Part shown: positions 1-64,000 of the stretch, piece after piece
Numbering within the stretch: the stretch's first letter is position 1
Layout: each line of letters begins with the position of its first letter
Source: Enterobacteria phage vB_EcoM_IME341
Sequence record: MH051917
Direction: 5' to 3' (one strand)
Length of the DNA stretch: 64,000 nt
The notes under the pieces: model-generated
What the model was told of the DNA's origin: nothing
Database searches by the model: none
Seen by the model: only the letters and a program-made list of their open reading frames with translations
Translations under genes and position numbers: made by a program

Positions 1-161
1 TTTACAGGAATCTCGTAATGGTAGAATTATTCACAGAACCGCTTTGGATGCTGGAATTATTTACGATTACGTTTATTAATAAAGGGCCTTGCGGCCCTTA
101 TTTAGTTTATGATATTTTAGGAGATTAAGTTATTGACGAATAATTTTTAATAGGTGAATAT

Positions 162-341
162 ATGAAATTTAACAAATATATATGGGTGTTGATTTTCTTT
201 ATAGTGCTATTTTTGTTTTCGTTAATTTCATTAACTAGTGTGATGTTTGCTTCTATATTGGCTCTTTTCACCTGCATTAGTTCCTTTTTTGGGATAATAG
301 CTACTATAGATAAAATTTTACGTACCAAAAAGGGCCCTTAG
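162..341 (+). CDS. small hydrophobic (2-TM) protein, hypothetical; below the 60-aa ORF-track cutoff
   Basis: ATG 162 after AGGTGA; 59 codons, strongly hydrophobic; stop overlaps hairpin 331-346. Confidence 0.3.
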   Translation: MKFNKYIWVLIFFIVLFLFSLISLTSVMFASILALFTCISSFFGIIATIDKILRTKKGP

Positions 342-440
342 GCCCTTCCCTAAAAGCTTGCTTTATAATTCACGCCCATAACTTTGAGAAGAACCCAGCA
401 TAGTGAGCCTAAGGTGCTACTTGTCCTACCATGAATCTCC

Positions 441-470
441 TGTTTACAAGTTAAAATTCTCATGTTACTA
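441..470 (+). promoter_or_regulatory. early sigma70-type promoter (GTTTAC -35, 17-bp spacer, TACTAT -10)
   Basis: GTTTACA 441-447; TACTAT 465-470; precedes ORF 500. Confidence 0.55.
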
Positions 471-499
471 TTGAATAGTCAAATCACAAGAGAATTGTT

Positions 500-712
500 A
501 TGGATAAGATTAAAGTACATTTTTTACATGAATCAGGTATGAATTTTATTGATATTGCTAAAAAGATTGGCGGAACTGCCAGAGATATGGCTAAAGCTTG
601 GGCCGAAGTTGAGAATGCTAAGGCCAAGTTTAAAGCAAGAGAGAAAGTCGTATATCGTAAAAGATTAAACAACAAAAAGGTCAGCGCAAAGCGCGTTTTT
701 GGTCCAAAGTAA
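500..712 (+). CDS. small basic protein, possible HTH
   Basis: ORF with upstream early promoter; basic C-terminus. Confidence 0.45.
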   Translation: MDKIKVHFLHESGMNFIDIAKKIGGTARDMAKAWAEVENAKAKFKAREKVVYRKRLNNKKVSAKRVFGPK

Positions 713-752
713 TATGCTTTAAATTTAGGTGTGTTATAATGGGTCTAGGTCC
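711..752 (+). promoter_or_regulatory. middle-type promoter cassette (MotA-box-like TGCTTTA, 13 bp, extended -10 TGtTATAAT, conserved GGGTCTAGGTCC downstream)
   Basis: TGCTTTA 715-721; TATAAT 735-740; cassette recurs at 11902 and 63541. Confidence 0.55.
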
Positions 753-826
753 TTCCGTTAAACCATTTGGCTTGGTGACAGAAGAATACTAGCTCTTCTA
801 TTTAATTATATTTATTATGGTGATTT

Positions 827-1195
827 ATGCCGCTTCTTAAAAAGAGAAATGGTGCCACCCGTCAGGTCTTCCTGACGAAACGATACGCCATCAAAATACC
901 CAGTTTCTATAGTTGGAAATTGTTTTTAACTGGATTATGTTGTAATATAACAGAACATGAGTTTACATCTTTGAATGACTCGTATTTGTGCCCTGTTATA
1001 TGGAAATCTTGGTTAGGACTCGTTATAGTTATGCCAAGAGCTAAAGAAGTTACTAATATCGGGTTGTGGAAAACAGAAATACACCATGCTAGGCACCACA
1101 CTCTGGTAGAAAGCCTGTATATGTCTGATTGCAAGCCTTCAAATTATGGTTACCTTAAAGGTAAATTGGTTAAAATTGATTATGGAAGCAAATAA
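827..1195 (+). CDS. hypothetical protein
   Basis: 122-aa ORF downstream of the middle promoter, ends immediately before rnlB. Confidence 0.4.
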
Positions 1196-1196
1196 T

Positions 1197-2204
1197 ATGT
1201 TCAAGAAATATAGCAGTCTCGAAAACCATTACAACAGTAAGTTTATCGAAAAACTCCGTACTAATGGTTTGACTGGTGGTGAATGGGTAGCACGTGAGAA
1301 GATTCATGGGACCAACTTTAGTTTAATCATAGAACGTGACGCAGTCACATGCGCCAAGCGCACTGGCCCTATCCTCCCTGCTGAAGATTTCTATGGCTAT
1401 GAAATTGTACTCAAGAACTATGCTGATTCTATTAAATCTGTTCAACATCTAATTGAATCGATTAATTACCAGTCGTACCAGATTTATGGTGAATTCGCTG
1501 GGCCAGGTATCCAGAAGAATGTGGACTACGGTGATAAAGACTTTTATGTGTTCGATATCCGAGTTACTAAGGAAGATGGTTCAGAATCTGTTCTAACCGA
1601 TACATTGATGGAAGCCTTCTGTATTATCCATAAGTTTAAGGTAGCTCCATGTCTGGCTACAGGTAGCTTTGAAGACCTTATTAAATTACCTAATGACTTT
1701 GATTCAGTTATTCCTGATTATAATTTTGCGGTGGATAACGCTGGCCTAACTATTGCAAACTCGACAGACTTTATTCCTAAGGTAGAAGGTAAAGTATTCA
1801 CGGCTGAAGGCTTTGTACTTAAACCTGATATTCCTACCTGGCTTCCAAACGGAAATCGTGTAGCGATTAAATGTAAGAACTCTAAATTCAGCGAGAAGAA
1901 AAAGTCTGATAAGCCTATTAAGGCTGCGGTAGTTTTATCCCAAGATGATATGGATTTGCTGTGGCAATTCACTGATTATGTGACAGTTAACCGTATCAAT
2001 AACGTTATTAGTAAGATTGGCGAAGTATCACCTAAAGATTTTGGAAAGGTAATGGGCTTGACGGTCCAAGATATCCTTGAAGAAGCTGCCCGTGAAGAAT
2101 TGGAATTAACTGACGCTGAAAATCCTGTTGAAGTTAAAAAGCAGCTCATTGAGTGCGTAAAAGAAACATTAAGACATGTTTGGATTGAACTAGTATCCAA
2201 ATAA
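1197..2204 (+). CDS. rnlB: RNA ligase 2 (Rnl2)
   Basis: N-terminus [12 protein letters not shown] and EKIHGTNFS nucleotidyltransferase motif I match recalled T4 Rnl2; about 335 aa. Confidence 0.85.
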
Positions 2205-2211
2205 ATGATAA

Positions 2212-2235
2212 AGGGACCGTAAGGTCCCTTTTTTT
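2212..2235. terminator. bidirectional intrinsic terminator between convergent rnlB and gp24 paralogue
   Basis: AGGGACC-GTAA-GGTCCCT hairpin flanked by A-run and T-run. Confidence 0.7.
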
Positions 2236-3517
2236 AGTTTTTATCCAATGGAGGAAGTTTAACACCAAGATAAGAACTCAATTGACTTTGATTAGCCATT
2301 TTGTCCATATCCGCACCGTCAATAATACGAGCTTCTTTGTCGTCTTTAGCGACGGTATAAGGATTCGCAGTCAATGCATACCGAGCCAATAAAGATATGG
2401 TAGGTTGCAATGAATCTGGGTCTACAATAACCTTGAATTCACCTACTGAAGTATCACCTTCATCATCAACTTCTTCGAGCCCTTCCGTATAAGGCGCATA
2501 ATACAAAGATGCGACCGTCTGCCCTTCACCCATCTGAGCATTTACACCGACAATAACATAATCACACGGACTATTCATATCAGCATAAAGTGGTAGACCG
2601 TTCTTTAATATGCCATAAGCTAATTCGTCTTGGTCTTCTTTTTTCTCAACCCAACCGGATGCAGCTAAAATAGCGGCGCAACGAGAAGAAGCTACTGCAT
2701 AAGTACCTGCAAACGAAGTCTGGCGTTGAACAGCAGAATTCATTTCACACATATAGTAATACAAGGTACGCGCTCGGTCTTGGGCGTTATCATATTGTGG
2801 GTCTGTTAAGTTCAAGACGCCTTTCTCGGAAACTCCTTGGACTTTAAAACGAGAACTTACCGTAATTAAGGACTGTAATACGTCTTTATTAATTTCTTCG
2901 GCCATTTGAATAGCCAAAATATTGTCTATAAAGTCTGGTGCATTAAACCCGTTGGATTCTAAATCCTGGGCCAGTTCTACAGTCAAAGAAGTTTTAAGTT
3001 TACGCGATTTAACTTCAGTCTGCCACTTATCAATACGGAATCCTGCTTCAGCAATCTCAGGATGGCCTTTTTCAAATTTATTGGTAAAGGCTGCATCAGA
3101 CATCATACGAATATGGCCTGCTGCAATAGCTTCTGAAATAACTTCACCCAAATCGGTTTCAGTTGTTCCTGCAAACGGAGAAGCTTCTAATACCTTGAAA
3201 ACCACACTTTCGAATTGGAACATATCACCAACAGCATATGCTTCGTCTTTATCGGTGAATTCAGGAATGTTTTTACGTTCGAACATACCAATTTCGCCTG
3301 CAAAAGTGGCTCCGCCGAGATAAGTCATTTTATCGTCTGGGTTTAAAACACGGACACCATATAATGCTGCAACAGGTTGAGTAGTTTTTTGTTCAGCAAC
3401 AAGGGCTTTAAAAATTCTTTTATTAGTTGCCTGGGTATATGAAAGAAGATTAGGACGGGCGACCTGGTTGGCCGCCGTCAAAGTTGATTCTTGTATTAAT
3501 GCATTAATCTTTTTCAT
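2234..3517 (-). CDS. second, diverged copy of capsid vertex protein gp24
   Basis: 427 aa, same length and alignable end to end with adjacent gp24 at clearly lower identity. Confidence 0.85.
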   Translation of the reverse strand: MKKINALIQESTLTAANQVARPNLLSYTQATNKRIFKALVAEQKTTQPVAALYGVRVLNPDDKMTYLGGATFAGEIGMFERKNIPEFTDKDEAYAVGDMFQFESVVFKVLEASPFAGTTETDLGEVISEAIAAGHIRMMSDAAFTNKFEKGHPEIAEAGFRIDKWQTEVKSRKLKTSLTVELAQDLESNGFNAPDFIDNILAIQMAEEINKDVLQSLITVSSRFKVQGVSEKGVLNLTDPQYDNAQDRARTLYYYMCEMNSAVQRQTSFAGTYAVASSRCAAILAASGWVEKKEDQDELAYGILKNGLPLYADMNSPCDYVIVGVNAQMGEGQTVASLYYAPYTEGLEEVDDEGDTSVGEFKVIVDPDSLQPTISLLARYALTANPYTVAKDDKEARIIDGADMDKMANQSQLSSYLGVKLPPLDKN

Positions 3518-4798
3518 TTATGCCTCGTAAATAATTGGAGGAAGTTTAACACCAAGCAGATAAGACATATTACTCTGCCCTGCCATTAAATCCATATTAG
3601 TTGCGTCTATAACACGAGCTTCTTTATCATCTTTAGCAACGGTATACGGGTTTGCTGAAAGTGCATAACGAACCATCAGAGAAATAGCCGGTTGCAAACT
3701 ATCAGGGTCTACAATAACTTTATAGGCACCAACATGTTCTTGGTCGTCTAAATCCAGACCTTCGGTATACGGAGCATAGAAAATAGAACCAACTACTTCA
3801 TTACCGCCGTAATCTTCTTTAACGCCTACGATAACATAATCTAAAGGACTATTAACATCACAGAATACAGGCAATCCATTAATCAAATAACCGTAAGCAG
3901 TTTCTGGGAGCCAAGCTTCATCTTCTGGTTTATGTTTCAACCAACCTGAACCTGCAAGCATTGCGGCTACACGACTAGATGCGACAACAAACGTACCTGA
4001 ATAAGAAGTGGTTTTCTGAATTTCAGAATTCATCTCACAAACCATTTCATATAATTTACGTGCACTTTCTGGAGCGGAATTATAGGACAAATCAATAATA
4101 CCGTTATCAGATACACCAGTTACTTTGTAACGTTTAGATACGGTAATCAAGGATTGTAATACGTCTTTATTGATTTCATCAGCCATTACAGTGGCTAAAA
4201 GGTCTTCTAAGAACGCAGGGGCGTCGAAGCCATTAGATTCCATGTCTTGGGCTAGTTCTACAGTCAAAGCGGTTTTAAGCTTACGGGACTTAACAGGGGC
4301 GTTCCATTTATTAACCTGGAATACTGCATTGCTAATTTCAACATCACCTGCTTCGAATTTTTCTGTGTGGGCCGCATCAGGAACAAGACGACAAGTTAAT
4401 GACACCAAACCTTCTTGAAGGGCATCAGCCAATTCTGTAGCGCTAGTGGATGCGAGTGGGCTTGCTTGAAGAGCCTTATAAACCACATTCTGATACTTGA
4501 AATATTCACCCTCGGCAATCGCCTGGGCCTTATCTGTGAGTTCCGGGATAGTTTCACGGTCTTTAGAACCAACTTCACCGCCATAAACGGCACCAGTTTG
4601 GAAGCTGAATTCATTATCAGGGGTAAGATATTTGACACCATACAATGCAGCAATAGGCTGGCTAGTACGTTGTTCAGCAATAATATCACGGTAAATCAAT
4701 TTGGTTGTAGCACGGGTCAAAGCAACAAGATTAGGGCGACCCAATGAGTTGCTAGAAGTAGTTGTTGACTCGCGCAGTAATTCGTTAATCTTTGCCAT
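3518..4798 (-). CDS. 24: capsid vertex protein gp24
   Basis: 426 aa; N-terminus MAKINELLRESTTTSSNS; position next to gp23 as in T4. Confidence 0.9.
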   Translation of the reverse strand: MAKINELLRESTTTSSNSLGRPNLVALTRATTKLIYRDIIAEQRTSQPIAALYGVKYLTPDNEFSFQTGAVYGGEVGSKDRETIPELTDKAQAIAEGEYFKYQNVVYKALQASPLASTSATELADALQEGLVSLTCRLVPDAAHTEKFEAGDVEISNAVFQVNKWNAPVKSRKLKTALTVELAQDMESNGFDAPAFLEDLLATVMADEINKDVLQSLITVSKRYKVTGVSDNGIIDLSYNSAPESARKLYEMVCEMNSEIQKTTSYSGTFVVASSRVAAMLAGSGWLKHKPEDEAWLPETAYGYLINGLPVFCDVNSPLDYVIVGVKEDYGGNEVVGSIFYAPYTEGLDLDDQEHVGAYKVIVDPDSLQPAISLMVRYALSANPYTVAKDDKEARVIDATNMDLMAGQSNMSYLLGVKLPPIIYEA

Positions 4799-4826
4799 TG
4801 CGCTTTCCTTATTGAGGGTATATGTT

Positions 4827-4834
4827 TATTTATA
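4827..4834 (-). promoter_or_regulatory. late promoter TATAAATA for gp24
   Basis: TATTTATA on plus strand about 29 nt upstream of gp24 start. Confidence 0.6.
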
Positions 4835-4840
4835 AAAGTT

Positions 4841-4880
4841 GTTTACAGCAAGGTTATCACATGTTACTATAGACCTATCA
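4841..4880 (+). promoter_or_regulatory. early promoter cassette (GTTTAC-17-TACTAT-AGACCTATCA)
   Basis: consensus cassette; precedes ORF 4900. Confidence 0.65.
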
Positions 4881-4899
4881 AAACATGAGGAGATTAAAA

Positions 4900-5166
4900 A
4901 TGAACAAGTTAAACTTTATTCGTACTACTCTTTCCGCTCTTGATAAAGACATCAAAGCCCTGGTAGAAAAATATGGTTCCAATCCTAACGGTAATGCAGT
5001 GAATGCACTAGTTAAGAAATACGAAGCCATGGCTTATGCTACCGACTTCTGGTGGAACGGTGAATACTCTACCCATACCAAAGACAAATCTGGTAACTGG
5101 CTGAAAATCCAAGAAAATCGTATTGACTTCCGTGATATCATCAACCGTCGTGTCAAAGCAGCGTAA
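4900..5166 (+). CDS. hypothetical protein, first gene of insert between gp24 and gp23
   Basis: ATG 4900 after GAGGAG; 88 aa. Confidence 0.5.
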   Translation: MNKLNFIRTTLSALDKDIKALVEKYGSNPNGNAVNALVKKYEAMAYATDFWWNGEYSTHTKDKSGNWLKIQENRIDFRDIINRRVKAA

Positions 5167-5169
5167 AAT

Positions 5170-5841
5170 ATGAATTATTTAATTTACAAAATAACCAATC
5201 TCATTAATAACAAGATTTATGTTGGAGCCCATGCCACTACAGATGTTAATGATTCTTATATGGGCTCCGGGGTTAACATAGTAAAATCCATAAAGAAATA
5301 CGGCTTAGAGAATTTTAAAAAGGAAATCCTTTTCAATTTCGAAACATCTGAAGAGATGTATGCTAAGGAAGCCGAACTAGTTGACGAGGCTTTTGTTATG
5401 AGAACAGATACTTATAATGCAGCTTTAGGTGGTAAGGGTAATCCTGTTATAGTAGCTTTACAGGAACCTGGGTATCGTGAGATGTTATCCGAAAAGACCA
5501 AGGCAGGTATGACCAAGGAAGTAAGGGCCAAAATGTCTAAATCGAAAACAGGTTCTAAAGAATCCAAAGAGCACCGAGAAAACAAATCTATAGCTAATAA
5601 AAAGTTTTATGAGAATAGGGATTCTCATCTTAAAGGTAGGAAACTATCGGAAGAACATAAAGCCAAAATTAGAGAGAACTCTAATAAAGGTAAGAAATTT
5701 GTATTTGTTGATATAATGATTAAAGGATATAGATTTGACAGATACGAAACCGCCGCCGAATTTTTTAATGTTACCGGAGCTACCATTCGTAATTGGATTA
5801 AAGAAACAAGGCCTCAATTTGACGATTGCTATAAGTTATAG
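5170..5841 (+). CDS. GIY-YIG homing endonuclease, SegD-like by position
   Basis: N-terminal IYKITNLINNKIYVGAH...YMGSG GIY-YIG motif; C-terminal NUMOD-like K/S-rich repeats; sits between genes 23 and 24. Confidence 0.8.
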   Translation: MNYLIYKITNLINNKIYVGAHATTDVNDSYMGSGVNIVKSIKKYGLENFKKEILFNFETSEEMYAKEAELVDEAFVMRTDTYNAALGGKGNPVIVALQEPGYREMLSEKTKAGMTKEVRAKMSKSKTGSKESKEHRENKSIANKKFYENRDSHLKGRKLSEEHKAKIRENSNKGKKFVFVDIMIKGYRFDRYETAAEFFNVTGATIRNWIKETRPQFDDCYKL

Positions 5842-5851
5842 AAACAAGAAT

Positions 5852-5869
5852 GGGAGACCGAAGTCTCCC
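5852..5869 (-). terminator. terminator hairpin downstream of gp23
   Basis: GGGAGAC-TTCG-GTCTCCC on minus strand, 30 nt after gp23 stop, followed by U-rich tract. Confidence 0.6.
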
Positions 5870-5899
5870 AAATAATTTAAGAATTAATAACTTATGTTA

Positions 5900-7459
5900 T
5901 CAAATTCCCTTAACGTAAACGCGACGGAAGTAACCATTCAGACCGAGGCTGTTAACGATGTCAGGCATACCATTCTGAATACGTTTGGTAGGCGCCTGAG
6001 CAGCTGGGTCAGCGAACGGGTTAATACCGATACCGTAACGAGTTTTGAAGCCCATTACCGGTTGGAAGTTCTTCGGATCGGAACCACGCAGCGGAGTCAG
6101 TGCAACGTACGGAGCATAGTAGATACCTGCGTCCATTTCGTTAGAACCTTTATAACCGATGGTGAAGTAATCGGAACGAGCATACTGGTCGATGTAAACA
6201 CGATATTTACCACCAAGAACACCGGCAAATACTGCTTTGGTTGTGTCAACGTTGAAACCCTGACCCAAACCTTGAGCTGCATAACTTACAGAAGTATCAA
6301 CTGCAGCCAGTACGTTAACTACGTTACGGGAAGCGATGATGAAGTTACCAGCACCACGACCGGTCTGACGAGCGATTTCGGCTGCTTCTTTATCAATCTG
6401 GAACAGAAGGGCTTTAAAGCTCTCACCGGCCCAACGAGCACCACGGATATCAATCGGGTCCTGGAAGTCAAACACACCAGCTTTAGCGCCAACGGTGTTG
6501 GTCATACCAGATTTACCAACCTGTGCAGAGTAGTTAATCCAATCGATAACTTCACGGTTGATTTCGAGCATAATTTCGGTAGCAAGGATACCGGACAGTT
6601 CAGCATCTGCATCCATACCGTGTACTGCACGAAGGTCCTGTGCCAGTTCGATAGAGTAGCTTGCTTTCAGCTGACGGGATTTAGCTTCGATAACTTGTTT
6701 GTCGATGCGGAAGCCCATTTCGTTCCACGGGTTATCGGTAGAACCGTTGAAACCTTCCTGAAGTTCAGCGATAGAAGTAGCCATACCTTCAGCGATTTCA
6801 GCCAGTTGACCAGCTTCAACCAGAGCGGTAACAGCAGCATCCAGTTTAGCGGCATCAGTAGCGCCTGCATCAACGGTCACAGCTTCAACAGCCTGGAAGT
6901 GTGCAGCACCGGTAGCTTCGAAGAAGTGAGAATAAATTTTACCAACTTCCAGAACTTTGCTTGCAGCCAGTGCTTCGAAAGTTTCAGCAGCACCCTGACC
7001 AGAGAACATAGCGTTCGGAGCATACATCGGATGGAAAGCTTCTTTAGCGCCTGCAGCGATAGGGTCTTTACCGTATACTGCACGCAGTGCAAATACCTGA
7101 CCAGTAGGGTTATTCAGAGGCTGAACACCACAAATATCAAAAGCAATCAGATGAGGAATAGCACGACGAACCATACCCATTACTGCCGGCCCAATCTGAG
7201 TTACAGCACCAGAGGTCTGGCCAGCTGCGATATTGGTAGCATCATAACCGTGGTCACCACCGATTTCAGCTTCAGTCAGGAAAGAACCAAATGCTTCGGA
7301 GATTTTTTCGTCACGATATTCTGGAGCAGTCAGGATGTCTTGTTCCTGGTTTTCGAAAATTTTAGCGATGATAGCTTGTTTAGAAGCACCAACGATTTCA
7401 GGAAGAGCTTCGTTTTCCAGCAGAGCGGACCATTTTTGAACTAATGCATTCTTTTTCAT
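5900..7459 (-). CDS. 23: major capsid protein gp23
   Basis: 519 aa; synteny 22-23-24; gp23/gp24 paralogy visible. Confidence 0.95.
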   Translation of the reverse strand: MKKNALVQKWSALLENEALPEIVGASKQAIIAKIFENQEQDILTAPEYRDEKISEAFGSFLTEAEIGGDHGYDATNIAAGQTSGAVTQIGPAVMGMVRRAIPHLIAFDICGVQPLNNPTGQVFALRAVYGKDPIAAGAKEAFHPMYAPNAMFSGQGAAETFEALAASKVLEVGKIYSHFFEATGAAHFQAVEAVTVDAGATDAAKLDAAVTALVEAGQLAEIAEGMATSIAELQEGFNGSTDNPWNEMGFRIDKQVIEAKSRQLKASYSIELAQDLRAVHGMDADAELSGILATEIMLEINREVIDWINYSAQVGKSGMTNTVGAKAGVFDFQDPIDIRGARWAGESFKALLFQIDKEAAEIARQTGRGAGNFIIASRNVVNVLAAVDTSVSYAAQGLGQGFNVDTTKAVFAGVLGGKYRVYIDQYARSDYFTIGYKGSNEMDAGIYYAPYVALTPLRGSDPKNFQPVMGFKTRYGIGINPFADPAAQAPTKRIQNGMPDIVNSLGLNGYFRRVYVKGI

Positions 7460-7480
7460 GTGTTGTATAACCTTATTAAA

Positions 7481-8296
7481 TTAAGAAATTCGTGATGCTG
7501 CGATTGCAGACAGGTCCGCGAAGGACAGGGTAGGCTTAGCGCCTTTTTCTTCAACTGCTTCCGAAATGTAATTCAGTGCTGCAGCATCGTCTTCAGTTTT
7601 ATTTATAGCGGCTTCGGTGATTGGTTTTTCAACGTCAGACTGACCTTTAACCATTTCAACGATAGCGCTAATTTTTTTACCAAATGCATCGGAATAATCC
7701 ATGCCTTCTACCAGAGAACTAACTTTTTCTTTCTGAGATTCGGTCAGGTCTTTGGTTGCTTCCGTAACAGCAACTTCACGCTGTACGTAATTGATATAAG
7801 AATCACGCTTACCAACTTCTTCGAACAGGCGAGCGGTTTCGGCTTTCTGTTCAGCCAATTCTTCTTCCATTTCAGCAACAACATCTACTGCTTCTTCTGG
7901 AACAACCACATTGTGTTCAACAAACAGTTCTTTCATACCCATCAACATGGATTCGAACAGTTCGGCTTTAATACCTTTATCAACAGCCAGCTGGTTTTCA
8001 GCCATCCATTCTTTAGCAACGTGGTCAAGGAAACGACCGGCAGCTTCTTGGATTTTCTTATCGGCTTTTTCTTCAGCTTCTTCTTTATTTTTCTCAACTT
8101 CTTCTTCCGCTTTTTCAGCGATTTTAGCGATGTGAGATTCAGCCAGTTTCACGGCGTGTTGCTTGACGGTAGCTTCGAATACAGTGCCGAAAGTTTCTTT
8201 TGCTTCCGGAGAAATATTAACTGATTCGAAAATACTATCAAGAGCAACGGAAGCATCAATATTCTGTGCTTCGGCAATCAGTTGTTCTTTAAGCAT
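7481..8296 (-). CDS. 22: prohead core scaffold protein gp22
   Basis: 271 aa, highly acidic coiled-coil; synteny. Confidence 0.85.
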   Translation of the reverse strand: MLKEQLIAEAQNIDASVALDSIFESVNISPEAKETFGTVFEATVKQHAVKLAESHIAKIAEKAEEEVEKNKEEAEEKADKKIQEAAGRFLDHVAKEWMAENQLAVDKGIKAELFESMLMGMKELFVEHNVVVPEEAVDVVAEMEEELAEQKAETARLFEEVGKRDSYINYVQREVAVTEATKDLTESQKEKVSSLVEGMDYSDAFGKKISAIVEMVKGQSDVEKPITEAAINKTEDDAAALNYISEAVEEKGAKPTLSFADLSAIAASRIS

Positions 8297-8323
8297 TTTG
8301 TAGTCCTGTTGTTTAGATAATAA

Positions 8324-8331
8324 TATTTATA
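8324..8331 (-). promoter_or_regulatory. late promoter TATAAATA for gp22
   Basis: TATTTATA on plus strand 28 nt upstream of gp22 ATG. Confidence 0.55.
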
Positions 8332-8962
8332 ACGCTTTTTTCATGGCCTCTGCGAGAGCCATAAAGGCGTCATCGGCACTGGTATCGGTTTCTACCGTTT
8401 GTGATTCTGTAATTTGCTTTGGAGTTACATAAGCATCAGGAGCAGATGGTCCCCATACTGCATCAACACCGACGGTTAATTTATAACCTTCGTTTACACG
8501 CTTATATCCTTTGTTGGTTTCGGTTAAAGAACCAAGACCACGAGAACTAACACCAGGAACCCAACCTGCTCGAATATTTGCAGCTAGTTTATCACCTGGA
8601 CCATGGTCACCTTCGATGATACGTGCACGTCCATAAACGTCATTACCTTTCCACCACATATCTTCTATAATAATAGCGGCTTGCATAGGGTCGACGTTAG
8701 CACGAGGCGGATGATTTAATTCTCCTAAAGCTTGTTTAGTAGCAACTTGTTCTGCCATATAATCGGCAACGGCTTTTTCCAAAATAGGTTTTGGGTAAAG
8801 ACGTTTATTACGGTTAACTACTTCGGCTTGCATGAAAATGCCTTCTATATAAAGGCCTGGGGCAAGTCCAGAATCTTTCCCATCATGAGATTCCAACATA
8901 GGAACCCCATCGATAATTTCACCTGGTTGTCCCCAATGTTCGATGAGCAATTCAGGTTTCAT
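8327..8962 (-). CDS. 21: prohead protease gp21
   Basis: 211 aa; synteny between gp68 and gp22. Confidence 0.85.
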   Translation of the reverse strand: MKPELLIEHWGQPGEIIDGVPMLESHDGKDSGLAPGLYIEGIFMQAEVVNRNKRLYPKPILEKAVADYMAEQVATKQALGELNHPPRANVDPMQAAIIIEDMWWKGNDVYGRARIIEGDHGPGDKLAANIRAGWVPGVSSRGLGSLTETNKGYKRVNEGYKLTVGVDAVWGPSAPDAYVTPKQITESQTVETDTSADDAFMALAEAMKKAL

Positions 8963-9390
8963 TAGTTAAGTCCAAAGGCTTTACGTTTAGAACGAGCTTT
9001 TTTACGCTTACGTTCAGCACGTACTTGAGTAGACGGATTAGCACGTTTGGTTTTAGATGCTTTGCGAGCAATCTGACGGCGTTTTGCTTTAGATAACCCA
9101 GTCGTTTGATAAGCATTGCGTTGACGGGTTTTAATATCTTTAGTACGAGTAAGCTCACCTTTAGAGGAGACATGCTTAACGATAAATTCGTTAAGAGCCA
9201 TATTTTCATTCAAAGAAGCAATGGCAATAGCTGTATCGATATCACCATCAGCAATCATGTTCTCTACAAGATTATTTATATCGCTTTTCTCGAGTGCTTC
9301 AGAAAGAATAGCAAAACGTCCCTGTGCTTCTAGAATTTTGGCCTCTACGCTTTCAAGAGTTAATTCGTAATCATCAGGGATAAGGAACAT
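8962..9390 (-). CDS. 68: prohead core protein gp68
   Basis: 142 aa, basic C-terminus; synteny. Confidence 0.7.
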
Positions 9391-9659
9391 TATTCATCGT
9401 CCTCGTCGTCATCGCCATCATCACCTTCATCCGCGTCGTCAGATTCTTTTTTGTCTTTCTTATCTGCTTTATCGGATTTTTTGTCATCTTCGTCTTCGTC
9501 ATCTTCGTCAGCTTCTTCGCCTTCAATCATAACGGAGCGAGCAATTTCTGCTTTACGGGCTTCAATCAAAGCGGCTACTCGAGATTCGATAAGCGGGGCT
9601 GCTGCTTTACGAACTGCTACGAGGTCGTTTGATTTAATAGCTTCGATTAAATCTTCCAT
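9390..9659 (-). CDS. 67: prohead core protein gp67
   Basis: 89 aa with acidic D/E tail; synteny after gp20. Confidence 0.7.
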
Positions 9660-11233
9660 TAGAAATCCTCTTCTTCTTCATCTGGGTTTTGGAAACGAGC
9701 CTCTTTAGACTCTTCTTCAATTTGCTTAGCTTCTTGATTAATTTCTTCGTCAGTCATCTGAAGGAAATCTTTCATAGCCGTTTGATGTGAAATGTACTTA
9801 CCAATAAATGGTTCAGCCATCGTTAGCATATTGATTCTGCGTTCCATGATTTCCGCATCTTTCATTTCACTGAAATAGCTATCACGATTGAACGTAACTT
9901 TAATATTATTTATTTCTCTTTCCCACTCATCTTCTGTAATAATCTTTTTAAGAATGAGGTTTGTTTTTAATGGGTCTAAGAAAATTTCTTCAAATTTATT
10001 TTGGAGCTGGCGAATCCATTTAGCAAATTTCAACTCGTCACGAGTTATAGCTGTACCGGCATCAAACATAACACCTGAATTAGATTCACTAGGGATACGT
10101 GATTCTGGAATACGCAGTGCACGGTAAAGTGCTGTGCGGAAATAAAGAACGTCATCCATATCACTCATACCAGTAGCACCTGGCATTGTATCAACTTCTG
10201 TAACCGCTTTACCGTCACGACGTTGCAACCAATAGTCTTCAGTCATGGACATATTGTGTTGTTGGTTTTTAATTTTACCTGTCGAAGCATCATACACTAC
10301 ACGGTTTTTCATCGTGTTCATGATATGTTGCATTTGTGCTGCAGCCTTACGTGAAGGCATATTACCTGTATCGATATAAAATACACGACGGTCAGGAGCA
10401 CGGGTAATACGGTAGATGACCATTGCGTCTTCCATCAATTTAAGCTGGTTTGCAGGCTTAATAGCACGTTGCAAATAGCCAATGATGTTTTTACCACAAC
10501 AATCTAATAATCCTGAATGGGCATAAACCACAGCAGCACGAGGAATTTTAACTTTAGTCCCGGCTGAATAAATGCGTCCATCTGCGCAATAGCTTTCATG
10601 ACCTGTATCATAAACGAAAAACTCACGGTATCCGTCTACAATTTTAACACCATCTTCCATACGTGTAACGATTTCACGAATATATTGGACTTGGCGCGGG
10701 TCTAAGCGACGAAGCTCTTGTACGCCATCTTTCATTTTTTTAGGGTTTATAATTTTATGAAAGAAAATTCTTGAGTCTACATACCAGCGTTGGAAATGGT
10801 CAGTGCCTTTACGTTGGAAATTTAAAAGGTTTAAAACTTCACTGAATTCGGCCAAGATTTTATCTTTAATTGCTTGACTAAATTCTGTCCCGTCTAAATT
10901 CAATGCAACTACTTCTTTATCATCCTCATAGACAATAGCGTCAGACACAATTTCCTGTACGGCGTTGTCGACTTCATAGTTGTTCATTAAATTACGGTAG
11001 GTATCAATAAGTTCCCTGGTATTTTTAACTTCAGGCTCATTACTACCAAACATCTGTTGCATAAGAGCATTATAAGGAATATTTTGCTCTTGTGTCTCAA
11101 TTTCGCGAGCGCCATCATCAAGCTTAGGTGCGGTGACAGACTCTAAATTGTTATTAATTTGTTGTTTATATTCTTTTTCGTCTTCATTAGCCCATGGCTT
11201 AAGAAAACTTAATATTGTATTAAAGTTTGCCAT
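9659..11233 (-). CDS. 20: portal vertex protein gp20
   Basis: 524 aa, same length as T4 gp20; synteny. Confidence 0.9.
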
Positions 11234-11290
11234 TAGAGTCTCCGATGAATGGGATAAGGAGCCGAAGCTCCTTGATAATTCTATTTATAC

Positions 11291-11782
11291 TCATTCCCAC
11301 CAATCGATAGCGAACGTACTTTCAAACGTTTCAACTTCGTTGTTCGAATCCCAATCCATCTGGACTTCACCAACGTTAGTAGGCCATAAGCCGTAAATTG
11401 TAACTTCTTTGGTCACAGTCTTGCCGTCACGATGGAACTGGCGAACTACTGCTTGTTTCTTATATTCTGCAGGTGCTGCACCCGTAATTTCATTGGTCAT
11501 ACCATGACAGAGATTCTGCCAATCAACAATTGCTTGACGAGTGTCATGTGCATCATCGTTATAAATGGTAATAGTCCAATCATCAAACGTACGGTCACCA
11601 GCTACGTTAATTTTACGGTTCATGTAGCCAACCGGTACTTTTTCTACAATGCCTGCCGGCATAGGTGCCGCTTTACATTTAAAGCTAAAGTTTTTACCAA
11701 GAAATGGAATTTCCACTTCGAAAAGGTTAGGGCGTGCAAAGTCACCTGACTCAAACGCACGAGTGATATCTGTCAACTCCAT
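11291..11782 (-). CDS. 19: tail tube protein gp19
   Basis: start moved to internal Met (MELTDITRAFESGDFARPNLFEVEI) giving 163 aa as in T4. Confidence 0.85.
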   Translation of the reverse strand: MELTDITRAFESGDFARPNLFEVEIPFLGKNFSFKCKAAPMPAGIVEKVPVGYMNRKINVAGDRTFDDWTITIYNDDAHDTRQAIVDWQNLCHGMTNEITGAAPAEYKKQAVVRQFHRDGKTVTKEVTIYGLWPTNVGEVQMDWDSNNEVETFESTFAIDWWE

Positions 11783-11800
11783 GGGATGCCTCTTAAGTCG

Positions 11801-11823
11801 GTTCCTGGACACACCAGGAACGT
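11801..11823 (-). promoter_or_regulatory. 5' leader stem-loop of gp19
   Basis: GTTCCTGG-ACACA-CCAGGAAC perfect 8-bp hairpin between late promoter and gp19 RBS. Confidence 0.5.
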
Positions 11824-11834
11824 TCTGATTAATT

Positions 11835-11842
11835 TATTTATA
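11835..11842 (-). promoter_or_regulatory. late promoter TATAAATA for gp19
   Basis: TATTTATA on plus strand in the 18-19 intergenic region. Confidence 0.55.
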
Positions 11843-11901
11843 ACAGTTGATAAATCATATTCTGAGAGAATAATCAATCCCAGGCGCAATTCTACGTGAT
11901 G

Positions 11902-11941
11902 TACGCTGTAACCAAACTCATGGTATAATGGTTTTAGGTTC
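11902..11941 (+). promoter_or_regulatory. middle-type promoter cassette, antisense to gp18
   Basis: CGCTGTA 11904-11910, 13 bp, TGGTATAAT, then GGTTTTAGGTTC; same cassette as 711 and 63541 but pointing into the 3' end of gp18. Confidence 0.4.
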
Positions 11942-11967
11942 TTTATATTACAACCTGGGATAATAGA

Positions 11968-13950
11968 TTATACTAACGGTCCAATCAATTCATCAAAATC
12001 AGCACCAGTGCTCGTTGCAACGAAGTTCAACGTGATGTAGTTAATAGAACGAGAAGGTTTAACGTAGATATTAGCAATAAACTCATTACGGTCGATAACC
12101 GCAGGGGTGTTCACTGTAGTATCACAAACCACACGTCCTTCATAAATCCCACCAAGTGCCTTAATACCATCTAAGTACTGAGAAACTTCCATACGGAAGC
12201 TTGAACGAGTGAAGTTGTCGTTCAATTCAAACAGTTTATATTTAGAGGCATCGCCGATATTTTTCTTAAGCATGTTGAACAGACGGCGAACGTTAATGTG
12301 GTCCATCGGAGATGGAACTTTAGTTGCAGTCTTATCACCAAACAATACGAAGCCATCACCGCCGGCAAAACCGACAACTGGGTTAATAGCTTCTTGGTAC
12401 ATGCGGTCACGTTGTGCTTGACGTGGTTCAATTGCCAATTTCAGAACGTTAAGAATCTGACCACGGTTATAACCAGCTGGAGACATCCAAGGCTGAGAAA
12501 CATCATCTGTACGCGCACACAAACCGGCCATATCGGCGGCCAGAGGCACCCAACGGTTTACGTCATTATATTTGTCATACTGATATTTATAGTTACCGTC
12601 AATAGCAGCATAAGTGGTGCTAATGTTCATATTGTTGCTTTCAAACAATCCTGAACCAGTACGCCAGTCGATAAGGTTATCTACTGCACGAGTCAGTGGA
12701 ACGTTAACCAAAAGACCTTTAGGAGGAGAAATAAATGCTAAGCAATCCTGACGTTCATCAGCAATACTAACAACGTGTTTCTGGACGGTAGAAGCAACTT
12801 CATCACCTTCACCAGCAACAGCACCAGCAATCAAAAGGTTAATATGGAGGGCTTCACGATCGGCAAACAAATCCCAACCCTGCATCAAATCGCCTGCGGT
12901 AACTTTATCGTTGGCAGAAACACCACCCATCAAATTAATGATACCACTGAAGCCTTTTGGCCAGTTCAGAGAAGTTGCATAGATGTAATTGGAAGTACCT
13001 TTAGCGAAATAGTCATCAAGATAAATGTTATTACCGTAAACGTCTTTTTCGCCTTCTTTGGTAGAAAGTACGACAGATTCTACGATAGCGCCATCACGAC
13101 GAACAATAATAGCGTATTGGTCTTCTGTTTGAGGACCGTAATTAAATACCGCCTTGGCAATAGAAGCACGAGAACCACCGCCTGGATAAATATCCAGCAT
13201 TTTAGTAGAACCGGCATCATAAGCTGCTTTAGAAACAATTTCTACTTCTAAGGTAGAACCAATTTCGCCTGGATAAAGAGCAACTACGCCTGGCATAGCA
13301 AATTTCTTAAGAGACGCTTGGAATTCAAGAGAAGTAATAGCTTCTTCACTATTCTCGGCTTCGGTCAAAAGAATACCGGAATCGGTAACAATTTTGCCTA
13401 CGGTAATAGTACCAGAAACACCAGAAGAAGCGGAAGTAACTTCAGCCGTCCAAGCCGGACCCAGGGTAGGATACTGGTTTAAAGAACGTGCATAAGTAAT
13501 AATTTTTGCCGATGGGATAAACACAGAAAGAATTTTACCGTCTGTATCTACAGAAGTAACACGGCCTTCAGATTCGATTACAGTTTGGTTATATTTAATA
13601 TTGATTTTATCGCCTACTGCATAGTTAGAACCGGCCGTAGTAATAGTGGTTTCGATATTACCGGCAATAGGAGATGCGTTTTTAGCAAACTCACGACTAA
13701 CAACACGAACTGTACGAAGGTCGTTACCATACTGGAGGAAGTTCATACCAGACATAAAATAATCTGCTACTTCGTTATTAGGACCTCCAAACAAATCCAC
13801 CAGTTCAACTTCGTTAGTAATTTGAGTTACCTGGAAAGCAGGGCCCCACTGGAATTTACCAACCAGCGCTGCACGACCCGTTGCGTTACGAACGACAGTA
13901 CTCTGTACGGACGTTTCTTTGAGCTCAATGCCCGGTGATAATAAAGCCAT
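11968..13950 (-). CDS. 18: tail sheath protein gp18
   Basis: 660 aa; synteny. Confidence 0.9.
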   Translation of the reverse strand: MALLSPGIELKETSVQSTVVRNATGRAALVGKFQWGPAFQVTQITNEVELVDLFGGPNNEVADYFMSGMNFLQYGNDLRTVRVVSREFAKNASPIAGNIETTITTAGSNYAVGDKINIKYNQTVIESEGRVTSVDTDGKILSVFIPSAKIITYARSLNQYPTLGPAWTAEVTSASSGVSGTITVGKIVTDSGILLTEAENSEEAITSLEFQASLKKFAMPGVVALYPGEIGSTLEVEIVSKAAYDAGSTKMLDIYPGGGSRASIAKAVFNYGPQTEDQYAIIVRRDGAIVESVVLSTKEGEKDVYGNNIYLDDYFAKGTSNYIYATSLNWPKGFSGIINLMGGVSANDKVTAGDLMQGWDLFADREALHINLLIAGAVAGEGDEVASTVQKHVVSIADERQDCLAFISPPKGLLVNVPLTRAVDNLIDWRTGSGLFESNNMNISTTYAAIDGNYKYQYDKYNDVNRWVPLAADMAGLCARTDDVSQPWMSPAGYNRGQILNVLKLAIEPRQAQRDRMYQEAINPVVGFAGGDGFVLFGDKTATKVPSPMDHINVRRLFNMLKKNIGDASKYKLFELNDNFTRSSFRMEVSQYLDGIKALGGIYEGRVVCDTTVNTPAVIDRNEFIANIYVKPSRSINYITLNFVATSTGADFDELIGPLV

Positions 13951-13979
13951 TTTGAATCCTCTTGGTTATGCTTTATTGT

Positions 13980-16289
<2,310 letters not shown>

Positions 16290-16293
<4 letters not shown>

Positions 16294-17156
16294 GGGTTTC
16301 TCCTTGGTGCTGGAGGCGCTGGCTCGACAGGCACTGGAATATCTTGTGAATATGTTTGAACGGAACTTCCATCCCATTCTGTTTGTTCTACACCTCTCGG
16401 AACCACTTCGCTATCAACCGATTCGAAATTACCTTCAGGAGCGAGTTCCTTTGAGTTAGCAAAGAAATCAAGATAAATGGTTTTAATTTCGCCTTCCATT
16501 TCTTTCACAGGAGGATATAACCACCCATTAACCTCAAACATCATAGACCATTCTAAACGACGACGTGAAGCGGTATCACCTTCAAGTTGTTCATCCATAG
16601 CAATAGACTGGAACACAATACGAATATCACGGTCAAATTTAATCTCGTTTGTATAGAGTTCAGTGATTGTTGTATTAAAGTGAGGTTGGAAATAAGGCAT
16701 AATCTGTTCCACAATTTGGAACATATCATCTTGGGTTCTAGTGTAAATACCCAGTTCGAAAATCATTTTAACCGGAGTAGGAGAATATTGGCTAACTCGT
16801 TTTCTTGGGTCACCATTCTCAAATTGAATTTGTGTTCTGTTCTGAAGAGCTGTTTTGTATTGTGAGTTATAAAGCATATCAACCATTTGAAGGTTCATAC
16901 GTGGGAGAACTGTTTCCACTTTAGCTTTTTGTTCAGCTCGTTCTTTAGGAGACATATTAGGGTTTGGAATATTTTGAACAGCAGTCCATTTACCCAAATT
17001 TGCCATAAATCTTTCTTTAGAAGCATACGTAATAGGAACCTTAATAAATTTAAGCCCTGTATCTTCTCTTTGACGTGCTACTTGAACATGGGAAAATAAA
17101 TCACCCATCAAAACAATATAGCGACGTAGCGAACTATTATACCAATGTCCAAACAT
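16290..17156 (-). CDS. 15: tail sheath stabiliser and completion protein gp15
   Basis: start moved to [13 protein letters not shown]; synteny. Confidence 0.8.
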
Positions 17157-17194
17157 CAAACCTCCTAAATGGCGCACCATGCGCCATGTATTAT

Positions 17195-17968
17195 TTAATC
17201 ATCTAAAAAAGCATCATCAAATGCTGTAGGAGGAGCATCCTCTCCTCGGCCATTAATTACAACATAAGGATGTACGAATTCTGCAGCTTCGGCATTAATC
17301 TCATTGACCTCTTCGTATTGAATGTCGGAGATATCAGCCAACCCGTCGATATTCTTAACAGGCATTAAATCAAGCTCACTGAATTCGGGAATATTAATAC
17401 CTTCATTTCTCTGTAATTCAGGACGAAGTTCTTCACCGTTGTAAATGAACTTGGTAGCAGTGATTCGACGCTGGACGTTAGCACCCACTTGATAGAATGG
17501 GTCATAAGGTTGAACCCAGTTAATTTCGAATAGGCTGTTGTCCATTGGGAAATAAATCAAGTCGCCTGAAACAGGTTCAGTGCCATTGCATTGATGTTTA
17601 AAAAGGTTAGGGTTAATTGTGATTGTTACCTCATCATTAACCATCATACCGAACTTACTGAAATAAGTATTGTCACCGGAATAACCTTCAAAGGAATCCA
17701 AATATCCTGCAAACTTCCAGGCTTTAGTAAATTTGTTCTGAAGGTCTTCGCCAAATAGCTGGTCAGGTTTAACGTATTCACGTGGTATATAATAAAGCTC
17801 AATACCACGCATTTGAATAGACTCAGCAACTAAAGCATCAGCCAATGTTTGGGTATTCTCATGCTTATAAAAGTTGACGAAAGGGTTCATTATTTCAGTT
17901 TCGTTCGTGTTAGCATAGCCAGTATTATCTTCTAGCTTAGCGAATAAACTCGAATCGAAAGTAGCCAT
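17195..17968 (-). CDS. 14: neck protein gp14
   Basis: 257 aa; synteny. Confidence 0.8.
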
Positions 17969-17970
17969 AA

Positions 17971-18903
17971 TTATCCAATTAAAATAGGTGTTGGTGGGTC
18001 GAGTAAATCTAATTCTTCACGAAGACGTTCTTTTTCTAAACGAGCCTCTTCAATCAATCGAATACCGTCTACGGTGGTTCCGCCTGCAAGTTGCATGCCT
18101 TGGTGTTTGGCCAAAATATTACCATTGACTTCTTTAACCAGTGCCGTAGCATAATCTTTAACCCAACGGTTATTATATGCACCATCTTGAAGACCAAGGT
18201 CCTCACCTACACGCATACCAGAAATACGACGTGACGGGTTATCCCAAACAGCACCCGGGCTCCATGCATCTTCACCACAAGCTGAAGCATAACCATATCC
18301 TACAGTATTTCCTACCATAGAATCCACTCCATTAAAAGAGCGAGTATAAACTTCAATTACAATAAAATCGCCTTTAACAAAGTTACCCATTACCTTCAAC
18401 TGTTCAGTGGCATCGTTATACCAATAATCAGGTAGTGGAACCAAAAGGTCCTGCATCATAGAACGATATTGCATTAATTGTGTAAAATAACCAAGGTCAG
18501 CACCAAAGGCATTAGGTCCGAAGCTATTACATGAAGACCCTAACCCACCATTAATTCCGGCTAGGCCTAATACAAAATCAGTAAACCACGGATAAGTTGC
18601 TTGCCCGTCCATAGATGTTAAAGAACCCACGTTGGTTCTCAAAATTTGTGTTACTGCAAATATATTACGTCCTTTAAGGTCAAACACTCCATTACGGAAT
18701 TTTTCTTCATCATCATGACCGATATAAAAAGCCTGATAACCTTTGTTATACCCATTATAATGATACTCGCCGTAGAGCTCTAGGGCGCGCTGGATGCAAT
18801 CGTATACTTGGTCTGTAGTTACTTCAATATTTGTAATCGGCGCACCCAGGCGGCGCAGAATAGCGTCCTTGAGTTGCTTAGGGTTAAATGATTCACTTGC
18901 CAT
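17971..18903 (-). CDS. 13: neck protein gp13
   Basis: 310 aa; synteny. Confidence 0.8.
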
Positions 18904-18924
18904 ATTTTATTCCTCTAATAACCG

Positions 18925-18932
18925 TATTTATA
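18925..18932 (-). promoter_or_regulatory. late promoter TATAAATA for gp13
   Basis: TATTTATA on plus strand 22 nt upstream of gp13 ATG. Confidence 0.6.
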
Positions 18933-18933
18933 G

Positions 18934-18953
18934 CAAAAAAAGGGCCGAAGCCC
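18934..18953 (-). terminator. intrinsic terminator after wac
   Basis: GGGC-TTCG-GCCC hairpin followed by 7-8 U on minus strand. Confidence 0.75.
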
Positions 18954-18958
18954 TTTTA

Positions 18959-21358
18959 TTATGGTGCTGAGTTTAAAGTCACAAAATCTGACAATAGAAC
19001 CCATGCATTATCAACCAGAACATACGGAAGTCCATCAGCTGCAGGAGCAACAGGAGGGCGTTTAGCCAACTCAGTTTCTAGTGCAGTGATTTTACCTTCA
19101 GCCGCAGTTAAACGGGTTCCTAAATCAGCAACTTTATCAGATTCAACTTTAACCGCCGCTAAACCTGTTTCAAGAGTACCAACTTTACCTTCTACCGTAC
19201 CTAAACGGGTATTGATTCCTGCAACTTTATCGGATTCAACTTTAACTGCTGCCAACCCGGTTTCAAGAGTACTAACTTCACCTTCAACAACGCCTAAACG
19301 GGTATTGATTCCAGCCACTTTACCAGATTCAACTTCAACAACACCTAAACGGGTATCGATCCCTGCAACTTTATCGGATTCAACTTTAACATCGTCCAAA
19401 CCGGTTTCTAAGGTGGTAATTTTACCTTCAGCTGTACCTAAACGGGTATTAATTCCTGCAACTTTATCAGATTCAACTTTAACAGCAGCTAAACCTGTTT
19501 CTAAGGTGACAATTTTACCTTCAGCAGTAGTGACTCTGGTGGTTAAAGGAGCTATTTTAGCGGTGTCCAATTTAATATCGGTAATTTCACCTTCATTAGC
19601 AGCTACTCGTCCGGTTAAAGTAACGATATCGCCTTTGTTCTTAGTTATATCAGCTTTAATAGGAGTTAATTGTGATTCTATAGAACTCACATCTAAGGCC
19701 AAAGCAGTAACATCAGAATCAGTGGTATCGGTTTTAGATTCAAGTGCCGTTATTTTTCCGTTAACGGTAACATCACTTTCTTCTAAAGCTGTGATACGAC
19801 TATCTTGCTCGGTGTCTTTAGATTTTAACAAAACGATATCGGCTTTAATTTCTCCTACTGAAGTGTTTAAAGCTCCGGTACGTGTATCAAGAGAAGAAAT
19901 TGAAGTGTCATTGGAATCGACTCTTGCCGTTAAAGCTGATACTTTACCGTCTGTAACCAATAAAGAAGCTTTGACTGCATCAATTTCTGCGGTGCCGTCA
20001 AGGATTTCCTCCCATGCAGCATCTTTACGTCCGTACAATTTACCGTCAGCAGGAGCTTCACCCAATTTAGTAGGCATTTGGGCTTCAAGGCCTTTAACAG
20101 AGTTTATTAACCCTCGTTCTTCTACAGTACTACCGTTAGGGTTGGTTCCTTCAATCTGGTTGGTAATTTTAAGAATAGAACCCTTAATACCGGTTTGGTT
20201 ATTACCAATCTCTGCCTGCAGGTCCTGAATAGTAGAGGCTGAAGTATTACCTTGAGTTGTAAGGTCATTCAAACGTTTATTAATTGTTCCTGCAGCCGGA
20301 CTTACATCGGCACCAATTTTACGGTCAATATCAGAAACCTGGAAACGAAGCCCTTCAGACGAACTATCACCAACTATATTTTTTAGCTCATTAACATCAG
20401 TACGTAAGCCACCTAATCTACCGTTAATAGAAGTAGGGGTATCCGCAGTACCGATAGTGGTCTCTACCGCAGTAACTCTAGGAACCAAACCATTATTAAC
20501 TGTGTTTTCCAAAGTGGAAGTTTTAGTTTCTAGTGTGGTTACTCTTGTATCAATAGAGCCTTTATCAAAACCTATACTGGTCTTGATGGAATCTATTGAT
20601 TCATTAAAGCTTTCAGCAGCAGTTTCAAGAGCAGAAATCCTGGTATACGCTGGTTGTTTACCTACGGTATCAATATGAGGACCTAGTTCTTCGCGAATTT
20701 CGTTAAGCTTAAGACCAAGTTGCCCTACATCAGAATCTTCGTAATTCTTTTCAAGGGTATCTATACGTTGTGAATGGTCGACAATAGCACTGGTATTATC
20801 CATAATGCGACGTTTCATGCCGGTGGCTTCAGAAGTTTCACCTGGAGGAAGCGGCTGGCTGTTTATGTCCTGGTTTGCATAGTGGCCAATTTCAGATTTG
20901 AGAAGATTTATATTTTCTCTGACGGTGAGATATGGGCCATCTAAAGACGGGTCATAATAACCTACATCTTCTTCTAAAAAATTAAAATTAACGGTTAAGT
21001 CACCTAATTCTTGTTTAGTTTCGGAAGCCTTTTCATCCACAGCCAGTATATCGACACGGTTCTTTTCAATTTGCTGAATAACCGCCGTATCAGTAGAAAT
21101 ATCTAGGGCTTCATTAATCAAATTAACGTTATCCACAAGCTCGTTAATTTTGTCTTTAGAAGCTATACTGTTTTCTTCTAATCTAACTACGTTGGTTTGT
21201 ACTCCTAAAGCAGGGGCGTTCAAATTACCGTCGTGACCGTATTTAGTCGTGGCTCCTTCAATACATTCTCCATTGCGTATCCAACGGATACGCTCTTGGG
21301 ATGCATCAGGTACACCATCGACAAACGGAAGTTCTTTAATACTCAGTTTGTCAATCAT
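18959..21358 (-). CDS. wac: fibritin (whisker/neck fibre), enlarged to about 799 aa with C-terminal repeat array and foldon-like end
   Basis: start moved to MIDKLSIKELPFVDG (T4 wac begins ...LPFVDG); coiled-coil; C-terminal ...DGLPYVLVDNAWVLLSDF. Confidence 0.8.
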   Translation of the reverse strand: MIDKLSIKELPFVDGVPDASQERIRWIRNGECIEGATTKYGHDGNLNAPALGVQTNVVRLEENSIASKDKINELVDNVNLINEALDISTDTAVIQQIEKNRVDILAVDEKASETKQELGDLTVNFNFLEEDVGYYDPSLDGPYLTVRENINLLKSEIGHYANQDINSQPLPPGETSEATGMKRRIMDNTSAIVDHSQRIDTLEKNYEDSDVGQLGLKLNEIREELGPHIDTVGKQPAYTRISALETAAESFNESIDSIKTSIGFDKGSIDTRVTTLETKTSTLENTVNNGLVPRVTAVETTIGTADTPTSINGRLGGLRTDVNELKNIVGDSSSEGLRFQVSDIDRKIGADVSPAAGTINKRLNDLTTQGNTSASTIQDLQAEIGNNQTGIKGSILKITNQIEGTNPNGSTVEERGLINSVKGLEAQMPTKLGEAPADGKLYGRKDAAWEEILDGTAEIDAVKASLLVTDGKVSALTARVDSNDTSISSLDTRTGALNTSVGEIKADIVLLKSKDTEQDSRITALEESDVTVNGKITALESKTDTTDSDVTALALDVSSIESQLTPIKADITKNKGDIVTLTGRVAANEGEITDIKLDTAKIAPLTTRVTTAEGKIVTLETGLAAVKVESDKVAGINTRLGTAEGKITTLETGLDDVKVESDKVAGIDTRLGVVEVESGKVAGINTRLGVVEGEVSTLETGLAAVKVESDKVAGINTRLGTVEGKVGTLETGLAAVKVESDKVADLGTRLTAAEGKITALETELAKRPPVAPAADGLPYVLVDNAWVLLSDFVTLNSAP
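18990..19560 (-). repeat. in-frame tandem repeats of about 93 bp (31 aa, VESDKVAGINTRLGTxEGKxxTLETGLAAVK) inside wac
   Basis: about 5 copies visible in DNA and protein, one truncated. Confidence 0.7.
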
Positions 21359-21368
21359 TTTTATTTCC

Positions 21369-22901
21369 TTAAGCAACTTTAATAATGAATAGGATGGACA
21401 TAGTCCAAGGACGGTTTTCGTTACCAATTAACCCTTCACTGTTTAGGGTAGTTCTTGAATCTCGTGAACCTGAACCATCAATTTCGTATCCTTCGTTTGT
21501 AAAGTAAGAACGGTTATCCCAGTCCAGTCCTTTACGAGTACCGGCAAAGTTAGAACGAACGGTATTACCAAATGCACCCGCATTGTCGTGTTCACCAAAG
21601 CCGCCAGCGTGTTTATGGAAACGAAGTTGCTGGGCTTGTACAGTACCATGGCCATATGAACCACAGCCTACGCCTAATCTTGGTTTACCTTTGGCATCAT
21701 TACCTTTGGCATCTCTAATTCTAACGTTGGCATCCCATTCTCTTAATCCGCCGTCATTAGTCTGGTTTGCTCCACGCGGATATAATCCTCGGAAGTCGGG
21801 ACGAGCACCAGTTGAACCCCATTTACTACCAACTACATTTCGGAATCCTTGTTCACCAGAGTTACCACCATCACAAACAGCCCAACCTGCAGGGATATTA
21901 TTAATCTGGCCTCCCCACATAACAATAGTACCGATAGGGACAGAATCTTTTAATTGGTCGATAGTAACAACATCACGCCCATTGCGACGCAAATTACCAT
22001 TAACGTTTAAAGTACCGTTAATGGTGCCGCCTGTGGTAGAAATAACGTTAGCATTATATGCCAATGCCGTATTCCCATCACCGGAACCAACCGTAGTCGA
22101 TAATTTAACAACACCCAACCTTCCAGTAGTACCAGTACGAGAAAGAAGAGTTGAAGGAGATAAAGCTATATTAGAATCGCTCCCAGCCGAAGCTTCTTGT
22201 GGAGTAGCCAATCTAATAATACCTGCTCGCCCTTGGGTAGAAGTTAAAGATTTTAACCCGGAAGGAGAAATTGCCACACCATTGGTCAATGTACCATTTG
22301 CCACTTCGGCATTTGTTGCGATTCTAACAATACCTTCAACAGTTTGGGTAGCGCTGGCATAAGTCGGTAATGCGGATGTAGCGGCACCAATTGCCTGGGC
22401 GGTTTTCAGAGGTGTCATTGCCGTCGTATCATCTGTACCTGCTAGAGCAGCCGGCAGGGTTGAAATCTTGAGTACGCCTGTAGTGTTCTCTGTGGCTAAA
22501 CGATTGGTGAATGTATAATCTATAGTAGCTTTCAAAGACGATGCTACGATTGCAGCCTGGGTTTCTGTTCCAGCAATGGCTTCATCATTAGTGGCATAAC
22601 GGGTGATGCCTACATAAGTTTCTGTTGCTTGAGTAGGAATATCTAAACGACCTTTTAAAGTGGCCGGAGTTACCGCAGAGAAAGTATCAGTACCATCAAT
22701 AACTTCTTGTTGGGTCGCTAATCTAATAATACCCTGTTCTGTTTCAGAAGCCGAAGGTATATTACCTGTAACACCTATAGCGGAAATAGACGCCAATGCG
22801 TCCTGGACATTAGTAATAGAGGGGTCAAAATTCGACCCGGTAGGGTCGAATGTTTTAAATTCTGATTTATCACTTATGTGTTTTAGTGTATTTGTAGACA
22901 T
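21369..22901 (-). CDS. 12: short tail fibre gp12
   Basis: N-terminus ...KFDPTGSNFDPSITNVQDA...LATQQEVIDGT matches recalled T4 gp12. Confidence 0.85.
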   Translation of the reverse strand: MSTNTLKHISDKSEFKTFDPTGSNFDPSITNVQDALASISAIGVTGNIPSASETEQGIIRLATQQEVIDGTDTFSAVTPATLKGRLDIPTQATETYVGITRYATNDEAIAGTETQAAIVASSLKATIDYTFTNRLATENTTGVLKISTLPAALAGTDDTTAMTPLKTAQAIGAATSALPTYASATQTVEGIVRIATNAEVANGTLTNGVAISPSGLKSLTSTQGRAGIIRLATPQEASAGSDSNIALSPSTLLSRTGTTGRLGVVKLSTTVGSGDGNTALAYNANVISTTGGTINGTLNVNGNLRRNGRDVVTIDQLKDSVPIGTIVMWGGQINNIPAGWAVCDGGNSGEQGFRNVVGSKWGSTGARPDFRGLYPRGANQTNDGGLREWDANVRIRDAKGNDAKGKPRLGVGCGSYGHGTVQAQQLRFHKHAGGFGEHDNAGAFGNTVRSNFAGTRKGLDWDNRSYFTNEGYEIDGSGSRDSRTTLNSEGLIGNENRPWTMSILFIIKVA

Positions 22902-23566
22902 TAACTTACTCGCTTATAGTGATATAAGGTTGTTGTTCCATTTACGGTTCCACCTGTCATAGATTCTGTAGTAGAACCCAAATATTCCCAGTATCCATAA
23001 CCTGCACGAGGCTCTTGAACTATAGTCTGAGAAATGGTGCATCCTGCTTGTTTAAATGGCTCAAAAATATGGTTTTGGTAGTCGTTATATTTAATGTTTA
23101 AAGTAGATTGGTCTAGAGGGTCAATAGACGTTTCTGCCAAAATATAACTATCGGCAATAGCGCTTATAAAAGCATCGTTAACTTTAGAAGCAACCAGGAC
23201 CGAAGAATCACCTACAATAACTTCAACAGGCAAACCGAATACCTTAATAATAACCGTATCGCCTAATTCACCACCAGAAGAAATGGAGCCAGAGAAAGTT
23301 AATTTATCCGATTGTTGAATAAAACCAGGCGCTCTGTTTTCAGTAGTAGTTACAACTGCATTAACAGGAAGTTCTGCACGGAAAGCAATATCATCAATAG
23401 CACTTTGGACCGTAGGATAATAAACGCCTTTTTGAGTTTGGTTTGCTGATGGACCACCAATAGGACGTTGACCTGCCACTGCGGCAGGTTGATTAGTTGT
23501 AAAAGAAAATTCTAAAAAGTCAGCAAGGCGGGATTTTAACCCGCTTTTCATTTCTGTTAAAGTCAT
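22901..23566 (-). CDS. 11: baseplate wedge protein gp11
   Basis: 221 aa; synteny. Confidence 0.8.
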   Translation of the reverse strand: MTLTEMKSGLKSRLADFLEFSFTTNQPAAVAGQRPIGGPSANQTQKGVYYPTVQSAIDDIAFRAELPVNAVVTTTENRAPGFIQQSDKLTFSGSISSGGELGDTVIIKVFGLPVEVIVGDSSVLVASKVNDAFISAIADSYILAETSIDPLDQSTLNIKYNDYQNHIFEPFKQAGCTISQTIVQEPRAGYGYWEYLGSTTESMTGGTVNGTTTLYHYKRVS

Positions 23567-25377
23567 TACGCAATCCTCACCCAGCGATAAACGGTTGTAT
23601 ATGGAGGCAAAGTATCAATAGGAATAGGCGTTGTAGATTGCTGCTTGTTTATCGTAGCTTTATCTTCACGATATTTTGTATAAGCAGGGCCTTGGGCATC
23701 CGGGTCTACCAAACATCCACCGATAACAATAGGACCGTTATCATCAGCAACTAATACCTTGTCATCTGTATTAAGTTCAGGAACGTTTTCATATTTAATG
23801 GAAATATTATGAGAACCACCTGTTCCACCGGCAGTAGATTTAGGAATACCTGAAGAATCTAAATCATTATTGTTTGCATTGAACAATGAATCAGCGTCCG
23901 GAGACCAACCTACAAGGAAACTATCAGACAGACGTTTCCAACTACCCATACCCATATAAGTTGCAGGGTTATTAGGGTTCACGGTGTTCTCATAAATCGT
24001 TCCGATAGGGTGGAACAAATCAAACATCACTGCGGCCGTATTAATAGAAACTTCAGATTCTGCTACAGGTTCAAAGTTAGGAGAAAACGGATTATCCACA
24101 TCAGTAATACGAACCTGGCCAGTCAAAGATACCGAAGGACCTTGAGAAATATAGATATCGTTTGTTGTATCTAAAATCTCGTCAATAGTCATAGTGGTAC
24201 CGATATCGTTATTATACCAAATCACAGTAAGGATATCGCCATGTTCCAGTTTACGTCCAAATTCAAATGACTCGATTTTGTCATCATCTGCTATATTCAA
24301 AATATAATCAGATTTGGATTGGGTCCATACACCACCCGAATCTGCACAAAGGCCTGCATCATCCGTATCAACACCTTCACAATAGAAAGCAGGGAATCCG
24401 GCAGTACCAGCTTGATGCAATAAAGTACTGTTAAGCATCACCTGGCAAGCATTAGGGTTAATAGGGCTTGTAGGAGAAACGTTTAATTCTGCCGATGTAA
24501 TAGTCTGTACGGTAGAAAGGTCTAATACTACTTTAGAACCATTAACTGTGGTTTCATGGGTCAGGGTTTTATCTAAAATGGTAATATCACGACGGTTATA
24601 AGAACTACGCCATTGGGCCAATCCATCGTTATACGATTTAATAATTACCGTATCGCCAGCTTCACAAGGATATTTCAAACGGATATCTTTACCGTTCAAT
24701 TCAACCAATTCGCCTGGGTTTGCACCTGGGCTACCAAACTCAGAAGTAGCTTCATCAAATATATCGTCTACACCATAAAACAAGGTGTTACCACGTTGGA
24801 TAACGCTAAGACTTGAAATATTATAGGTTAGACCTGGGAAAATATCCAAGAAATCAGTTTGGCCTTCAGTGGCAATAAACTGTTTAGTTGCTACAGTAGC
24901 GAGGTCGTTATTTGGGATACGGTTAACTTGTTTGTTCTCAACATATTCCCAACGTCCTGGAGCACAGTAAACAAGTTCAAGGTCAGCAAAGTTACGTGCT
25001 ATTTCAACCTGTACAGCAGAACCTTTAATTGTATCACCTGGAGCAGGTATAATCGTTACAGGGTTAGCTTGCCAAGAAGAATAAACGTCGCGTAAACGAA
25101 TTACAAAGTTATATTCTGATGGGGTGCCTTTAGGAAGTTGAACGTTAATCCTTCCACCTTGGGTATTCAATGTGTAGCTATGACCCATAACGGCATTAAG
25201 TAAAGGACCGTCTGCAGTAGAATATTGTTTCCAGGCACCAGCAGCGTGTGGATTATCTCCATCACCTAATTGATAATATAACTCATTAAAGTTATTATTG
25301 ATTTTTAGACCGCCTGCGCGCAGGTAATCTCCGGAGCCATCGTCAACGGCCTGGCCGATTTTTAATTCTTGTTTCAT
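23566..25377 (-). CDS. 10: baseplate wedge protein gp10
   Basis: 603 aa; synteny. Confidence 0.8.
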   Translation of the reverse strand: MKQELKIGQAVDDGSGDYLRAGGLKINNNFNELYYQLGDGDNPHAAGAWKQYSTADGPLLNAVMGHSYTLNTQGGRINVQLPKGTPSEYNFVIRLRDVYSSWQANPVTIIPAPGDTIKGSAVQVEIARNFADLELVYCAPGRWEYVENKQVNRIPNNDLATVATKQFIATEGQTDFLDIFPGLTYNISSLSVIQRGNTLFYGVDDIFDEATSEFGSPGANPGELVELNGKDIRLKYPCEAGDTVIIKSYNDGLAQWRSSYNRRDITILDKTLTHETTVNGSKVVLDLSTVQTITSAELNVSPTSPINPNACQVMLNSTLLHQAGTAGFPAFYCEGVDTDDAGLCADSGGVWTQSKSDYILNIADDDKIESFEFGRKLEHGDILTVIWYNNDIGTTMTIDEILDTTNDIYISQGPSVSLTGQVRITDVDNPFSPNFEPVAESEVSINTAAVMFDLFHPIGTIYENTVNPNNPATYMGMGSWKRLSDSFLVGWSPDADSLFNANNNDLDSSGIPKSTAGGTGGSHNISIKYENVPELNTDDKVLVADDNGPIVIGGCLVDPDAQGPAYTKYREDKATINKQQSTTPIPIDTLPPYTTVYRWVRIA

Positions 25378-26237
25378 TATACTGGGACTCCAATAGTTTG
25401 GGTATCTACGACTTTAATTGCCAATCTCATAGGGATTTCAGATGATGCCGTAGCCACTATATAGTTAGTTGCATCAAATTTAAAATCGAGTTTGTAAATT
25501 TCGTCTTCATCAGTGGCCTGACCACGACGGATAACAGCGTATTCCGTAGAATATATTTTTTTAGCTTGGTTATCCATAAACAAAAGATATTCAGAAGCTT
25601 TATAAATGGTTTCATTGGCATTTACTGCCGTAACTAAAAGCTTAACCAAAGAATATTGGCCTGAAAAAACCACTGGGATATCTCTAGGTACGTTAGAAAT
25701 ATTATATGTTCTATTTAATGGTACTCGCTTATCACCAAACATACTCTCAATAGAATAATCCCATACAGCTATACCGTTTATATCACTTACACACCACAAC
25801 AGAACTCGAGTATAAGGAGTTACTATTCTTAGGGTTGATGTAGGGTGATTTAAAAATGAATCCAATATACGGATTTCAAGATAGTTAGTAGCTGAAATGC
25901 TTCCGTTAGAGTTAATTATTTCAATACCTTCACCCACAGCTCCTTTTACAGTTGTCAAAACTATAGAACCTGTAGAGGCATCAATATCAACCAAAGAGCC
26001 AAGGTCAACAGAACCTGCTTGGTCGGTATCGCCAAATTTTTGATAGTATCCAGTGGCATGTAATTTCTGACCGGTAGTTTCGCCTGTAAGGGCTGCTTTA
26101 CGTTGGTCACCAAAAGTATTGTAGATGTTATTTAAGTCGGTGTTCAGTTTAACACCACCGTCATATAAGATGTCGCCGGTGCTAGCATTACCAATTTCAC
26201 CAACGTCAATTAGTAATTTACCAGTTTGCTTAATCAT
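25377..26237 (-). CDS. 9: baseplate wedge protein gp9
   Basis: 286 aa; synteny. Confidence 0.8.
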   Translation of the reverse strand: MIKQTGKLLIDVGEIGNASTGDILYDGGVKLNTDLNNIYNTFGDQRKAALTGETTGQKLHATGYYQKFGDTDQAGSVDLGSLVDIDASTGSIVLTTVKGAVGEGIEIINSNGSISATNYLEIRILDSFLNHPTSTLRIVTPYTRVLLWCVSDINGIAVWDYSIESMFGDKRVPLNRTYNISNVPRDIPVVFSGQYSLVKLLVTAVNANETIYKASEYLLFMDNQAKKIYSTEYAVIRRGQATDEDEIYKLDFKFDATNYIVATASSEIPMRLAIKVVDTQTIGVPV

Positions 26238-26263
26238 AGGTATGCCTCATTATTGATATAATG

Positions 26264-26271
26264 TATTTATA
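26264..26271 (-). promoter_or_regulatory. late promoter TATAAATA for gp9
   Basis: TATTTATA on plus strand 27 nt upstream of gp9 start. Confidence 0.55.
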
Positions 26272-26280
26272 CCCCCGAAA

Positions 26281-26299
26281 GGGCCTTGCGGCCCTTTTT
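26281..26299. other. intergenic GC hairpin between gp8 and gp9
   Basis: GGGCC-TTGC-GGCCC followed by TTTTT on plus strand; orientation ambiguous. Confidence 0.45.
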
Positions 26300-27305
26300 A
26301 GAATTCGAAGACAATGTTAATTTCTTCGGTCTGGTCCATGGAACGAATAACCGGAGGTCGGTTTTCCATATAAATCATTTCACCGGAGTGGCGGGAGAGG
26401 TCTATAACATCATAGTACTCTTTTTCGGCTTTAATGATCGGATCGGATGGGTGGGCTTTAGCTTCCAAAGGGTTGGAAATTATTGAAAGTTGTCTAAACC
26501 CTTTGTTACCAGGCAGACTAAATTCAGGGAAGTAAACTGAATCTAAGAATGCTTTAAAACGAATAGTATTGGCTTTAATACGATAAATTAAACCATAATC
26601 GTCTTGTTGCCAAGTAAGGTTATTCTCGTATCCCCAACGTTCAGGGTCTTCAGCAATTTCTTCTGGCCATGGTACTACAATATATTCGTTGGTGCAACGG
26701 TTGATACTTACATCAGGTGGAATCTCATAAAGGTATTCCCAAAGATATCCATCACCAGTATCAACCATACCTTCTGTATCGCCTTGTCCTGCCGGGGCTT
26801 TAACTGAAGGAACGTTAGCAGTCCATTTACCACCAAGTTTAATACACTCGGTTTTGTTATCAAGAGATAAAATGGAACATGCTCCGGATTCCGGTACGTC
26901 TACACAACGATAAACCATCCAACCTGCACCTACATCAGTACGGTTTTGTGGTTGGCTATTCGCCACTACAATTTCACCGATTTGGAAAGTGAAAGGGTTA
27001 GGATAAGAGGTATCGCCCCAGTCTTTGCGAGGAACAACACAATCTAGCATACTCTTATAAACCTTAACACAACCCATCATGTTTGTCCAGACGTCTTCTA
27101 CGCCCTCAGAATCATCTACAGGATAAGGTGGAGCAAAGCCTGGGTCGTTTTCGTTAGGAGCCCATGGTTGGGCTCTTCCGAAAGATACATACATCGTGTT
27201 CTGGTCTTCGCCGTCACCGATTGTTCTGTAAAAGTTGTACATTTTTTCCGTTCTAAATTTAGAAGTAACAATAGAACGGTATATTACTGTTGAATTAATC
27301 ATCAA
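26298..27305 (-). CDS. 8: baseplate wedge protein gp8
   Basis: 335 aa; synteny. Confidence 0.8.
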   Translation of the reverse strand: MMINSTVIYRSIVTSKFRTEKMYNFYRTIGDGEDQNTMYVSFGRAQPWAPNENDPGFAPPYPVDDSEGVEDVWTNMMGCVKVYKSMLDCVVPRKDWGDTSYPNPFTFQIGEIVVANSQPQNRTDVGAGWMVYRCVDVPESGACSILSLDNKTECIKLGGKWTANVPSVKAPAGQGDTEGMVDTGDGYLWEYLYEIPPDVSINRCTNEYIVVPWPEEIAEDPERWGYENNLTWQQDDYGLIYRIKANTIRFKAFLDSVYFPEFSLPGNKGFRQLSIISNPLEAKAHPSDPIIKAEKEYYDVIDLSRHSGEMIYMENRPPVIRSMDQTEEINIVFEF

Positions 27306-30300
27306 TTTTTACCTGAGTTGGGTCTTGCGGGTCTCTAGGGTTTCCTATATCAGCTTTAAGTCTGTCATCAACTAAAGCACGCCATTTTGAAAATGTTACT
27401 GCACTTTGGTCAAATAAAGGACTATGCTTTTTAATACGTTCATGAGGTAATTGACCTTGGAATACAGAGAAATCATTTTCTGCATCATAGTCATCAGGAA
27501 TAGGGAACGGTTCGCCTGCTTTAGGTCCAACGTTATAAACCGGAAGTCCTGTTCTAGGGTCTCTTTCTATATTACCATCAAATCCGATTACAGCAACTCT
27601 ATCGTACCACTCGGATGGAAGTCCTGAGTCCCACTTATAGTTCTTAAGTATATTAATAATGGTTTCCGTGTGCTTTAATGTCAATCCGACGTTAACAAAC
27701 ATAGAAAGCAACGTAATCCCTATAAAGCCAAATCCTACAGGGTGGACAAATCTCAACACGTCATTACGATATCGAGAAGTAGGGAGGTTGGATTTAATAG
27801 TCATAACATAATAAGAACGGTTACGGTTAATATAATCGATATTGTTACTTAACAATTCTTTACCGCGTACACCCTGCACTATCATACCTTTAAATGAGGT
27901 GCGTTCAGATTTAATCTCTTGTCCGACTATAAAACGGCCTAAAAGATTGTGGATGGTTAAACGCCATTGCAATTTACCATCTTTGTAATTTCGTTCTATA
28001 TAAGTAACATTACTTCTTCCTGTAGGGGTATAAATCGTTTGGCCTACGATATCTTCACTGATATTGTCGGATTCTACAATGATATCATATTCAATCGAGT
28101 TCTTGGACTCGATGTCAATTTCAACATCTTCGTTATAAAGCAATTTAAACAGGAATTTATATGAAGCTTCGGTACCTTTTGTAGACCAGAAATCCGATTG
28201 TCTTGCTTGGAAGAAACGAACTACTTCGTCGCGTTTTTCTTTAGACAAATAGATATTGCGTTTATAGATTTCAGACCATAAGTATTCCCATGCATCTTCT
28301 TCTCTAGGATATTGGTTACGAATAAGATTTAATAGATTATTATAATGGGTGCCGGAGCCATCACTAATAAACTGAAGATAGTATTCGCAGAATTTTTCAA
28401 AGTTAGAATCTTGAAGCAAATAACTATCAGGAACCATTTTAACCAATAAAGGACGCAAATCTGGGTCTTGTTCGCCGGTTTCTTCTTTAGGCGTCCATGG
28501 AATTTCATGCTCTTGGTTTTGAAGCTCAGCCGTAAACATTATTTCTTTAGGCTTCCAAATTATTCTAACTTCATCTCGAACTCGGTAGTCGAACTCGAAA
28601 TATCCAACCAATTCACCCGATGATTTGTGAATCATTATACCTGAAGAATATTTTTTAAATCCATTGAATTCAATGTTCGGGCATGTTACGGTACAAAAGC
28701 CTTTATCCCAAATTTCGCGAATAATACGTTCAGGAGAAGAACCACTGTTTAAATCAATAATTTTCTGGTATAAGGCATCATTATAAACAACCATTGCATG
28801 ATTACTTGTGGTAATCCAAGAACGGGTCCCGTCGCGTCTAGACCAACTAAAGAATGGTTCAGCATAATAAGCCATTCGACCAGGTTTGAATTCTTTAAAA
28901 TCTGACTTACTGTTAGCTCTAAAGCTCATCATCAGATAATGTTTATCATGAATCCACTGTTCGTCCTTAACATATTTTACCGCTGAGGCCACAATAGGGG
29001 TTTCTAAAGGTAATTCGTTATCAACTTCTATTTCGTATTTGAAGTTACTGGAGCTAAAGAATATTTCTTCGCCATCAGTAGACATGCTAGTATAACCGTG
29101 CTCAATACGACGTCTCTCTTCTTCAGTATTACCAAATACTCGGGTCCACGTATCGGTTTCGACATCCAGCCAATAAACACCTTTAGATTCAGAATCAACC
29201 ACGTTTTCTTCTTTAGTAGGGTCCATTCTTTCTTCTTTAACTTCACCCGTAATTAAGGCAAAGGTATTTCCTTGGATTGAATCTAACTTATAACAAACTG
29301 CTTTAGGGTTACCGGTTATAGTCGAATATCCGCTTTCAAATATTTTTTCACCATAAGTAGGAGAACCCGGGTCGGTATCAATAGGGGCATCAGTAGTTTT
29401 TGCTTTATAAACTCGGTCACGGGCCGCAACGTAAATAAAATCGTCCGAAGCACACATAGCTTCTGTGATAGTAGAAATAGCTAATGGTAAACGGGCATAA
29501 GAACCGAAAATTTCGATTTCGAAGTCCAGGTCGATATCACTACCAATTTTGGCAAATGTCACGTCTTGTGAGCTAAAACGTACATCATCAGCAGACCAAC
29601 GAATATCACTCGATTTACGTCCGTAAAATATACGGTCATAACCTAGAACATAAGTTGTTGTGTCTGTTTGATAATGAGCCGTACGTGAAACCGGATTACC
29701 TACCCTATCATTAAACAAACGGATATAATGCCAGTTCTGGGCCTTATCATTAGATACCTTAGCGGTGTTTTGGAATCTTTCTAAAAGGTAAAGTACACCA
29801 CCAAGCTCCATTAAAATAGAACGATTAGGGTCTTTACAAACGGCTTGGATACTTCCTTGAATCTCATGGAAGCGGTCAGCCTTTAATACGTAATTAGAAA
29901 TTGAAGAAAGGTGTGAATATGCCGGAGTCCAAGTAAAATCTTCGGTCATCATAGAGGCCATAATGGCGTCACTATTAAAATCTACGTAACTCTGGTTATT
30001 TTTAGTAAATTTTTCTTCAATGAATTTATTAGATAAAGTGAATTCGCGCATATGCTCGAAGGTATATGCGTTAGTAGAAAATGTCTCGAATTCTTCTGTA
30101 TAAACCCAGTCGGATTGTTCAAATCCTTGAGCCGCTACAGCGACACGCATTTTATAAAACGAATCAGGAGAAATAAATCTTTCTTCGAACCAGTTATTGT
30201 TCGGGGTGTAACCTAAATTTCTCCAAAATAACTTATCATCGGGTATAGATTCACCCGCATCCTTGGTTTGGGCCAGTTCTACGAAATAATAGAAATTGGC

Positions 30301-30387
30301 GCCTACGTCATCCCAAAGAATACTTACATGGTTAGCCGAGAGTTTATCAATTCTCAAACTAGTAACGGAAGGCGCTTGCACAGACAT
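27295..30387 (-). CDS. 7: baseplate wedge protein gp7
   Basis: 1030 aa; synteny. Confidence 0.8.
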   Translation of the reverse strand: MSVQAPSVTSLRIDKLSANHVSILWDDVGANFYYFVELAQTKDAGESIPDDKLFWRNLGYTPNNNWFEERFISPDSFYKMRVAVAAQGFEQSDWVYTEEFETFSTNAYTFEHMREFTLSNKFIEEKFTKNNQSYVDFNSDAIMASMMTEDFTWTPAYSHLSSISNYVLKADRFHEIQGSIQAVCKDPNRSILMELGGVLYLLERFQNTAKVSNDKAQNWHYIRLFNDRVGNPVSRTAHYQTDTTTYVLGYDRIFYGRKSSDIRWSADDVRFSSQDVTFAKIGSDIDLDFEIEIFGSYARLPLAISTITEAMCASDDFIYVAARDRVYKAKTTDAPIDTDPGSPTYGEKIFESGYSTITGNPKAVCYKLDSIQGNTFALITGEVKEERMDPTKEENVVDSESKGVYWLDVETDTWTRVFGNTEEERRRIEHGYTSMSTDGEEIFFSSSNFKYEIEVDNELPLETPIVASAVKYVKDEQWIHDKHYLMMSFRANSKSDFKEFKPGRMAYYAEPFFSWSRRDGTRSWITTSNHAMVVYNDALYQKIIDLNSGSSPERIIREIWDKGFCTVTCPNIEFNGFKKYSSGIMIHKSSGELVGYFEFDYRVRDEVRIIWKPKEIMFTAELQNQEHEIPWTPKEETGEQDPDLRPLLVKMVPDSYLLQDSNFEKFCEYYLQFISDGSGTHYNNLLNLIRNQYPREEDAWEYLWSEIYKRNIYLSKEKRDEVVRFFQARQSDFWSTKGTEASYKFLFKLLYNEDVEIDIESKNSIEYDIIVESDNISEDIVGQTIYTPTGRSNVTYIERNYKDGKLQWRLTIHNLLGRFIVGQEIKSERTSFKGMIVQGVRGKELLSNNIDYINRNRSYYVMTIKSNLPTSRYRNDVLRFVHPVGFGFIGITLLSMFVNVGLTLKHTETIINILKNYKWDSGLPSEWYDRVAVIGFDGNIERDPRTGLPVYNVGPKAGEPFPIPDDYDAENDFSVFQGQLPHERIKKHSPLFDQSAVTFSKWRALVDDRLKADIGNPRDPQDPTQVKIDD

Positions 30388-30415
30388 TAAATCTCCTCAA
30401 AGCCTCCTAAGAGGC

Positions 30416-32374
30416 TTATATTGTAATAGGTTCTAATTCAATGGTCGTGTATTGAGGGCGGAGGTCATCTTCAAATACGATTAACGAACCGTCTTTTGTA
30501 AAGATGTTGTCTTGGTCAGGCCCCGCATAAAGTTCTATAGATTGAACTTCAAAACGATCGGACGTTAAACCGATAGCCGCAATGTCCCAGAAAATGAAAT
30601 CTGAATAATAATCAATTTCACCTATAACGTAATAAACGGATTGGTCTGCAGGAGCAGGCATTTTATCAAAGTCGTTTCCTGTATATGGTTTAATATATTG
30701 GTTTTCAATTACATCTCCTGGACGGAAAGGCCCAATAACAATTTTACCATCACCACGTTCGTCTTTATCTGTAGCGGCAATTCTGACATTATATGCCGGA
30801 TTGTCTTCAGAAACGGTAGTAGGGACAAACTCAAATTCACTAGAAACCACAGAACGGTTAGTGTATTGATTATAGTATTTAATACCTGATTCAGGGGTTT
30901 TGAAAAAGTTCAATACCTCACGAACCATTGTTATGGTAGCAGAGGAGCCTAAAATACTATGGTCTGCATTATCAATATAAGTCAGCATTTTTGACTTAGC
31001 GAATCCATGGTTAAAAATTTCTACTTCGTTAATATAATAACGGTCTATCTGAGAAAGAATTTGAGCCGATAACCACTGTTCAGATTCCTGTAATTTATTC
31101 AAGGCATACGAAACCTTAATTTTATGCTTTAAGAACAAATAATCGGGAGAAATAACAGAAGCGGTAATAGGGGCCAAGTTAAATTCTTTTAGGTAGTCTT
31201 GGATATCTTCACGCTGGACTGCGGTCAAATATAGCCCTGATTTAGGTTTAATGGTGACAAAAGCATAACCTGGCTTATTTGGGTCTGTAAAGGTTTGTAC
31301 TGCTTGTACAATAGAACCAAAACGTTCGGACACGAATGTATCGTAGTCGGTTCCTGTTACAGCACGCATCTGGGCTTCGCGCTTAACTACAGCCAATTCA
31401 CGAATACGTTCAATATCTTCAGGGTCACCACCGCCATCGGCACCTACATAATCAGGGTCGTCGTTATAGTTTTCAGTAATTTTTTCTACAGTAATATAAG
31501 CCAAGGAGTCAGCATAACTGAAGTCAACCGCACCGTTTGCAACTTCACCGTCTGTACGAAGGTATTCTATAACAATGGTAGAATCTTTAACAGGTTTTAG
31601 ACCACCAATATAATTAGCTTCTAATACTCCACCTGCAACAGATTTCTCGGCTTCACCCTCACCAAAGAAGAATTCAGTATTACCATCTACGGTTTCGCGC
31701 ATATAGTAAATGGTAGAGGTGCTACCAGCATGAACCATCGATTTATTGGTCCAGTTAATCCATTCTGCGCCATCAACATAAAGTTTAACTTCTTGTCTAT
31801 CGATATCCGGGTCGCGAATAAGAATAGGAGTTTTAGGGTCGTATTTAAGTTCGGTACGAATAATACGTCCTTGAGCCAGAGAAACAATAGGCCAATATTG
31901 GTTATTAACATCACGCACGGCAATAACGTTATCTGTTGTCACAAAAGAATATGGATCGGCGGATGTATCACGGGCATACGCTAAGAATTTAGTACCTCTT
32001 GGAATACGAATATTCTTTTCATTAAGGGCCTGAGTACACGTAAGCATTACGGTAGTTTTTGCCGCTGATTTAGAACTAGGAAGATATCCGTTATCCTGTG
32101 CAGCCTGGACAACCGAAGAACGAAGGTTTGCAGTTCCTATAAAAGATTCGTATAAAGCTGTGTTAGCAAATTGTTGCATATAAAGGGTATTATAAGCAAG
32201 CATATCAATAAGGATATTCATTCGAGAACCAACGAAATCATAATCCTTAAATTCGTCCTGGCTAGAAAGCCAGTCTATAATATTCTTTTTAATTTCTTCA
32301 AACGTAGCTCCCACAAATACTTTTGGGATAGCGTTAACGGTTCTTGTTAATTGGTAATTCGTAGGAGTAGCCAT
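30416..32374 (-). CDS. 6: baseplate wedge protein gp6
   Basis: start moved to MATPTNYQLTRT; synteny. Confidence 0.8.
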   Translation of the reverse strand: MATPTNYQLTRTVNAIPKVFVGATFEEIKKNIIDWLSSQDEFKDYDFVGSRMNILIDMLAYNTLYMQQFANTALYESFIGTANLRSSVVQAAQDNGYLPSSKSAAKTTVMLTCTQALNEKNIRIPRGTKFLAYARDTSADPYSFVTTDNVIAVRDVNNQYWPIVSLAQGRIIRTELKYDPKTPILIRDPDIDRQEVKLYVDGAEWINWTNKSMVHAGSTSTIYYMRETVDGNTEFFFGEGEAEKSVAGGVLEANYIGGLKPVKDSTIVIEYLRTDGEVANGAVDFSYADSLAYITVEKITENYNDDPDYVGADGGGDPEDIERIRELAVVKREAQMRAVTGTDYDTFVSERFGSIVQAVQTFTDPNKPGYAFVTIKPKSGLYLTAVQREDIQDYLKEFNLAPITASVISPDYLFLKHKIKVSYALNKLQESEQWLSAQILSQIDRYYINEVEIFNHGFAKSKMLTYIDNADHSILGSSATITMVREVLNFFKTPESGIKYYNQYTNRSVVSSEFEFVPTTVSEDNPAYNVRIAATDKDERGDGKIVIGPFRPGDVIENQYIKPYTGNDFDKMPAPADQSVYYVIGEIDYYSDFIFWDIAAIGLTSDRFEVQSIELYAGPDQDNIFTKDGSLIVFEDDLRPQYTTIELEPITI

Positions 32375-32382
32375 TTTAATTC

Positions 32383-32676
32383 CTATTTTATGAATACTTT
32401 GGATGAGGCTTGTGCGACTGTATCTCCGCATGAAATAGGGTCCGCCATCTGGACAGCCTTTTTGCCTGTAACATATACCTTTGATGTTCTAGGTTGGGTT
32501 ACCCCACCGTGGGTTTCATATGGTTTTTTAATTTCTGTGTGTTCTGTAATAGGGTCCCCTGCAACTAATACAGGAATACCACCCGTAAATACTTTACCTT
32601 GGGTGGCATTTATTACTGTAGGAGGCCACGCTTCATGACCTGCCGTTACGCATTGGTTGTAACTTAAGCCTGACAT
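32383..32676 (-). CDS. 5.4: PAAR-repeat spike tip protein gp5.4
   Basis: 97 aa, position between gp5.1 and gp6. Confidence 0.7.
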
Positions 32677-33237
32677 TTACGGCCTCGCATATACGTATTC
32701 TCTTAATTGGTGAGCCCATTTGCTCCAATTACCCACTATAACCTTGGTATAAACCTTAGTAAGGGTTTTTCTTACTGGTGCTGGAGGAGGGTCTGTTTCG
32801 TTACCAGCTCTAGAATTACTCCCTCCTGAGCTCCCTGTATCACCTCCTGACGTCTCTTCCTGAAAGTCATAGATTAATGTGACAGTATAAGAAAAAGTCT
32901 TCTGGAGATTGCTAGGGGCTTTCCAGAGGTATAATTGAGTGCTCTCGTCCTCTGGTAAATCTTTCCATGAACCAGCAGTTTTAAATTCATCGTTTAATCG
33001 GTATTTTAATGCATCCTCGGAGAATCCAAATACTGATTCGTAGGTTCCATATAAACGGGCCCCATCGACAATAATGCCTTCTGTAGGCTCATATTCTGTT
33101 ATATTTATTTCAACTAATGTTTCGTTTGTTTCTAATTGAGCAGTAAACGTAACATCGATTGAGGCTCCTTCCATGGAGTCTCCTAAATCTGTGCTCATAG
33201 GTAAAATATTAGCCAATGTCAATCCTCGAACCATCAA
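32677..33237 (-). CDS. 5.1: gp5.1-like protein
   Basis: position; true start possibly internal (MSTDLGD), the 5' end overlaps gp5. Confidence 0.55.
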   Translation of the reverse strand: MMVRGLTLANILPMSTDLGDSMEGASIDVTFTAQLETNETLVEINITEYEPTEGIIVDGARLYGTYESVFGFSEDALKYRLNDEFKTAGSWKDLPEDESTQLYLWKAPSNLQKTFSYTVTLIYDFQEETSGGDTGSSGGSNSRAGNETDPPPAPVRKTLTKVYTKVIVGNWSKWAHQLREYVYARP

Positions 33238-34951
33238 TAGTGTATTGACCTGATGCTATAGAACTCATGGTCGACATAGTTTCAGACCAATTACCGGCAA
33301 CAGTCATATCAACGTTTCCGTTTACAGACCATTTAACGTTTCCATTTACTGTGTAATCATGGTTGCCTTCAACTAATGTTTTTGCATCACCTTTAACAGT
33401 TATATCGGCATTGCCTTCAACAATAACCGTAACGTTCCCTTTAACAATAAGGGTCCCATCACCTTCTACAGTTTTGGTTTCATTACCGCGAATATGGATG
33501 CTTTCGGACCCATCAGTTTGACGGCGCACGTTTGCCATATTATAATAGGTTTCATCACCACCTATATTGACTTTATTATTACCACCAACATAAGTATTTG
33601 AATCACCTTGGGTCATATAATACCCATCAGCTACAGTCTTAGAAGTTTTACGTCCGTCGGGAGCAACTTCTTCATAACTACCAGTTGGGTGGATTAAACG
33701 ATAACGTTCTTGCCCTGGGGTGTTATCGAATTCTTGAATATGTCCACCTTCAGTTTGCATGGTTTGGACATATGGGTATTCGCCTTTATAACTAGAATCA
33801 GGCTCTTTAAAAAGAATCCTTGTGTCTTCTGGAGTCCACGGATCGGCCGGGTCTGAATTTGTAGGAGCAGCAAAAGTTTGAATCATCCTATACGAACGCC
33901 CTTTAAATTCTCGTTCTTTAGGAGCCATTATGCCGTATGATTCCATATTACCGGTAAGGATAATCATTGATACCCTTGATGCACGCCCTTTAGTTTGGTT
34001 AAACCATACCGAATTTCTAGCTTCTTCAAATGCCTTTTTATAATCGCCTACTAACATTGCACCGAGCATACCACGGAATTTAGCCAACCCACCTAATCCC
34101 ATTTGGAAAGCCATGTTTTCAAGGGCCATTTGTCTTGAACGGTTTTCTTTATTGTAAACAGGACCTACAACACTGTGCCTACCTATATCATTTTGAACTT
34201 TTTTAAGGTCCTCTTGGAATAATTTAGAAGCCTCGTCCATTGATATTGCACCAGGGTTACCTTTAACTTCACGGCCTATTTGATTAGATAATATTTTGTT
34301 TATCTGATTCATATCTCTAATAGGTTGTGGTGTAATAAGGTGGCCTATACCTATAGTAGGATACCCTTCGGTGTCCCAATATACTTTAAGACGAAGACCC
34401 TCATCACGATGAAGCATGTTTTCTATTGTGAAATTAGGATTATCGTCAGGCTTGACTTGACTTAAATCTAAACCATCAGGATTAATACCTACATCAGTGT
34501 TTGCATCTTGTATTACGTTAGAAGTCGCATCATATCCAACTTCACCACCTCGGTTTAGTGCAGCAGCATCATTACCTAAATAAAGTGGGTATTGGCCTGT
34601 TGGGTCACTAAAACCTTCATTAGGGTTTGCTTTTTGTTTTGAAGCGGAACCGTATGTACCAAGGACAAGCCCGTTTAATTTCCACTTATCAAGAAAGTGG
34701 CCATAAACTTGTGTACCCGGGACCATACCTGTCATAGCGGTTTGGATACCAGAAACAGAGGCTGAAGATGTAGGCATTAATACTGACATCCATGGTAAAT
34801 CTTCTGTACGAAGGCCTTTTACAGGGCCCTGTACCTTTTCATAGGGATGCATACCCCATACGCGTACACGCACGCGACCTTGTTTGAGAGGGTCCATTCG
34901 GTCTTCAACCACACCGACGAACCAACTTACATTATCAGACATGTTAATCAT
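33209..34951 (-). CDS. 5: baseplate hub/spike with lysozyme domain gp5
   Basis: 580 aa; internal YWDTEGYPTIGIGHLI lysozyme motif; C-terminal VxGN beta-helix repeats. Confidence 0.9.
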   Translation of the reverse strand: MINMSDNVSWFVGVVEDRMDPLKQGRVRVRVWGMHPYEKVQGPVKGLRTEDLPWMSVLMPTSSASVSGIQTAMTGMVPGTQVYGHFLDKWKLNGLVLGTYGSASKQKANPNEGFSDPTGQYPLYLGNDAAALNRGGEVGYDATSNVIQDANTDVGINPDGLDLSQVKPDDNPNFTIENMLHRDEGLRLKVYWDTEGYPTIGIGHLITPQPIRDMNQINKILSNQIGREVKGNPGAISMDEASKLFQEDLKKVQNDIGRHSVVGPVYNKENRSRQMALENMAFQMGLGGLAKFRGMLGAMLVGDYKKAFEEARNSVWFNQTKGRASRVSMIILTGNMESYGIMAPKEREFKGRSYRMIQTFAAPTNSDPADPWTPEDTRILFKEPDSSYKGEYPYVQTMQTEGGHIQEFDNTPGQERYRLIHPTGSYEEVAPDGRKTSKTVADGYYMTQGDSNTYVGGNNKVNIGGDETYYNMANVRRQTDGSESIHIRGNETKTVEGDGTLIVKGNVTVIVEGNADITVKGDAKTLVEGNHDYTVNGNVKWSVNGNVDMTVAGNWSETMSTMSSIASGQYTIDGSRIDIG

Positions 34952-35553
34952 TAGAGGGCTTTCTCCATTTCGCGAATAAGGGCAGAAATAAAGGACTCAA
35001 TATCATTAGGGTCTACAATCTTTATTTCGCGCTTATATTCATTTTTACGAATAGCATCCTCGTAAATATCTACTGCGGCCAAAGGGCCCTCATATTGAGG
35101 ATAACGTTTTTCTGTATCGCCTTTATCATACCAAGTGTACGGGTTTTCTGGAGTGTTAACAAGATTCCAGAATTTCTCACCCTTTTCATTAACATGATAA
35201 AGAACTTGATTACCACCTGCAGTAGAATATCTTTGGATAGCTGCTTGATAGGCCGCTTCTTGACCTGTAATCCAGCCGTAATAGGGGTCGTATATATTAT
35301 TGCACATCAATAAAACCCAGTATAATTGAACATTGCCATAAAGTTGATGGGCCAATTCTTCCGGACGAGGAGCCCCATTGATATAATAAGTTTTTAGTGT
35401 ATAATTTTTAGCCACTTTATCAAAATATTCTTTATAATTTCTAAATATATCAGTCATCGGCACGCTCAATACATCGGCATTGGTTAATGAGCCCGAATCC
35501 GGCTTGACTGTTTTTGATTCGTAATCGATAGGATCGAAAAATGAGAAGAGCAT
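34951..35553 (-). CDS. 53: baseplate wedge protein gp53
   Basis: 200 aa; synteny, divergent from gene 4. Confidence 0.75.
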   Translation of the reverse strand: MLFSFFDPIDYESKTVKPDSGSLTNADVLSVPMTDIFRNYKEYFDKVAKNYTLKTYYINGAPRPEELAHQLYGNVQLYWVLLMCNNIYDPYYGWITGQEAAYQAAIQRYSTAGGNQVLYHVNEKGEKFWNLVNTPENPYTWYDKGDTEKRYPQYEGPLAAVDIYEDAIRKNEYKREIKIVDPNDIESFISALIREMEKAL

Positions 35554-35565
35554 AGGGCCTCCGAG

Positions 35566-35573
35566 TATAAATA
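35566..35573 (+). promoter_or_regulatory. late promoter TATAAATA for gene 4 operon
   Basis: TATAAATA 27 nt upstream of gp4 ATG. Confidence 0.6.
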
Positions 35574-35580
35574 ATATTAA

Positions 35581-35588
35581 TATTTATA
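35581..35588 (-). promoter_or_regulatory. late promoter TATAAATA for gp53
   Basis: TATTTATA on plus strand 28 nt upstream of gp53 ATG; divergent partner of 35566. Confidence 0.6.
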
Positions 35589-35599
35589 AGGAGGCGACT

Positions 35600-36049
35600 A
35601 TGGCTTACTCAGGGAAATTTAAACCTACAAACTTACAAAAATATAAAGGTGACTGGAAGAAAATCCAATATCGTTCCTCTTGGGAAGCATGGTTTATGCG
35701 TTGGCTTGACAACCATCCTAATGTAGTCCAGTGGAATTCAGAAGAGGTGGTTATCCCATACTTTTGCAATGCTGAAGGAAAGAAAAGACGTTATTTTATG
35801 GACTTCTGGGTTAAATTTGATACAGGTCAACAATTCTTTTTTGAAGTCAAACCTTTTAAAGAAACCCATGCTCCTGCGGTGCCTGTTAAAATGACTACGG
35901 CCGCTAAAAAGAGATATATCAACGAACACTATACTTGGTCTGTTAATACCGATAAGTGGAAAGCAGCTAAAGCTACAGCAGATAAAATGGGTATCACCTT
36001 TAGATTGATTACCGAACATTCACTGAAAAAATTAGGATGGAAAGGATGA
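35600..36049 (+). CDS. 4: head completion protein gp4
   Basis: 149 aa; synteny; PD-(D/E)xK-like YFMDF...FEVK. Confidence 0.75.
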
Positions 36050-36873
36050 GTATATTTTCCTACATCAATGAGGCTACTGAAACCACAAAAGGTTCTAAGC
36101 CTACCCGTTCAGAACAACAATGGATAGCTTTAGGTGTTGAATATGCCAAAGCTAAGGCTAAAGGTGTCTCGGCTAAGAAATTCGCTGAAGATAAAGGCAT
36201 TAAGTATTCTAGCTTTACATCTGCGATGTCTCGATACTCGAGTCGAATTAAAACCGCTGTACAGGTTGAAAAGCTTCAGAAGAAACCTGGCAATAAATTA
36301 ACCAAAGCCGAACGTCAATTAATTTTGGTAAACAGTTTTAGAAAGAGTATTCGTGATAAGATTGCTAACGAAGGCGCTGCTGTAAACAATAAATCCGCTA
36401 AATGGTTTACAGAAACATTAAAGAAAGGAATTCGTGGACACCAGGTATCTAAACCACAACCTGGAAAGCTTTATGCTTATATCTATGACGCTAAACACAA
36501 GGATACCCTACCGTACTGGGACAAATATCCTTTAATCATTTATCTTGGGTTAGGTAAGCATAATTTAATGTATGGTCTGAACTTACACTATATCCCACCT
36601 AAAGCACGCCAACAATTTCTAGAAGAATTGCTGAAGCAATACGCGAGTACGCCTACCATTACCAACTCGACTAAATTAAAAATCGATTGGAGTAAGGTAA
36701 AAGGATTCGCTGGTGCAGACGTTATGATTAAGGCTTATATCCCTGGAAATATTAAAGGACCTTTAGTAGAGATAAAACCATCTGATTGGGCTAATGTGGT
36801 CATGATGCCTCTCCAACAGTTCATGTCTAAAGGCAAGCGTTATTCAGCTCAGAAAGTATGGAAGAACTCATAA
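36037..36873 (+). CDS. 2: DNA end protector protein gp2
   Basis: 278 aa; synteny. Confidence 0.75.
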
Positions 36874-36958
36874 TAATCTATTATCCCAGCCAGTTATTGA
36901 ATGGAACAGACCTAGGACCATTATACACTGTCTGGGACTTAAGCAATATAGGAACCCT

Positions 36959-37549
36959 ATGAACGGTTTATTTAACCAAACTAACACCACCAACTTTATC
37001 TTAGAGGTTAGTGACTCAGGAATGACCCAGTCATTCAAATTGAACGTACAAGATGTAACACTACCTGGTATCCATATTCCGATCTCAGACGTCCCAGGAT
37101 CGACCCAGGGTATACATCGTGCTAAGCTGCCAGGTTCTACAGTAGAATTCGACCCATTGGTCGTGAACTTTCTTGTAGACCGTGAATTGAAATCATGGCT
37201 TGATGTTTATAAGTGGATGTTGTCATTAAACAACTACGTAACCCACGAATCCGAAGCTTGGCATCCTAAAGGCTTACCTGAAGCAATTACGCTCCATATT
37301 CTTGATAATAACAAACAGAAAATCGTAATGAGCATTCATTACTACGGTGGTTGGCCATCCGACCTATCCGAAATCCAGTACTCATATAAAGAGGATTCCG
37401 ACCCTGCGATAATCGCTACAGCAACATTCAACTTCAAATCGTTTGCTGTAGAAATAGATGGTACAATAGTTACAGGTCGTCCACAAATTGATTCGTATGC
37501 CGAACAACGTGTGGCTCGTATGTCTATGCATCCATCTATGAGAAAATAA
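36959..37549 (+). CDS. 3: tail completion and sheath stabiliser gp3
   Basis: synteny; AGGAA RBS. Confidence 0.7.
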   Translation: MNGLFNQTNTTNFILEVSDSGMTQSFKLNVQDVTLPGIHIPISDVPGSTQGIHRAKLPGSTVEFDPLVVNFLVDRELKSWLDVYKWMLSLNNYVTHESEAWHPKGLPEAITLHILDNNKQKIVMSIHYYGGWPSDLSEIQYSYKEDSDPAIIATATFNFKSFAVEIDGTIVTGRPQIDSYAEQRVARMSMHPSMRK

Positions 37550-38302
37550 TGAAACTAATATCAATTGTAGGAATCAAACGTAGCGGTAAGGATACCGTTG
37601 CTAACTATGTAATCGAAAATATGGATTCGGTAAAATTTCAGCTCGCGGGTCCTATTAAAAAGTATCTGGCTGAAGCCTATGAATACATCTCTGATGACCC
37701 TGTATTCGACCGTAGTTATATGCCTAAACTCGATTTTAACTGTTTTGAAGGTATCGGTTACGACCGCGAAGAAATCCTTCCTTTAAAACCATATGATGTG
37801 ATTGATATCTTTGAAAATGCTATTGTCAAACTGAATAATATCCTTCCTATTCCGGGAATTGATGTTCTTACCGCATATCATTATGGTCTTACCCCAGTCC
37901 AGTATCTGTCTGAAGAAACAAAAGACCAACTGTTTGAAGTAATAAATAAAAATAACAATTGGTCAGTACGTCGTCTCATGCAGACCCTTGGGACCGATAT
38001 TATTGTTAACCAATTTGATAAGATGTATTGGGTTAAGTTGTTCGCTTTAGACTATTTTGATAAAATATACTCTGATGCGAAATACTATGTCGTACCTGAT
38101 GTTCGTCAAACACACGAAATTGATTCGCTCAGAGCGATGGGTGCTACGATTATTCATGTAGTTCGCGCTGAAACCGGTCAAGTACAAGACTCGCACATCA
38201 CTGAAGCGGGTCTACCAATTTTACCTGGTGACGTTGTTGTTGAAAATAACGGCACTCTTTCTGAACTATACACTACTATTGATAAATTATTAGGAAATAA
38301 AA

Positions 38303-38310
<8 letters not shown>
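37549..38310 (+). CDS. 1: deoxynucleoside monophosphate kinase
   Basis: N-terminal P-loop IVGIKRSGKDT; synteny. Confidence 0.85.
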
Positions 38311-39194
<884 letters not shown>

Positions 39195-39206
39195 TTTAAA
39201 AAAGGT

Positions 39207-39246
39207 GTTTACAAGGTCTATAGGCATGATACTATAGACCTATCAA
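39207..39246 (+). promoter_or_regulatory. early promoter cassette with 10-bp inverted repeat flanking the -10
   Basis: GTTTAC 39207-12; TACTAT 39230-35; AGGTCTATAG 39214-23 pairs CTATAGACCT 39232-41. Confidence 0.7.
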
Positions 39247-39272
39247 AACAAACTAACCAAACGGAAATCAAA

Positions 39273-39497
39273 ATGAAAACTTATCAAGAATTTATTACCG
39301 AAGCTAAAAAACACGAAGACCAACTGCCGGTTGTTACAAAAACCTTTGACGGTTCATTGGCTGATTTTAAAAAAGTCCCTAGTGATAAGCTCGCTAAATT
39401 GACCGGGAGCATCGGCGAAAAAGACGGCAAGGTCACATTTTCTGCTCAAGGCACCGCTAATCTTAAAAAACTTTTGAAAGCCGCTGGCGCTGAATAA
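39273..39497 (+). CDS. internal-protein-like small protein with leader MKTYQEFITEAK
   Basis: capsid-targeting leader. Confidence 0.65.
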   Translation: MKTYQEFITEAKKHEDQLPVVTKTFDGSLADFKKVPSDKLAKLTGSIGEKDGKVTFSAQGTANLKKLLKAAGAE

Positions 39498-39499
39498 AA

Positions 39500-39772
39500 A
39501 TGAAAACATATCAAGAATTTATCGCTGAATCTATTCTTAATGAAGAAGTAAAAATTAACAAATCTGTTAAGACTATGATTGATAATATAAATCATCTCTA
39601 TAACATCGATTTGACTAATCATGTAACTTTAGGCAATAAGCGAAACTTTTTTGTATTTGATACTTCAGAACTCGACCAGAATCAAATTAACAATATTGAA
39701 CGTTTTGCTAATGAAAAAGGGCTGCGTCACGAAACGGCTGGTTATAAAAAGTATGCAATTTATTTAAAATAA
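39500..39772 (+). CDS. internal-protein-like small protein with leader MKTYQEFIAESI
   Basis: capsid-targeting leader. Confidence 0.65.
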   Translation: MKTYQEFIAESILNEEVKINKSVKTMIDNINHLYNIDLTNHVTLGNKRNFFVFDTSELDQNQINNIERFANEKGLRHETAGYKKYAIYLK

Positions 39773-39774
39773 TT

Positions 39775-39816
39775 GTTTACAACGGGCTCTAGTGATGGTA
39801 CTATAGCCCTATCAAA
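39775..39816 (+). promoter_or_regulatory. early promoter cassette with compensated inverted repeat
   Basis: GTTTAC 39775-80; TACTAT 39799-804; GGGCTCTAG vs CTATAGCCC. Confidence 0.65.
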
Positions 39817-39840
39817 ACAAATGAGTGATTGGAGAATAAA

Positions 39841-40026
39841 ATGAAACGTTGTGAATTAATTAGAAATGTTACTGCACTGGCAGCCGTTACTGCTTTTGGC
39901 TTTAGTATGTTTGCAGGATTCATGCTCGATATGCTTTCAACTTCCGAGAATATAATCTCTTTAGTAGTGGCATTTTTAATTGGTTCAATCTCTTTCGTAA
40001 TGGATAAAATCTCTAAAGGTGAATAA
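39841..40026 (+). CDS. small membrane protein
   Basis: ATG 39841 after GGAGA; two hydrophobic segments. Confidence 0.45.
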   Translation: MKRCELIRNVTALAAVTAFGFSMFAGFMLDMLSTSENIISLVVAFLIGSISFVMDKISKGE

Positions 40027-40427
40027 TGAACGTTGAATATTATGTATATGCGGATTATGAAAATAACCCGTCTAAAGATGAAGATAACCGTTTAGGTGTT
40101 GATGCTTTTGACTCTCCTGCTGCAGCTTGGCAATGGGTTGAAAGTACTGATATCCCTTATCGTTATATTGAAGTGGTAGACCATGCAGGAAACAAGTATC
40201 CTAAGGAAGCATATATTCCTTCTGGAAAGGTAAATTTCCTTTTGTTCGCCGGTGACAACTATTATCCACGTGGTGGATACACTGACTTAATCGCAAAAGC
40301 TGCTACTGAAGATGAACTACGTAATATCATTAAAGATAACGAGAATAAGCCTTGTTACGGTTCTAATCGTTTTGACTGGTGGCAGATTGTTAATGCCAAT
40401 ACCCACACAATTGTAGACGAGGGTTAA
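40026..40427 (+). CDS. hypothetical protein
   Basis: 133-aa ORF, translationally coupled. Confidence 0.5.
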   Translation: MNVEYYVYADYENNPSKDEDNRLGVDAFDSPAAAWQWVESTDIPYRYIEVVDHAGNKYPKEAYIPSGKVNFLLFAGDNYYPRGGYTDLIAKAATEDELRNIIKDNENKPCYGSNRFDWWQIVNANTHTIVDEG

Positions 40428-40712
40428 ATGCTATACGTTAAGGTTACTAATCCAGAGAATGGCTATAAATCCGATCAGGTTGCAGCTGAGTTGTTGATTC
40501 GCAATTATGGCAAAGATGCTGTTCTTGATGTTCAACAGGTTAATATAGGACGTAGTTCAAGCGATGTTAAGCTCAAAGTTAACAGCCATCGTTATAATTC
40601 TGTTAACTTTACTTTTTATACCGCAACTGAAAATGGATTGGTCGAATACGACATCTTTAAAAATCCTTTGAAGATTGCTTCTATTAAACTTGATTACATT
40701 AATATGCTTTAA
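40428..40712 (+). CDS. hypothetical protein
   Basis: 94-aa ORF. Confidence 0.45.
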   Translation: MLYVKVTNPENGYKSDQVAAELLIRNYGKDAVLDVQQVNIGRSSSDVKLKVNSHRYNSVNFTFYTATENGLVEYDIFKNPLKIASIKLDYINML

Positions 40713-40815
40713 GAATTATGTGATATTATTACTCTATCATTAATACCCTCTATTACCAAAGGTTCTTCCCTCAAAGAATCTTTCATAATAGAATTAATCA
40801 ACTAATGAGGAAAAT

Positions 40816-41235
40816 ATGATTACTCCAATTCTTATCGATTTTAACAGCGAAACCTGGGAAAATCCAGAAATCGCTACAGAAGTATTTTATAACTGCCAAC
40901 CATCTGAAATTAACTATAATTGTTTTGACGGGAATTTAATCCGTATTTGGTTAAAATCTAAAGAACACTCGGCCCATATTGTGGCTACAGTCTGTGATGA
41001 CGAGTTATATGAAATGTGTTCCGGCGTAACAGAATTTGATGCCGATTTAATTGCTGGATGGTTATTCACTGTTTTATTTGAAGATGTTTGGTCACCAGGC
41101 GGTGAACAATTCTGTTTCAGCGAGTTTGGTAAAAAGTTAGGTGTTTTTTCTTCGGATGACACCAATTTTAATATTTCGCCTGATATTTGTGTACACTATG
41201 ATGGCCCTTCCGAAGGTTGGAATTGGTCTAGTTAA
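40816..41235 (+). CDS. hypothetical acidic protein
   Basis: 139-aa ORF with AGGAAAA RBS. Confidence 0.5.
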   Translation: MITPILIDFNSETWENPEIATEVFYNCQPSEINYNCFDGNLIRIWLKSKEHSAHIVATVCDDELYEMCSGVTEFDADLIAGWLFTVLFEDVWSPGGEQFCFSEFGKKLGVFSSDDTNFNISPDICVHYDGPSEGWNWSS

Positions 41236-41242
41236 GAATTAA

Positions 41243-41319
41243 GGCCCTGTAGCTCAATGGTTAGCAGCAGTCCCCTCATAAGGGAAAGGTTACCAGTTCA
41301 AATCTGGTCTGGGTCACCA
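41243..41319 (+). tRNA. tRNA with CAT anticodon (Met, or Ile2 if lysidine-modified)
   Basis: cloverleaf folded by hand: T-arm ACCAG-TTCAAAT-CTGGT, anticodon loop CTCATAA, 3' CCA encoded; one acceptor mismatch. Confidence 0.65.
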
Positions 41320-41387
41320 ACTTTGATTAGGTAGAGCAGTCAACTTCTCCATGAATAAATATCTATATAAAATTCATGGAGAAAATT

Positions 41388-42047
41388 ATGCTTTGCCAAT
41401 ATTGTTCTAAAGAATGTAAAAACTTAAATTCACTAAAGCAACATGAAAAACGGTGCAAATCTAACCCAAATGGATTAGATATGAGCGGCCCTAATAACCC
41501 TCGTTTCGGTCTTAAAGGTGTCAATCAATTTACAAAAGCCAAAGAACTAGGTAAAGAAATAAAGGTTTCTGATAAAACCAGAGAAAAACTTAGAAAAGCC
41601 AATACAGGATATGTATGGTCTAATGAACGCAAAGAAGCACATTCTAAAAGAATGCGGCAAGCTGTTCTTGATAATCCTGATTCATATTCTGCTTCTAATG
41701 TTTCTGGTCGAGTAAAAACATATGAGTTTGACGGATTTAAATTTAAAGGGACTTGGGAATTAAAAGTTGCTAAGTTTTTAAAAGAACACAATATCAAATA
41801 TACTAATGAAATAAAGCCAATTCCTTACGAATGGGAAGGTTCAGAACATCTCTATTTTCCTGATTTTTATTTACCCACTTATGATTTTTATATAGAAGTC
41901 AAAGGATATAAAAGAGATAGAGACCTTTGTAAATGGAAAGCTTTAGAAAATTTGATAGTTTTAGAAAAAGATGAGATTTCCGATTTGTCTTGTCTTTTAA
42001 ATAAATTACGTCCCGCTGGTGTAATGGATAGCATACGATCCTTCTAA
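41388..42047 (+). CDS. free-standing homing-endonuclease-like protein: CxxC...HxxxxC zinc finger, NUMOD-like linker, PD-(D/E)xK domain related to gp4
   Basis: ATG 41388 after GGAGA; C-terminal YFPDFYLPTYDFYIEVKG parallels gp4 YFMDF...FEVK; lies in tRNA cluster like T4 segB. Confidence 0.55.
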   Translation: MLCQYCSKECKNLNSLKQHEKRCKSNPNGLDMSGPNNPRFGLKGVNQFTKAKELGKEIKVSDKTREKLRKANTGYVWSNERKEAHSKRMRQAVLDNPDSYSASNVSGRVKTYEFDGFKFKGTWELKVAKFLKEHNIKYTNEIKPIPYEWEGSEHLYFPDFYLPTYDFYIEVKGYKRDRDLCKWKALENLIVLEKDEISDLSCLLNKLRPAGVMDSIRSF

Positions 42048-42084
42048 GTTTGCGGTCCTGGTTCGATCCCAGGGCGGGATACCA
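42010..42084 (+). tRNA. tRNA-Arg (TCT anticodon)
   Basis: acceptor GTCCCGC/GCGGGAT, T-arm CCTGG-TTCGATC-CCAGG, anticodon loop CTTCTAA, CCA encoded; overlaps 3' end of the preceding ORF. Confidence 0.7.
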
Positions 42085-42314
42085 AATGAAGACTATTATA
42101 TAGTCAAGCCGTCGTATGAAGACTGATTGCCAGCATTCACCGGCGCAACAAACAAGAAACCGGGTCGCTACCGGTAAGTCGTCGGACTGAAGTTCTCTGG
42201 AGTATAGTTCCTCCCACAGTTGTACTGTGTTCTGGTTCTTTACTATCACAGCTGAAACGGCGCACCGAACACTTGCCTAGCAGGTGGAACCCCGACAAGG
42301 TTGCCGCAAGGCAT
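42085..42314 (+). ncRNA. GC-rich non-coding segment downstream of tRNA-Arg; candidate stable RNA (cf. T4 species 1 and 2 RNAs)
   Basis: no ORF, GC clearly above the window background, ends at an intrinsic terminator; inference only. Confidence 0.3.
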
Positions 42315-42342
42315 AGCCCCTTCCGAAAGGTTGGGGCTTTTT
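42315..42342 (+). terminator. intrinsic terminator (AGCCCCTTCC-GAAA-GGTTGGGGCT + T5)
   Basis: GNRA-loop hairpin and U-run; near-identical copy at 42963. Confidence 0.7.
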
Positions 42343-42383
42343 GGCATAATAAATAGATAAGTTAATTAACTTAGGAAATAATA

Positions 42384-42848
42384 ATGAAAACTTACAATGA
42401 ATTTTTGACTGAACAATCTAGTTCAGATGTAAAAGCCGCTGCGATTGCAGCAATTCAAGCAGGTAAATATTCTTACAAAGACGCCTCTGATGAAGAACGT
42501 TTCCGTTTTATTAAAGATTTTAAAGCCGAAGGTTTTACTAATGCTAATACTGTTAGCCGAGTTTTTAAAAGCCTAGCTGCATCAGGTGAATTGTTCCAGA
42601 AAGCTACAGGTAAAGCACCTGCGCCAAAAGCGGACCCTAAAGCCGCTCAAGAAAAAAATATCGCCAAAGGAATTATTTCTAAGTATGAAGCAATTCTTAA
42701 AGAGCTTTTAGTAATCAAAACAGAAGGCCAGAAACTGGCACGGGCACATAGCTTCAAAGATAATCCGCATGCTCACGACTTAGAGTATGTTGAAGATATT
42801 CAGAAAATCATCAAAGACCGTATCTGGTCTGCTAAACAAATCAAATAA
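42384..42848 (+). CDS. internal-protein-like protein with leader [11 protein letters not shown]
   Basis: capsid-targeting leader; 154 aa; position corresponds to ipI in T4. Confidence 0.65.
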   Translation: MKTYNEFLTEQSSSDVKAAAIAAIQAGKYSYKDASDEERFRFIKDFKAEGFTNANTVSRVFKSLAASGELFQKATGKAPAPKADPKAAQEKNIAKGIISKYEAILKELLVIKTEGQKLARAHSFKDNPHAHDLEYVEDIQKIIKDRIWSAKQIK

Positions 42849-42853
42849 CGAAA

Positions 42854-42872
42854 GCCCCGTCTGGGGTTTTTT
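42854..42872 (+). terminator. intrinsic terminator
   Basis: GCCCC-GTCT-GGGGT followed by TTTTTT. Confidence 0.7.
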
Positions 42873-42962
42873 GGTTAACTTAGAGAAATATATGAAACTT
42901 TTAAAATAAAGCTATGTTAGCCTTCCACATAAACCCATTCCGGTTCTACAAGAACTGATTCT

Positions 42963-42992
42963 AGGCCCTTCCGAAAGGTTGGGCCTTTTTTG
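42963..42992 (+). terminator. intrinsic terminator, direct repeat of 42315
   Basis: AGGCCCTTCC-GAAA-GGTTGGGCCT + T6. Confidence 0.7.
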
Positions 42993-43014
42993 TTTCTAAA
43001 AGTTTAAAAAAGTT

Positions 43015-43053
43015 GTTTACACCTCCTTTAAACATGATACTATAGACCTATCA
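43015..43053 (+). promoter_or_regulatory. early promoter cassette; spacer CCTCCTT complementary to downstream SD
   Basis: GTTTAC 43015-20; TACTAT 43038-43; SD AAGGAGA 43067-73. Confidence 0.65.
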
Positions 43054-43078
43054 AAACAACAGAGTGAAGGAGAGTAAA

Positions 43079-43342
43079 ATGGATAATTATGGTGAATTGT
43101 TTAATTTCTTTATGAAATGCGTTCCTGAAGAATTTGGTGCTACTGTTAACGATATTAAGGTTATAGGTGACGACCATCCTATATTTGAAACGTATGCAGT
43201 AATGGGTAATGATGATGGCCAGTGGTATACCGTAAAGGTTGTGGTTAATATGTTTGCCGCCGAAGGTTATGTTAAATTGTCTACCAAAGTTTATCATGAT
43301 AACGATTTTGATGCGGAAGAGTATTTCAATAATATGAAATAA
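43079..43342 (+). CDS. hypothetical protein
   Basis: ATG 43079 after AAGGAGAG. Confidence 0.5.
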   Translation: MDNYGELFNFFMKCVPEEFGATVNDIKVIGDDHPIFETYAVMGNDDGQWYTVKVVVNMFAAEGYVKLSTKVYHDNDFDAEEYFNNMK

Positions 43343-43344
43343 TT

Positions 43345-43381
43345 GTTTACATGGGCTCATGATTAAGATATTATGAGCCCA
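43345..43381 (+). promoter_or_regulatory. early promoter cassette with 9-bp inverted repeat across the -10
   Basis: GTTTAC 43345-50; TATTAT 43369-74; TGGGCTCAT 43352-60 vs ATGAGCCCA 43373-81. Confidence 0.65.
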
Positions 43382-43399
43382 TAATTTGAGGAGAACATA

Positions 43400-43798
43400 A
43401 TGAATATCGAAGATAAAGAAATGCAAGAGTTGTACAATTCATTAACGCCTGAACAACAAAAAGCTGCCAAAGAATTAGAGAAAGCTCTTACTTTCAACTT
43501 GGCAAAAACTGATTGGGCTGCCATGTATGAAGAAAAAACTAGATTAGAACTTGAAGCGGTCGAGAGAAATGAATGGATTGTCGAAACCAAGATTTCTGAT
43601 GGTGGTTGCTCTGTTGAGGTGTCAGCTGTAGTTAAAGGTACCCATGGCGAAAAATCATGGGGCTGGCATAATGAGACAAACAAATATATTGTTCTCTCAA
43701 CGTCAAAAACTTATGGCCAAAGGGCTCCTGTATCCAAAGCTATTATTAAGCAAGCTCAATGGGAAGCCAATGAAATCTGCCTCGCAAAAATGAAATAA
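43400..43798 (+). CDS. hypothetical protein
   Basis: 132-aa ORF after GAGGAG. Confidence 0.5.
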   Translation: MNIEDKEMQELYNSLTPEQQKAAKELEKALTFNLAKTDWAAMYEEKTRLELEAVERNEWIVETKISDGGCSVEVSAVVKGTHGEKSWGWHNETNKYIVLSTSKTYGQRAPVSKAIIKQAQWEANEICLAKMK

Positions 43799-43801
43799 AA
43801 T

Positions 43802-43838
43802 GTTTACATCCCTCAGAGGACAGGGTATAATGTCCTCA
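43802..43838 (+). promoter_or_regulatory. early promoter cassette with 7-bp inverted repeat across the -10
   Basis: GTTTAC 43802-07; TATAAT 43826-31; GAGGACA vs TGTCCTC. Confidence 0.65.
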
Positions 43839-43873
43839 TGGATTATAAATCTTAACCAACTGAAGGAAATACT

Positions 43874-44467
43874 ATGAACACTTTAAAGAAAATCGTTGAA
43901 TTCATCCGTTCTAAACTGGGTACTGCAATGGCTCAGAACCTGTCAATCGAAGACCAGTATACTAAAGCTGCTTCTACCCTGATTGATAAAATCACTGAAC
44001 TCCAGACTGCTCATGTTAAGTCTGTGAATGAAGAAAAACGTATTCGGGCGTTGGCTAATGAAAAAGACCAGCTTGCTGCTTCTAAAGAACGTGAAATTCG
44101 TAAACTGATTGCCGAAGGCGCTGATGTCCAGGTACATGCTAAACTCGGCCTCCTTTATCGTCGTACGGCTACTCAGCTTCGTAAGAAAGCCGATGATTAT
44201 ATCGAAATGCGTAATGAAATTAAACTGAAGGTCAAGGAACTTGATGACTCTCGTCAGGAACTGGCTGTTAAGCTCGAGTACATCCGTGAAACTCGTAATA
44301 TGGCTGCCCTTGGTATTGCTACTGCCGATGATGTTGTTGAAATCGCTGCACTGACTAAGATTGATATTGAAGATACCCTGCTGCGTGTAGAAACGTTTAA
44401 AGGCCCACAGGTTGGAATGGATACGACTTCTGCTGATATCGACGACTACATTAATTCACTTAAGTAA
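43874..44467 (+). CDS. coiled-coil protein, PspA/IM30-like by composition
   Basis: 197 aa, heptad-rich; similarity judged by eye only. Confidence 0.45.
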
Positions 44468-44474
44468 TGTTACC

Positions 44475-44497
44475 GGGAGACTTCGGTCTCCCTATTT
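44475..44497 (+). terminator. hairpin, weak terminator
   Basis: GGGAGAC-TTCG-GTCTCCC then TATTT; inverted copy of the hairpin at 5852. Confidence 0.5.
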
Positions 44498-44515
44498 GGA
44501 GGAGAGGAGAATATT

Positions 44516-45058
44516 ATGAGTTTATATGATGACCTGATATCAAATATTGATTGGTTTAAACATAGCGGTCTTTCCCATGAAACTAATGCAGTTCTTTATA
44601 GAATTCGCCAAGACCTAGGTTATTCCAATGATTTCTTAAGTCGAACAAGTAGCCATGGACACACTACCAAATTGCCCTTTATCTTCGCTTTAGCTGAAGA
44701 CCTTTCTTTTGCAGAAGCTTTAGAAATTATTGACGTAAATCTGGGTATTCAACGAGTGGAATTCGCTGGATTATGCTATTCAGTATACGCTTTAAATGAA
44801 CCAAGTGATTGTAAACAGCTTGTTGATGCTGACGATGATTACCATTTAGTATGCTATTTGATGTTAGAAAATGGTGACCACTTTGGTATGGTCGACCGCC
44901 GCCCGAGTTATTCGGATATTAAAAATTACGATAAAGATGAGCTTATTATTTTGGCTAATGAGTATACATCAGAGATTCGAAAACAACAACGGAAGCTTAA
45001 TCGTTTTATTGCTGAATGTCGCGAATACGCTAAAGAGGTTCAAAATGGAACGGCCTAG
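44516..45058 (+). CDS. hypothetical protein, C-terminal ...NRFIAECRE
   Basis: 180-aa ORF after GGAGGAGAGGAG. Confidence 0.5.
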   Translation: MSLYDDLISNIDWFKHSGLSHETNAVLYRIRQDLGYSNDFLSRTSSHGHTTKLPFIFALAEDLSFAEALEIIDVNLGIQRVEFAGLCYSVYALNEPSDCKQLVDADDDYHLVCYLMLENGDHFGMVDRRPSYSDIKNYDKDELIILANEYTSEIRKQQRKLNRFIAECREYAKEVQNGTA

Positions 45059-45398
45059 TCTTTCATCACATGTTTATCAATTGGCTGAATATGATATTGC
45101 TATTTCCTTATTTATGGGAATTGTCACCGGTATGCTAGGAGGTTTGGTTGGTCTGGTAATGACCACGGTTATGGCGGCAATCGAAGGAGTCACGCCTATT
45201 GAGATGGGTTTTTATATGATAATCGCTCCGGCTGTCGTGGCTTATTTTATCCCTGTTGTGTATGATATTTGCCATACAAACGCTTTGAATGCTCCCATCC
45301 GTAAGAGATATGCTTTAGAGATGGCTAATTATAATGAGCATGTAAAACAAACTAAACGTAATGACCTTGAAATCTTTATTAAGGAATGTAAATCATGA
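45045..45398 (+). CDS. small membrane protein, C-terminal ...EIFIKECKS
   Basis: two TM segments; coupled to next gene. Confidence 0.5.
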   Translation: MERPSLSSHVYQLAEYDIAISLFMGIVTGMLGGLVGLVMTTVMAAIEGVTPIEMGFYMIIAPAVVAYFIPVVYDICHTNALNAPIRKRYALEMANYNEHVKQTKRNDLEIFIKECKS

Positions 45399-45685
45399 AT
45401 AAAATTGAAATCGAAATCCCAGAACACAACGATGAGAAATCTGCAGAAAAGGCTATCTATGCTCTTCTGAATAAAGTGAATACCATCGAACATGAATGTG
45501 AAGCTATTGCCGATAAGTATGGTATCCAATTCGGTACCGGTGATTATGGTTCAGGCCGTACATATTATCCTGTCGGTTATGAATGCTCCCAGTGGTTTAA
45601 AGATGAAATTGAAAACAACGGCGGTGAAGTTGAAAACGGCGTCGTTACAGTTGGTGCTTGGGTCTCCTCTTCAGCAATGTGCTAA
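45395..45685 (+). CDS. tandem-family member A (C-terminus GAWVSSSAMC)
   Basis: TAAGGA RBS; shared C-terminal motif. Confidence 0.6.
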   Translation: MNKIEIEIPEHNDEKSAEKAIYALLNKVNTIEHECEAIADKYGIQFGTGDYGSGRTYYPVGYECSQWFKDEIENNGGEVENGVVTVGAWVSSSAMC

Positions 45686-45694
45686 GGAAACGCT

Positions 45695-45976
45695 ATGATG
45701 AATGATAACCATAACAACCCGGAGCTTCTGGCCGCAGTAAAAGAAATCCATGAAGCTATTCGTCGTGCTGAGGAAATTGCAGACAAATATGAGACTCATT
45801 TTAATATATACCCTGCTCGCGGTATGGGCGGTGACTATTATTCTCCTGGCGCCCTGAAAGCTGACCTGGCCCACTGGGAAGAAGATGGTCATCCTGAATG
45901 GGCTATTGTTAATACTCATGACTATACAACTGACCTGGAAAATGGTGGTTGGGTGTCCTCTTCTTCTGAATGTTAA
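45695..45976 (+). CDS. tandem-family member B (C-terminus GGWVSSSSEC)
   Basis: TAAGGA RBS overlapping upstream stop; shared motif. Confidence 0.6.
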   Translation: MMNDNHNNPELLAAVKEIHEAIRRAEEIADKYETHFNIYPARGMGGDYYSPGALKADLAHWEEDGHPEWAIVNTHDYTTDLENGGWVSSSSEC

Positions 45977-45985
45977 GGAATTATT

Positions 45986-46183
45986 ATGTCTCGTGAATTA
46001 GATTGTGCAATCCGTACTGCAGCCGCAGCTATTGAAAACGTTATCCAGATTTGTAAAGAAGAACGCGAAGAAGCCGATATCTATATCGATGGTGTTCGTG
46101 ACCTAGAACGACATATCACGCTTTATAACGGTTGTATTACTATTAGTGGTACCTCTTGGGTGTCCTCCTCTTACGAATGCTAA
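45986..46183 (+). CDS. tandem-family member C (C-terminus TSWVSSSYEC)
   Basis: as above. Confidence 0.6.
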   Translation: MSRELDCAIRTAAAAIENVIQICKEEREEADIYIDGVRDLERHITLYNGCITISGTSWVSSSYEC

Positions 46184-46192
46184 GGAAATAAA

Positions 46193-46402
46193 ATGACTAT
46201 TGATGAAATTGAAAAACAAATCCGTGAATTAGTACGTAAAGGCCAGTCTGTGGCTGACGAAACAGGTCAGCACTTCCACGCTGGTGGCGAAGAATATATT
46301 CCAGCTTCTAGTCCGGAATATGATGATTACGAATGGGTCCGTGATGACTACGGTATTCCTGAAGGTGAAGGTTTCTGGTTTAGCTCCTCTATGTCTTGCT
46401 AA
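46193..46402 (+). CDS. tandem-family member D (C-terminus GFWFSSSMSC)
   Basis: as above. Confidence 0.6.
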   Translation: MTIDEIEKQIRELVRKGQSVADETGQHFHAGGEEYIPASSPEYDDYEWVRDDYGIPEGEGFWFSSSMSC

Positions 46403-46412
46403 GGTGATAAAA

Positions 46413-46637
46413 ATGACTGATATTAATGAATTAGAAAAAGCGGCACTTGAACTGGCTGCACTGTATAAGAAAGTAAAAGATATGGCTTCTGCTCAGGATT
46501 TTGGTGTTGAGCTCGATGATTATGACGGTGAAGTTCGTCTCGAAGATTGGCTGAATAGCTCTTGTTATGGTGAAGAAGCTGGTCGCACCTTCGTTGCTCG
46601 GTCCGATGGTAAAATCTGGTACCCAAGCTCATGCTAA
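46413..46637 (+). CDS. tandem-family member E (C-terminus KIWYPSSC)
   Basis: as above; degenerate motif. Confidence 0.55.
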   Translation: MTDINELEKAALELAALYKKVKDMASAQDFGVELDDYDGEVRLEDWLNSSCYGEEAGRTFVARSDGKIWYPSSC

Positions 46638-46858
46638 AATTGAAAAAACGATACATTCGTAAAATAAACGGTCTTCGCGATTATGCCAAAGGTTGGCCAC
46701 TAAGTATTATTATGGCTGATAGACACCCACGTTATAATACCGAGATGACTTATTACAAAAAGTATGATTCGTATTGTCGGTCTAAAGCAGGCCGTTTAGA
46801 TGGTTCTTACGAAGACTATTTTGGTAAAAAACCTACTCGTGTTTCGTTAGGAAAATAA
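46631..46858 (+). CDS. hypothetical basic protein
   Basis: 75-aa ORF, weak RBS. Confidence 0.35.
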   Translation: MLKLKKRYIRKINGLRDYAKGWPLSIIMADRHPRYNTEMTYYKKYDSYCRSKAGRLDGSYEDYFGKKPTRVSLGK

Positions 46859-46888
46859 TTTAACCACATGGATGTGGTAGGAGGACTT

Positions 46889-47218
46889 ATGCATAAAGAT
46901 TCAGTATTCAAATATCTTTTGAAAACAGATAAAGAATTCTATATGAATGGGCAAGCCTTCTTGTTCGTTCGTGGTAAACGTGAGATGTTTTACAAATGCG
47001 ACCTCTCAATGCACCATCATATGTATCACACCCATGGCGAGCCTATACTGGGGTTCTCTGGTGACGAAACTAGACGTATAGCTATGTACTACGACCATTT
47101 TAAGCTCAATGATTGTGGTGACAACGCTCTGGTCTGGAATCCATCTTGGCGTCGTTGGGATACGGTAGACAACGATAAATTATTTTTAGAATATTGCAGA
47201 AGTGATGTACAACTCTAA
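46889..47218 (+). CDS. hypothetical His-rich protein
   Basis: ATG 46889 after AGGAGGA. Confidence 0.45.
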   Translation: MHKDSVFKYLLKTDKEFYMNGQAFLFVRGKREMFYKCDLSMHHHMYHTHGEPILGFSGDETRRIAMYYDHFKLNDCGDNALVWNPSWRRWDTVDNDKLFLEYCRSDVQL

Positions 47219-47234
47219 AAATACGTGTTACTAT
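47207..47234 (+). promoter_or_regulatory. early promoter variant (TGTACA -35, TACTAT -10)
   Basis: leader ACACAAACATGAGGAGAAC shared with the denV leader. Confidence 0.45.
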
Positions 47235-47261
47235 TACCCTACACAAACATGAGGAGAACAT

Positions 47262-47501
47262 ATGTGGTATTACGCTCCGATGTCCGATAAGTCTAATGAA
47301 CCGGTACGCATTACTCGTGCCAAGTTTAAAAAGATTTATGGCTTTGCTTATAAGAAGTCTGATTACGGTGTTCGTTTTGAAGATGCTCACTGTATCAATG
47401 ACCCTTATGCAGAAGAAATTTCTAATGAGATAATTCCTATCGTTGAGAGTAATTCCAATGATATGTGGGAATTGCATAACACTTACGTTGCCGAAATTTA
47501 A
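47262..47501 (+). CDS. hypothetical protein
   Basis: 79-aa ORF after GAGGAG. Confidence 0.5.
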   Translation: MWYYAPMSDKSNEPVRITRAKFKKIYGFAYKKSDYGVRFEDAHCINDPYAEEISNEIIPIVESNSNDMWELHNTYVAEI

Positions 47502-47520
47502 GTTTACTGAGGAAAATATT

Positions 47521-48480
47521 ATGATGCTAGTTATTGGTTCTCGCGCACTGCACCACGCTGGTCTGATTGAAAATAAGTATATCGAAAATTCTGATTGGGA
47601 TTTCATTGCCGACCAAGGCTCATGGAACCACTTTAAAGCTCGGATGTTCGGCGCCCATGTACACGTTGACAATCCTGATGTTCAGGCTTTCAAATGTATG
47701 CATAATGGTAAAGAAACCTATTTCGAAGCTTATATCGTCCGTGCTCTGACTAACGTACGTGAAATCACTGGTGAGCTCCAAGACGAAGATTTCACCTCAA
47801 GTTATCGTCTCCTGAAATATGCTGAAAATCGTATTAAAAAGGACCGTCTTACAGGTTTCTATTGGGCTACGCCTGATATCTGTCTGGCTATCAAAACCTC
47901 TCATCGTTTCCTGAAGAATAATCCTTTCTTCTTGAAAACTATGTCCCACATCAAATACCTTCGTAATAAAGGTATCACCCTGAATGAAGAACTCCAGGAA
48001 ATTATGCTGCAGCGTCAAAAAGAAACGTTGAGCTATTCCCACCCTAAATTGGATGTAAACAAATCATCGTTCTTTAACGATACCATTTATACGCTAGACC
48101 ACGACTCTATCCATGAAGCCGTGGCATTGGCAGGGCGCCCGGCATATACCTTTTATATGAAGGAAGGTTCTGAAGTCATGACCTCTCGTGAGAAGTTCGA
48201 GGCTTTGCCTGAAGCTATTAAACTGGCTGGTGTATATGAAGAAACTTGTGTCCTGGCACTAGAACGTTCACAGGTTCCTAATGACTTCAATATTTCACCA
48301 TCATTAAGTTTCTATATGGCTCTTGAGAAAGTGTGTACCTCAATCACTTCAGGTTGGTTCCGTGAGTACGCCTGGGAAAACTACCAAGCTGTGGTTAATA
48401 TGTACAAGACTTTAGGTGAAAACGACTACATCAAACGATTCCAAGATAACCATCATTTAATTCGTCCTTTCGAAAAATAA
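47521..48480 (+). CDS. hypothetical protein with possible G-S...D-x-D nucleotidyltransferase-like N-terminus
   Basis: ATG 47521 after GAGGAAAA; IGSRALHHAG...SDWDF; weak. Confidence 0.5.
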   Translation: MMLVIGSRALHHAGLIENKYIENSDWDFIADQGSWNHFKARMFGAHVHVDNPDVQAFKCMHNGKETYFEAYIVRALTNVREITGELQDEDFTSSYRLLKYAENRIKKDRLTGFYWATPDICLAIKTSHRFLKNNPFFLKTMSHIKYLRNKGITLNEELQEIMLQRQKETLSYSHPKLDVNKSSFFNDTIYTLDHDSIHEAVALAGRPAYTFYMKEGSEVMTSREKFEALPEAIKLAGVYEETCVLALERSQVPNDFNISPSLSFYMALEKVCTSITSGWFREYAWENYQAVVNMYKTLGENDYIKRFQDNHHLIRPFEK

Positions 48481-48492
48481 TTGCATAAAATT

Positions 48493-48532
48493 GTTTACAA
48501 GGTCTATAGGCATGATACTATAGACCTATCAA
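48493..48532 (+). promoter_or_regulatory. early promoter cassette, 45-bp identical copy of 39207
   Basis: identical GTTTACAAGGTCTATAGGCATGATACTATAGACCTATCAAAACAA. Confidence 0.7.
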
Positions 48533-48558
48533 AACAACAGAGTGAAATGGAGAATAAA

Positions 48559-48771
48559 ATGAAACTTTCTAACCAAGCAATCAACATGTTAAACGAAGTT
48601 CGTGCAGCTGGTGCTAAATGCCTGATGGTTAACACTCGTGACGGTGACCTTCGTCAAGCATTCGGTGAATTGAAATCTGCTGACCTGGTTAAATGTTCAG
48701 TTGGTATCGGTAACGCACTTCGTGTATCCTTATCCCCTAAAGGTAAAATGTACTTTTTCAACAAAAAGTAA
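48559..48771 (+). CDS. hypothetical protein
   Basis: ATG 48559 after GGAGA; 70 aa. Confidence 0.5.
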   Translation: MKLSNQAINMLNEVRAAGAKCLMVNTRDGDLRQAFGELKSADLVKCSVGIGNALRVSLSPKGKMYFFNKK

Positions 48772-48785
48772 GTGAGGAAAATATT

Positions 48786-49472
48786 ATGAACGGTCCAAAA
48801 ACTTTTAATTCTAAAGCTCGTGCAGTAGGTGGTTTCGCTGGTAAAATTTCTAATGATAAAATCAAAAACGAACCTATGTTCTTCAACAGCTCGTTGGCCT
48901 TCGCTTTTGATAATGGTGGCCCTATTACTCGCAGCTTCATCATGAACCTACCGGATGATTGGAACACTGACCGGGTTGTATTTGATTCTCGTGTTCATAT
49001 GCTGATGCCTGGCTGGTACCCTGCTATCCCAGGTTATCACCATGATGATGTACCACGTCCGGATATTCCGGTTGGCCAACACTTTATTACCGCAGGGCAG
49101 CCTGATTATGATAATCCTCGTTACCATTCTGAACATATTCTTGGTCTTGTTAACGCTGATGTGTGTCCTACCCATTTTGCAACCGGAACTGCGCAATTTA
49201 GCCAGATTCCTGAAGGCGAACTTATCTATCGCCAGTGGCATAAAGAAGTTCTGGAAAAAATTGAGTCCAATGAATTAACCAAGTGGGATGCTCCTGACCG
49301 CACGTTGCTCCAATTTGATTGGCAGACATGGCATACAGGTTCTCGTGCAGTAAGTAACGGTTGGCGCTGGTTTGGTCGTGTCTCTCGTAATACCGACCGT
49401 GTTAAAAAGATTACTAATGAAATCCGTGTTAATGCTCAAGTTTATCTGGAATTCCCTATGGAGGGCTGGTAA
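48786..49472 (+). CDS. hypothetical protein with H-H-D-D...H metal-binding-like motif
   Basis: 228-aa ORF after GAGGAAAA; motif-level only. Confidence 0.5.
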   Translation: MNGPKTFNSKARAVGGFAGKISNDKIKNEPMFFNSSLAFAFDNGGPITRSFIMNLPDDWNTDRVVFDSRVHMLMPGWYPAIPGYHHDDVPRPDIPVGQHFITAGQPDYDNPRYHSEHILGLVNADVCPTHFATGTAQFSQIPEGELIYRQWHKEVLEKIESNELTKWDAPDRTLLQFDWQTWHTGSRAVSNGWRWFGRVSRNTDRVKKITNEIRVNAQVYLEFPMEGW

Positions 49473-50059
49473 TGGCCCTTTATGAACCCGGGTGTATGGG
49501 CATTGATGTAAACTTCATCCGTCGGTCGGAAAATGCCGGAATTATTATCCCAAGAGGTGAGAATATGATTATTAAAAAGTCCTGGCGAAATCTCGATGAC
49601 GGTGATGAAGGAATTTCAGCCAGTACAATAGATTGGTCAGGTTGTACTGCTGAAATGAAACAGCTTTTAATTGAGGAATATAAAATGGGTTATATCGTAA
49701 ACGGTTGGCAACCTGAACCACATAAAGAGCAGACTCCGGACCCGTTGATTTGTTATAGTAAAAAATACGGCTTTCGCGCATGGAGTGACGAATATGACAA
49801 ATTAGTGAGTTCTAGGTTCTATGTTTGGATGGGAATATTATTTTTTCCACTCCTTTGGTTTTTCCTGACAACAGATAATGACCTGCCTATTTGTGTATTC
49901 GCTTCAGCGATGTCTGCGGCTATCTCGGGTCTTATTGCGTCATTTTTATGGACCTCGGTTATCGAAGTACCTTTTCGTATTTCTAAAGTTAAAAAGGTAT
50001 ATGATGATATCTCCAAGAAAAATACATTAAACTCTTTTATTGAGGAATGCCGTAAATGA
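49472..50059 (+). CDS. membrane protein, C-terminal ...NSFIEECRK
   Basis: 195 aa, C-terminal TM segments. Confidence 0.5.
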   Translation: MALYEPGCMGIDVNFIRRSENAGIIIPRGENMIIKKSWRNLDDGDEGISASTIDWSGCTAEMKQLLIEEYKMGYIVNGWQPEPHKEQTPDPLICYSKKYGFRAWSDEYDKLVSSRFYVWMGILFFPLLWFFLTTDNDLPICVFASAMSAAISGLIASFLWTSVIEVPFRISKVKKVYDDISKKNTLNSFIEECRK

Positions 50060-50292
50060 GTATTGCAATTTATATTAAATCTGAGTCATGTGATTCTTAT
50101 CTGTATTCCTATGATACCGGAACGTCAGAAGAAAAAATCAAAGAAGATTTAGAAAGCGACTTGGATATGTTCCGACCTATTTCTGATTATATGGTCCAAA
50201 TATCTGATAGTGAAAGTCCGTCAACAGAAACGTGTGTTGAAATTATTATACGAGATATCTTTAAACAATCATGGGACCGAGACAATGAGTAA
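50056..50292 (+). CDS. small acidic protein
   Basis: 78-aa ORF, coupled. Confidence 0.4.
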   Translation: MSIAIYIKSESCDSYLYSYDTGTSEEKIKEDLESDLDMFRPISDYMVQISDSESPSTETCVEIIIRDIFKQSWDRDNE

Positions 50293-50734
50293 GAAAGCTA
50301 AGGAATTATCGGCAGGTATTTTGTTCATGACTGTTGATAAAGAACTGGTCATGGGGCGTGTAACAGGCTCTCGTAATCCAGAGAATATGCGTCATAAATG
50401 GGACATTCCTAAAGGTCATGTCGAACCAGGCGAAGAGCCTATTCAAGCGGCAATGCGTGAAACCGAAGAAGAGATTGGATTCACAGCATACGATCCTGCG
50501 TTCCTGAAAGACCTAGGTGAGTTCAAATATTCAAGCAATAAGAATCTACATCTGTTCTTATATACGGTGCCTGTGGAACACGAGCAGTTCAAGAATTGCA
50601 AATGTACGGCTTACCATACGTTCCCTGACGGTCGCACGATTCCTGAATTCGATGCGTTTGCCTTGATTAAACGTCCACAATGGGAATATGTCATGGGTAA
50701 GTCGATGTTTAAGGTTTTAGATTCGCTCTTTTGA
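50285..50734 (+). CDS. nudE: Nudix hydrolase
   Basis: Nudix box GHVEPGEEPIQAAMRETEEEIG; start at MSKKAKEL; directly upstream of e. Confidence 0.8.
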   Translation: MSKKAKELSAGILFMTVDKELVMGRVTGSRNPENMRHKWDIPKGHVEPGEEPIQAAMRETEEEIGFTAYDPAFLKDLGEFKYSSNKNLHLFLYTVPVEHEQFKNCKCTAYHTFPDGRTIPEFDAFALIKRPQWEYVMGKSMFKVLDSLF

Positions 50735-50761
50735 TATAAATACCTCCTATACTCAGGAGGT
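50735..50761 (+). promoter_or_regulatory. late promoter TATAAATA embedded in an SD-sequestering hairpin upstream of e
   Basis: TATAAATA 50735-42; ACCTCCT 50742-48 pairs AGGAGGT 50755-61 (the e RBS). Confidence 0.7.
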
Positions 50762-50764
50762 ATT

Positions 50765-51259
50765 ATGGATATTTTTGATATGTTACGTCAAGACGAAGGT
50801 CTTGATTTAAATCTTTATAAAGACACCGAAGGTTATTGGACTATTGGGATTGGCCAGTTGATTACCAAAAACCCTTCAAAAGATGTTGCTCGTGCCGAAC
50901 TTGATAAGCTTATGGGCCGGGTTTGCAACGGTCGTATTACTATGGCTGAAGCTGAACAACTCTTTAACCGATCGGTTGAAAATGCTCGTAGAGCTATTCT
51001 GCGTAATCCTAAATTGAAACCTGTTTATGATGTACTGGACGAAGTTCGTCGTTGTGCTTTAATTAACATGGTCTTCCAGATGGGTGAAGCAGGTGTAGCT
51101 GGGTTCACTAACTCTTTACGTATGCTCCAACAGAAACGTTGGGACGATGCGGCAGTTAACCTGGCTCAATCCCGTTGGTATAAACAAACTCCTAATCGTG
51201 CTAAGCGCGTGATTTCAACATTTAAAACAGGTACTTGGAAAGCATATGAAAACTTATAA
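50765..51259 (+). CDS. e: endolysin (T4 lysozyme)
   Basis: 164 aa, near-collinear with recalled T4 lysozyme ([21 protein letters not shown]...[31 protein letters not shown]). Confidence 0.95.
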
Positions 51260-51548
51260 TGAATTTATCACTGAAGCCCGCGTAACCGCAGGTAAATTAG
51301 AAGCCGCTGTAAATAAAAAGGCCCATTCATTTCATGATTTGCCAGATAAAGACCGTAAGAAACTTGTAAGCCTTTATATTGACAAAGAGCGTATTCTCGC
51401 TCTCCCGGGCGCTAATGAAGGTAAACAGGCCAAGCCTTTGAATTCTGTCGAAAAGAAAATTGATAACTTTGCTTCTAAGTTTGGTATGTCTATGGATGAC
51501 CTTCAGCAAGCGGCTACCGAAGCAGCTAAAGCAATTAAAGGTAAATAA
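51246..51548 (+). CDS. internal-protein-like protein with leader [12 protein letters not shown]
   Basis: capsid-targeting leader; position matches ipIII/ipII in T4. Confidence 0.65.
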
Positions 51549-51550
51549 CA

Positions 51551-51580
51551 GTTTACTTTTACAATAGCTGTGATATAGTG
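51551..51580 (+). promoter_or_regulatory. early promoter (GTTTAC, 17 bp, TATAGT)
   Basis: upstream of denV. Confidence 0.5.
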
Positions 51581-51608
51581 TTCTCACACAAACATGGAGA
51601 ACACTAAA

Positions 51609-52025
51609 ATGACTCGTATTAACCTTACCTTAGTATCTGAATTGGCCGACCAACACTTAATGGCTGAATATCGCGAATTACCACGTGTTTTCGGTGCAGT
51701 TCGTAAGCATGTTGCTAATGGTAAACGTGTTCGTGATTTTAAAATTAGCTCTACTTTTATCCTTGGTACCGGCCATGTTACTTTCTTTTATGATAAGCTT
51801 GAATTTTTACGTAAACGTCAAATCGAGCTTATAGCCGAATGTTTAAAACGTGGTTTTAATATCAAGGACACTACGGTCCAAGACATTAGTGATATTCCTC
51901 AGGAATTCCGTGGTGACTATACTCCACACGAAGCTTCTATTGCTATATCTCAGGCCCGTTTGGACGAAAAAATTGCACAGCGTCCTACCTGGTACAAACA
52001 TTATGGCAAGGCTATTTACGCTTAA
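51609..52025 (+). CDS. denV: endonuclease V (pyrimidine-dimer DNA glycosylase)
   Basis: 138 aa, near-identical to recalled T4 DenV ([47 protein letters not shown]...). Confidence 0.95.
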
Positions 52026-52067
52026 TTAAATCCGTGATAGAATACTTCTATCAACTTAAGGAATAAT

Positions 52068-52367
52068 ATGAAAACTTATCAAGAATTTATTACAGAAGCC
52101 AAAGCTCCTAAAGCATTTCAAATTGGAGTTCAAGGCAATTTAGACCAAGAATATGTTGATGCTATTGTAGCAAGCCTCGGTAAACAGGGTGTACAAGTGG
52201 ATTTTGTTGATTTTACCAAAGGTAATACTTTTAATATTGTTACATCTAAAGGTTCTTTAGCTAAAGTTAAAAAGGCCTTTGGCGTAGCACAAGCATATGA
52301 AATCGACCACTCCGAATTGGAAAATAAAGGTCGCCAGAACACAATTAAAGGTTCTGGTTCTTTCTAA
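52068..52367 (+). CDS. internal-protein-like protein with leader MKTYQEFITEAK
   Basis: capsid-targeting leader. Confidence 0.65.
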   Translation: MKTYQEFITEAKAPKAFQIGVQGNLDQEYVDAIVASLGKQGVQVDFVDFTKGNTFNIVTSKGSLAKVKKAFGVAQAYEIDHSELENKGRQNTIKGSGSF

Positions 52368-52527
52368 TAAAGGCAAGCCGGCCCTCTCCTCATGAACGTC
52401 GCGTCCTCTGAGTGATGGACCTTTCCCTACCTGTAATAAGGTCGAGCCCAAGTGCGGTAAAGGGTTTACATACGGATACATGGACGAATTATGTGCCAAG
52501 GAACGGCCCCACCACTAAGAGACTACT

Positions 52528-53055
52528 ATGAAATTTTTAACTCCCATTTATCTAACCTTAATGCACGCCTTCGCTGAACGCGCCATTGAACGTTTAGACT
52601 CAGACCAATATACCTGGTATGAACCTGCTTCAAGAATGCAAGAGTTTGGTACTCTTCGACTTGATGGCGGACGCCAAACAGGTAAAACAAGTGCCCTTGC
52701 TCAGTTCGCAGCTGATTGGGTTTCCAAGGGTAATGATGTGATTGTTATGTCAAGTTCTTCGCATCGCTCGCGGGAAATCTGTAATATAATAAAGCGGGTT
52801 TCTAAGGCACAACCGCATCTTAATGTTGACCAACCCGGTTTTATCGTCTACGATACTGTTCGTTCATTTTTAGATGAAGATCATTTCCATAAGTACCGTG
52901 GGCTATCTGTTACCCGATTATTGATTATTATTGAAGAGCCGATGCGCCTTCCGGCAATGGATAAGTTCTATGAAGCTTATCAGGTAATGATTAATAAATT
53001 TATGTGCCAAGGCGACAAACCTTTACCTCTGTTCTTTGTGATAGGAATGCAATGA
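52528..53055 (+). CDS. small P-loop protein
   Basis: Walker A-like GGRQTGKTS; 175 aa. Confidence 0.5.
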   Translation: MKFLTPIYLTLMHAFAERAIERLDSDQYTWYEPASRMQEFGTLRLDGGRQTGKTSALAQFAADWVSKGNDVIVMSSSSHRSREICNIIKRVSKAQPHLNVDQPGFIVYDTVRSFLDEDHFHKYRGLSVTRLLIIIEEPMRLPAMDKFYEAYQVMINKFMCQGDKPLPLFFVIGMQ

Positions 53056-53348
53056 TGACTGATGAAGAACTTTTTGAGTTCTGTTATTTCTCACGTAAGG
53101 TTCGAAGAGAGGACCTTACCGCGAATTTTGAATATGCTTATTTTTACCCACTAGAATACGTGTTCATGACAGGGCCCTTTAAGGGCTCTCGTTTTAGATG
53201 TCATGCCCCAAGCATCCGATTAATGAAACAGGTTCCTTACTTTACCCTCGAGTTCATCTCAGGGCCTTGTAAGGGTATTATTACTCGCAGTCTCTTAACT
53301 TATGACCAAGAGATTCATATGATTTCTGACTGGAAGAAATATGTCTAA
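53052..53348 (+). CDS. hypothetical protein
   Basis: ATGA-coupled ORF. Confidence 0.45.
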   Translation: MMTDEELFEFCYFSRKVRREDLTANFEYAYFYPLEYVFMTGPFKGSRFRCHAPSIRLMKQVPYFTLEFISGPCKGIITRSLLTYDQEIHMISDWKKYV

Positions 53349-53559
53349 ATTGACAATTGAAGGCTCTGATGAAGCTCTGAAGATGTTTGTTGACTGGTTC
53401 CACGGACAGGGCGAACAAGGCTTTTTGGAATGTTGGGATGGCGGACGCTGGAATGGTAAAGAAACCGTTTATCCTAGCACATATATCTCTGTTCGTGGTG
53501 GATATGACGGGATTCATTTAGTTGAATACGATATTGCATCTGATGAGGAAGTGAAATGA
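53341..53559 (+). CDS. hypothetical protein
   Basis: 72-aa ORF. Confidence 0.45.
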   Translation: MSKLTIEGSDEALKMFVDWFHGQGEQGFLECWDGGRWNGKETVYPSTYISVRGGYDGIHLVEYDIASDEEVK

Positions 53560-53834
53560 TTGAAGATATTAAGGGTTACAAACCACATACCGACGACAAA
53601 ATCAGTAAAGTGAACGCGATTAAAGATGCTGAAGTTCGATTAGGGTTAATCTTTAAAGCCTTGGAAGAAGAATATGTTGAAGCCTTTACATGCTCGGGTG
53701 TTGACAAAATGAGTGATGAAGAATTCAACCTCACCCATGAACGCCTAGCCCAGATTCGTACGGCAATCGAACGCTTGAAAGAAGCAAGCATGTGGGCGTG
53801 TCGTTCCGTTTTCCAGCCCGAGGAAAAATACTGA
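53556..53834 (+). CDS. hypothetical protein
   Basis: 92-aa ORF after GAGGAAG. Confidence 0.45.
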   Translation: MIEDIKGYKPHTDDKISKVNAIKDAEVRLGLIFKALEEEYVEAFTCSGVDKMSDEEFNLTHERLAQIRTAIERLKEASMWACRSVFQPEEKY

Positions 53835-54043
53835 TGAAAATTGAAAGTTTACAAGATTTCCAGCGTATCATTGGTGAAGCCTGTACCGGCTACCACAAAT
53901 ACTTGCTTGACGACCAAATGGCTTGTCTCGAAGAAGGTGAAGTACAGTATGCAGCCCAACGCCTTGAACAAGTGAAAGAGTTTTATCCTGTATTGGTAGA
54001 AATTTGTTCAGCTGCTGGAAAACTTACCCCATTCCAAGAATAA
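53834..54043 (+). CDS. hypothetical protein
   Basis: ATG 53834 after GAGGAAAAA. Confidence 0.45.
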   Translation: MKIESLQDFQRIIGEACTGYHKYLLDDQMACLEEGEVQYAAQRLEQVKEFYPVLVEICSAAGKLTPFQE

Positions 54044-54047
54044 AGCA

Positions 54048-54096
54048 GTTTACATCTCCTGTAGACATGATACTATAAACCTATCAACTACAGGAG
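54048..54096 (+). promoter_or_regulatory. early promoter cassette; spacer CTCCTGTAG pairs with SD-containing CTACAGGAG
   Basis: GTTTAC 54048-53; TACTAT 54071-76; arms 54056-64 and 54088-96. Confidence 0.7.
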
Positions 54097-54104
54097 ATTA
54101 CAAA

Positions 54105-54563
54105 ATGTCAGAAATTAATTCAGAAGTATTCATCCGCCGCAACAAATTACGTCGTCAGTTCGAAACCGAATTCCGTGAACTGAATGCGTCCATCAAAAAA
54201 GCCGCCATTAAGAGCGGTGTCCCAGCCTTCTTTATTAAGTACTCTAATCACTTGTTGGACCGTGCTATCCAACGTGAAATCGACGAAAAATACGTTTTTG
54301 CTTTATTCAAGCAACTCCATAACCATGTTAAAGAAATCCACGAATTCTTAATCCAGGAACCTCTGCCTGATGTAGAATCCGAAATTGTCCCTGGTAAAGT
54401 GTATCGTCCATTGCGTCTCGAAATTACCGATAAAACCTTATGGCTAGGTATGACAGTAGACCGTAAACATCCTGATAAAGGATATTCCCTTAAATGTCGT
54501 ATGGCATTTGTTAACTCTAAACGTTTAGAAGGTAAAACCAGCACTAAAGTAATCTATCTTTAA
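54105..54563 (+). CDS. hypothetical protein
   Basis: 152-aa ORF. Confidence 0.5.
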   Translation: MSEINSEVFIRRNKLRRQFETEFRELNASIKKAAIKSGVPAFFIKYSNHLLDRAIQREIDEKYVFALFKQLHNHVKEIHEFLIQEPLPDVESEIVPGKVYRPLRLEITDKTLWLGMTVDRKHPDKGYSLKCRMAFVNSKRLEGKTSTKVIYL

Positions 54564-54575
54564 TAATGAGGTCTC

Positions 54576-55115
54576 ATGAAAAAAGTATTAGCCACTTTAC
54601 TATTGACAGTTAGTATGTCTGCCCATAGCGTAGAGCCTACTTTCAGTAATGAACAACTCGATAATTTACATTACGCGTATGCTTTCGGTGAACAATACCA
54701 AAAGTCGGGAAAGTTCAAAGAAAACCCTAATCAAAAAGGATTAGGATATATCATGGCCGGATTACTATGGCAGGAATCATCCGCCGGAATTAATCAAGGT
54801 TTAAATAAAGATAAGCACCATGCTTATGGCATGTTCCAAAATTACTTGCCTACGTTAAGAAGTCGTGTTCAACAGGTAGGTTGGAAGATGTCAGACAAAG
54901 AAATAATTCGTATGGTCCAAAAACGACAGAACAGTGCCTCTTGGGCCTACATTGAGCTGTCTTATTGGATTGATGTTCACAAAGGTGACCTGAGAAAAGC
55001 GATTGCTTCTTATAATGCGGGCTGGAACGTCAAAGCAGGCAGTAAGTATGCTTCTGAAGTTCTAGAAAAGGCCAATTACCTAAAATCTAAAAAGATGTTT
55101 GAGGCGGTATATTAA
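54576..55115 (+). CDS. secreted lytic-transglycosylase-like protein (SLT motifs)
   Basis: signal peptide MKKVLATLLLTVSMSAHS; catalytic-type WQESSAG...GMFQ and AYNAG-like ASYNAGWN. Confidence 0.55.
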   Translation: MKKVLATLLLTVSMSAHSVEPTFSNEQLDNLHYAYAFGEQYQKSGKFKENPNQKGLGYIMAGLLWQESSAGINQGLNKDKHHAYGMFQNYLPTLRSRVQQVGWKMSDKEIIRMVQKRQNSASWAYIELSYWIDVHKGDLRKAIASYNAGWNVKAGSKYASEVLEKANYLKSKKMFEAVY

Positions 55116-55472
55116 ATGATTAAGCAGATGACTATAGCGCTTATGTTGATCGCTCCGGGAGTATTAGCGTCACAAGTTGATGATAGCAATAATTCAATTG
55201 TTGAGTATGCTACCCGCACAGCAAAAGATTATTGTCATCCAAGTAATACTGAATGCGTTATCGAATTCAGTTCAAAAATCACAGCGGCTTTTAAAGATGG
55301 ACAGAACGACGTAGAGCATCGCAGAATGAAAGAGAAAACTCTTTCTAAAAGGTACGAGCAACGTCTAAACGTTACTGAATGTGTTCCATCTGATAAAAAG
55401 TACAAAGAAATGTGTGCGTCTATGGTAGACAGACTCGTTGACTCATACAACCGAGGATTAAACTCTAAATGA
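55116..55472 (+). CDS. secreted Cys-containing small protein
   Basis: signal peptide MIKQMTIALMLIAPGVLAS. Confidence 0.5.
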   Translation: MIKQMTIALMLIAPGVLASQVDDSNNSIVEYATRTAKDYCHPSNTECVIEFSSKITAAFKDGQNDVEHRRMKEKTLSKRYEQRLNVTECVPSDKKYKEMCASMVDRLVDSYNRGLNSK

Positions 55473-55936
55473 TTATTGATTATATTAAGGGCGATATAGT
55501 CGCCCTGTTTCTTCAAGGTAATAATGTTGCACACGGGTGCAATTGTTTCCATACAATGGGTTCAGGTGTAGCCGGACAATTGGCTAAGGCTTATCCGCCT
55601 ATTCTCGCTATCGATAAAACCACTTATTTAGGTGGGGTAGAAAAACTTGGCACGTTTACCCAAGCCACAGGTAATAATGGCCAAATTTGCTATAATCTTT
55701 ATACGCAATACGAACCTGGCCCTAATCTTGATTATGGTGCTTTAGTAAACTGTATGATAGAATTAAACCGTACCGCAAAGGGTCTTTTGTTTAAACCCAG
55801 AATTTATATTCCTCGCATCGGTTGTGGTATTGCTGGTGGTGATTGGGACAAGGTTTATCAATTGATTAATTTGTTTACTCCTGATATTAATTTAGTGGTG
55901 GTAGATTATGAAAGCCCATTACCCACATCCGTTTGA
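55469..55936 (+). CDS. macro-domain (ADP-ribose binding/hydrolase-like) protein
   Basis: GDIVAL...NNVAHGCNCFHTMGSGVAGQL resembles the macro-domain signature. Confidence 0.6.
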   Translation: MIIDYIKGDIVALFLQGNNVAHGCNCFHTMGSGVAGQLAKAYPPILAIDKTTYLGGVEKLGTFTQATGNNGQICYNLYTQYEPGPNLDYGALVNCMIELNRTAKGLLFKPRIYIPRIGCGIAGGDWDKVYQLINLFTPDINLVVVDYESPLPTSV

Positions 55937-56120
55937 CCCTAAAAACAAAGCGGAAATTATTCGACGCTGGACCGAAACCCGAGTAACCAAATGTCCTATA
56001 AAAAGTCAACACAACACCGATAAATGGTATATCGGTGAATACGTTGAATATACTTTTATAGATAAAAATAAACGTAAACATCATGTAGAAGAATATTGCT
56101 TAAAGGTGCAATGGCTATGA
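55908..56120 (+). CDS. hypothetical protein
   Basis: 70-aa ORF. Confidence 0.4.
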   Translation: MKAHYPHPFDPKNKAEIIRRWTETRVTKCPIKSQHNTDKWYIGEYVEYTFIDKNKRKHHVEEYCLKVQWL

Positions 56121-56302
56121 GTCTGAGTAAAGAACAGAAAGATAAATTGTTTGAGCTTATCCATGAGCTTTTGGATGAGCATACAGAAGCAAACGCCTTT
56201 TATGATGAATACGGTCCAATAGATGCCGAACATCAGGAAGAATTTGCCAATCGATTTGATGAGAAAGAAAATGAATTAATAGCTTATGTAAATAGTCTTT
56301 AA
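56111..56302 (+). CDS. small acidic protein
   Basis: ATG 56111 after AAGGTG. Confidence 0.4.
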   Translation: MAMSLSKEQKDKLFELIHELLDEHTEANAFYDEYGPIDAEHQEEFANRFDEKENELIAYVNSL

Positions 56303-56311
56303 GAAGGTAAT

Positions 56312-56884
56312 ATGGCCCAACTTTATTTTCACTACGCAGCAATGAATTCCGGGAAGACCGCTTCATTGCTAACAGCCGCTCATAACTACAAAGAACGTGG
56401 TATGGGCGTACTTCTTTTAAAGCCTGCGATAGACAATAGAGAATCAAGCCATAGCATTTCGTCTCGTATAGGGATTAGCCAAGAGGCTAATGCAGTGACT
56501 CCAGATATGGACCTATACGAGTTCTATCGTTGGGCTGAATCTCAAAAAGATATCCACTGCGTGTTTGTGGATGAAGCACAGTTCTTAGAACCAATACAGA
56601 TAAAACAACTGGCAAAGATAGTAGACAATTATAATGTTCCAGTTATGTGCTATGGGCTAAGAACTGATTTTCAGGGTAAACTGTTTCCTGGTTCTGCTGA
56701 ATTACTCGCTACAGCAGATAAACTCGTTGAGTACAAAGGTGTGTGCCATTGTGGACGTAAAGCTACTATGACGGCTCGTATCCAAGATGGTATCGCAATT
56801 AAGGACGGTGACCAAGTTTCTATAGGTGGCAACGATTCTTACGTGTCATTGTGCAGGAAGCACTGGATAGAAATAACGAGTTGA
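56312..56884 (+). CDS. tk: thymidine kinase
   Basis: N-terminal P-loop YFHYAAMNSGKT; 190 aa. Confidence 0.9.
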   Translation: MAQLYFHYAAMNSGKTASLLTAAHNYKERGMGVLLLKPAIDNRESSHSISSRIGISQEANAVTPDMDLYEFYRWAESQKDIHCVFVDEAQFLEPIQIKQLAKIVDNYNVPVMCYGLRTDFQGKLFPGSAELLATADKLVEYKGVCHCGRKATMTARIQDGIAIKDGDQVSIGGNDSYVSLCRKHWIEITS

Positions 56885-56891
56885 GGGTACT

Positions 56892-57170
56892 ATGGACCTA
56901 AATTCAAAGATTTTAATTCTAGCGTTCGCTGTGGCTATTTCTTATATTGTTCTTTCGCCTATCATGGATGATGTGGCTTACAAAAGAGAGATAGAGGTTG
57001 TAGCAGCGACGTATAATGCTAATAATAAAGAATGCCCTAATAAAAATGGGATGGATTTAATTAAAGCGCATTATATGCTTTCCATTACCTCGCCTATACA
57101 GAGGAATTGGGTTGAATATAATTTTAACGACGTGTTCTATTCTTATTGTCGTAAGCTTAAAAAGCTATAA
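56892..57170 (+). CDS. N-terminally membrane-anchored small protein (rI-like by position after tk)
   Basis: N-terminal TM, Cys-containing periplasmic part. Confidence 0.45.
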   Translation: MDLNSKILILAFAVAISYIVLSPIMDDVAYKREIEVVAATYNANNKECPNKNGMDLIKAHYMLSITSPIQRNWVEYNFNDVFYSYCRKLKKL

Positions 57171-57262
57171 ATAATAATACTAACCGTAGAGCTTTAGCTT
57201 TTGGTAATCGCTATCGGTTAAGGCCGAAAGGCAAATAGTATAAAACAACAAAGGACATTTGT

Positions 57263-57556
57263 ATGGATATTTTCCGTACAGCGGCTTGTATCCTTATGGC
57301 GGGATGTTTAGGCCCTTCAGTTTCACTAGCAAATGATACCAATGATAAATTGATGGACGCGTTTGCTAGTAGTGCGATGCCTGTTTATGCGCAAATGAGT
57401 AGACCCAGCGTAAAAGCCTCCGAAGATTATTGGGCCTATGTTACGGCTTCCTGGAAGAATTCAAGTTGTCGGACTATAGAAGCGTGCTCAATTGAAGGTC
57501 GTGCCATCGGAGAGCGTTATGCAAAACTAATGAAGGTAGAAGATGAAATTCAATGA
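57263..57556 (+). CDS. putative lipoprotein
   Basis: signal peptide with lipobox-like LMAGC. Confidence 0.45.
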   Translation: MDIFRTAACILMAGCLGPSVSLANDTNDKLMDAFASSAMPVYAQMSRPSVKASEDYWAYVTASWKNSSCRTIEACSIEGRAIGERYAKLMKVEDEIQ

Positions 57557-57926
57557 TTTCGTACCCGGTCGAGGGTCTGAAGTGGATTCTTATATTGGTT
57601 GGCTACTGGTTTCTTTAGCCTATTTTAAGTCAGCCCATTTAGAAACCAAAAGCTATGCAAGACACAAAGCGTATGACTTCTATTATGTAGAAGTTCAAGG
57701 ACCTCTGGACCAATTTAGTGAGCAATATCTTGGATTCAGTGGCAAAGAATATAAAGCATCATTACCGTCTGCTTCAGACTTGCCTAAGGACCCTGTAGAT
57801 TTCCTTGATGAGCTTCTTAAAGCAACTGATAAAATCTATGGCACTCTTCCTAAGGCCATCCAGTCGACTTTGGACGATATCACTGGCGTCTTTTACCAGA
57901 CTAAGTATTTGCTGACGTTAGAATAA
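57543..57926 (+). CDS. hypothetical protein
   Basis: 127-aa ORF. Confidence 0.5.
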   Translation: MKFNDFVPGRGSEVDSYIGWLLVSLAYFKSAHLETKSYARHKAYDFYYVEVQGPLDQFSEQYLGFSGKEYKASLPSASDLPKDPVDFLDELLKATDKIYGTLPKAIQSTLDDITGVFYQTKYLLTLE

Positions 57927-57931
57927 TCAAA

Positions 57932-57957
57932 GGTCTCACTTCGGTGGGACCTTTTTT
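57932..57957 (+). terminator. intrinsic terminator
   Basis: GGTCTCAC-TTCG-GTGGGACC + T6. Confidence 0.75.
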
Positions 57958-57966
57958 CGTTTAGGT

Positions 57967-58016
57967 GTTTACATCCTCTAGGAACATGATACTATAGACC
58001 TATCAACTAATGAGGA
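57967..58016 (+). promoter_or_regulatory. early promoter cassette
   Basis: GTTTAC 57967-72; TACTAT 57990-95; spacer TCCTC vs SD GAGGA. Confidence 0.65.
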
Positions 58017-58023
58017 AAACAGT

Positions 58024-58260
58024 ATGAAACTTACAAGTACTACGGTTTCATTAGAATATGAAATCAACGGTCGTATCCTTGAGATTAAGATATTCGACGA
58101 CCGAAGTATCTTTGCCGATTATCGAGGATACAGAATTCGTCTGGAAAAGGACGAGCTCAAGGAACCGTGGCTCCTTAAAGACACATTAAAGGGTTGTGGG
58201 TGTAAACTGAAAACCACCCAAGCCCAAGAATTAATTTCTACTATCAACAAATACTGGTGA
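58024..58260 (+). CDS. hypothetical protein
   Basis: 78-aa ORF. Confidence 0.5.
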   Translation: MKLTSTTVSLEYEINGRILEIKIFDDRSIFADYRGYRIRLEKDELKEPWLLKDTLKGCGCKLKTTQAQELISTINKYW

Positions 58261-58264
58261 TATT

Positions 58265-58447
58265 ATGTTAACTACTGAACAGTGTGCAAAAATTCTTAAA
58301 TTGGCTATTGAAATTGAAAGAGATTCTAACGACCTTGCGGTTGAGATGTGTGAAGGTTATTCATATTCCGGAATAGAACGGTGTAAACGAGATTTGGCTA
58401 AATCAAAACAGGCTTTGGTTGATTATTTAGAAGAATTGAAAGCATAA
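58265..58447 (+). CDS. hypothetical protein
   Basis: 60-aa ORF. Confidence 0.4.
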   Translation: MLTTEQCAKILKLAIEIERDSNDLAVEMCEGYSYSGIERCKRDLAKSKQALVDYLEELKA

Positions 58448-58566
58448 TGGCTGGTGGCATAGGAGCATGATATGATTTACTATCTTGAACCTTGGGCTTG
58501 GCTAACAATGGCTGTAGGGCCTGTTTTAATTGGTTTATTCTTTTCATGGTTAGCGAGGAAACTGTA

Positions 58567-58764
58567 ATGTTATACGATCCGAGTGGTTGTTCTGAAGATG
58601 GTATTATTGTTCTTTTGGCAGATGTTGAAGAATCTGACGATGATATCTTTGTTAAAGATTGGGAAGAAAAAGGTGGAATTACGCTCCAACAAGAAAATGA
58701 TATGATTTGTCTGAACGCAAGCCAAGTCGAAGAGCTTTATAGTATTTTAAAACACAACCGGTGA
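58567..58764 (+). CDS. small acidic protein
   Basis: ATG 58567 after GAGGAAA. Confidence 0.4.
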   Translation: MLYDPSGCSEDGIIVLLADVEESDDDIFVKDWEEKGGITLQQENDMICLNASQVEELYSILKHNR

Positions 58765-58767
58765 TTT

Positions 58768-58950
58768 ATGAAAACCGAAGAAAAGCACTTAAAGCTTGAA
58801 GAGCTTATCGAGATATATTCTGGAGCAGTGGCCAGATTTGAAACTGCGTTTTGCAACGATTACCCAGCTAGTGAATGCAGCAGGCTTTCTAAAGAAGAAG
58901 ATGAAGCTCTTAAAGAGTTGTTAAATTTTATTAAACAAAATGTGAAATGA
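58768..58950 (+). CDS. hypothetical protein
   Basis: 60-aa ORF. Confidence 0.4.
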   Translation: MKTEEKHLKLEELIEIYSGAVARFETAFCNDYPASECSRLSKEEDEALKELLNFIKQNVK

Positions 58951-58960
58951 GGAACGGAAA

Positions 58961-59521
58961 ATGATTATTGAAACATCTGGGTTGTTTGGTGACCTGACCG
59001 CTGAAGTAGTTGATAATGCAATTGTGCTTTCACAAGAAGACGATAAAATCGTACTGACTATCCAAGATATCAAACCACTTTACGATTTAAAGGTTTTGGA
59101 CAAACACCAATATCTTAATGGTAGTTTTAGAGGTGTATTTAATATTAACGATGATATGTGGGCCCAGATTTATAACCATGACAACGGGTTTAATTTGGAA
59201 ACGGATAGGGAATGTCTAAGCATTAGTGATTCTGCTAATTTCTTTAAATGTATTTTTAAACTGTTCCAGGAAGAATGTAAGCCAGAAGTCGAATGGAAAG
59301 TCCCTGGCCAAGATGCGGTGATTCGTTCTAGTGAAACCTTTGAGGGTGACGAAGAAGAACTGGATTATGACACCGAATTGTCCGTGTATCAACACCAGGG
59401 TCGTGATTTGCTATCCTTGACCCAAAGACATGACGGTGAAAATGAAGTGGTATTTACTAAGGACGAGCTCAAGGCTTTAGTCTCTTATCTGAACTCTGTT
59501 ATCCCAACTATGAACTCTTAA
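58961..59521 (+). CDS. hypothetical acidic protein
   Basis: 186-aa ORF after GAGGAA. Confidence 0.5.
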   Translation: MIIETSGLFGDLTAEVVDNAIVLSQEDDKIVLTIQDIKPLYDLKVLDKHQYLNGSFRGVFNINDDMWAQIYNHDNGFNLETDRECLSISDSANFFKCIFKLFQEECKPEVEWKVPGQDAVIRSSETFEGDEEELDYDTELSVYQHQGRDLLSLTQRHDGENEVVFTKDELKALVSYLNSVIPTMNS

Positions 59522-59530
59522 GGAAATATT

Positions 59531-59983
59531 ATGATTATCAATACAAACTCTTGGCACGTTAAATTACACGACCGTTTTTATGACCGTCATTCTCGACCGC
59601 ACTCTTTATGTGCTTACTTCTGGAAAATGGTTTGGGCCTGTTTTGCTTGTGCTGTTGTTGCAGGTAGTACGCTTTTTGGATTAACTGTTGCAGGCGCTGG
59701 TGTATTAGAGCATTTCTTTGTATTAAGTACCCCTGTTCTGTTGAGTCTAGGGTTTGTTTTAGGGTTGATTACGATAGCTCTTATTATTGCGCTATCCATT
59801 GGTTTGGCATTCGGTGCGATGAATTTACACGCATGGTATGATGCCCGTAGAGAAGAAAAGGAATGGCAACGTATTCAAGCTGAGCGTGAAGGCCGAGAAA
59901 CTAAAGAAAACGTTGTCATCCAATATATTAAAGCTCGTAAATCTAAGGTCTGCCCTGTAATCCACTTCGAGAACAAAGAATGA
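59531..59983 (+). CDS. multi-pass membrane protein
   Basis: 2-3 TM segments; TAAGGA RBS; overlaps start of next gene. Confidence 0.5.
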   Translation: MIINTNSWHVKLHDRFYDRHSRPHSLCAYFWKMVWACFACAVVAGSTLFGLTVAGAGVLEHFFVLSTPVLLSLGFVLGLITIALIIALSIGLAFGAMNLHAWYDARREEKEWQRIQAEREGRETKENVVIQYIKARKSKVCPVIHFENKE

Positions 59984-60990
59984 GAACAGTTATGAAAGGC
60001 TACTTCGGTAGCCACCTTTATGGAACAAGTACTCCGGAATCTGATGTCGATTTTAAAGAAATCTTTGTTCCACATCCGCGTGATATTCTGTTAGGTACGG
60101 CTATGAACCATACCAACCTGAATACGAATAACACCGCTTCCAAAAACACTAAAGATGATGTTGACCACGAGCTTTATAGCCTGAAATATTTCTTTAAACT
60201 AGCGGCTGAAGGCGAAACCGTTGCTCTGGACATGATTCATACTCCACCTGAACTGGTGGTTAAATCTGATTTACCTGATGTATGGAAATTTATCCAGGAT
60301 AACCGTTCACGGTTCTATACAACCAACATGAAAGCCTATTTAGGGTACGTCCGTAAGCAAGCTTCTAAATATGGTGTTAAAGGTTCTCGTCTGGCTGCTC
60401 TGCGTGGTGTACTGGCTATTGTTAACCAGATTCCTGAACAGTGGGTCGATTATCAAGAAGATGGTTCGACTAAGCAACGTCGCTCTAAGGTGGAAGATAT
60501 CAAACATCGGCTCCCTGAAAACGAATTCTGTGAATGGGTATTCCATAACCATGAGAAAACAGGTCCTCAAACGTTTTATACTGTTCTCGGACGTAAATAC
60601 CAAACCACTCTGTCATTAATCGAGCTCAAGCAATCTCTGAATAAGCTCGATGCGGAATATGGTGAACGTGCTCGTAAGGCTGAAGCCAATGAAGGTATTG
60701 ACTGGAAAGCTCTGAGCCATGCTTATCGTGCTGGTTATCAGTTGAAGGAAATCTATCAAACAGGTGACCTGGTTTATCCGCTTAAAAATGCTTCTATTAT
60801 TAAAGCAATAAAAGCAGGTGATATGCCTTTTAAAGTGGTCCAAGGGCTGTTGGAAAATATTGTTGATGAAGTCGAAGTCCTGGCTATCCAGGCTCATAAG
60901 AACGGTATGCCTGAGAAGGTAGATATGAAGTTCTGGGACAAGTTCGTTGAAGAGGTGTACCTTGACAACCACAACGCTTATTACCGCTAA
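59980..60990 (+). CDS. Pol-beta-superfamily nucleotidyltransferase-like protein
   Basis: N-terminal YFGSHLYGTSTPESDVDF (GS...DxD) and downstream LDMIH acidic residue. Confidence 0.55.
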   Translation: MRTVMKGYFGSHLYGTSTPESDVDFKEIFVPHPRDILLGTAMNHTNLNTNNTASKNTKDDVDHELYSLKYFFKLAAEGETVALDMIHTPPELVVKSDLPDVWKFIQDNRSRFYTTNMKAYLGYVRKQASKYGVKGSRLAALRGVLAIVNQIPEQWVDYQEDGSTKQRRSKVEDIKHRLPENEFCEWVFHNHEKTGPQTFYTVLGRKYQTTLSLIELKQSLNKLDAEYGERARKAEANEGIDWKALSHAYRAGYQLKEIYQTGDLVYPLKNASIIKAIKAGDMPFKVVQGLLENIVDEVEVLAIQAHKNGMPEKVDMKFWDKFVEEVYLDNHNAYYR

Positions 60991-61186
60991 AGAAGAAATT
61001 AACGTCTTTCTATCGTATGGAAGACCTCATAAAACTCGACGTTGGTATCTTGAAGCCGTCTGTAAAGAAACCGGACGTCGAGTCAATATCAAGTACGCAT
61101 GCAAACCTACGCCTAAACAGACAAGACGATTTGTTAACTGGGCTATAAATGATATCCGCTTCTATAATTTTTGGAGCGCAATTTAG
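60947..61186 (+). CDS. possible small basic protein; start uncertain
   Basis: ORF overlaps the 3' end of the preceding gene by 44 nt, no internal ATG. Confidence 0.25.
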   Translation: MKRCTLTTTTLITAKEEINVFLSYGRPHKTRRWYLEAVCKETGRRVNIKYACKPTPKQTRRFVNWAINDIRFYNFWSAI

Positions 61187-61207
61187 GAACCTTCGGGTTC
61201 CTTTTTT
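61186..61207 (+). terminator. intrinsic terminator
   Basis: GGAACC-TTCG-GGTTCC + T6. Confidence 0.75.
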
Positions 61208-61226
61208 GGGTTTAGTGCAAAAAGGT

Positions 61227-61266
61227 GTTTACAACCTCGTAGAGCATGATACTATAGACCTATCAA
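61227..61266 (+). promoter_or_regulatory. early promoter cassette
   Basis: GTTTAC 61227-32; TACTAT 61250-55; TAGACCTATCAA. Confidence 0.65.
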
Positions 61267-61303
61267 ATAAATGAACTGAAACAACTTAAAACGGAGATAC
61301 AAA

Positions 61304-61558
61304 ATGAATATTAAAGCACCTTTCGCCGGTAATGTTATTCGTGAAGATTCAATCGAAATCAACGGTGTGGTAGTTAAAGCGGTTTTAACTGATATCAAAA
61401 CCCTGGTTAAAGTTGATTACTTAACCTTTAATTTCGAAAACATTGAAGGTTATATTAATTTCCCACCAAGCATTAAAATGCATGTACGCCATGAAACTTG
61501 GTCTAAAGCAGATCAGCAAAAAGCAGTAGATTTTATTATTGAGTTCTTCTCAAAATAA
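61304..61558 (+). CDS. hypothetical protein
   Basis: 84-aa ORF. Confidence 0.5.
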   Translation: MNIKAPFAGNVIREDSIEINGVVVKAVLTDIKTLVKVDYLTFNFENIEGYINFPPSIKMHVRHETWSKADQQKAVDFIIEFFSK

Positions 61559-61560
61559 GT

Positions 61561-61600
61561 GTGTACATATGCTTTAAACGTGTTATTATAGACCTATCAA
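61561..61600 (+). promoter_or_regulatory. early promoter variant (GTGTACA -35, TATTAT -10, TAGACCTATCAA)
   Basis: cassette variant upstream of the ATPase gene. Confidence 0.5.
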
Positions 61601-61626
61601 ATCTACTGAGTGAAATGGAGAATATA

Positions 61627-62607
61627 ATGTTAACTATCAAAATCAACAAAGGTATCTATCGCGGTAATGAAATCTCTGGTACGTTCATGAGTTCAGGTAA
61701 AACCTGGTTCCCTAATAAAATTCATGAATCCGAAGCTCACCTCGGTGATGGCAAGGTATTCGTACAGATTGATGGTGTTGAACGTGGTGTATGGGTGTTC
61801 AAATGTGACGTTGAAATGGAAGGTGCTGAAGCTCCTGTAGTGGTTACTGAATCCGCTGAAGAAATGAAACATCGCATCAACAAACGTTTTAAAGTAATGA
61901 ACATGATGACTAACGGAATCATCGATGGTAAAATTCGTTCCCTTATCATCTCTGGTGCCGCAGGTATTGGTAAAACGTATTCTTTGGATAAAGCATTACA
62001 GAATGCCCATGAAAATGAAACTATCGAATATAAATCAATCAACGGAAAGATTAGTGGAATCGGTCTTTACGAGCAGCTTTGGAATAACCGCGGCCCTAAT
62101 AGTGTTCTTCTTATCGATGATGTTGATGTATTCTCTGATATGGATATCCTGAACCTGTTAAAAGCAGCATTGGATACCGGTGAAAAACGTAAGGTGTGCT
62201 GGAGCACTTCAAGTTCTTACCTCGATGATAAAAATATCGATAAAGAATTCGAATACGAAGGCACCATCGTGTTCATCACCAACGTTGATATTGACCGTGA
62301 ATTAGAACGTGGAACTAAACTTGCTCCACACCTCCAGGCTTTAGTATCTCGTTCAGTTTACTTAGACCTCGGAGTTCACTCTAACGAAGAGATTATGGTT
62401 CGTGTTGAAGACGTTATCCTGTCCACTGATATGATGCAAAACCGAGGTCTGTCTGATGCTGAGACCTATCAAGCTTTAGCATGGATGAAGGCTAATGTAT
62501 CTCGTCTTCGTAACGTATCATTACGTACAGCTCTTTATCTAGCGGACTTCATTGCCACCGATAAAAATGACTGGAACGAAATCGCTGAAGTTACCCTTCT
62601 GAAATAA
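61627..62607 (+). CDS. P-loop ATPase (Walker A GAAGIGKT, Walker B LLIDDVD) with distinct N-terminal domain
   Basis: ATG 61627 after GGAGAATATA; motifs read from translation. Confidence 0.6.
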   Translation: MLTIKINKGIYRGNEISGTFMSSGKTWFPNKIHESEAHLGDGKVFVQIDGVERGVWVFKCDVEMEGAEAPVVVTESAEEMKHRINKRFKVMNMMTNGIIDGKIRSLIISGAAGIGKTYSLDKALQNAHENETIEYKSINGKISGIGLYEQLWNNRGPNSVLLIDDVDVFSDMDILNLLKAALDTGEKRKVCWSTSSSYLDDKNIDKEFEYEGTIVFITNVDIDRELERGTKLAPHLQALVSRSVYLDLGVHSNEEIMVRVEDVILSTDMMQNRGLSDAETYQALAWMKANVSRLRNVSLRTALYLADFIATDKNDWNEIAEVTLLK

Positions 62608-62617
62608 AGGTGAAATT

Positions 62618-62959
62618 ATGTTCGAACAATTTAGTTACGACCTTATAAAAGCAGAGTTGAAGTACTCTAATGCCATGAAACAGTCCGTCGAGGACTACGA
62701 TAATGAATTTAAATACAAATTCGCCGAAAAGGTTTATAAAACCGATTGTGAAGAAGGAGACTACAAGAGACTGGCCTTGGCCGCTAAGACTCAGGCCTTA
62801 ATAAATCTAGACCGTAAGCAGGTAAAGTTGGCAGGCGACTTCCGAGGTGAACTCTGCGCCATCAGGAATGAATACCTTATTCGTATTAAACACCAACGGA
62901 AAGAGAACAACCAATCCGCTTGGTTTAGTGGTCAATCAGGTGAAAAAAGTTTCTATTAG
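62618..62959 (+). CDS. hypothetical protein
   Basis: 113-aa ORF after AAGGTGA. Confidence 0.5.
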   Translation: MFEQFSYDLIKAELKYSNAMKQSVEDYDNEFKYKFAEKVYKTDCEEGDYKRLALAAKTQALINLDRKQVKLAGDFRGELCAIRNEYLIRIKHQRKENNQSAWFSGQSGEKSFY

Positions 62960-62961
62960 TT

Positions 62962-63010
62962 GTTTACATCTCCAGTAGAAATGATACTATAGACCTATCA
63001 ACTACTGGAG
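62962..63010 (+). promoter_or_regulatory. early promoter cassette; spacer CTCCAGTAG pairs with SD-containing CTACTGGAG
   Basis: GTTTAC 62962-67; TACTAT 62985-90; arms 62970-78 and 63002-10. Confidence 0.7.
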
Positions 63011-63016
63011 GTTATC

Positions 63017-63541
63017 ATGAACGCTAAAGATATTTTTTCACTGATTAATTTCAACAACGGTAATTTCAAATCTGAAAAACAAAGCAAGTTCTTTAACGAC
63101 GTTGCTTGTGGTAATGAGATTACCGTATCTGGAGGAGAGATTTACAAAAGCCGTTGGAACTGGATTGCTATCATCGATTCAGTTGGTATTGTAGAGCTCT
63201 ATAAAAACACTAACAAAAAACGTATTCTTTACTGGAGTCGTGAAAACAATCAAGCTTATCAAGCTGAACGTAACAAACGTTTAATGCCTACTGAATCTGA
63301 CCTGGCAAACGTTAAATCTGATATCGCTTATTTCGATAATCTGATTGCCGAACAACAAGCAGTTATTGATAAGTTTGACGAAATCAAAGCTTGTAAAGAG
63401 ATTCCTGAATTCATGCGGGAATCAGTAAACGAACAGTACGCCCTCACTTCAGGTCGTATCGAGCAGTACAAATCACAACGAGCTGAACGCCAAGCTCTGC
63501 TTCAGAAATTTGAAGAGCGTTTAAAGACGGTTCTCGCATAA
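63017..63541 (+). CDS. hypothetical coiled-coil protein
   Basis: 174-aa ORF after GGAGG. Confidence 0.5.
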   Translation: MNAKDIFSLINFNNGNFKSEKQSKFFNDVACGNEITVSGGEIYKSRWNWIAIIDSVGIVELYKNTNKKRILYWSRENNQAYQAERNKRLMPTESDLANVKSDIAYFDNLIAEQQAVIDKFDEIKACKEIPEFMRESVNEQYALTSGRIEQYKSQRAERQALLQKFEERLKTVLA

Positions 63542-63579
63542 ACGCTTTATACCAAGGATGGTATAATGGTTCTAGGTTC
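63541..63579 (+). promoter_or_regulatory. middle-type promoter cassette
   Basis: CGCTTTA 63543-49, 12 bp, TGGTATAAT, then GGTTCTAGGTTC. Confidence 0.55.
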
Positions 63580-63604
63580 TTAATTACTTACTGAGGAAAT
63601 TATT

Positions 63605-64000
63605 ATGTCACAGGCAATTAATCAAATTCGTTCTGAAGTTAAAAAAGTTATTAAATTTGGTCGTATTCCACTGAATAAAGAAGTGGTTGAAAAGGTTTTG
63701 GCCATGATGTGGGAAAAGTTTGAAGTTTGTATTTCTGTAGATGAATTCACTAAAATCTTTGACAAGACTAAAGGTTTGTTTACGTTAGAAGACAGAGTCA
63801 TGAAATCTCTTCACAGGGCCGGTATGTTGACTCGTGCTAACGCCAGAATTATTCTTAGAAATTATAACAAAGGCTACGACCTCTATGGTCGTTTAATCCC
63901 GGCGATGTCATTTGATGAAGTTGTTAAAGATCTTCGTACTAACCAACGTCGTTTACTAGCACTGGGTGCTCGTCTGGCTTTAGGTAAAGATAAGCAAATG
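63605..64000 (+). CDS. hypothetical protein, 3' end beyond window
   Basis: ORF after GAGGAAA runs to the window edge. Confidence 0.5.
   Translation, partial: MSQAINQIRSEVKKVIKFGRIPLNKEVVEKVLAMMWEKFEVCISVDEFTKIFDKTKGLFTLEDRVMKSLHRAGMLTRANARIILRNYNKGYDLYGRLIPAMSFDEVVKDLRTNQRRLLALGARLALGKDKQM

Follow-up and report, generated by a model that had tools for sequence, protein, structure and literature searches.

Two gene 24 copies lie next to each other in the genome of Enterobacteria phage vB_EcoM_IME341 (MH051917), whereas in T4 one gp24 gene fills all 11 vertices. As the reference model of a large prolate capsid, the T4 head has one specialized vertex protein in the textbook account. What, then, is a second vertex protein doing at this locus? 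We analyzed a stretch of 64,000 nt of this genome (hereafter the window), which belongs to a Dhakavirus close to IME08 and JS98. A first-pass annotation had reported two adjacent full-length gp24 homologs that are clearly diverged, and its coordinates and lengths match ours exactly (table 1). The duplication is not new, because the JS98, JS10, and IME08 records in GenBank already label the genes 24a and 24b; the VR5 record uses "capsid vertex protein I/II" for the pair, and the sequence observation of two gp24 genes is already in public annotation.

The records of JS98, JS10, IME08, VR5, and Salmonella phage S16 give names only for the pair. In the literature, we found no functional study of the paired genes 24a/24b, no proteomics, cryo-EM, or genetics on two-copy phages, and, in the accessible text of the sources, no discussion of a second gp24. 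No structure of a two-copy phage head was found in the PDB. A Klebsiella phage proteome study deals with a single-copy Jiaodavirus (PMC13119998), and matches in a transposon-mutagenesis preprint and in a paper on Sextaphag had no bearing on the pair.

Identity and Predicted Expression of the Two Genes

Table 1. Coordinates of the features of the gene 24 locus in the window
Feature	Position	Strand	Remarks
gp23	5900..7459	-	Upstream of the pair
T4-type late promoter box TATAAATA	4827..4834	-	29 nt ahead of the 24a start codon
Shine-Dalgarno region AAGGAAAG of 24a	4803..4810	-	Read from sequence
Gene 24a	3518..4798	-	426 aa; T4 gp24 ortholog; homology and IME08/JS98 annotation
GAGG ribosome-binding site of 24b	3523..3526	-	Inside the last 24a codons
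24a stop codon TAA	3520-3518	-	
24b start codon ATG	3517-3515	-	
Gene 24b	2234..3517	-	427 aa; ancient gp24 paralog; homology and IME08/JS98 annotation
GC-rich hairpin AAAGGGACC-ttac-GGTCCCTTT	2210..2231		T runs on both strands

BLASTP aligned 24a and 24b end to end, from residue 1 to 422/424, with 239 identities in 428 positions (56%), 76% positives, and E = 1e-179. Both proteins matched PF07068 (Gp23 family, 329 bits) and phrog_138, and both are far closer to T4 gp24 than to gp23. Against PDB sequences, 24b reached 503 bits (E = 5e-150) with gp24 (1YUE/7VS5) over residues 1-424 and only 48 bits with gp23; the gp23 encoded in the window and 24a share 28% identity over 251 residues. The homology of both genes to gp24 is far beyond chance. 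Identity with T4 gp24 is 70% for 24a and 57% for 24b. The N-terminus of 24a (MAKINELLRESTTT) is the same as that of T4 gp24 in its first 14 residues, the LLRE↓S protease site among them, which bears out the earlier description of the copy at 3518 as having kept a T4-like N-terminus.

An AlphaFold2 model of 24b (mean pLDDT 65.6, pTM 0.61; low confidence in the N-arm and residues 345-388) was used for fold assignment alone. Its best structural matches were T4 gp24 in 5VF3, 7VRT, and 1YUE (TM 0.68-0.81; 0.75 for 5VF3), and TM was about 0.5 for gp23. The protein is predicted to adopt an HK97-type fold with the gp24 insertion domain. Because the quality of the model is moderate, the full-length sequence alignment at 57% identity is the stronger evidence for this fold.

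The order of genes is gp21-gp22-gp23-(segD)-24a-24b, followed by the convergent rnlB. By its position in the late head cluster, immediately downstream of gene 23, and by its late promoter box, the locus is of the T4 gp24 type. A scan of the whole window revealed 15 matches to TATAAATA, none of them within 24a or 24b, and the box listed in table 1 is the only one in or near the pair. The stop codon of 24a abuts the start codon of 24b, and the GAGG stands 5 nt upstream of this junction. Such a stop-start arrangement favors translational coupling of 24b to 24a. Stop and start codons likewise touch or overlap (-4 to +1 nt) in JS10, VR5, dhabil, S16, P545, and L009, L014, L016, L020, L021, L023, and L025. 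Terminators were located only after 24b and after gp23, and the hairpin behind 24b is predicted to be a bidirectional terminator that ends both the 24a-24b transcript and that of the convergent rnlB. These signals suggest that 24a and 24b form a single late operon (2210-4834, minus strand) with one promoter and one terminator, in which 24b would have no promoter of its own and would be cotranscribed with 24a. Codon bias is slightly weaker in 24b than in 24a (ENC 42 vs. 38), which may imply lower abundance. GC and GC3 are alike in the two genes, which rules out a foreign composition of 24b.

The 24a-24b region of IME08 and JS98 is 97-98% identical to the window at the nucleotide level; the spacer between genes 23 and 24a is 100% identical in IME08, and JS98 24b shares 99.5% identity with 24b of the window. 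The same genes, in the same order and orientation and with the same junction, are 24a-24b in JS98, JS10, and IME08, I/II in VR5, and gp108/gp109 in S16. A collagen-repeat "tail fiber-like" gene lies between 24b and rnlB in IME08 but is absent from the window. A collagen-like gene follows 24b in some phages; when co-occurrence of the two was examined by tblastn, collagen repeats dominated the matches and no clean association was observed.

Distribution, Linkage, and Age of the Pair

Two copies are present in about 117 of 1417 T4-like phage records (~8%), and a single gp24 is found in T4 and in over 90% of related phages. Members of the 24b clade were detected in Dhakavirus, Gaprivervirus, Gelderlandvirus, Marfavirus, FBB1/Cronus-type Erwinia phages, and metagenomes. 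Comparison with related genomes, which the first-pass annotation had proposed as a check, indicates that the pair is shared by several genera and metagenomes and is no local event. In all of the approximately 30 loci checked (the window, IME08, JS10, VR5, TH41, dhabil, S16, P545, L009, L014/15, L016, L020-25, and IMG/VR loci), a 24a-type gene is directly upstream of 24b, as in 16 of 16 IMG/VR loci, and none of these contexts has 24b as the lone gp24. The 24b of the window is itself a member of the monophyletic 24b clade, located behind a 24a-type gene with touching stop and start codons. The reading frame of 24b is unbroken in every genome. P0109 and P0066, two canonical-type genes on contigs of equal length, had seemed to form a tandem, which was rejected as a coincidence of short contigs.

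The distance matrices of 24a and 24b are correlated (r = 0.80, 15 pairs), and the two genes appear to have diverged and to have been transferred as a pair. In contig L014, the flanks resemble those of a single-copy Jiaodavirus (amino acid identity of 96.5% for gp23, 95.6% for a DprA-like protein, and 91.9% for RnlB; 83-97% at the nucleotide level in 200-nt windows), and identity collapses from about 80 nt into gene 24 to the end of the module, where the single gp24 is replaced by 24a, 24b, and orfX. In this Jiaodavirus-like contig, the pair has been swapped in as a cassette for the single gp24.

Phylogeny was reconstructed by neighbor-joining only. The 24b clade was monophyletic in 100% of bootstraps, and the canonical clade of enteric gp24 (every 24a copy together with T4, CC31, PM2, and others) excluded 24b with 100% bootstrap support; a grouping of 24b with 24a occurred in 0%. 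The deep attachment of the 24b clade obtained 20-32% bootstrap, and a shared-derived-state test for placing 24b had few informative columns (2 shared vs. 3 ancestral). The trees point to a split no younger than the radiation of the enterobacterial T4-like gp24 genes.

The copy at 2234 had been called the more divergent one. This is true relative to T4 (57% vs. 70%), and only there, because gp24 of T4 is itself a member of the 24a lineage; since the split, both copies have changed similarly. Tajima relative-rate tests with 11 outgroups were nonsignificant for three of four phage pairs, the exception being the FBB1 pair. On account of these tests 24b is not considered faster evolving, and the split between 24a and 24b is therefore old. 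A recent duplication followed by a burst of change in 24b was rejected on the basis of the same tests and the 0% bootstrap for 24b+24a monophyly. At the nucleotide level, the two genes are 63% identical, with third positions near saturation and a longest identical run of 21 nt, which rules out gene conversion or concerted evolution.

Estimates of dN/dS (NG86, at unsaturated distances) among orthologs were 0.035-0.076 for 24a and 0.023-0.071 for 24b, showing that the two genes are under equally strong purifying selection (omega ~0.02-0.08). Across the deep split between JS98 and P545, dN was 0.167 for 24b versus 0.226 for 24a; if anything, 24b is the slower of the two among orthologs.

Possible Roles of the Second Vertex Protein

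Conserved sites are shared by the two lineages and also set them apart. In 24a, the protease-site context reads LLRE↓S; in 24b, it reads LIQE↓S, and [LI][LI]xE-S is present at residues 7-11 in 29 of 29 sequences of the 24b clade. In T4, the prohead protease gp21 cleaves gp24 at an N-terminal L-x-E↓S site and removes its first 10 residues (PMC9958956). A total of 131 columns are conserved in both lineages, and identity between 24a and 24b rises to 85% in residues 361-400. Conserved 24b-specific changes cluster in residues 26-57 (A26S, T32N, L34R, Y36F, K56R, and Y57V). Positions 335 (E or Q) and 415 (L or Y), in T4 numbering, also tell the two copies apart. A residue signature separating paired 24a from single-copy gp24 was searched for and none was found, so 24a looks like a generic vertex protein.

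Considering these features, we regard it as probable that the locus is a two-gene late operon in which 24a is the ordinary gp24 and 24b an old paralog, both being structural vertex proteins with nonredundant roles. The two proteins would be made together late in infection, both would join the prohead shell at five-fold positions, and both are predicted to be trimmed by gp21 after Glu10. By appearance, 24b would be an add-on specialist. The question of mixed or alternative pentamers, which the first-pass annotation had raised, is thus a legitimate one for this pair. Most likely, it would occupy a subset of the 11 nonportal vertices of the prolate head or pair with 24a within vertices, and its conserved N-arm (residues 26-57) may make different contacts with neighbors, an argument drawn from sequence position and general knowledge of the T4 capsid. 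A narrower version, in which the proteins take distinct five-fold positions (e.g., with 24b capping the apical vertex across from the portal and 24a the ten shoulder vertices, or vice versa) or form fixed mixed pentamers, is put forward tentatively, as a possibility rather than an expectation. On the other hand, one gp24 is enough for a head of this type in T4 and in over 90% of its relatives, and the lattice has no obvious need for a second vertex protein, because gp23 of the paired contig L014 is 96.5% identical to that of single-copy relatives.

Several other explanations have to be weighed. That 24b is a decaying duplicate, a pseudogene in the making, has a negligible probability: its lower identity with T4 and nothing else speaks for it, and it is refuted by the selection analysis, with intact frames, omega of 0.02-0.07, dN at the deep split below that of 24a, and retention in five or more genera and in numerous metagenomic lineages. 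It is also very improbable that 24b is a gp24-shaped transient assembly factor (e.g., in vertex nucleation, proofreading, or triggering of the gp21 protease) or a decoy for capsid-recognizing host defenses, absent from mature heads. Protease activation in T4 is believed to be set off when gp24 attaches to the vertices of the prohead (PMC9958956), and a regulatory paralog is therefore conceivable. However, 24b is conserved from end to end, the shell-contacting P-domain and C-terminal regions included (the 131 columns and the 85% identity in residues 361-400), constraint on it equals or exceeds that on 24a, and its protease-site context is invariant (29/29), as expected if the protein encounters gp21 within the prohead.

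We consider redundancy unlikely. Under this explanation, the two are alternative vertex proteins, either of which builds all 11 vertices, and they are kept for dosage or for use that depends on conditions such as temperature, pH, the gut, antigenic variation, or escape from capsid-sensing host systems; a particle would contain either a random mix of the two or a single type. One gp24 is indeed enough in T4 and most relatives, pair and single gene behave as interchangeable cassettes in nearly identical Jiaodavirus-like backgrounds, and some two-copy phages, those of the VR group, are low-temperature phages. Since gp24 helps the capsid to withstand low pH, 37 °C, and proteases (PMC10580926), variants could also be tuned to the environment. 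Yet pure redundancy rarely lasts so long, and here both copies have omega of 0.02-0.08 and have diverged symmetrically; 24b is never the sole gp24 in about 30 contexts and has its own conserved N-arm residues, and one promoter with coupled translation would leave no means of expressing 24a and 24b alternately. A further proposal, somewhat doubtful in our opinion, concerns origin only and leaves the functional reading unchanged: 24b may be a xenolog captured by recombination from a deep-branching T4-like lineage, which persists since the pair moves as a unit. It would account for the branching of 24b outside the canonical enteric gp24 clade (100% bootstrap), for the cassette-type lateral replacement visible in L014, and for the mosaic nature of the pair, in which 24a of the window is nearest to VR5/JS10 and 24b to TH41. 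Against it, T4-like records and IMG/VR loci revealed no donor lineage whose sole gp24 is of the 24b type, GC and GC3 are equal between the copies, and paired 24a genes are scattered in the canonical clade in a pattern that the 24b trees largely parallel, which an old in-place duplication followed by losses fits equally well.

Comparison with Other Shells and Implications

T4 gp24 (1YUE, 5VF3, and 7VS5) shares with both copies the length, the position after gene 23, the late promoter, and the N-terminal L-x-E↓S; 24b differs from it in the conserved N-arm changes and a more diverged A-domain region. In the gp23/gp24 duplication of T4-like phages, which gave a hexamer protein and a pentamer protein from one ancestor, tandem copies of a capsid gene were also kept, with a division of labor in one shell. 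That well-established split is older and divides hexamer roles from those of the pentamer, whereas 24a and 24b parted more recently (56% identity) and are both pentamer proteins, between which a division of labor is a proposal. In alpha-carboxysomes, bacterial microcompartments with an icosahedral shell, CsoS4A and CsoS4B are encoded by adjacent paralogous genes for the five-fold vertex cap; the resemblance to 24a/24b is an analogy only, since neither the fold nor the system is related.

About 8% of T4-like records, including candidate therapeutic coliphages such as JS98, have long kept a constrained and linked pair of vertex genes. If 24b is redundant, such long retention needs another explanation. 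Should the two proteins take distinct five-fold positions or form fixed mixed pentamers, the capsid would use three specialized HK97-fold paralogs rather than two. The T4 head with its one gp24 would then have been simplified secondarily and would not show the ancestral state, because the split predates the radiation that includes T4. If 24b marks a subset of vertices, nonequivalent corners of a prolate shell could be separately specialized, and they would offer position-specific sites for capsid engineering and display.

The gp24 pair and its expression

The first-pass annotation described two adjacent full-length gp24 homologues, and its coordinates, lengths and description proved right: the two ORFs align end to end, from residue 1 to residues 422/424; identity is 56% and similarity 76% (E = 1e-179). 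The identity between gp23 and 24a is 28%. Genes for the prohead protease, scaffold protein and gp23 lie upstream of the pair on the minus strand, and a convergent RNA ligase 2 gene (rnlB) lies downstream.

Features of the gp24 region and of related loci
Feature	Location	Strand	Remarks
24a	3518..4798	-	426 aa; Pfam PF07068, phrog_138
24b	2234..3517	-	427 aa; abuts 24a; Pfam PF07068, phrog_138
gp23	5900..7459	-	upstream of 24a
Late promoter box TATAAATA, T4-type	29 nt before 24a start	-	sequence match
Ribosome-binding site AAGGAAAG of 24a	between late promoter box and 24a start	-	sequence
Strong hairpin	2210-2231		ends 24a-24b unit; common to convergent rnlB
phrog_6003 ORF and SegD-like endonuclease	4885-5841	+	sigma-70-like promoter 4842-4870
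Collagen-repeat "tail fiber-like" gene, 395 aa	L019 (IME08) 1431-2618		after 24b
Collagen-repeat protein (phrog_5073), then small protein	L009 2676-4506; L020 4326-5841; L021 4345-5882		FBB1-type, same orientation
Unknown 239-aa ORF	L014 7327-8046		after 24b

Comparison with related genomes, which had been proposed as a check, revealed the pair in JS98, JS10, IME08, VR5 and S16. The 24a-24b region and its counterparts in the Dhakaviruses IME08 and JS98, both Escherichia phages, share 97-98% nucleotide identity, and the gene 23-24a spacer is 100% identical to that of IME08. The gp24 duplication is already in public annotation, since the JS98, JS10 and IME08 records label the genes "24a" and "24b, gp24 head vertex protein" and the VR5 record labels them capsid vertex protein I and II; the labels in S16 are gp108/gp109. 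A full-text literature search, with the original JS98 paper outside its reach, returned neither a paper discussing two-copy gp24 nor any proteomics, structure or genetics from a phage with two copies. All solved gp24 structures found by PDB sequence comparison are from T4. The pair is therefore real and rightly identified, but known from the annotation of close relatives. What sequence comparison adds here is that the pair is ancient, with equal constraint on both copies, strict linkage, predicted co-expression and exchange as a cassette.

No second late promoter box or terminator was found inside or between 24a and 24b. The TAA stop of 24a is followed directly by the ATG of 24b, with GAGG 5 nt upstream, and gp23 has its own terminator. 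Considering the single promoter box, the abutting TAA/ATG and the one end hairpin, 24a and 24b form one late, bicistronic operon, and their translation is probably coupled. At every other two-copy locus examined, the junction ranges from a 4-nt overlap to a 1-nt gap.

Several other ORFs in the window stand out. A 516-aa ORF antisense to gp23 (5894-7444, plus strand), with an odd composition rich in S/T/F/C/N, is almost certainly not a gene but the shadow that a strongly biased gp23 reading frame leaves on the opposite strand. The mechanical rnlB ORF spans 1146-2204 (plus strand), but its true start is probably 1197, because the T4-like N-terminus begins there and another ORF (phrog_4301, 827-1195) ends just before. 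A minus-strand ORF of 822 aa, with TTG as its putative start codon (18959-21427), occupies the position where, we assume from T4 gene order, fibritin (wac) should lie, making it a candidate; T4 fibritin, at 487 aa, is much shorter.

Age of the split and constraint on both copies

A neighbour-joining tree was built from 105 gp24 sequences, with Pseudotevenvirus and Slopekvirus as the root. In it, all 24b sequences formed a single clade (100% bootstrap), whose attachment among the deep branches is weakly placed, informative alignment columns being few. A "canonical enteric" clade (100%) comprised all 24a sequences together with T4-like, CC31, PM2, PEi20 and other gp24s, and excluded 24b. Recent birth of 24b from a local 24a lineage received 0% bootstrap support. 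The distance between 24a and 24b is about that of each from Acinetobacter-phage gp24.

The first-pass annotation had also considered 24b the more divergent copy. It is indeed less T4-like (57% identity to T4 gp24, versus 70% for 24a), but faster change is not indicated. Tajima relative-rate tests with 11 outgroups showed no significant asymmetry in three of four 24a/24b pairs (JS98-type, S16 and P545), the FBB1 pair being asymmetric with 4 of the 11; thus, the lower identity reflects age rather than faster evolution. T4 gp24 is itself a member of the 24a lineage.

For orthologue pairs at unsaturated distances, the Nei-Gojobori method gave dN/dS values of 0.035-0.076 in 24a and 0.023-0.071 in 24b. 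The deep splits show a lower dN in 24b, and over 15 genome pairs its mean protein distance is 0.25, against 0.31 in 24a. Both genes can be regarded as functional. Base composition is equal, with slightly stronger codon bias in 24a. Gene conversion between the copies was ruled out because, within a genome, they share 63% nucleotide identity, have saturated synonymous sites and a longest identical run of 21 nt.

Distribution and exchange of the pair

Of the 1417 phage records in which a gp24 homologue occurs, approximately 117 carry two copies. They belong to Dhakavirus, Gaprivervirus, Gelderlandvirus, Marfavirus, Erwinia phages FBB1 and putative Cronus, and many metagenomic lineages. At all of the roughly 30 readable loci (including 16/16 from IMG/VR), the 24b-type gene immediately follows one of 24a type, and none of these has 24b without a 24a partner. 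Paired 24a copies are scattered over the canonical clade. Those of FBB1 type branch at its base, two metagenomic copies fall with CC31/T4 and with PM2 respectively, and the others make up the JS98/S16/Marfavirus clade. In broad outline the 24b tree has the shape of that of paired 24a (r = 0.80 between distance matrices). Such a pattern would result from an old duplication after which 24b was lost several times, among others in the T4 lineage; it would result equally well if the pair, or 24b, had passed from one lineage to another.

Exchange is visible in L014, an 80-kb metagenomic contig (SRR22802695) with Jiaodavirus-like flanks. Compared with the single-copy phage pzk-kv4, its gp23, DprA-like protein and RnlB are 96.5%, 95.6% and 91.9% identical; flank nucleotide identity is 83-97% in 200-nt windows, and collapses from approximately 80 nt into gene 24 through the module end. 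The single gene is replaced by 24a (69% identical to Jiaodavirus gp24), 24b and the 239-aa ORF. Because the module differs while the flanks are nearly identical, one-gene and two-gene vertex modules are alternative cassettes for the same slot. The pair moves as a unit, and functions alongside a gp23 that is compatible with a lone gp24 as well.

The L014 module (4805-8047, compared with L008) sits where cultured Jiaodaviruses have one gp24, and its recombination edges are sharp, approximately 80 nt into gene 24 and at the DprA-like gene start. Mosaicism was also observed inside the pair (window 2234-4798 compared with loci L010-L013). The window 24a is nearest VR5 and JS10 (dN 0.033-0.039), whereas its 24b is nearest Gaprivervirus TH41 (dN 0.032, versus 0.06-0.075 to VR5 and JS10); these split affinities imply that related phages have recombined at the boundary of 24a and 24b or close to it.

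Neighbouring slots vary too. Between gene 23 and 24a lie a 93-aa ORF (phrog_6003) and a 223-aa GIY-YIG SegD-like homing endonuclease (phrog_314), in a stretch 100% identical to IME08. Tequatrovirus/Mosigvirus-type phages hold copies with about 89% identity in this slot. JS10 and VR5 carry the small ORF alone, which means that the endonuclease gene can move from genus to genus. The slot directly after 24b is variable among loci; the window lacks the collagen-repeat gene of IME08, and the small protein in the FBB1-type contigs, which are Erwinia-phage-like, matches the capsid-binding C-terminus of Hoc (phrog_1149). Fibre or decoration proteins may be linked to the vertex module. No clean co-occurrence of 24b and collagen genes emerged by tblastn, in which collagen repeats swamped the matches.

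Possible role of 24b

In T4, the prohead protease cuts the first 10 residues off gp24 once it is in the prohead (PMC9958956). The motif [LI][LI]xE-S is present at residues 7-11 in all 29 24b-clade sequences, and such conservation of the protease-site context argues that 24b would be exposed to gp21 inside proheads. Comparison of 108 canonical gp24 with 29 24b sequences revealed 131 columns conserved in both sets and only 11 conserved but different, six of which fall in residues 26-57 (A26S, T32N, L34R, Y36F, K56R and Y57V). A review of the T4 head describes this N-terminal region as shifting to the outside of the shell when the head expands and as binding adjacent subunits (PMC9958956). Identity between 24a and 24b is 65-85% in the spine-helix and C-terminal shell regions and 35-60% in the putative A-domain region. 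We take this domain to span approximately residues 220-360, the boundaries being our own approximation.

No residue signature separates paired 24a from single-copy gp24, so that 24a looks like the unchanged generic vertex protein and 24b like an addition. Considering the retained protease site, the N-terminal changes and the seemingly unchanged 24a, we read 24b as probably a structural protein whose role is not redundant and whose contacts with its neighbours have changed. The significance of the pair would be greater if position-specific vertices were demonstrated.

Follow-up and report, generated by a model that had tools for sequence, protein, structure and literature searches.

A likely early unit of a resident small gene and a separately acquired segD orthologue between capsid genes 24a and 23 of a T4-like coliphage

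Two genes on the plus strand lie antisense to the late genes 24a and 23 in Enterobacteria phage vB_EcoM_IME341, and the locus raises the question of whether they came as one insert of two partner genes or have separate histories. The window, that is, the whole stretch of 64,000 nucleotides analysed here (record MH051917), was found to be 100% identical to Escherichia phage IME08, a T4-like coliphage, and is called IME08 below. A reading made from the letters only had placed here an early promoter, an 88-amino-acid ORF, a GIY-YIG endonuclease and a hairpin, inserted between capsid genes 24 and 23. All four were recovered, each with its position unchanged or moved by no more than 1–2 nt, and the location of a plus-strand module between late genes of the minus strand was supported by ORF calls and by Pfam Gp23 matches on both flanks. 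The main features are as follows.

3518–4798, minus strand: gene 24a, Pfam Gp23 match
4827–4834, minus strand: late promoter of gene 24a, TATAAATA, exact match
4841–4870, plus strand: predicted sigma-70/T4-early-type promoter (GTTTACA, 17 nt, TG-n-TACTAT)
4887–4892, plus strand: GAGGAG, Shine-Dalgarno sequence for the small ORF, with 7 nt between it and the ATG at 4900, conserved in relatives
4900–5166, plus strand: small early ORF (IME08 orf166; PHROG 6003), 88 amino acids from ATG to stop
5170–5841, plus strand: segD, predicted free-standing GIY-YIG homing endonuclease, intact ORF of 223 amino acids
5851–5870, minus strand: hairpin of the intrinsic gene-23 terminator; stem of 8 bp, loop of 4 nt (UUCG on the minus strand)
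5900–7459, minus strand: gene 23, Pfam Gp23 match

The late promoter of gene 24a stands back-to-back with the early promoter and was kept in every relative examined, empty slots included. An Rfam search of 4600–6100 gave no match. The presence of segD and a small early gene between the capsid genes is nothing out of the ordinary in this phage family and is already known. On the evidence presented below, we consider it likely that the locus is an early unit made of a promoter, a resident 88-amino-acid gene and a separately acquired SegD orthologue, with the terminator of gene 23 as its right edge.

The ORF at 5170–5841 is already annotated as SegD in the GenBank record of IME08, in keeping with the proposal of a GIY-YIG/NUMOD homing endonuclease at the T4 segD position. 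It was 56% identical to the segD products of T4 and RB55 over residues 1–223, whereas the matches annotated as segC, segE, SegH and mobE were essentially confined to the nuclease domain, about 40% of the protein. Because the similarity is full-length and above that to the other Seg proteins, and the slot and orientation are the same, IME08 SegD is, judged by sequence and position, the positional orthologue of T4 SegD. The two proteins share the slot, the antisense orientation, the length of 223 amino acids and the motifs YxGAH, DxYMGSG, E and YN. The linker and the helix-turn-helix are only 38% and 50% identical between them, respectively, and the DNA target of IME08 SegD may therefore differ from that of T4 SegD. 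The domains of the protein were mapped on the plus strand as follows.

About 5170–5454, plus strand: GIY-YIG domain
About 5455–5694, plus strand: NUMOD3-type linker
About 5695–5838, plus strand: C-terminal helix-turn-helix

The assignment needed profile, NCBIfam and fold searches, as Pfam and phmmer gave too little. The Pfam families NUMOD3 (19.1 bits; cut-off, 20.4) and SegE_GIY-YIG (21.7 bits; cut-off, 25) fell just under their thresholds, and a single-sequence phmmer search against PDB returned only a chance-level match to a ribosomal protein (E = 0.32). TIGR01453 (“group I intron endonuclease”) matched residues 5–221 with 59.7 bits against a cut-off of 56.05. The AlphaFold2 model of SegD had a pLDDT of 85.8, with block means of 83–97 over residues 1–90. 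When this model was searched against PDB with Foldseek, the best matches were the catalytic-domain structures 1MK0 and 1LN0 of I-TevI (probability 1.00, target-normalised TM-score 0.66, 96 aligned columns), and the fourth match was its DNA-binding domain, 1I3J (probability 1.00). Thus, SegD has the same build as I-TevI of the T4 td group I intron, with a GIY-YIG nuclease, an extended linker and a C-terminal helix-turn-helix, although the sequence similarity of the two is marginal (profile E = 0.026). Unlike the intron-encoded enzyme, IME08 SegD is free-standing, has no evident zinc finger and has no residue aligned with Arg27.

All 20 residues that are invariant in a 37-member family alignment were present in IME08 SegD, and these include Tyr6, Tyr17, Gly19, Glu67 and Asn83. 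The GIY and YIG motifs align with Tyr6 and Tyr17 of I-TevI, and motif alignment equates Glu67 with I-TevI Glu75 (KEAELV/RENFWI) and Asn83 with I-TevI Asn90 (TYN/GYN). Opposite I-TevI Arg27 there is an alignment gap, and no arginine could be aligned by sequence. No such arginine could be placed in T4 SegD or in the family consensus (HxT..DxYxGSG) either, and its apparent absence would therefore be a trait of the subfamily rather than a lesion in IME08. In each copy examined, the ORF was unbroken and retained the full set of conserved residues. The aligned GIY-YIG motif residues are thus not mutated, and IME08 SegD would be an active nuclease.

The T4 early promoter consensus consists of a GTTTAC-type -35, a 17-nt spacer and a TG-extended TAnnAT -10. 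The IME08 element fits this consensus in its -35, its spacer and its extended -10; TTTACA lies at 4842–4847 (the extended -35, GTTTAC, begins at 4841), TG at 4862–4863 and TACTAT at 4865–4870 after the 17-nt spacer. Transcription would be expected to start near 4877. The DNA around the motif is A+T-rich. Taken alone, the motif was not above chance, with 3 promoter-like matches in the region against 4.5 expected from shuffles. Both hexamers and their spacing were nonetheless kept, amid diverged spacer sequence, in nine other phages of five genera (JS98, UP19, KAW3E185, ST0, EcoM005, 04086, the T4-type RB55, Vettismorki and SP18); the TG element was missing only in SP18, where the hexamers and spacing were kept. 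The promoter was not found in empty slots such as those of RB14 and T2. The motif together with its conservation amid diverged spacers bears out the promoter proposed at 4841 as a predicted, early-type one, and we infer that it is active in IME08 with early timing. Every occupied slot, including that of T4, has a conserved promoter of early type ahead of segD or the small ORF. For T4 endonuclease genes, a 2010 review lists only middle or late promoters, and it found none specific to segD (PMC2988022), in contrast to the predicted early-type promoter ahead of segD in IME08.

The ORF of 88 amino acids behind this promoter was confirmed at 4900–5166; the GenBank start is at 4885, which gives 93 amino acids. 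The ORF was found in 118 phage records, and because its pN/pS was 0.10–0.17, it is evidently under purifying selection by this sequence measure. It matched nothing in Pfam or NCBIfam, and PHROG 6003 is a family without assigned function. A word-indexed search with the small protein returned 7 close relatives, and an exhaustive profile search returned only 13 matches, of which 4 are small proteins in full length, and those that fall within long proteins appear spurious. The AlphaFold2 model (pLDDT 74.5) consists of a helical hairpin, a beta hairpin and a helix, and its search against BFVD gave one match, an 88-amino-acid protein without a name at 40% identity. Thus, sequence, profile and fold searches gave no informative relative of known function. 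The ORF had not been recognised as one of T4, and the T4 slot indeed does not contain it.

The stop codon of the small ORF is followed by AAT and then by the ATG of segD, a gap of 3 nt, and no terminator was seen in the sequence between the two genes. The early-type sigma-70 promoter would thus drive the resident 88-amino-acid early gene and then segD on one early mRNA. The Shine-Dalgarno sequence of IME08 segD is weak (AGCAGCG; GCGGAG in 04086). With so weak a sequence, segD would probably be translated at low level, through translational coupling or reinitiation from the small-ORF mRNA, and we infer coupling to the small ORF. Several T4 endonuclease genes start at the stop of an upstream ORF without their own Shine-Dalgarno sequence, for example, mobE, which overlaps nrdB (PMC2988022), and the start of IME08 segD is placed similarly. 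T4 segD has a homologous promoter-like element upstream and the same terminator hairpin downstream, but its promoter and leader abut segD directly with no small ORF between, and it has its own GGAG.

The hairpin, first noted at 5852–5869 as a terminator for gp23, folds on the minus strand with -14.4 kcal/mol (z = -4.3), and none of 200 shuffles was as good. It is followed by UUCUUGUUUC on the minus strand, and the plus strand has no U-tract. The paired stem is GGGAGAC/GTCTCCC in IME08, GGGAACC/GGTTCCC in T4 and AGGGACC/GGTCCCT in RB14, and compensatory stem changes were seen among IME08, T4, RB14 and SP18. The annotation of KAW3E185 has a terminator at the corresponding position. The U-tract, the folding energy and the compensatory changes together establish the hairpin as the gene-23 terminator, and it marks the right edge of the slot, where the predicted early unit of the plus strand has its 3′ limit.

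Scoring of the slot across 90 loci revealed four states, namely empty, small ORF only, small ORF with segD, and segD only. The slot is empty in many relatives, for example, RB14 and T2. JS98, JS10, Bp7, WG01, SP18 and ST0 have the small ORF but no segD, and T4/RB55, Vettismorki, L024, L038 and L041 (T4-type, Winklervirus and others) have segD but no small ORF. Among the 118 records with the small ORF, segD lies behind it in about 36 and is absent from about 80. Because each gene occurs without the other, the two are not an obligate pair. The locus is therefore far from universal and invariant; it is strongly polymorphic among relatives.

Comparison with JS98, the closest relative, which carries the promoter and the small ORF without segD, located the difference precisely.

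5154–5918, strand not specified: tract differing between IME08 and JS98, with flanks 98–100% identical on each side

The tract consists of a 667-nt segD indel (5157–5823) and a rewritten patch. The patch takes in the spacer from the terminator to gene 23 and the final 7 codons of that gene, where six synonymous changes were seen. A different extent was seen in the Mosigviruses, where KAW3E185 and ST0 are 94–100% identical in genes 24 and 23 and the whole slot is replaced; the KAW3E185 slot is 92–98% identical to that of Dhakavirus 04086. On these identities, the promoter-ORF-segD block of the Mosigviruses is an import from a Dhakavirus-like donor, the whole block having crossed between the two genera. 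The proposal of a two-gene insert with a partner ORF thus holds for the Mosigviruses, where the unit moved as one, and fails in general, as the genes occur independently and the IME08/JS98 indel is segD with a short right-hand patch. IME08 SegD is itself a mosaic, EcoM005-like in residues 1–175 (98–100%) and 04086-like in the helix-turn-helix (83%).

Sporadic distribution, sharp boundaries and co-converted flanks were thus seen in IME08/JS98, in KAW3E185/ST0/04086 and across the 90 loci. These observations are consistent with segD being a separately acquired mobile gene that would have reached a JS98-like backbone when this recombined with a donor carrying segD, the incoming DNA replacing 5154–5918. 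In other lineages, it would have moved with larger or smaller pieces of flank, including the promoter and small ORF in the Mosigviruses, and SegD itself may have initiated the transfers. In T4-like phages, sporadic presence, co-converted flanks and domain shuffling are the behaviour to be expected from a free-standing homing endonuclease gene. In the intronless homing of T4 SegF and SegG, a free-standing endonuclease gene likewise occupies an intergenic slot beside conserved essential genes, and the co-conversion tracts that take in flanking markers vary in length. SegD differs from them in that its homing is putative; T4 SegD is reported to have neither initiated homing nor stimulated recombination at its own site (Sokolov 2018, as cited in PMC9523250).

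This reported non-homing means that the observed transfers may owe nothing to SegD cleavage, and segD would then be a passive passenger, its pattern arising from ordinary homologous recombination with occasional deletion at a slot prone to recombine, rather than from double-strand breaks made by SegD. The IME08-type spacer patch in segD-less WG01 and the “segD-less” codons TTC CGT CGC retained in IME08 gene 23 fit such a passenger. It is harder to reconcile with catalytic halves of segD that are near-identical (98–100% in protein) between Dhakavirus and Mosigvirus, although gene 24 of these backbones is only 60–80% identical, with the 92–98% DNA identity across the KAW3E185/04086 slot, and with an ORF that has stayed intact with all its conserved residues. 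The replacement tracts are also short and sharply bounded, always comprising the slot and the first 19–28 nt of gene 23 and never gene 24. Passive carriage is thus possible but, in our view, doubtful. Still less probable is an ancestral state in IME08, with segD deleted from JS98-type phages. The end of the small ORF in segD-less phages (AAG ATT GCA TAG TATAG) can be aligned with the end of segD (GAT TGC TAT AAG TTA TAG) and could be a 3′ remnant of it, but the distant Mosigvirus allele of ST0 also ends in ATTGCA, which is therefore probably native to the small ORF; a remnant origin of this C-terminus was considered unlikely. A simple deletion, moreover, does not account for the rewritten spacer or the six synonymous sites changed in gene 23; most Dhakaviruses have no segD and carry the JS98-type patch, and the IME08 patch is that of segD-bearing 04086 and EcoM005. 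By parsimony, the difference between IME08 and JS98 would be a gain.

A functional pairing of the small ORF with segD in one dedicated cassette, in which the small protein would regulate, inhibit or target the endonuclease, appears very unlikely. In its favour, the two genes point the same way behind one promoter with 3 nt between them, and in the Mosigviruses, segD came together with the promoter and a small ORF of Dhakavirus type, displacing a very different resident allele of the small ORF. Such co-transfer is, however, expected anyway from co-conversion of a flanking marker. The many small-ORF-bearing records without segD, and the T4-type, Winklervirus and other phages with segD only, also speak against a pair, as does a 39%-identical homologue of the small ORF in Acinetobacter phage ABPH49 with no endonuclease neighbour. 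A resident small gene joined by a separately acquired segD thus remains the reading that we prefer, and the end of gene 23 offers a place where cleavage might act.

5900–5947, minus strand: 3′ end of gene 23, with synonymous haplotypes linked to segD in relatives

The spacer at 5870–5899 was also considered as a segD-specific immunity patch and was rejected, WG01 having the same patch without segD. In gene 23, IME08 has GGA ATT TGA at the end but retains TTC CGT CGC. Between T4 and segD-less RB14, the sole change near the slot is a three-nucleotide synonymous difference in gene 23, which makes it a concrete candidate for a SegD site. It is conceivable, though we hold it to be improbable, that SegD-type enzymes home by cutting the last ~30 bp of gene 23 (around TAC TTC CGN CG), that the segD-linked TAC TTT AGA haplotype is immune to cleavage and that the small ORF is cargo carried across genera. 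If so, a possible reason why T4 SegD reportedly did not home into T2 would be at hand, because the T2 slot is empty yet already has the T4 (TTT AGA) allele.

The window was found to be identical (100%), in reverse-complement orientation, to Escherichia phage IME08 (Dhakavirus, HM071924/NC_014260). The elements picked out by the sequence-only reading, namely a promoter, an 88-aa ORF (the small ORF), an endonuclease gene and a hairpin, are all present in the 1,101-nt interval between late head genes 24a and 23, which is arranged as follows.

2234-3517, minus strand: late head gene 24b
3518-4798, minus strand: late head gene 24a
4827-4834, minus strand: gene-24a late promoter, TATAAATA
4841-4870, plus strand: predicted promoter, with GTTTACA (4841-4847), a 17-nt spacer, TG (4862-4863) and TACTAT (4865-4870)
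4887-4892, plus strand: Shine-Dalgarno (SD) sequence of the small ORF, GAGGAG
4900-5166, plus strand: small ORF, 88 aa (GenBank "hypothetical protein orf166", start 4885)
5170-5841, plus strand: segD, 223 aa (GenBank "SegD homing endonuclease, GIY-YIG family")
5851-5870: hairpin, 8 bp with a 4-nt loop
5900-7459, minus strand: late head gene 23
Minus strand, as 24b, 24a and 23: late head genes 22 and 21

Three bases (AAT) separate the small ORF from segD, and 29 nt lie between the hairpin and the gene 23 stop codon. The ATG that GenBank takes as the start of orf166 (4885, 93 aa) runs into the SD sequence GAGGAG (4887-4892), and this ATG is not shared by ST0 and SP18; the likely start is ATG 4900 (88 aa). 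The region 2234-4798 holds two tandem gene-24 paralogues (24a of 426 aa and 24b of 427 aa), as does JS98; gene 24 occurs only once in T4-type phages and Mosigviruses. A gene annotated as "tail fiber-like protein" (similar to JS10) at about 825-2012 on the minus strand, between 24b and rnlB, is absent from this position in JS98.

The gene at 5170-5841 is the segD of a phage related to T4, and as such it is already annotated in GenBank and known. Its product is 56% identical to T4 SegD over the full length, the T4 gene occupies the same slot between genes 24 and 23 in the same antisense orientation, and over residues 5-221 the protein passes NCBIfam TIGR01453 with 59.7 bits (cut-off 56.05); the Pfam SegE_GIY-YIG and NUMOD3 models fell slightly under their cut-offs. 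When a 37-member alignment was examined, 20 columns were invariant and all 20 are kept in IME08 SegD, including Tyr6 (GIY), Tyr17 and Gly19 (YIG), Glu67 and Asn83, so that no mutation was found in the GIY-YIG motif residues that align. The profile from this alignment matched the catalytic domain of I-TevI (E = 0.026) with both tyrosines aligned. The four best PDB matches of the AlphaFold2 model (pLDDT 85.8), all with probability 1.00, are to the I-TevI catalytic domain (1MK0 and 1LN0; target-normalised TM-score 0.66) and to its DNA-binding domain (1I3J). The modular architecture resembles that of I-TevI. The assignment of a GIY-YIG endonuclease to the T4 segD position was therefore upheld. No equivalent of I-TevI Arg27 could be placed in IME08 SegD, and because the same holds for T4 SegD and the family consensus, it does not point to a defect of the IME08 protein in particular. 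Residues 1-175, which form the nuclease domain and linker, match EcoM005 at 98-100%, whereas the C-terminal HTH matches 04086 (83%) better than EcoM005 (70%), and this mosaic suggests that DNA-binding modules have been swapped among segD alleles. Two of the deposited records compared seem faulty: in the vB_EcoM_005 record the annotation of gene 23 is short and its 3' end reads out of frame, and in 04086 an intact 223-aa segD ORF is unannotated and gene 23 is truncated.

Comparison with relatives showed that the slot is polymorphic, being empty, or occupied by the small ORF only, by both genes or by segD only. JS98, the nearest relative, matches IME08 at 98-100% identity from 24b and 24a through promoter and small ORF, and again over gene 23, and has no segD. 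The differences between the two in this region are confined to 5154-5918 and comprise an indel of 667 nt (5157-5823), which takes in nearly all of segD and the end of the small ORF, together with a rewritten spacer and, within the last seven gene-23 codons, six synonymous changes. The small ORF was found in 118 phage records, with segD behind it in about 36; conversely, it is missing from T4-type phages, Vettismorki and three IMG/VR contigs that carry the promoter and segD, and many Tequatroviruses, RB14 and T2 included, have an empty slot of 82-83 nt. Furthermore, Acinetobacter phage ABPH49 (Vequintavirinae) carries a small-ORF homologue of 39% identity (2501-2767 of the compared locus) in a run of small hypothetical genes, a long way from capsid and endonuclease genes alike, and its place outside the capsid genes shows that the small ORF has a transfer history of its own. 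An obligate partnership of the two genes was ruled out by the slots with the small ORF only, the slots with segD only and the ABPH49 homologue, which has no endonuclease neighbour. The proposal of a two-gene insert thus fails in general, JS98 having promoter and small ORF without segD and T4 having segD alone, but holds as a joint block in the Mosigvirus KAW3E185. In its population behaviour, IME08 segD is typical of free-standing homing endonuclease genes such as segF and segG, for which intronless homing is known (PMC2988022, PMC2993671). The 23/24 slot is an insertion hot spot. Three IMG/VR contigs (L062, L063 and L066) carry in it a different GIY-YIG endonuclease gene (41-53% identity over about 170-215 aa) that runs the other way, in the direction of gene 23, and six further contigs (L047, L055, L057, L064, L070 and L072) have slots of 1.2-1.6 kb.

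KAW3E185 and ST0, both Mosigviruses, are 94-100% identical throughout genes 24 and 23. The stretch of KAW3E185 that begins immediately after the start codon of gene 24 and ends 28 nt into gene 23, however, is 92-98% identical to Dhakavirus 04086, and a Dhakavirus-type small ORF replaces the very different resident Mosigvirus allele. The promoter, small ORF and segD thus moved as one block in this lineage, which is the outcome expected from flank co-conversion around a homing endonuclease gene. The pairs T4/RB14, KAW3E185/ST0 and IME08/JS98 have zero differences in the slot-side 176-185 nt of gene 24, and their differences on the gene-23 side end at nucleotides 28, 28 and 19, respectively.

In the slot-side (3'-end) 216 nt of gene 23, T4 and RB55 differ from RB14 at only three synonymous positions (TAC TTT AGA against TAC TTC CGC). 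Among 58 loci, TTT AGA was found in 7 of the 10 slots with segD and in 7 of the 48 without it (Fisher p = 0.0009, shared ancestry ignored), and the terminal codons GGA ATT in 8 of 10 and 6 of 48 (p = 6e-5, shared ancestry ignored). A haplotype so linked to segD could mark a target or immunity site. However, segD-bearing IME08 keeps the "segD-less" TTC CGT in its gene 23 3' end (5900-5947), segD-less WG01 carries the IME08 spacer patch, and T2, with an empty slot, carries the T4 allele. We consider it unlikely that the gene-23 3' end is the SegD homing target with a synonymous haplotype conferring immunity, and the association was read mainly as the end of gene 23 hitch-hiking with segD. Sokolov and co-workers reportedly found T4 SegD to be non-homing in 2018, and the documented segD transfers may therefore have been started either by SegD or by ordinary recombination.

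The early-type promoter proposed at 4841 on the plus strand is not significant as a motif in this A+T-rich DNA (3 matches against 4.5 expected), though it gained support from its conservation. With a spacer sequence that is almost wholly different, both hexamers, the TG and the 17-nt distance recur in place in the Dhakaviruses JS98, UP19, EcoM005 and 04086, the Mosigviruses KAW3E185 and ST0, T4-type RB55 and Vettismorki (Winklervirus). RB55 has TTTACA-17-TATTAT with TG (10/12; 2443-2471 of locus L003) upstream of segD at the homologous position, Vettismorki has TTTACA-17-TATAAT upstream of its endonuclease gene, and SP18 (Gaprivervirus) has the hexamers and spacing without TG. No such promoter was found in the empty slots of RB14 and T2, which contain only a late promoter and a terminator. 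According to a 2010 review, a segD-specific promoter could not be found in T4, and none of the T4 endonuclease genes is preceded by an early promoter (PMC2988022). The conserved predicted sigma-70/T4-early-type element, which also lies upstream of T4-type segD, is at odds with this statement.

The sequence ahead of the IME08 segD ATG is AGCAGCGTAAAATATG, whereas better SD sequences lie at SD distance in 04086 (GCGGAG) and UP19 (GAGG). Because of this difference, the gap of just 3 nt and the lack of a terminator between the two genes in IME08, SegD would be translated at a low level from early mRNA, coupled to the small ORF. Such coupling resembles the arrangement of several T4 endonuclease genes, which abut or overlap an upstream ORF (PMC2988022). 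The T4 leader is similar to that of the small ORF as far as the SD sequence and then runs on as the segD SD, and this likeness suggests that the T4 arrangement was derived through loss of the small ORF. The downstream hairpin (-14.4 kcal/mol, z = -4.3; none of 200 shuffles equally stable) has a U-rich tail on the minus strand only, and its stem varies between phages by compensatory pairs, which together confirm it as the gene-23 terminator on the opposite strand; for the plus-strand unit it is a weak stop at best.

The small ORF is under purifying selection (pN/pS 0.10-0.17) and belongs to PHROG 6003, a group without annotation. Its family is tiny: among 1.84 billion representatives, searched exhaustively, there were 13 matches, of which just four are full-length small proteins. 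The model (pLDDT 74.5) has a helical hairpin, a beta hairpin and a C-terminal helix, and in PDB and BFVD it has no specific structural relative except an unnamed 88-aa viral protein of 40% identity, the sole significant BFVD match. As a weak guess, it belongs with the numerous small early proteins through which T4-like phages act on the host. It appears to be the slot's resident gene in Dhaka-, Gapriver- and Mosigviruses, downstream of which segD would have inserted, so using the small-ORF promoter.

Follow-up and report, generated by a model that had tools for sequence, protein, structure and literature searches.

The gp18-gp19 spacer and its cassette

The DNA considered here is a stretch of 64,000 nucleotides from Enterobacteria phage vB_EcoM_IME341 (sequence record MH051917), hereafter called the window, and it belongs to a T-even phage of the JS98 type, genus Dhakavirus; over the 2 kb surrounding the cassette described below, it is 97% identical to phage AnYang and 94.6% identical to JS98. 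The T4 map runs opposite to the window, so that the plus strand of the window corresponds to the early, counter-clockwise direction. Two tail genes lie next to each other on the minus strand, namely the tail tube gene gp19 (11291-11782, start codon at 11780-11782) and the tail sheath gene gp18 (11968-13950, stop codon at 11968-11970), and the spacer between them measures 185 bp (11783-11967).

Starting from the gp19 side, this spacer contains an 8-bp hairpin in the gp19 leader (11801-11821), which is terminator-like on the plus strand and whose loop is inverted in one relative; a T4-type late promoter of gp19, read from the sequence as TATAAATA (11835-11842, minus strand), which is invariant in the genus alignment; and, divergent from this late promoter, a promoter-like cassette on the plus strand. 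The hairpin at 11801-11821 is the plus-strand hairpin nearest to the cassette and ends 82 bp upstream of its box.

The cassette, referred to here as the 11902 copy, reads tgtaCGCTGTAaccaaactcaTGgTATAATGGTTTTAGGTTC on the plus strand at 11900-11941. It begins with the MotA-box-like heptamer CGCTGTA (11904-11910), centred near -30 and set in the context taCGCTGTA (11902-11910); five of its seven core bases match the T4 consensus TGCTTtA, a comparison made at the sequence level only. The MotA box is described as (a/t)(a/t)TGCTT(t/c)A with its centre at about -30, and deviations from it are tolerated by MotA (PMC2988021). Both deviations in CGCTGTA have counterparts in mapped T4 middle promoters, CGCT being found in PnrdC.7, and GCTG in Pdam, PmobD.3, and PmobC. 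In T4 middle promoters, a sigma-70 -10 element (TAnnnT), often with TGn, is expected 11-13 bp downstream of the box, and the -35 hexamer is absent. Here the box is separated by 13 bp from TGgTATAAT, i.e., a perfect -10 extended by TGg (TGGTATAAT, 11921-11929, with TATAAT at 11924-11929), for which a scan for sigma-70 -35/-10 pairs found no -35 partner. Then follows a conserved tail, GGTTTTAGGTTC (11930-11941), which holds the discriminator and the start region. The two proteins that such a promoter would use are encoded in the same genus by genes located beyond the window, with motA at 163273-163905 and asiA at 161238-161513 of JS98.

No open reading frame lies behind the cassette, as no start codon accompanied by a ribosome site occurs after 11936, and for this reason the predicted transcript is non-coding and antisense to gp18. 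Its conserved 5' part would cover 11936-11970 on the plus strand and run into the gp18 stop codon. No plus-strand terminator that could delimit a short RNA was found downstream of 11936; the predicted antisense RNA folds no better than its shuffled versions (z = +0.9), and a search of Rfam with 11500-12500 gave no match at E<=1. On these sequence features the element is best described as a putative T4-type middle promoter, an orphan that is oriented antisense to gp18. The sequence-only reading had already called it middle-promoter-like, and this is supported by a MotA-like box, a spacing of 12-13 bp, a perfect TGn-extended -10 without a -35, and a position in the gp19-gp18 spacer aimed at the 3' end of gp18 with nothing to translate behind it.

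Copies of the cassette within the window

The pattern TATAATGGNTNTAGGTNC has four matches in the 64-kb window against 0.19 expected, and not one of 100 dinucleotide shuffles reaches four. Three matches, at 735, 11924, and 63562, are on the plus strand and have no mismatches, while the fourth, at 36925-36908 on the minus strand, has two. The conserved promoter motif is therefore repeated at dispersed sites, four in the window and five in JS98. In a census of the motif in IMG/VR, 93 stretches were retrieved, mostly single chance matches outside T-even genomes.

Besides the 11902 copy itself, which spans 11904-11941 on the plus strand in the gp18-gp19 spacer, the window contains three paralogous copies. 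One (715-752, plus strand, predicted +1 at 747) precedes the ORF at 827-1195 and rnlB, and its JS98 orthologue is also located upstream of rnlB. Another (63543-63579, plus strand) follows nrdC.8, precedes an ORF starting at 63605, and is the orthologue of T4 PnrdC.7. The last (36908-36945, minus strand, predicted +1 at 36913) has the form TGCTTAA-N13-TATAAT-GGTCCTAGGTCT and is found in the gene 2-gene 3 spacer, where it is antisense to late genes, with gene 2 at 36037-36873 and gene 3 at 36959-37549, both on the plus strand. The sequence-only reading had listed the copies at 711, 11902, and 63541, which are indeed all on the plus strand and all match the pattern without mismatches, and had correctly placed those at 711 and 63541 before plus-strand ORFs, whose starts are at 827 and 63605. 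The box that it gave for all three, CGCT[GT]TA, does not apply at 711, where the letters are TGCTTTA, and the minus-strand copy at 36945-36908 had been overlooked. A small-ORF reading was also considered for this fourth copy and was rejected, as the 14-codon ORF that follows it is not kept in T4 or L103.

Kinship with mapped T4 promoters and the predicted start site

Within the window, the closest paralogue of the 11902 copy is the one at 63543-63579, identical to it at 43 of 58 positions and to T4 PnrdC.7 at 46 of 56. PnrdC.7 is a mapped MotA-dependent middle promoter with its start at 53325 (Hinton 2010, PMC2988021 Table 1), and another mapped promoter of interest here, PuvsY, starts at 115371 (same source and table). 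The 12 bases after the -10 of the 11902 copy match the start regions of both. The mapped starts of PnrdC.7, PuvsY, and P34i are each 7 nt past the -10, and the first two of these promoters start at the A of TCTA(A/G)G. By analogy, the +1 of the 11902 copy is predicted to be A11936.

This prediction bears on the earlier suggestion that the conserved 12 nt represent a shared leader. The first half of this block corresponds to the discriminator, which is a G-rich run immediately following the -10, and to the start site; consequently only the last ~6 nt would be transcribed and could belong to a leader, while the first 6 are upstream of +1.

Conservation across Dhakavirus

The spacer was matched in 49 phage records, all from Dhakavirus or close relatives, at 92-98% identity, and the cassette is present in all 49. 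Variability was measured in an alignment of nine Dhakavirus genomes, with the third-codon positions of the adjacent gene segments (0.5 kb of gp19, 0.6 kb of gp18) in the same nine genomes as the control. Only 4 of the 65 sites of the cassette (11903-11967) are variable, i.e., 6%, versus 98 of the 363 third-codon positions (27%); the Fisher test returns p = 1e-4, a rough value because the sequences are related. Along the spacer of these nine genomes, the left part has 20 variable sites out of 120, the box together with the extended -10 has none out of 18, the two changes in the promoter part both fall between box and -10, and 11930-11967 has two out of 38.

The spacer also receives insertions in some relatives, and the cassette is intact in each of them. 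In UGJNEcP3 and QL01, an ORF of about 206 aa, assigned to phrog_5104, is inserted between the gp18 stop codon and the cassette, and in vB_EcoM_005 and Bp7 a related phrog_5104 ORF is found between the cassette and gp19. These inserted ORFs have no match in Pfam, and phrog_5104, the family given by PHROGs, has no function assigned there. The sequence-only reading had offered a relic of cassette mobility as one explanation of the 11902 copy. The mobility half of that idea agrees with a lineage-specific paralogue; as for the relic, the alignment indicates that the cassette is not decaying, because it is less variable than the neighbouring third-codon sites across nine genomes, and it has stayed intact through insertions on either side.

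The same spacer in other lineages and the origin of the copy

T4 has no such cassette in its 18-19 spacer, where a G+C-rich hairpin and two late promoters are found instead. Among 79 gp19 loci of IMG/VR, an antisense middle-type cassette occupies this spacer only in Dhakavirus, Gaprivervirus, and Marfavirus. The cassettes of the latter two genera, ATGCTTTTA-N12-TATAAT-GGTTCTACGG in Gaprivervirus VR20 and TTGCTAAA-N13-TATAAT-GACTTCAGGTCTTTCC in Marfavirus, are both antisense, and are analogous to the Dhakavirus copy without being identical to it. Spacers that bear a cassette measure 180-204 bp, versus 100-127 bp in most of those lineages closest to the window that lack one.

The 11902 copy has a chimeric look. 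Its promoter half is nearest to the 63541 copy, and at its 3' end it shares the 16-mer CTGGGATAATAGATTA (11955-11970) exactly with the gene 3-2 copy (36889-36874); at both loci this 16-mer abuts or overlaps the stop codon of the upstream late gene. We suggest that, in the Dhakavirus lineage, the gp18-gp19 spacer acquired the cassette by copying from paralogues that were already present, and that selection then kept it there.

Putative orphan antisense promoters in T4 and its relatives

Two further copies without a gene and in antisense orientation occur on the plus strand of T4 itself, one in the gene 3-gene 2 spacer (75968-76005) and the other in the srd-modA spacer (11866-11902), where it and the srd early promoter stand back to back. 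JS98 has retained both of these copies, and their tails are of the same subfamily as that of the 11902 copy. The gene 3-2 copy, with its box spacing intact, is found in T4 and in at least 5-6 further lineages of Tevenvirinae, and it has been kept despite the fact that gp3 is only ~50% identical between T4 and the window. The recurrence of the antisense layout at gene 3-2, here and in T4, was not part of the sequence-only reading.

The layout is common to srd-modA, 3-2, and 18-19: the promoter lies just past the stop codon of the gene on the opposite strand and is directed back into that gene. The T4 orphans differ from the 18-19 copy in that they are at other loci, are older, being common to T4 and Dhakavirus, and point clockwise, while the 18-19 copy points counter-clockwise; the gene 3-2 and 18-19 copies resemble each other in carrying the 16-mer next to a stop codon. 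The 3-2 and srd-modA orphans are absent from the table of ~60 mapped T4 middle promoters (PMC2988021). More generally, the literature on T4 transcription and transcriptomics that was searched yielded neither a mention of these antisense starts nor transcript data for any Dhakavirus or for the T4 orphan copies; the 11902 site may have been predicted earlier, in the papers describing the JS98 genome or in the T4 genome review of 2003.

The enclosing inverted repeat

The whole cassette is enclosed by an inverted repeat, ATCCCAGG at 11877-11884 and CCTGGGAT at 11954-11961. Its left arm lies upstream of the antisense start, which restricts the stem to the sense late RNA or to single-stranded DNA. 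RNA of the sense, i.e., late, strand of the 18-19 spacer folds better than its shuffles (z = -2.2), as does the sense RNA of the gene 3-2 copy (z = -2.1). Repeats of different sequence enclose the cassettes of the other genera, a perfect one of 10 bp in Gaprivervirus VR20 and perfect ones of 7-9 bp in Marfavirus.

At the gene 3-2 locus, the enclosing stem of 10 bp carries in two lineages a double change from A-T to G-C, and in two others a different stem occupies this position. Across the gene 3-2 copies 72.9% of the cells are paired versus 65.5% in shuffles, with 15 of 500 shuffles as high, a modest result obtained with seven sequences. The outer stem pairs at 18-19, on the other hand, vary without compensation in Dhakavirus, and in the window the pair 11885/11953 is mismatched.

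Proposed action and alternative explanations

Taken together, the architecture, the paralogy with copies orthologous to mapped T4 promoters, the conservation in the genus, and the absence of an ORF lead us to regard the 11902 copy as probably a real promoter that makes a non-coding antisense RNA. It would be a sigma-70-dependent promoter of the middle mode, with a TGn-extended -10 and activation by MotA/AsiA through the MotA box, and it would fire in the early-to-middle period to produce an RNA running from about A11936 into the 3' end of gp18. Two points count against even this basic reading, namely that the MotA box is off consensus at two of seven positions, and that part of the conservation could belong to the sense strand, given the enclosing repeat and the sense fold at z = -2.2.

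A specific role in cis, by antisense or interference, is put forward more tentatively, as a possibility with somewhat less than an even chance. Before the late mode sets in, antisense transcription may counteract transcripts that cross the sheath/tube junction, or the RNA itself may pair with them, and the hairpin that encloses the cassette on the sense strand may act jointly with the antisense RNA, its loop being complementary to the 5' end of this RNA and thus a plausible point of contact. Such a cis-antisense role fits the recurrent layout in which promoters fire back into the gene, and also the old observation of anti-late RNA in T4. Anti-late RNA has long been known in that phage; we know of no regulatory role ever shown for it. 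Against an antisense role stands the shut-off of middle promoters as late transcription starts, which limits the overlap in time with gp18 mRNA, and also the fact that the predicted RNA lacks a terminator or a special structure.

The first alternative, which we consider unlikely, is that the cassette serves as a replication origin of the R-loop kind known from oriF and oriG of T4. According to this proposal, the transcript would stay annealed in the A+T-rich next 60 bp, would be trimmed, and would prime leading-strand synthesis in the counter-clockwise direction, providing an extra early origin for the long block of late genes. In T4, an R-loop origin has a middle-mode promoter within a minimal element of ~100 bp (PMC3016281), and at the sequence level the 11902 cassette supplies such a promoter. 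The layout is that of oriG, whose promoter P34i is situated within late gene 34 and directs a non-coding RNA against the sense of that gene; PuvsY, which serves oriF, has a tail of the same subfamily as the 11902 copy; the direction is the one that oriF and oriG have; the segment 11920-11979 is 70% A+T versus ~60% locally; and the 11902-type site is the only antisense combination of MotA box and TATAAT in the 30-kb late block of JS98. However, the T4 orphans at 11.9 kb and 76.0 kb match none of the five origins (oriA, C, E, F, and G) seen in whole-genome arrays, and they also do not belong to the pair of fragments that alone replicate autonomously (PMC3016281). In addition, JS98 has retained orthologues of PuvsY and P34i, so that a replacement is not obviously required, the GC-skew has no inflection at 11.9 kb, and the predicted 5' end of the RNA is pyrimidine-rich, which would be expected to disfavour stable hybrids. 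Helix stability, considered as a measure of the A+T-rich DNA unwinding element (DUE) that such an origin has just downstream of its promoter, was dropped as a test: the least stable 40-bp segment of the 11902 site (-42.6 kcal/mol) is mid-range, and oriF (-43.0) and oriG (-44.1) are not separated by this measure from 54 other mapped T4 middle promoters.

In a second alternative, to which we assign a low probability, the selected feature is the hairpin on the sense (late) strand directly after the gp18 stop codon, acting as a 3'-end, processing, or stability element that separates the gp18 and gp19 messages, while the likeness to a promoter is inherited from the duplicated cassette and little used. 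The enclosing repeat and the sense-strand fold described above favour this explanation, and the left arm, being upstream of the antisense start, cannot contribute to a stem in the antisense RNA. The perfect repeats of different sequence around the Gaprivervirus and Marfavirus cassettes, the double change and the replaced stems at gene 3-2, and the G+C-rich hairpin that does this job in the T4 18-19 spacer, where late promoters are also present, all point the same way. This explanation leaves unexplained, however, why the loop would hold an intact MotA box at the correct spacing from a perfect extended -10, as well as the start region of promoters mapped in other contexts, and it is further weakened by the uncompensated outer pairs in Dhakavirus and the mismatch in the window. 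The hairpin and the promoter are not mutually exclusive in function.

Even less weight is given to a third alternative, by which the 11902 copy, active or not, has no selected function and is a neutral by-product of recombination among promoter cassettes (PeSL/PmSL-type) or of homing-gene traffic, its conserved look being due to youth or to gene conversion between paralogues. The chimeric composition agrees with such an origin, as do the lack of a cassette in the 18-19 spacer of T4 and most genera, the status of this spacer as an insertion hot spot, and the report that dispersed promoter cassettes, including Mot-box PmSLs, mediate shuffling (PMC4122927). It is opposed by the low variability relative to synonymous sites of the same genomes, with box and -10 spared, by the presence of the cassette in every Dhakavirus record matching the spacer, and by the analogous but non-identical cassettes at the same site in two other genera; conversion between paralogues would, moreover, erase the differences specific to this copy, such as CGCTGTA and GGTTTT.

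Finally, we considered whether an antisense R-loop might load the gp45 clamp and thereby switch on the neighbouring late promoter. This was rejected on polarity, because the 3' end of the RNA would be templated by the late non-transcribed strand, contrary to the nick polarity that is reportedly required according to the enhancer work of Geiduschek.

A possible class of gene-end antisense promoters

A broader proposal is that the 18-19 cassette is one member of an unrecognised, conserved T-even class of MotA-type promoters that are antisense to gene ends and are equipped with a two-strand switch. We consider this speculative and, as formulated in full, rather doubtful. Its members would be srd-modA, gene 3-2, and 18-19, the last of these in three genera, all being strong promoters with a common start region. 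The switch would reside at 3-2 and 18-19, where the promoter is embedded in a hairpin that could form only on the sense strand, and it may act either through a dedicated source of anti-late RNA directed at the hairpin loop, or through conditional, extra R-loop origins.

The interest of such promoters comes from the position of T4 as a reference system for the timing of phage gene expression, in which the ~60 mapped middle promoters all serve genes or two R-loop origins. The 11902 copy and its T4 sisters at 3-2 and srd-modA would imply that non-coding antisense initiation in late regions is selected and recurrent, beyond oriG. As the sites lie in spacers, they can be mutated without touching a protein, which makes them suitable for testing a source of anti-late RNA and its effect, and also for asking why some middle promoters are origins and others are not. 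As regards annotation, the 11902 promoter should be attached to no gene. The interest would rise if gene-end antisense promoters prove to be a functional class.

Comparison with known systems

Besides the T4 orphans described above, three known systems are relevant to the 11902 copy. The first is PnrdC.7 of T4 with its orthologue at 63543-63579, and the likeness can be written as ACGCT(T/G)TA..ACCAA..ATGGTATAATGGTT(C/T)TAGGTTCTT; the features in common are the CGCT variant of the box, the extended -10, and, after it, discriminator and start region. The setting differs, since PnrdC.7 precedes a gene with a Shine-Dalgarno sequence ~30 nt downstream, whereas the 11902 copy is gene-less and points at the end of gp18.

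The second comprises the PeSL/PmSL elements, near-identical promoter cassettes dispersed in the genomes of T4-like phages, of which the "PmSL" variety carries a Mot box (Arbiol 2010; Comeau 2014, PMC4122927). These cassettes are associated with stem-loops, are found at the boundaries of indels, and are thought to spread or shuffle by recombination (PMC4122927). In a PeSL, the stem-loop lies just upstream on the same strand and is followed by an ORF, while at 11902 the repeat encloses the promoter and no ORF follows, so the 11902 cassette does not have the PeSL/PmSL layout of a same-strand upstream stem-loop and a downstream ORF with a Shine-Dalgarno sequence. As to location, the picture is mixed: PeSLs occur mainly in hyperplastic regions and the 11902 copy lies between two core tail genes, in the core structural block, yet its spacer gains phrog_5104 ORFs on either side of the cassette in relatives.

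The closest precedent is P34i of T4 (oriG, or ori(34)), a middle promoter among late structural genes that fires in the opposite direction. P34i is MotA-dependent, lies inside late gene 34, and gives a non-coding RNA of opposite polarity that primes replication at oriG (PMC3016281; PMC2988021; T4 GenBank note); its orthologue is also found in JS98. This direct precedent had not been pointed out in the sequence-only reading. Its core, TTGCTTCA-N13-TATAAT-GGTCCCAG..TTCC, is similar to that of the 11902 copy, and the tails are only loosely similar. P34i lies within the coding sequence of gene 34 and the 11902 copy in a spacer, and origin activity has been demonstrated for P34i, while for the 11902 copy it is a hypothesis.

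Antisense middle-type promoters and origin promoters in T4 and JS98

T4 itself carries two antisense MotA-type promoters that have no gene of their own and belong to the same subfamily as the cassette in the window, i.e., the middle-type promoters with a cassette-like start region after the -10. One lies in the gene 3-gene 2 spacer (AF158101, 75968-76005, + strand) and the other in the srd-modA spacer (11866-11902, + strand), and neither of them is listed among the mapped T4 middle promoters in the published table. Both are kept in JS98, at 74902 (+) and 11207 (+), respectively, and the gene 3-gene 2 promoter is kept across several genera.

Two T4 origin promoters also have conserved orthologues in JS98: that of P34i (oriG) is at 152839 on the minus strand within gene 34, and that of PuvsY (oriF) is at about 114340-114360 on the minus strand in the uvsY upstream region. 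Their start regions, TATAATGGTTCCATAAGGTTCC and TATAATGGTCCTATGGTT, are of the same type.

Insertions and the gp19 leader in the gp18-gp19 spacer

Among the relatives, the gp18-gp19 spacer (equivalent to window 11783-11970) is an insertion hot spot. The inserted ORFs, of ~184-230 aa, belong to phrog_5104 and occur at L001 (UGJNEcP3, 1491-2111), L015 (QL01), L016 (vB_EcoM_005), L212 (Bp7), L021, and L028. They lie on either side of the cassette, separating it from the gp18 stop in some cases and from gp19 in others, and each is accompanied by its own promoter-like sequence; a Pfam search with these ORFs gave no match. In UGJNEcP3, the final three codons of gp18 (GPLV*) are synonymously recoded, as expected of a homing-type insertion.

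Within the same spacer, the gp19 leader contains a hairpin, GTTCCTGG-acaca-CCAGGAAC (window 11801-11821), whose 5-nt loop is exactly inverted (tgtgt) on the same stem in Salmonella phage ABTNLS3.

Repeats and early-promoter cassettes in the window

The 198-nt direct repeat at 2249-2446 and 3536-3733 (73% identity) stems from two gp24 (head vertex) paralogues that lie in tandem and are annotated 24a/24b in JS98, and five overlapping tandem copies with 93-nt spacing (19091-19619; 64-76% identity vs the reference copy) fall inside the equivalent of the JS98 wac (fibritin) gene. In the variable region on the downstream side of gene 1, six small ORFs at 38975-52097 share a ~40-nt opening (ATGAAAACTTATCAAGAATTTAT..., MKTYQEF...) and make up a family of paralogues.

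The + strand carries the early-promoter cassette GTTTACA-N17-TGATACTATAGACCTATCAA ten times, at 4825, 39190, 39759, 42998, 48476, 54031, 57950, 61210, 61544, and 62945, and its start region is strongly conserved. In some copies, such as those at 39190 and 48476, an inverted repeat, AGGTCTATAG/CTATAGACCT, extends across the spacer and the -10, a layout that resembles PeSL, the mobile promoter and stem-loop cassette of T4-like phages.

Follow-up and report, generated by a model that had tools for sequence, protein, structure and literature searches.

The wac gene of Enterobacteria phage vB_EcoM_IME341 encodes fibritin, the protein of the neck whiskers and collar, and does so in a form far longer than that of T4. 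This raises the question of what the additional length consists of, how it varies among relatives, and whether it matters to the phage. The gene was analyzed within a stretch of 64,000 nucleotides (sequence record MH051917), referred to here as the window, and its features are collected in Table 1. The enlargement stated in the initial annotation holds, with 799 residues against about 487, the T4 value being the chain length in PDB 2bsg. Our main reading, to which we give a probability of about 0.8, is that the gene is the wac of a Dhakavirus, a JS98-like T4-type coliphage, and that it encodes a JS98-type two-foldon fibritin with a cassette-variable distal rod. The architecture and the identity of the protein are already known, the first as the published JS98 type and the second as an annotated gene.

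Table 1. Features of the wac locus, with positions in the window
Feature	Residues (aa)	Position	Strand	Basis or remark
wac CDS (fibritin, neck whiskers/collar)	799 + stop	18959..21358	(-)	ORF, translation, PHROG 1056, T4 colinearity
N-terminal neck-attachment domain and T4-like segmented coiled-coil shaft	1-429	20072..21358	(-)	phmmer to PDB 2bsg/3j2o, 1ox3/2ibl
Internal foldon-like motif (foldon-1), TKLGEAPADGKLYGRKDAAWEEILDGT	430-456	19991..20071	(-)	alignment to T4 foldon residues 3-21
Non-repetitive distal rod, ~20 heptads in one register	457-596	19571..19990	(-)	heptad-register Viterbi
In-frame repeat array	597-768	19055..19570	(-)	Tandem Repeats Finder, repeat search, unit table, shuffle test
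Unit 1, divergent	597-627	19478-19570	(-)	uncounted in the initial annotation
Unit 2	628-658	19385-19477	(-)	
Short unit, 17 aa	659-675	19334-19384	(-)	
Unit	676-706	19241-19333	(-)	
Unit	707-737	19148-19240	(-)	
Unit	738-768	19055-19147	(-)	
C-terminal foldon (foldon-2), PVAPAADGLPYVLVDNAWVLLSDFV	769-793	18980..19054	(-)	alignment to T4 foldon residues 4-27
Terminator-like hairpin directly 3' of the wac stop, AAAAGGGCTTCGGCCCTTTT then TTTGC		18938..18957	(-)	pattern scan
TATAAATA, consensus of T4 late promoters, 5' of gp13 (start 18903)		18925..18932	(-)	DNA search
Antisense ORF, compositional by-product, not a gene	446	18888..20228	(+)	stop-codon mapping, relatives

Both position and product identify the gene. 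It sits between gp12 and gp13, in the order gp12-wac-gp13-gp14 of the late structural cluster, in the window and in annotated relatives, and the window is 97.8% identical in nucleotides to phage IME08 across 24 kb. The product matches PHROG 1056, "fibritin neck whisker", with an E-value of 3e-195, and Pfam Fibritin_C at residues 373-452, and it is identical to the deposited vB_EcoM_IME341 fibritin (AWD92041.1/YP_010094788.1). Translation starts at an ATG with AAGGA just upstream, overlapping the gp12 stop codon. The longest mechanical ORF begins at a TTG at 21427 and gives 822 residues, the form annotated in the IME08 record, which is probably wrong. The hairpin behind the stop codon is the sole such site in a pattern scan of 18500-21800, and the 55-nt gap between wac and gp13 holds this hairpin and a late promoter, with no additional ORF. 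In T4, TATAAATA is the consensus of late promoters. No late promoter was found directly upstream of wac, the nearest upstream minus-strand copy lying at 26264, and wac is probably transcribed by read-through from upstream late transcripts.

Up to residue 429 the protein is colinear with T4 fibritin. In a phmmer search of the PDB, T4 residues 5-431 align with residues 6-429 (E 4e-74), and residues 6-84 match the N-terminal T4 fragments 1ox3/2ibl (E 2e-14), identifying the neck-attachment domain of about 50 residues. As in the T4-type fibritin class generally, a parallel trimer forming the virion collar and whiskers would be expected. The T4 chain ends at its single foldon, whereas the IME341 protein is missing the last T4 coiled-coil segment (T4 432-456) and runs 343 residues past a first foldon-like motif. 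An AF2 monomer model of the full protein, built on a 12-sequence alignment, reached a mean pLDDT of 52 and a pTM of 0.22, and its secondary structure alone was used; its hairpins and helix breaks are no more than suggestive, because this is a poor monomer model of an obligate trimer.

The first motif, foldon-1, lies approximately where T4 fibritin ends. It is the main architectural feature and had been missed in the initial annotation, which was right about the repeat array and about a foldon-like C-terminus. A foldon motif scan over six-frame translations of the whole window returned two matches only, both in wac, at residues 430-456 and 769-793. HMMER aligned foldon-1 to the T4 foldon in the whole-protein search against the PDB, and the PDB matches of a 44-residue stretch containing it were almost all foldon chains or foldon tags, with E-values (0.02-0.9) that are marginal because only about 20 residues are involved. 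It is without the C-terminal VLLSTFL portion of the T4 foldon. Foldon-1 stands at residue 435 in all 15 Dhakavirus proteins and is slightly degenerate in five Gaprivervirus proteins; across 20 relatives R444 is invariant and A435, P436, D438, K440, Y442 and W449 are nearly so, while AF2 places a beta-hairpin of low confidence at 442-451. Its adoption of a foldon-like fold inside the fibre is putative. The C-terminal motif, PVAPAADGLPYVLVDNAWVLLSDFV, aligns to the T4 foldon. Its top PDB match is fibritin M (1avy), followed almost exclusively by foldon chains, and the E-value of 0.007 is marginal because the motif is short. Foldon-2 is nearly invariant across all relatives compared, and AF2 gives it a hairpin at 779-788. 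The E5-R15 pair, which has a salt-bridge role in the T4 foldon, reads as V770/L781 here. Both motifs are kept even in the shortest natural forms (C6, 514 aa; Bp7, 529 aa; RZ, 543 aa).

Between the two motifs lies a distal rod of about 312 residues, made of about 140 residues of unbroken heptads and then the repeats, and capped by foldon-2. The extra length had been ascribed largely to the repeats; these account for 141-172 of the 312 extra residues, about half, and the remainder is non-repetitive coiled coil. In this remainder a heptad-register Viterbi, which is our own crude scoring and not a validated coiled-coil predictor, found zero register changes from about residue 458 to 598. AF2 gives a single helix at 455-592 (pLDDT 64-73, the best portion of a poor model), and the Pfam coiled coil DUF7310 matches residues 450-506 barely above the cut-off. 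In the Pfam domain search of the wac protein, nothing but coiled coil was detected in the distal rod.

The in-frame array of 93 bp or 31 residues, with one unit of 17 residues, is borne out, and it amounts to five full units, including a divergent first one, plus the short unit. Tandem Repeats Finder reported a period of 93 with scores of 290-309, and derived periods of 51 and 144; a repeat search spaced the copies by 93, 51, 93 and 93 nt. The better-conserved units share 20-27 of 31 residues and 63-77 of 93 nucleotides. Residues 454-768 contain 103 self-matches at lag 31, against an average of 38 for the highest count at any lag in 1000 shuffles, none of which went above 51. These are head-to-tail, in-frame units of significant similarity, that is, a coding minisatellite, and the shuffle test and unit table exclude the possibility, raised at the outset, that the units are not homologous. 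They differ at 11-18 of 31 third codon positions and are therefore old, diverged copies instead of collapsed or duplicated reads. Nucleotide identity among them is 63-83%, with a longest exact repeat inside the array of 29 nt, which argues for a modest rate of copy-number mutation. The array is not hypermutable, its layout of five units plus the 17-residue one being common to alleles about 75% identical in nucleotides.

The units also follow a rule of register. Each introduces a shift of three residues, at K-VES, a unit of 31 being four heptads plus three and the unit of 17 being two heptads plus three. In the distal rods of 21 proteins the sole discontinuities are these +3 shifts, one per unit, for units of 31, 24 and 17 residues alike, and all 21 variants preserve both frame and heptad register. 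Each unit is a self-contained set of heptads plus three residues, and therefore the register is undisturbed on both sides at any copy number. The +3 sites may be stammers in a continuous coiled coil or, alternatively, short loops like those of the T4 shaft. A repeat-bearing coiled coil likewise bracketed by foldon-like motifs was seen in a non-fibritin protein, P0012.

The comparison of copy number among isolates, which the initial annotation had proposed, shows that it differs. Dhakavirus wac products range from 514 to 827 residues, with about 0.5 to 6.5 units, and the rod between the foldon motifs measures 29-342 residues in 15 proteins. A homologue search with residues 421-799 was flooded by repeat words, scoring 8000 candidates and yielding 16 matches, and it missed IME08, JS10 and JS98. 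The 31-17-31-31-31 layout is also present in the independently sequenced IME08 (98.4% nucleotide identity) and JS10 (about 75%). Between the alleles of dhabil (720 aa) and dhaeg (689 aa) the first 1785 nt match at 100%, and the difference is one exact 93-nt unit, the indel junction falling within GTTAARGTTGAATCNGATAAAGT; CLB_P2 has an additional 156 nt. ABTNLS3 and PSD2002 are 99.4% identical with a difference of one unit, and EscoB01 and UP19 are 98.9% identical with a length difference of 93 residues. Near-identical alleles with copy-number polymorphism and unit-exact junctions characterize the array as a VNTR. The comparison shows that whole units come and go through unequal recombination or slippage, for which the site is a conserved box of about 23 nt that opens each unit.

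Short-read mis-assembly across the repeat might be suspected behind the long ORF or its repeat number, given that 93-bp repeats are in principle liable to collapse or expansion and that part of the copy-number differences between public genomes is without independent validation. We consider this extremely improbable, and the artefact that the initial annotation had allowed for is rejected. The units differ at 17-40% of their nucleotides and, with so short a longest exact repeat (29 nt), reads therefore place uniquely; the layout is identical in IME08, IME341 and the divergent JS10, frame and register survive in every one of the 21 variants, and spacer length variation of the JS98 type is known from directly sequenced, expressed genes (PMC3797505). 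There is as little chance that the antisense ORF is a genuine overlapping gene, even though it is long and has an ATG start, and the IME540 record lists a similar antisense ORF as a hypothetical protein. It had been called spurious and a product of the repeats; spurious it is, but repetition is not the cause, and the ORF is three times the length of the strict repeat array. Wherever the antisense frame has a stop within wac, the sense strand reads Tyr, His or Gln directly after a codon whose last base is T or C. Sense residues 454-768 include no Tyr, no His and two Gln, with few or none across 378-799, and the antisense frame is open because the sense strand is nearly without these codons, a scarcity that accounts for it fully. 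Moreover, the ORF is broken in four relatives (CLB_P2, dhabil, dhaeg and C6), with 177-192 residues in the first three and a range of 115 to 449 residues, it begins within gp13 and runs against the entire late-gene cluster, and its product is of low complexity, rich in S, P, T, V and A. It should be left uncalled in annotation.

The other alternatives concern function. Repeat number had been described as an easily changed length ruler for the whiskers, and of this the change in copy number stands, the ruler role being unsupported. The proximal half of the long tail fibre, gp34, has 1299 residues in phages whose wac encodes 514, 720, 734, 772 or 799, in a comparison that concerns gp34 (lengths of gp35-gp37 come from IME08 only), and therefore whisker length is not matched to fibre geometry. 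A ruler matched to the proximal half-fibre was accordingly set aside as unsupported, gp34 length not tracking wac length. A tuned ruler or sensor could take a broader form, in which unit number is selected, whisker length sets the reach or sensitivity of fibre retraction or the contact of the tip with the distal half-fibre or cell, and copy-number change is an adaptive tuning knob. It would fit the preservation of register and both foldons in all variants, the amplification of different units by two genera, independently and at an equivalent place in the rod, the contact of the T4 fibritin C-terminus with the fibre knee (PMC3004832; PMC3797505), and three near-identical allele pairs in which copy number outpaces point substitution. 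Unequal recombination acting neutrally on a tolerant coiled coil would yield the same pattern just as readily, however, and a rod of 29-342 residues among closely related phages, with gp34 constant throughout, is hard to square with a defined geometric target, so that we think such tuning unlikely. More doubtful still is a distal rod that works as a separate functional module (a weak adhesin, an environmental contact or a binding site for virion proteins), with repeats that give valency or binding and not length. The central units differ at 11 of 31 third positions against 5-10 of 62 at positions 1 and 2, and conservation at the protein level despite third-position divergence implies purifying selection on sequence and not on helix propensity alone, but conserved a/d and salt-bridge positions are expected of any coiled coil. 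The arrangement in P0012 also favors a module, whereas the domain search returned coiled coil only, and the natural short forms C6, AnYang, JS98-C3, Bp7 and RZ have almost the whole rod absent, yet are viable and propagated.

A fibritin of the JS98 type with a cassette-variable rod thus remains our reading. This type was reportedly described by Latypov et al. in 2007. It is marked by a pair of foldon motifs around a coiled-coil spacer that varies, and JS98 fibritin folds into trimers without a chaperone (Letarov & Krisch 2013, PMC3797505); the IME341 protein has two T4-like foldon motifs and a coiled-coil spacer of variable length. T4 fibritin makes up the whiskers and the collar, helps the long tail fibres to attach faster and also retracts these fibres (PMC3797505, PMC3004832), with its C-terminus touching the fibre knee. 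It holds the fibres retracted in unfavourable conditions and therefore affects when the phage can adsorb. By extension from T4 and JS98 biochemistry, trimerisation of the distal rod would be nucleated at the C-terminal foldon and zip up from C to N. Where the rod joins the T4-like shaft, foldon-1 would bring the three chains back into register, and it would probably still touch the long-tail-fibre knee as the T4 protein does. In that case the distal rod may be an accessory extension of loosely constrained length. At an assumed 0.148 nm per residue, its predicted length is about 4.6 nm per 31-residue unit, about 46 nm in IME341 and about 4-51 nm across isolates.

A tentative idea, with the odds clearly against it, is that the distal rod of the JS98 type is an evolvable length module under diversifying selection, in which foldon-1 keeps the knee contact and the tip senses elsewhere. 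If this were true, gain and loss of cassettes would retune whisker reach in steps of 2.5-4.6 nm with the register never broken, and the variable tip would touch, for example, the distal half-fibre, the capsid, or a cell or mucus surface. The JS98 type presents a foldon-like motif inside a fibre and a trimeric coiled coil resized by register-preserving cassettes, which is of value in protein engineering, where foldon tags and fibres of set length are widely used. The rods of natural isolates, at 29 to 342 residues, offer a clean series for testing whether whisker length matters at all.

A literature search combining fibritin with Dhakavirus found nothing, one on whisker repeats or length variation turned up only unrelated repeat papers, fibritin goes unmentioned in the IME341 paper, and the word "repeat" is absent from Letarov & Krisch 2013 (PMC3797505). 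Read from sequence, what the present analysis adds to the published JS98 type is the division into units, the rule of register and the indels of exact whole units.

Among known trimeric coiled coils, the P22 tail needle gp26 (PDB 4lin) matches rod residues 501-623 weakly (E 1e-5) and reovirus sigma-1 (PDB 6gap) matches residues 625-755 weakly (E 6e-4); this likeness is one of composition and heptad pattern only, with no shared domain, and we claim no homology. With T4 fibritin (gpwac, 487 aa; PDB 2bsg, 3j2o, 1aa0, 1avy, foldon 1rfo) the protein shares gene position and the C-terminal foldon. IME08 Wac (ADI55480.1) is 98.9% identical in amino acids and 98.4% in nucleotides, with the unit layout and neighbours of IME341, and the two genes differ at 39 nucleotides, 14 of them clustered within 56 nt of foldon-1. 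JS98 fibritin (AAU29287.1) follows the same plan with 4 units in 751 residues; its N-terminal 1785 nt are about 70% identical to those of IME341, whose allele has five full units and one of 17 residues, and JS98-C3 (EU224420) represents a short form of about 514 residues. The Gaprivervirus fibritins (VR26, MN01, TH44, TH15, RZ) share the two-foldon plan, a homologous spacer and the +3 shift per unit, and are polymorphic in length (543-789 aa), with a degenerate foldon-1, DAPLDNKLYGRKQGTW. Their unit has 24 residues (3 heptads + 3), EGEITAIKLDTAKIAPLTTRVTSS, in 1 to about 6 copies, and is single-copy in IME341 at residues 589-612. To judge by the sequences, this sister genus has amplified another unit at the equivalent site of the rod, independently.

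The wac gene of the window encodes a T4-like fibritin that continues past an internal foldon-like motif (foldon-1) into a second coiled-coil rod of about 312 residues (the distal rod), capped by a C-terminal foldon (foldon-2). This reading follows from two foldon matches, the first of which is internal. T4 fibritin residues 5-431 are colinear with wac aa 6-429 (E 4e-74), the last coiled-coil segment of T4 fibritin is absent, and the Pfam Fibritin_C match falls at aa 373-452, mid-protein and not C-terminal. Foldon-1, TKLGEAPADGKLYGRKDAAWEEILDGT (aa 430-456), aligns to T4 foldon residues 3-21, IPEAPRDGQAYVRKDGEWV; against the PDB, this stretch alone matches almost exclusively foldon peptides and foldon-tagged constructs, with E-values (0.02-0.9) that are marginal because the motif is short. 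Foldon-2 (aa 769-793) aligns to T4 foldon residues 4-27, which bears out the foldon-like C-terminus recognized in the initial annotation, where foldon-1 was overlooked. No other foldon match occurs when the whole window is translated in all six frames. In an AF2 monomer model of low confidence (mean pLDDT 52), residues 442-451 and 779-788 are modelled as beta-hairpins and residues 455-592 as one helix. Foldon-1 is also matched weakly (E 0.11) by PDB 8rk3, a DUF2793 protein. IME08 is 97.8% identical to the window over 24 kb. The two wac genes differ at 39 nucleotides, and 14 of these cluster in 56 nt (nt 1314-1369 of wac; foldon-1 region, 19991-20071 (-)) that code for strand two of the foldon-1 hairpin and the sequence after it. 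The gene being otherwise 98% identical, this cluster is either a local hotspot or a small patch of recombination. Each close relative has a different residue after the conserved foldon-1 Trp (AWEEIL, AWSEII, AWAEIL, AWTEIL).

The protein is identical to AWD92041.1 (vB_EcoM_IME341 fibritin) and matches PHROG 1056, 'fibritin neck whisker', with E 3e-195; the phage itself is JS98-like and FadL-dependent (PMC6499177). The longest stop-to-stop frame reaches a TTG at 21427, 69 nt upstream of the ATG, giving the 822-aa form annotated in the IME08 GenBank and RefSeq records. This TTG is probably unused, and the 799-aa ATG start is favoured because of the placement of the ribosome-binding site (RBS) and most other records. 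There are 15 copies of the late-promoter consensus TATAAATA in the window, where shuffling predicts 7.5; 11 of the 15 lie at 4.8-26.3 kb on the minus strand, which encodes the late structural genes. The gp12 gene carries a perfect 15-nt tandem duplication (21685-21713, 1.9 copies, TTACCTTTGGCATCA).

Features of wac and its surroundings (window positions unless marked aa)
Feature	Position	Strand	Remark
wac ORF	18959-21358	-	799 codons from ATG
AAGGA RBS	21366-21370	-	5' of wac ATG, overlaps gp12 stop codon
wac TTG extension	21359-21427	-	covers end of gp12; overlap 59 nt
gp12-like short tail fibre	21369-22901		neighbour upstream of wac
gp13-like neck protein	17971-18903		wac neighbour
gp14-like neck protein	17195-17968		wac neighbour
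Terminator-like hairpin	18938-18957	-	in 55-nt wac-gp13 gap
Late-promoter consensus	18925-18932	-	directly after hairpin, wac-gp13 gap
Repeat unit 1	aa 597-627		divergent
Repeat unit 2	aa 628-658
Short repeat unit	aa 659-675		17 aa
Repeat unit	aa 676-706
Repeat unit	aa 707-737
Repeat unit	aa 738-768

The 31-aa repeat described in the initial annotation is correct. Tandem Repeats Finder gives a period of 93 nt, a separate repeat search places the copies 93, 51, 93 and 93 nt apart, and lag-31 self-identity over aa 454-768 yields 103 matches, against at most 51 for the best lag over 1000 shuffles. The repeats contribute to the extra length but do not largely explain it, accounting for only about half (141-172 of the 312 residues in excess of T4's 487). 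By our own simple Viterbi scoring, a single unbroken heptad register runs from about aa 458 to 598, beyond which the register shifts by +3 once, and only once, in each repeat unit, at the K-VES junction. The 31-aa unit equals four heptads plus three residues, and the 17-aa unit two heptads plus three. The array is not hypermutable, since its units are diverged (63-83% nucleotide identity, 11-18 of 31 third positions differing), its longest exact repeat is 29 nt, and the units of the window and JS10 are mostly orthologous position by position, in genes about 71% identical upstream.

Copy number was compared among isolates, as had been suggested, using wac from the window, 14 other Dhakavirus genomes and 5 Gaprivervirus genomes. 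All 19 relatives carry foldon-1 at aa 435, their foldon-2 is nearly invariant, and the length differences (total lengths 514, 529, 689, 720, 734, 737, 751, 768, 772, 799 and 827 aa) are located in the distal rod. The Dhakavirus series extends from ~0.5 unit in C6, with a like two-piece match in AnYang, fDHCT2, 04086 and JS98-C3 (514-515 aa), through ~1 in Bp7 (without the long spacer), 2 in dhaeg and PSD2002, 3 in dhabil, IME540 and ABTNLS3, 3 plus the 17-aa unit in phage 005, 4 in JS98, 4 plus the 17-aa unit in VR5, and 5 plus the 17-aa unit in the window, IME08 and JS10, to ~6.5 in Esco_phi_B-01. Whole units separate the members of three near-identical allele pairs: dhabil and dhaeg, with 100.0% identity in the first 1785 nt of wac, are one exact 93-nt unit apart, with the indel junction inside the conserved box GTTAARGTTGAATCNGATAAAGT; ABTNLS3 and PSD2002 are one unit apart at 99.4% identity; Esco_phi_B-01 and UP19 are 93 aa apart at 98.9%.

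The Gaprivervirus fibritins (MN01, TH44, VR26, TH15 and RZ; 543-789 aa) follow the same plan, but their amplified unit differs, being 24 aa (three heptads plus three), EGEITAIKLDTAKIAPLTTRVTSS, in 1 to ~6 copies. It corresponds to the single-copy aa 589-612 of the window protein. In all 21 proteins, breaks of register in the rod are +3 shifts only, one per unit. In MN01 there is, in addition, a partial unit of 17 aa, parallel to the 17-aa unit of Dhakavirus. P0012, a homologue-search match with little resemblance to a fibritin (374 aa, 127-kb contig), has two foldon-like motifs, DAPKDGQLYGRQDAAW and DAPQDGQLYGRKDGAW, flanking a tandem-repeat coiled coil, with a C-terminal region of ~130 aa after them; the cassette of a repeat coiled coil between two foldons is thus not confined to wac. 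P0016, another match, is a long fibritin (644 aa) with one T4-like C-terminal foldon and none internal. Its added length is due to another kind of repeat, TALETSNTSLTGKVS-like and ~14-15 aa long, so coiled-coil repeats have extended fibritin shafts on more than one occasion.

T4 fibritin, a 53-nm trimeric segmented coiled coil forming the collar and whiskers, speeds long tail fibre attachment and keeps the fibres retracted, its C-terminal end contacting the fibre knee (PMC3004832; PMC3797505). Repeat number had been proposed as a length ruler for the whiskers; a ruler that strictly matches the fibre is unsupported, because gp34 is constant at 1299 aa whereas wac in the same phages measures 514, 515, 720, 734, 772 and 799 aa. 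The lengths of IME08 gp34, gp35 and gp36 (1299, 378 and 221 aa) are presumably close to those of T4, and on that basis foldon-1 would lie near the point at which the whisker tip of T4 touches the knee, and the distal rod would extend past it. IME08 gp37 has 1289 aa (locus L021, IME08 152104-162551; one isolate) against about 1026 aa in T4, so this lineage may have a longer distal half-fibre. Foldon-2 would nucleate folding of the rod, while foldon-1 would re-register the chains and keep the ancestral contact. The distal rod may be an accessory extension of loosely constrained length, changing through unit-exact unequal recombination in steps of ~4.6 nm per 31-aa unit (at an assumed 0.148 nm per residue). 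Judged from sequence, rod length may be either adaptively tuned or neutral.

The antisense ORF (18888-20228, 446 aa) is present as described and is spurious, as had been proposed, but it arises from the composition of the coiled-coil coding sequence and not from repetition as such. Within wac, stops in the antisense frame all coincide with sense-strand codons for Tyr, His or Gln that come after a T- or C-ending codon, and such residues are scarce in the rod (aa 454-768 contain two Gln and neither Tyr nor His). Additionally, the ORF is split into 177-192-aa pieces in CLB_P2, dhabil and dhaeg, and ranges from 115 to 449 aa among relatives. In the IME540 record (L008 2823-3827), the antisense ORF within wac is wrongly entered as a hypothetical protein. 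Also wrong in public records are the name 'phospholipase' for wac in ESCO10 (OM386655.1) and its label 'hypothetical protein' in CLB_P2 (L002), PSD2002, LHE83 and MN01.

Overall, the initial observation is confirmed and its interpretation partly supported. The two-foldon architecture and its length variability are already published, and the exact protein is annotated in RefSeq: Letarov & Krisch (2013) define the 'JS98-type' fibritin by two T4-like foldon motifs with a coiled-coil-patterned spacer between them, which varies in length among JS98-like phages (PMC3797505). For the variable spacer they cite Latypov et al. 2007 on JS98-C3, and JS98 fibritin is reported to form trimers with the foldon motifs alone (PMC3797505). 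The word 'repeat' is absent from that paper (PMC3797505), and our literature search found no description of 31-, 17- and 24-aa units, each of n heptads plus three, of unit-exact indels between near-identical alleles, of an independent Gaprivervirus amplification, or of the missing wac-gp34 length co-variation. The unit structure, the unit-exact indels, the Gaprivervirus amplification and the gp34 result are modest additions to the known JS98-type fibritin, and not a new kind of system.
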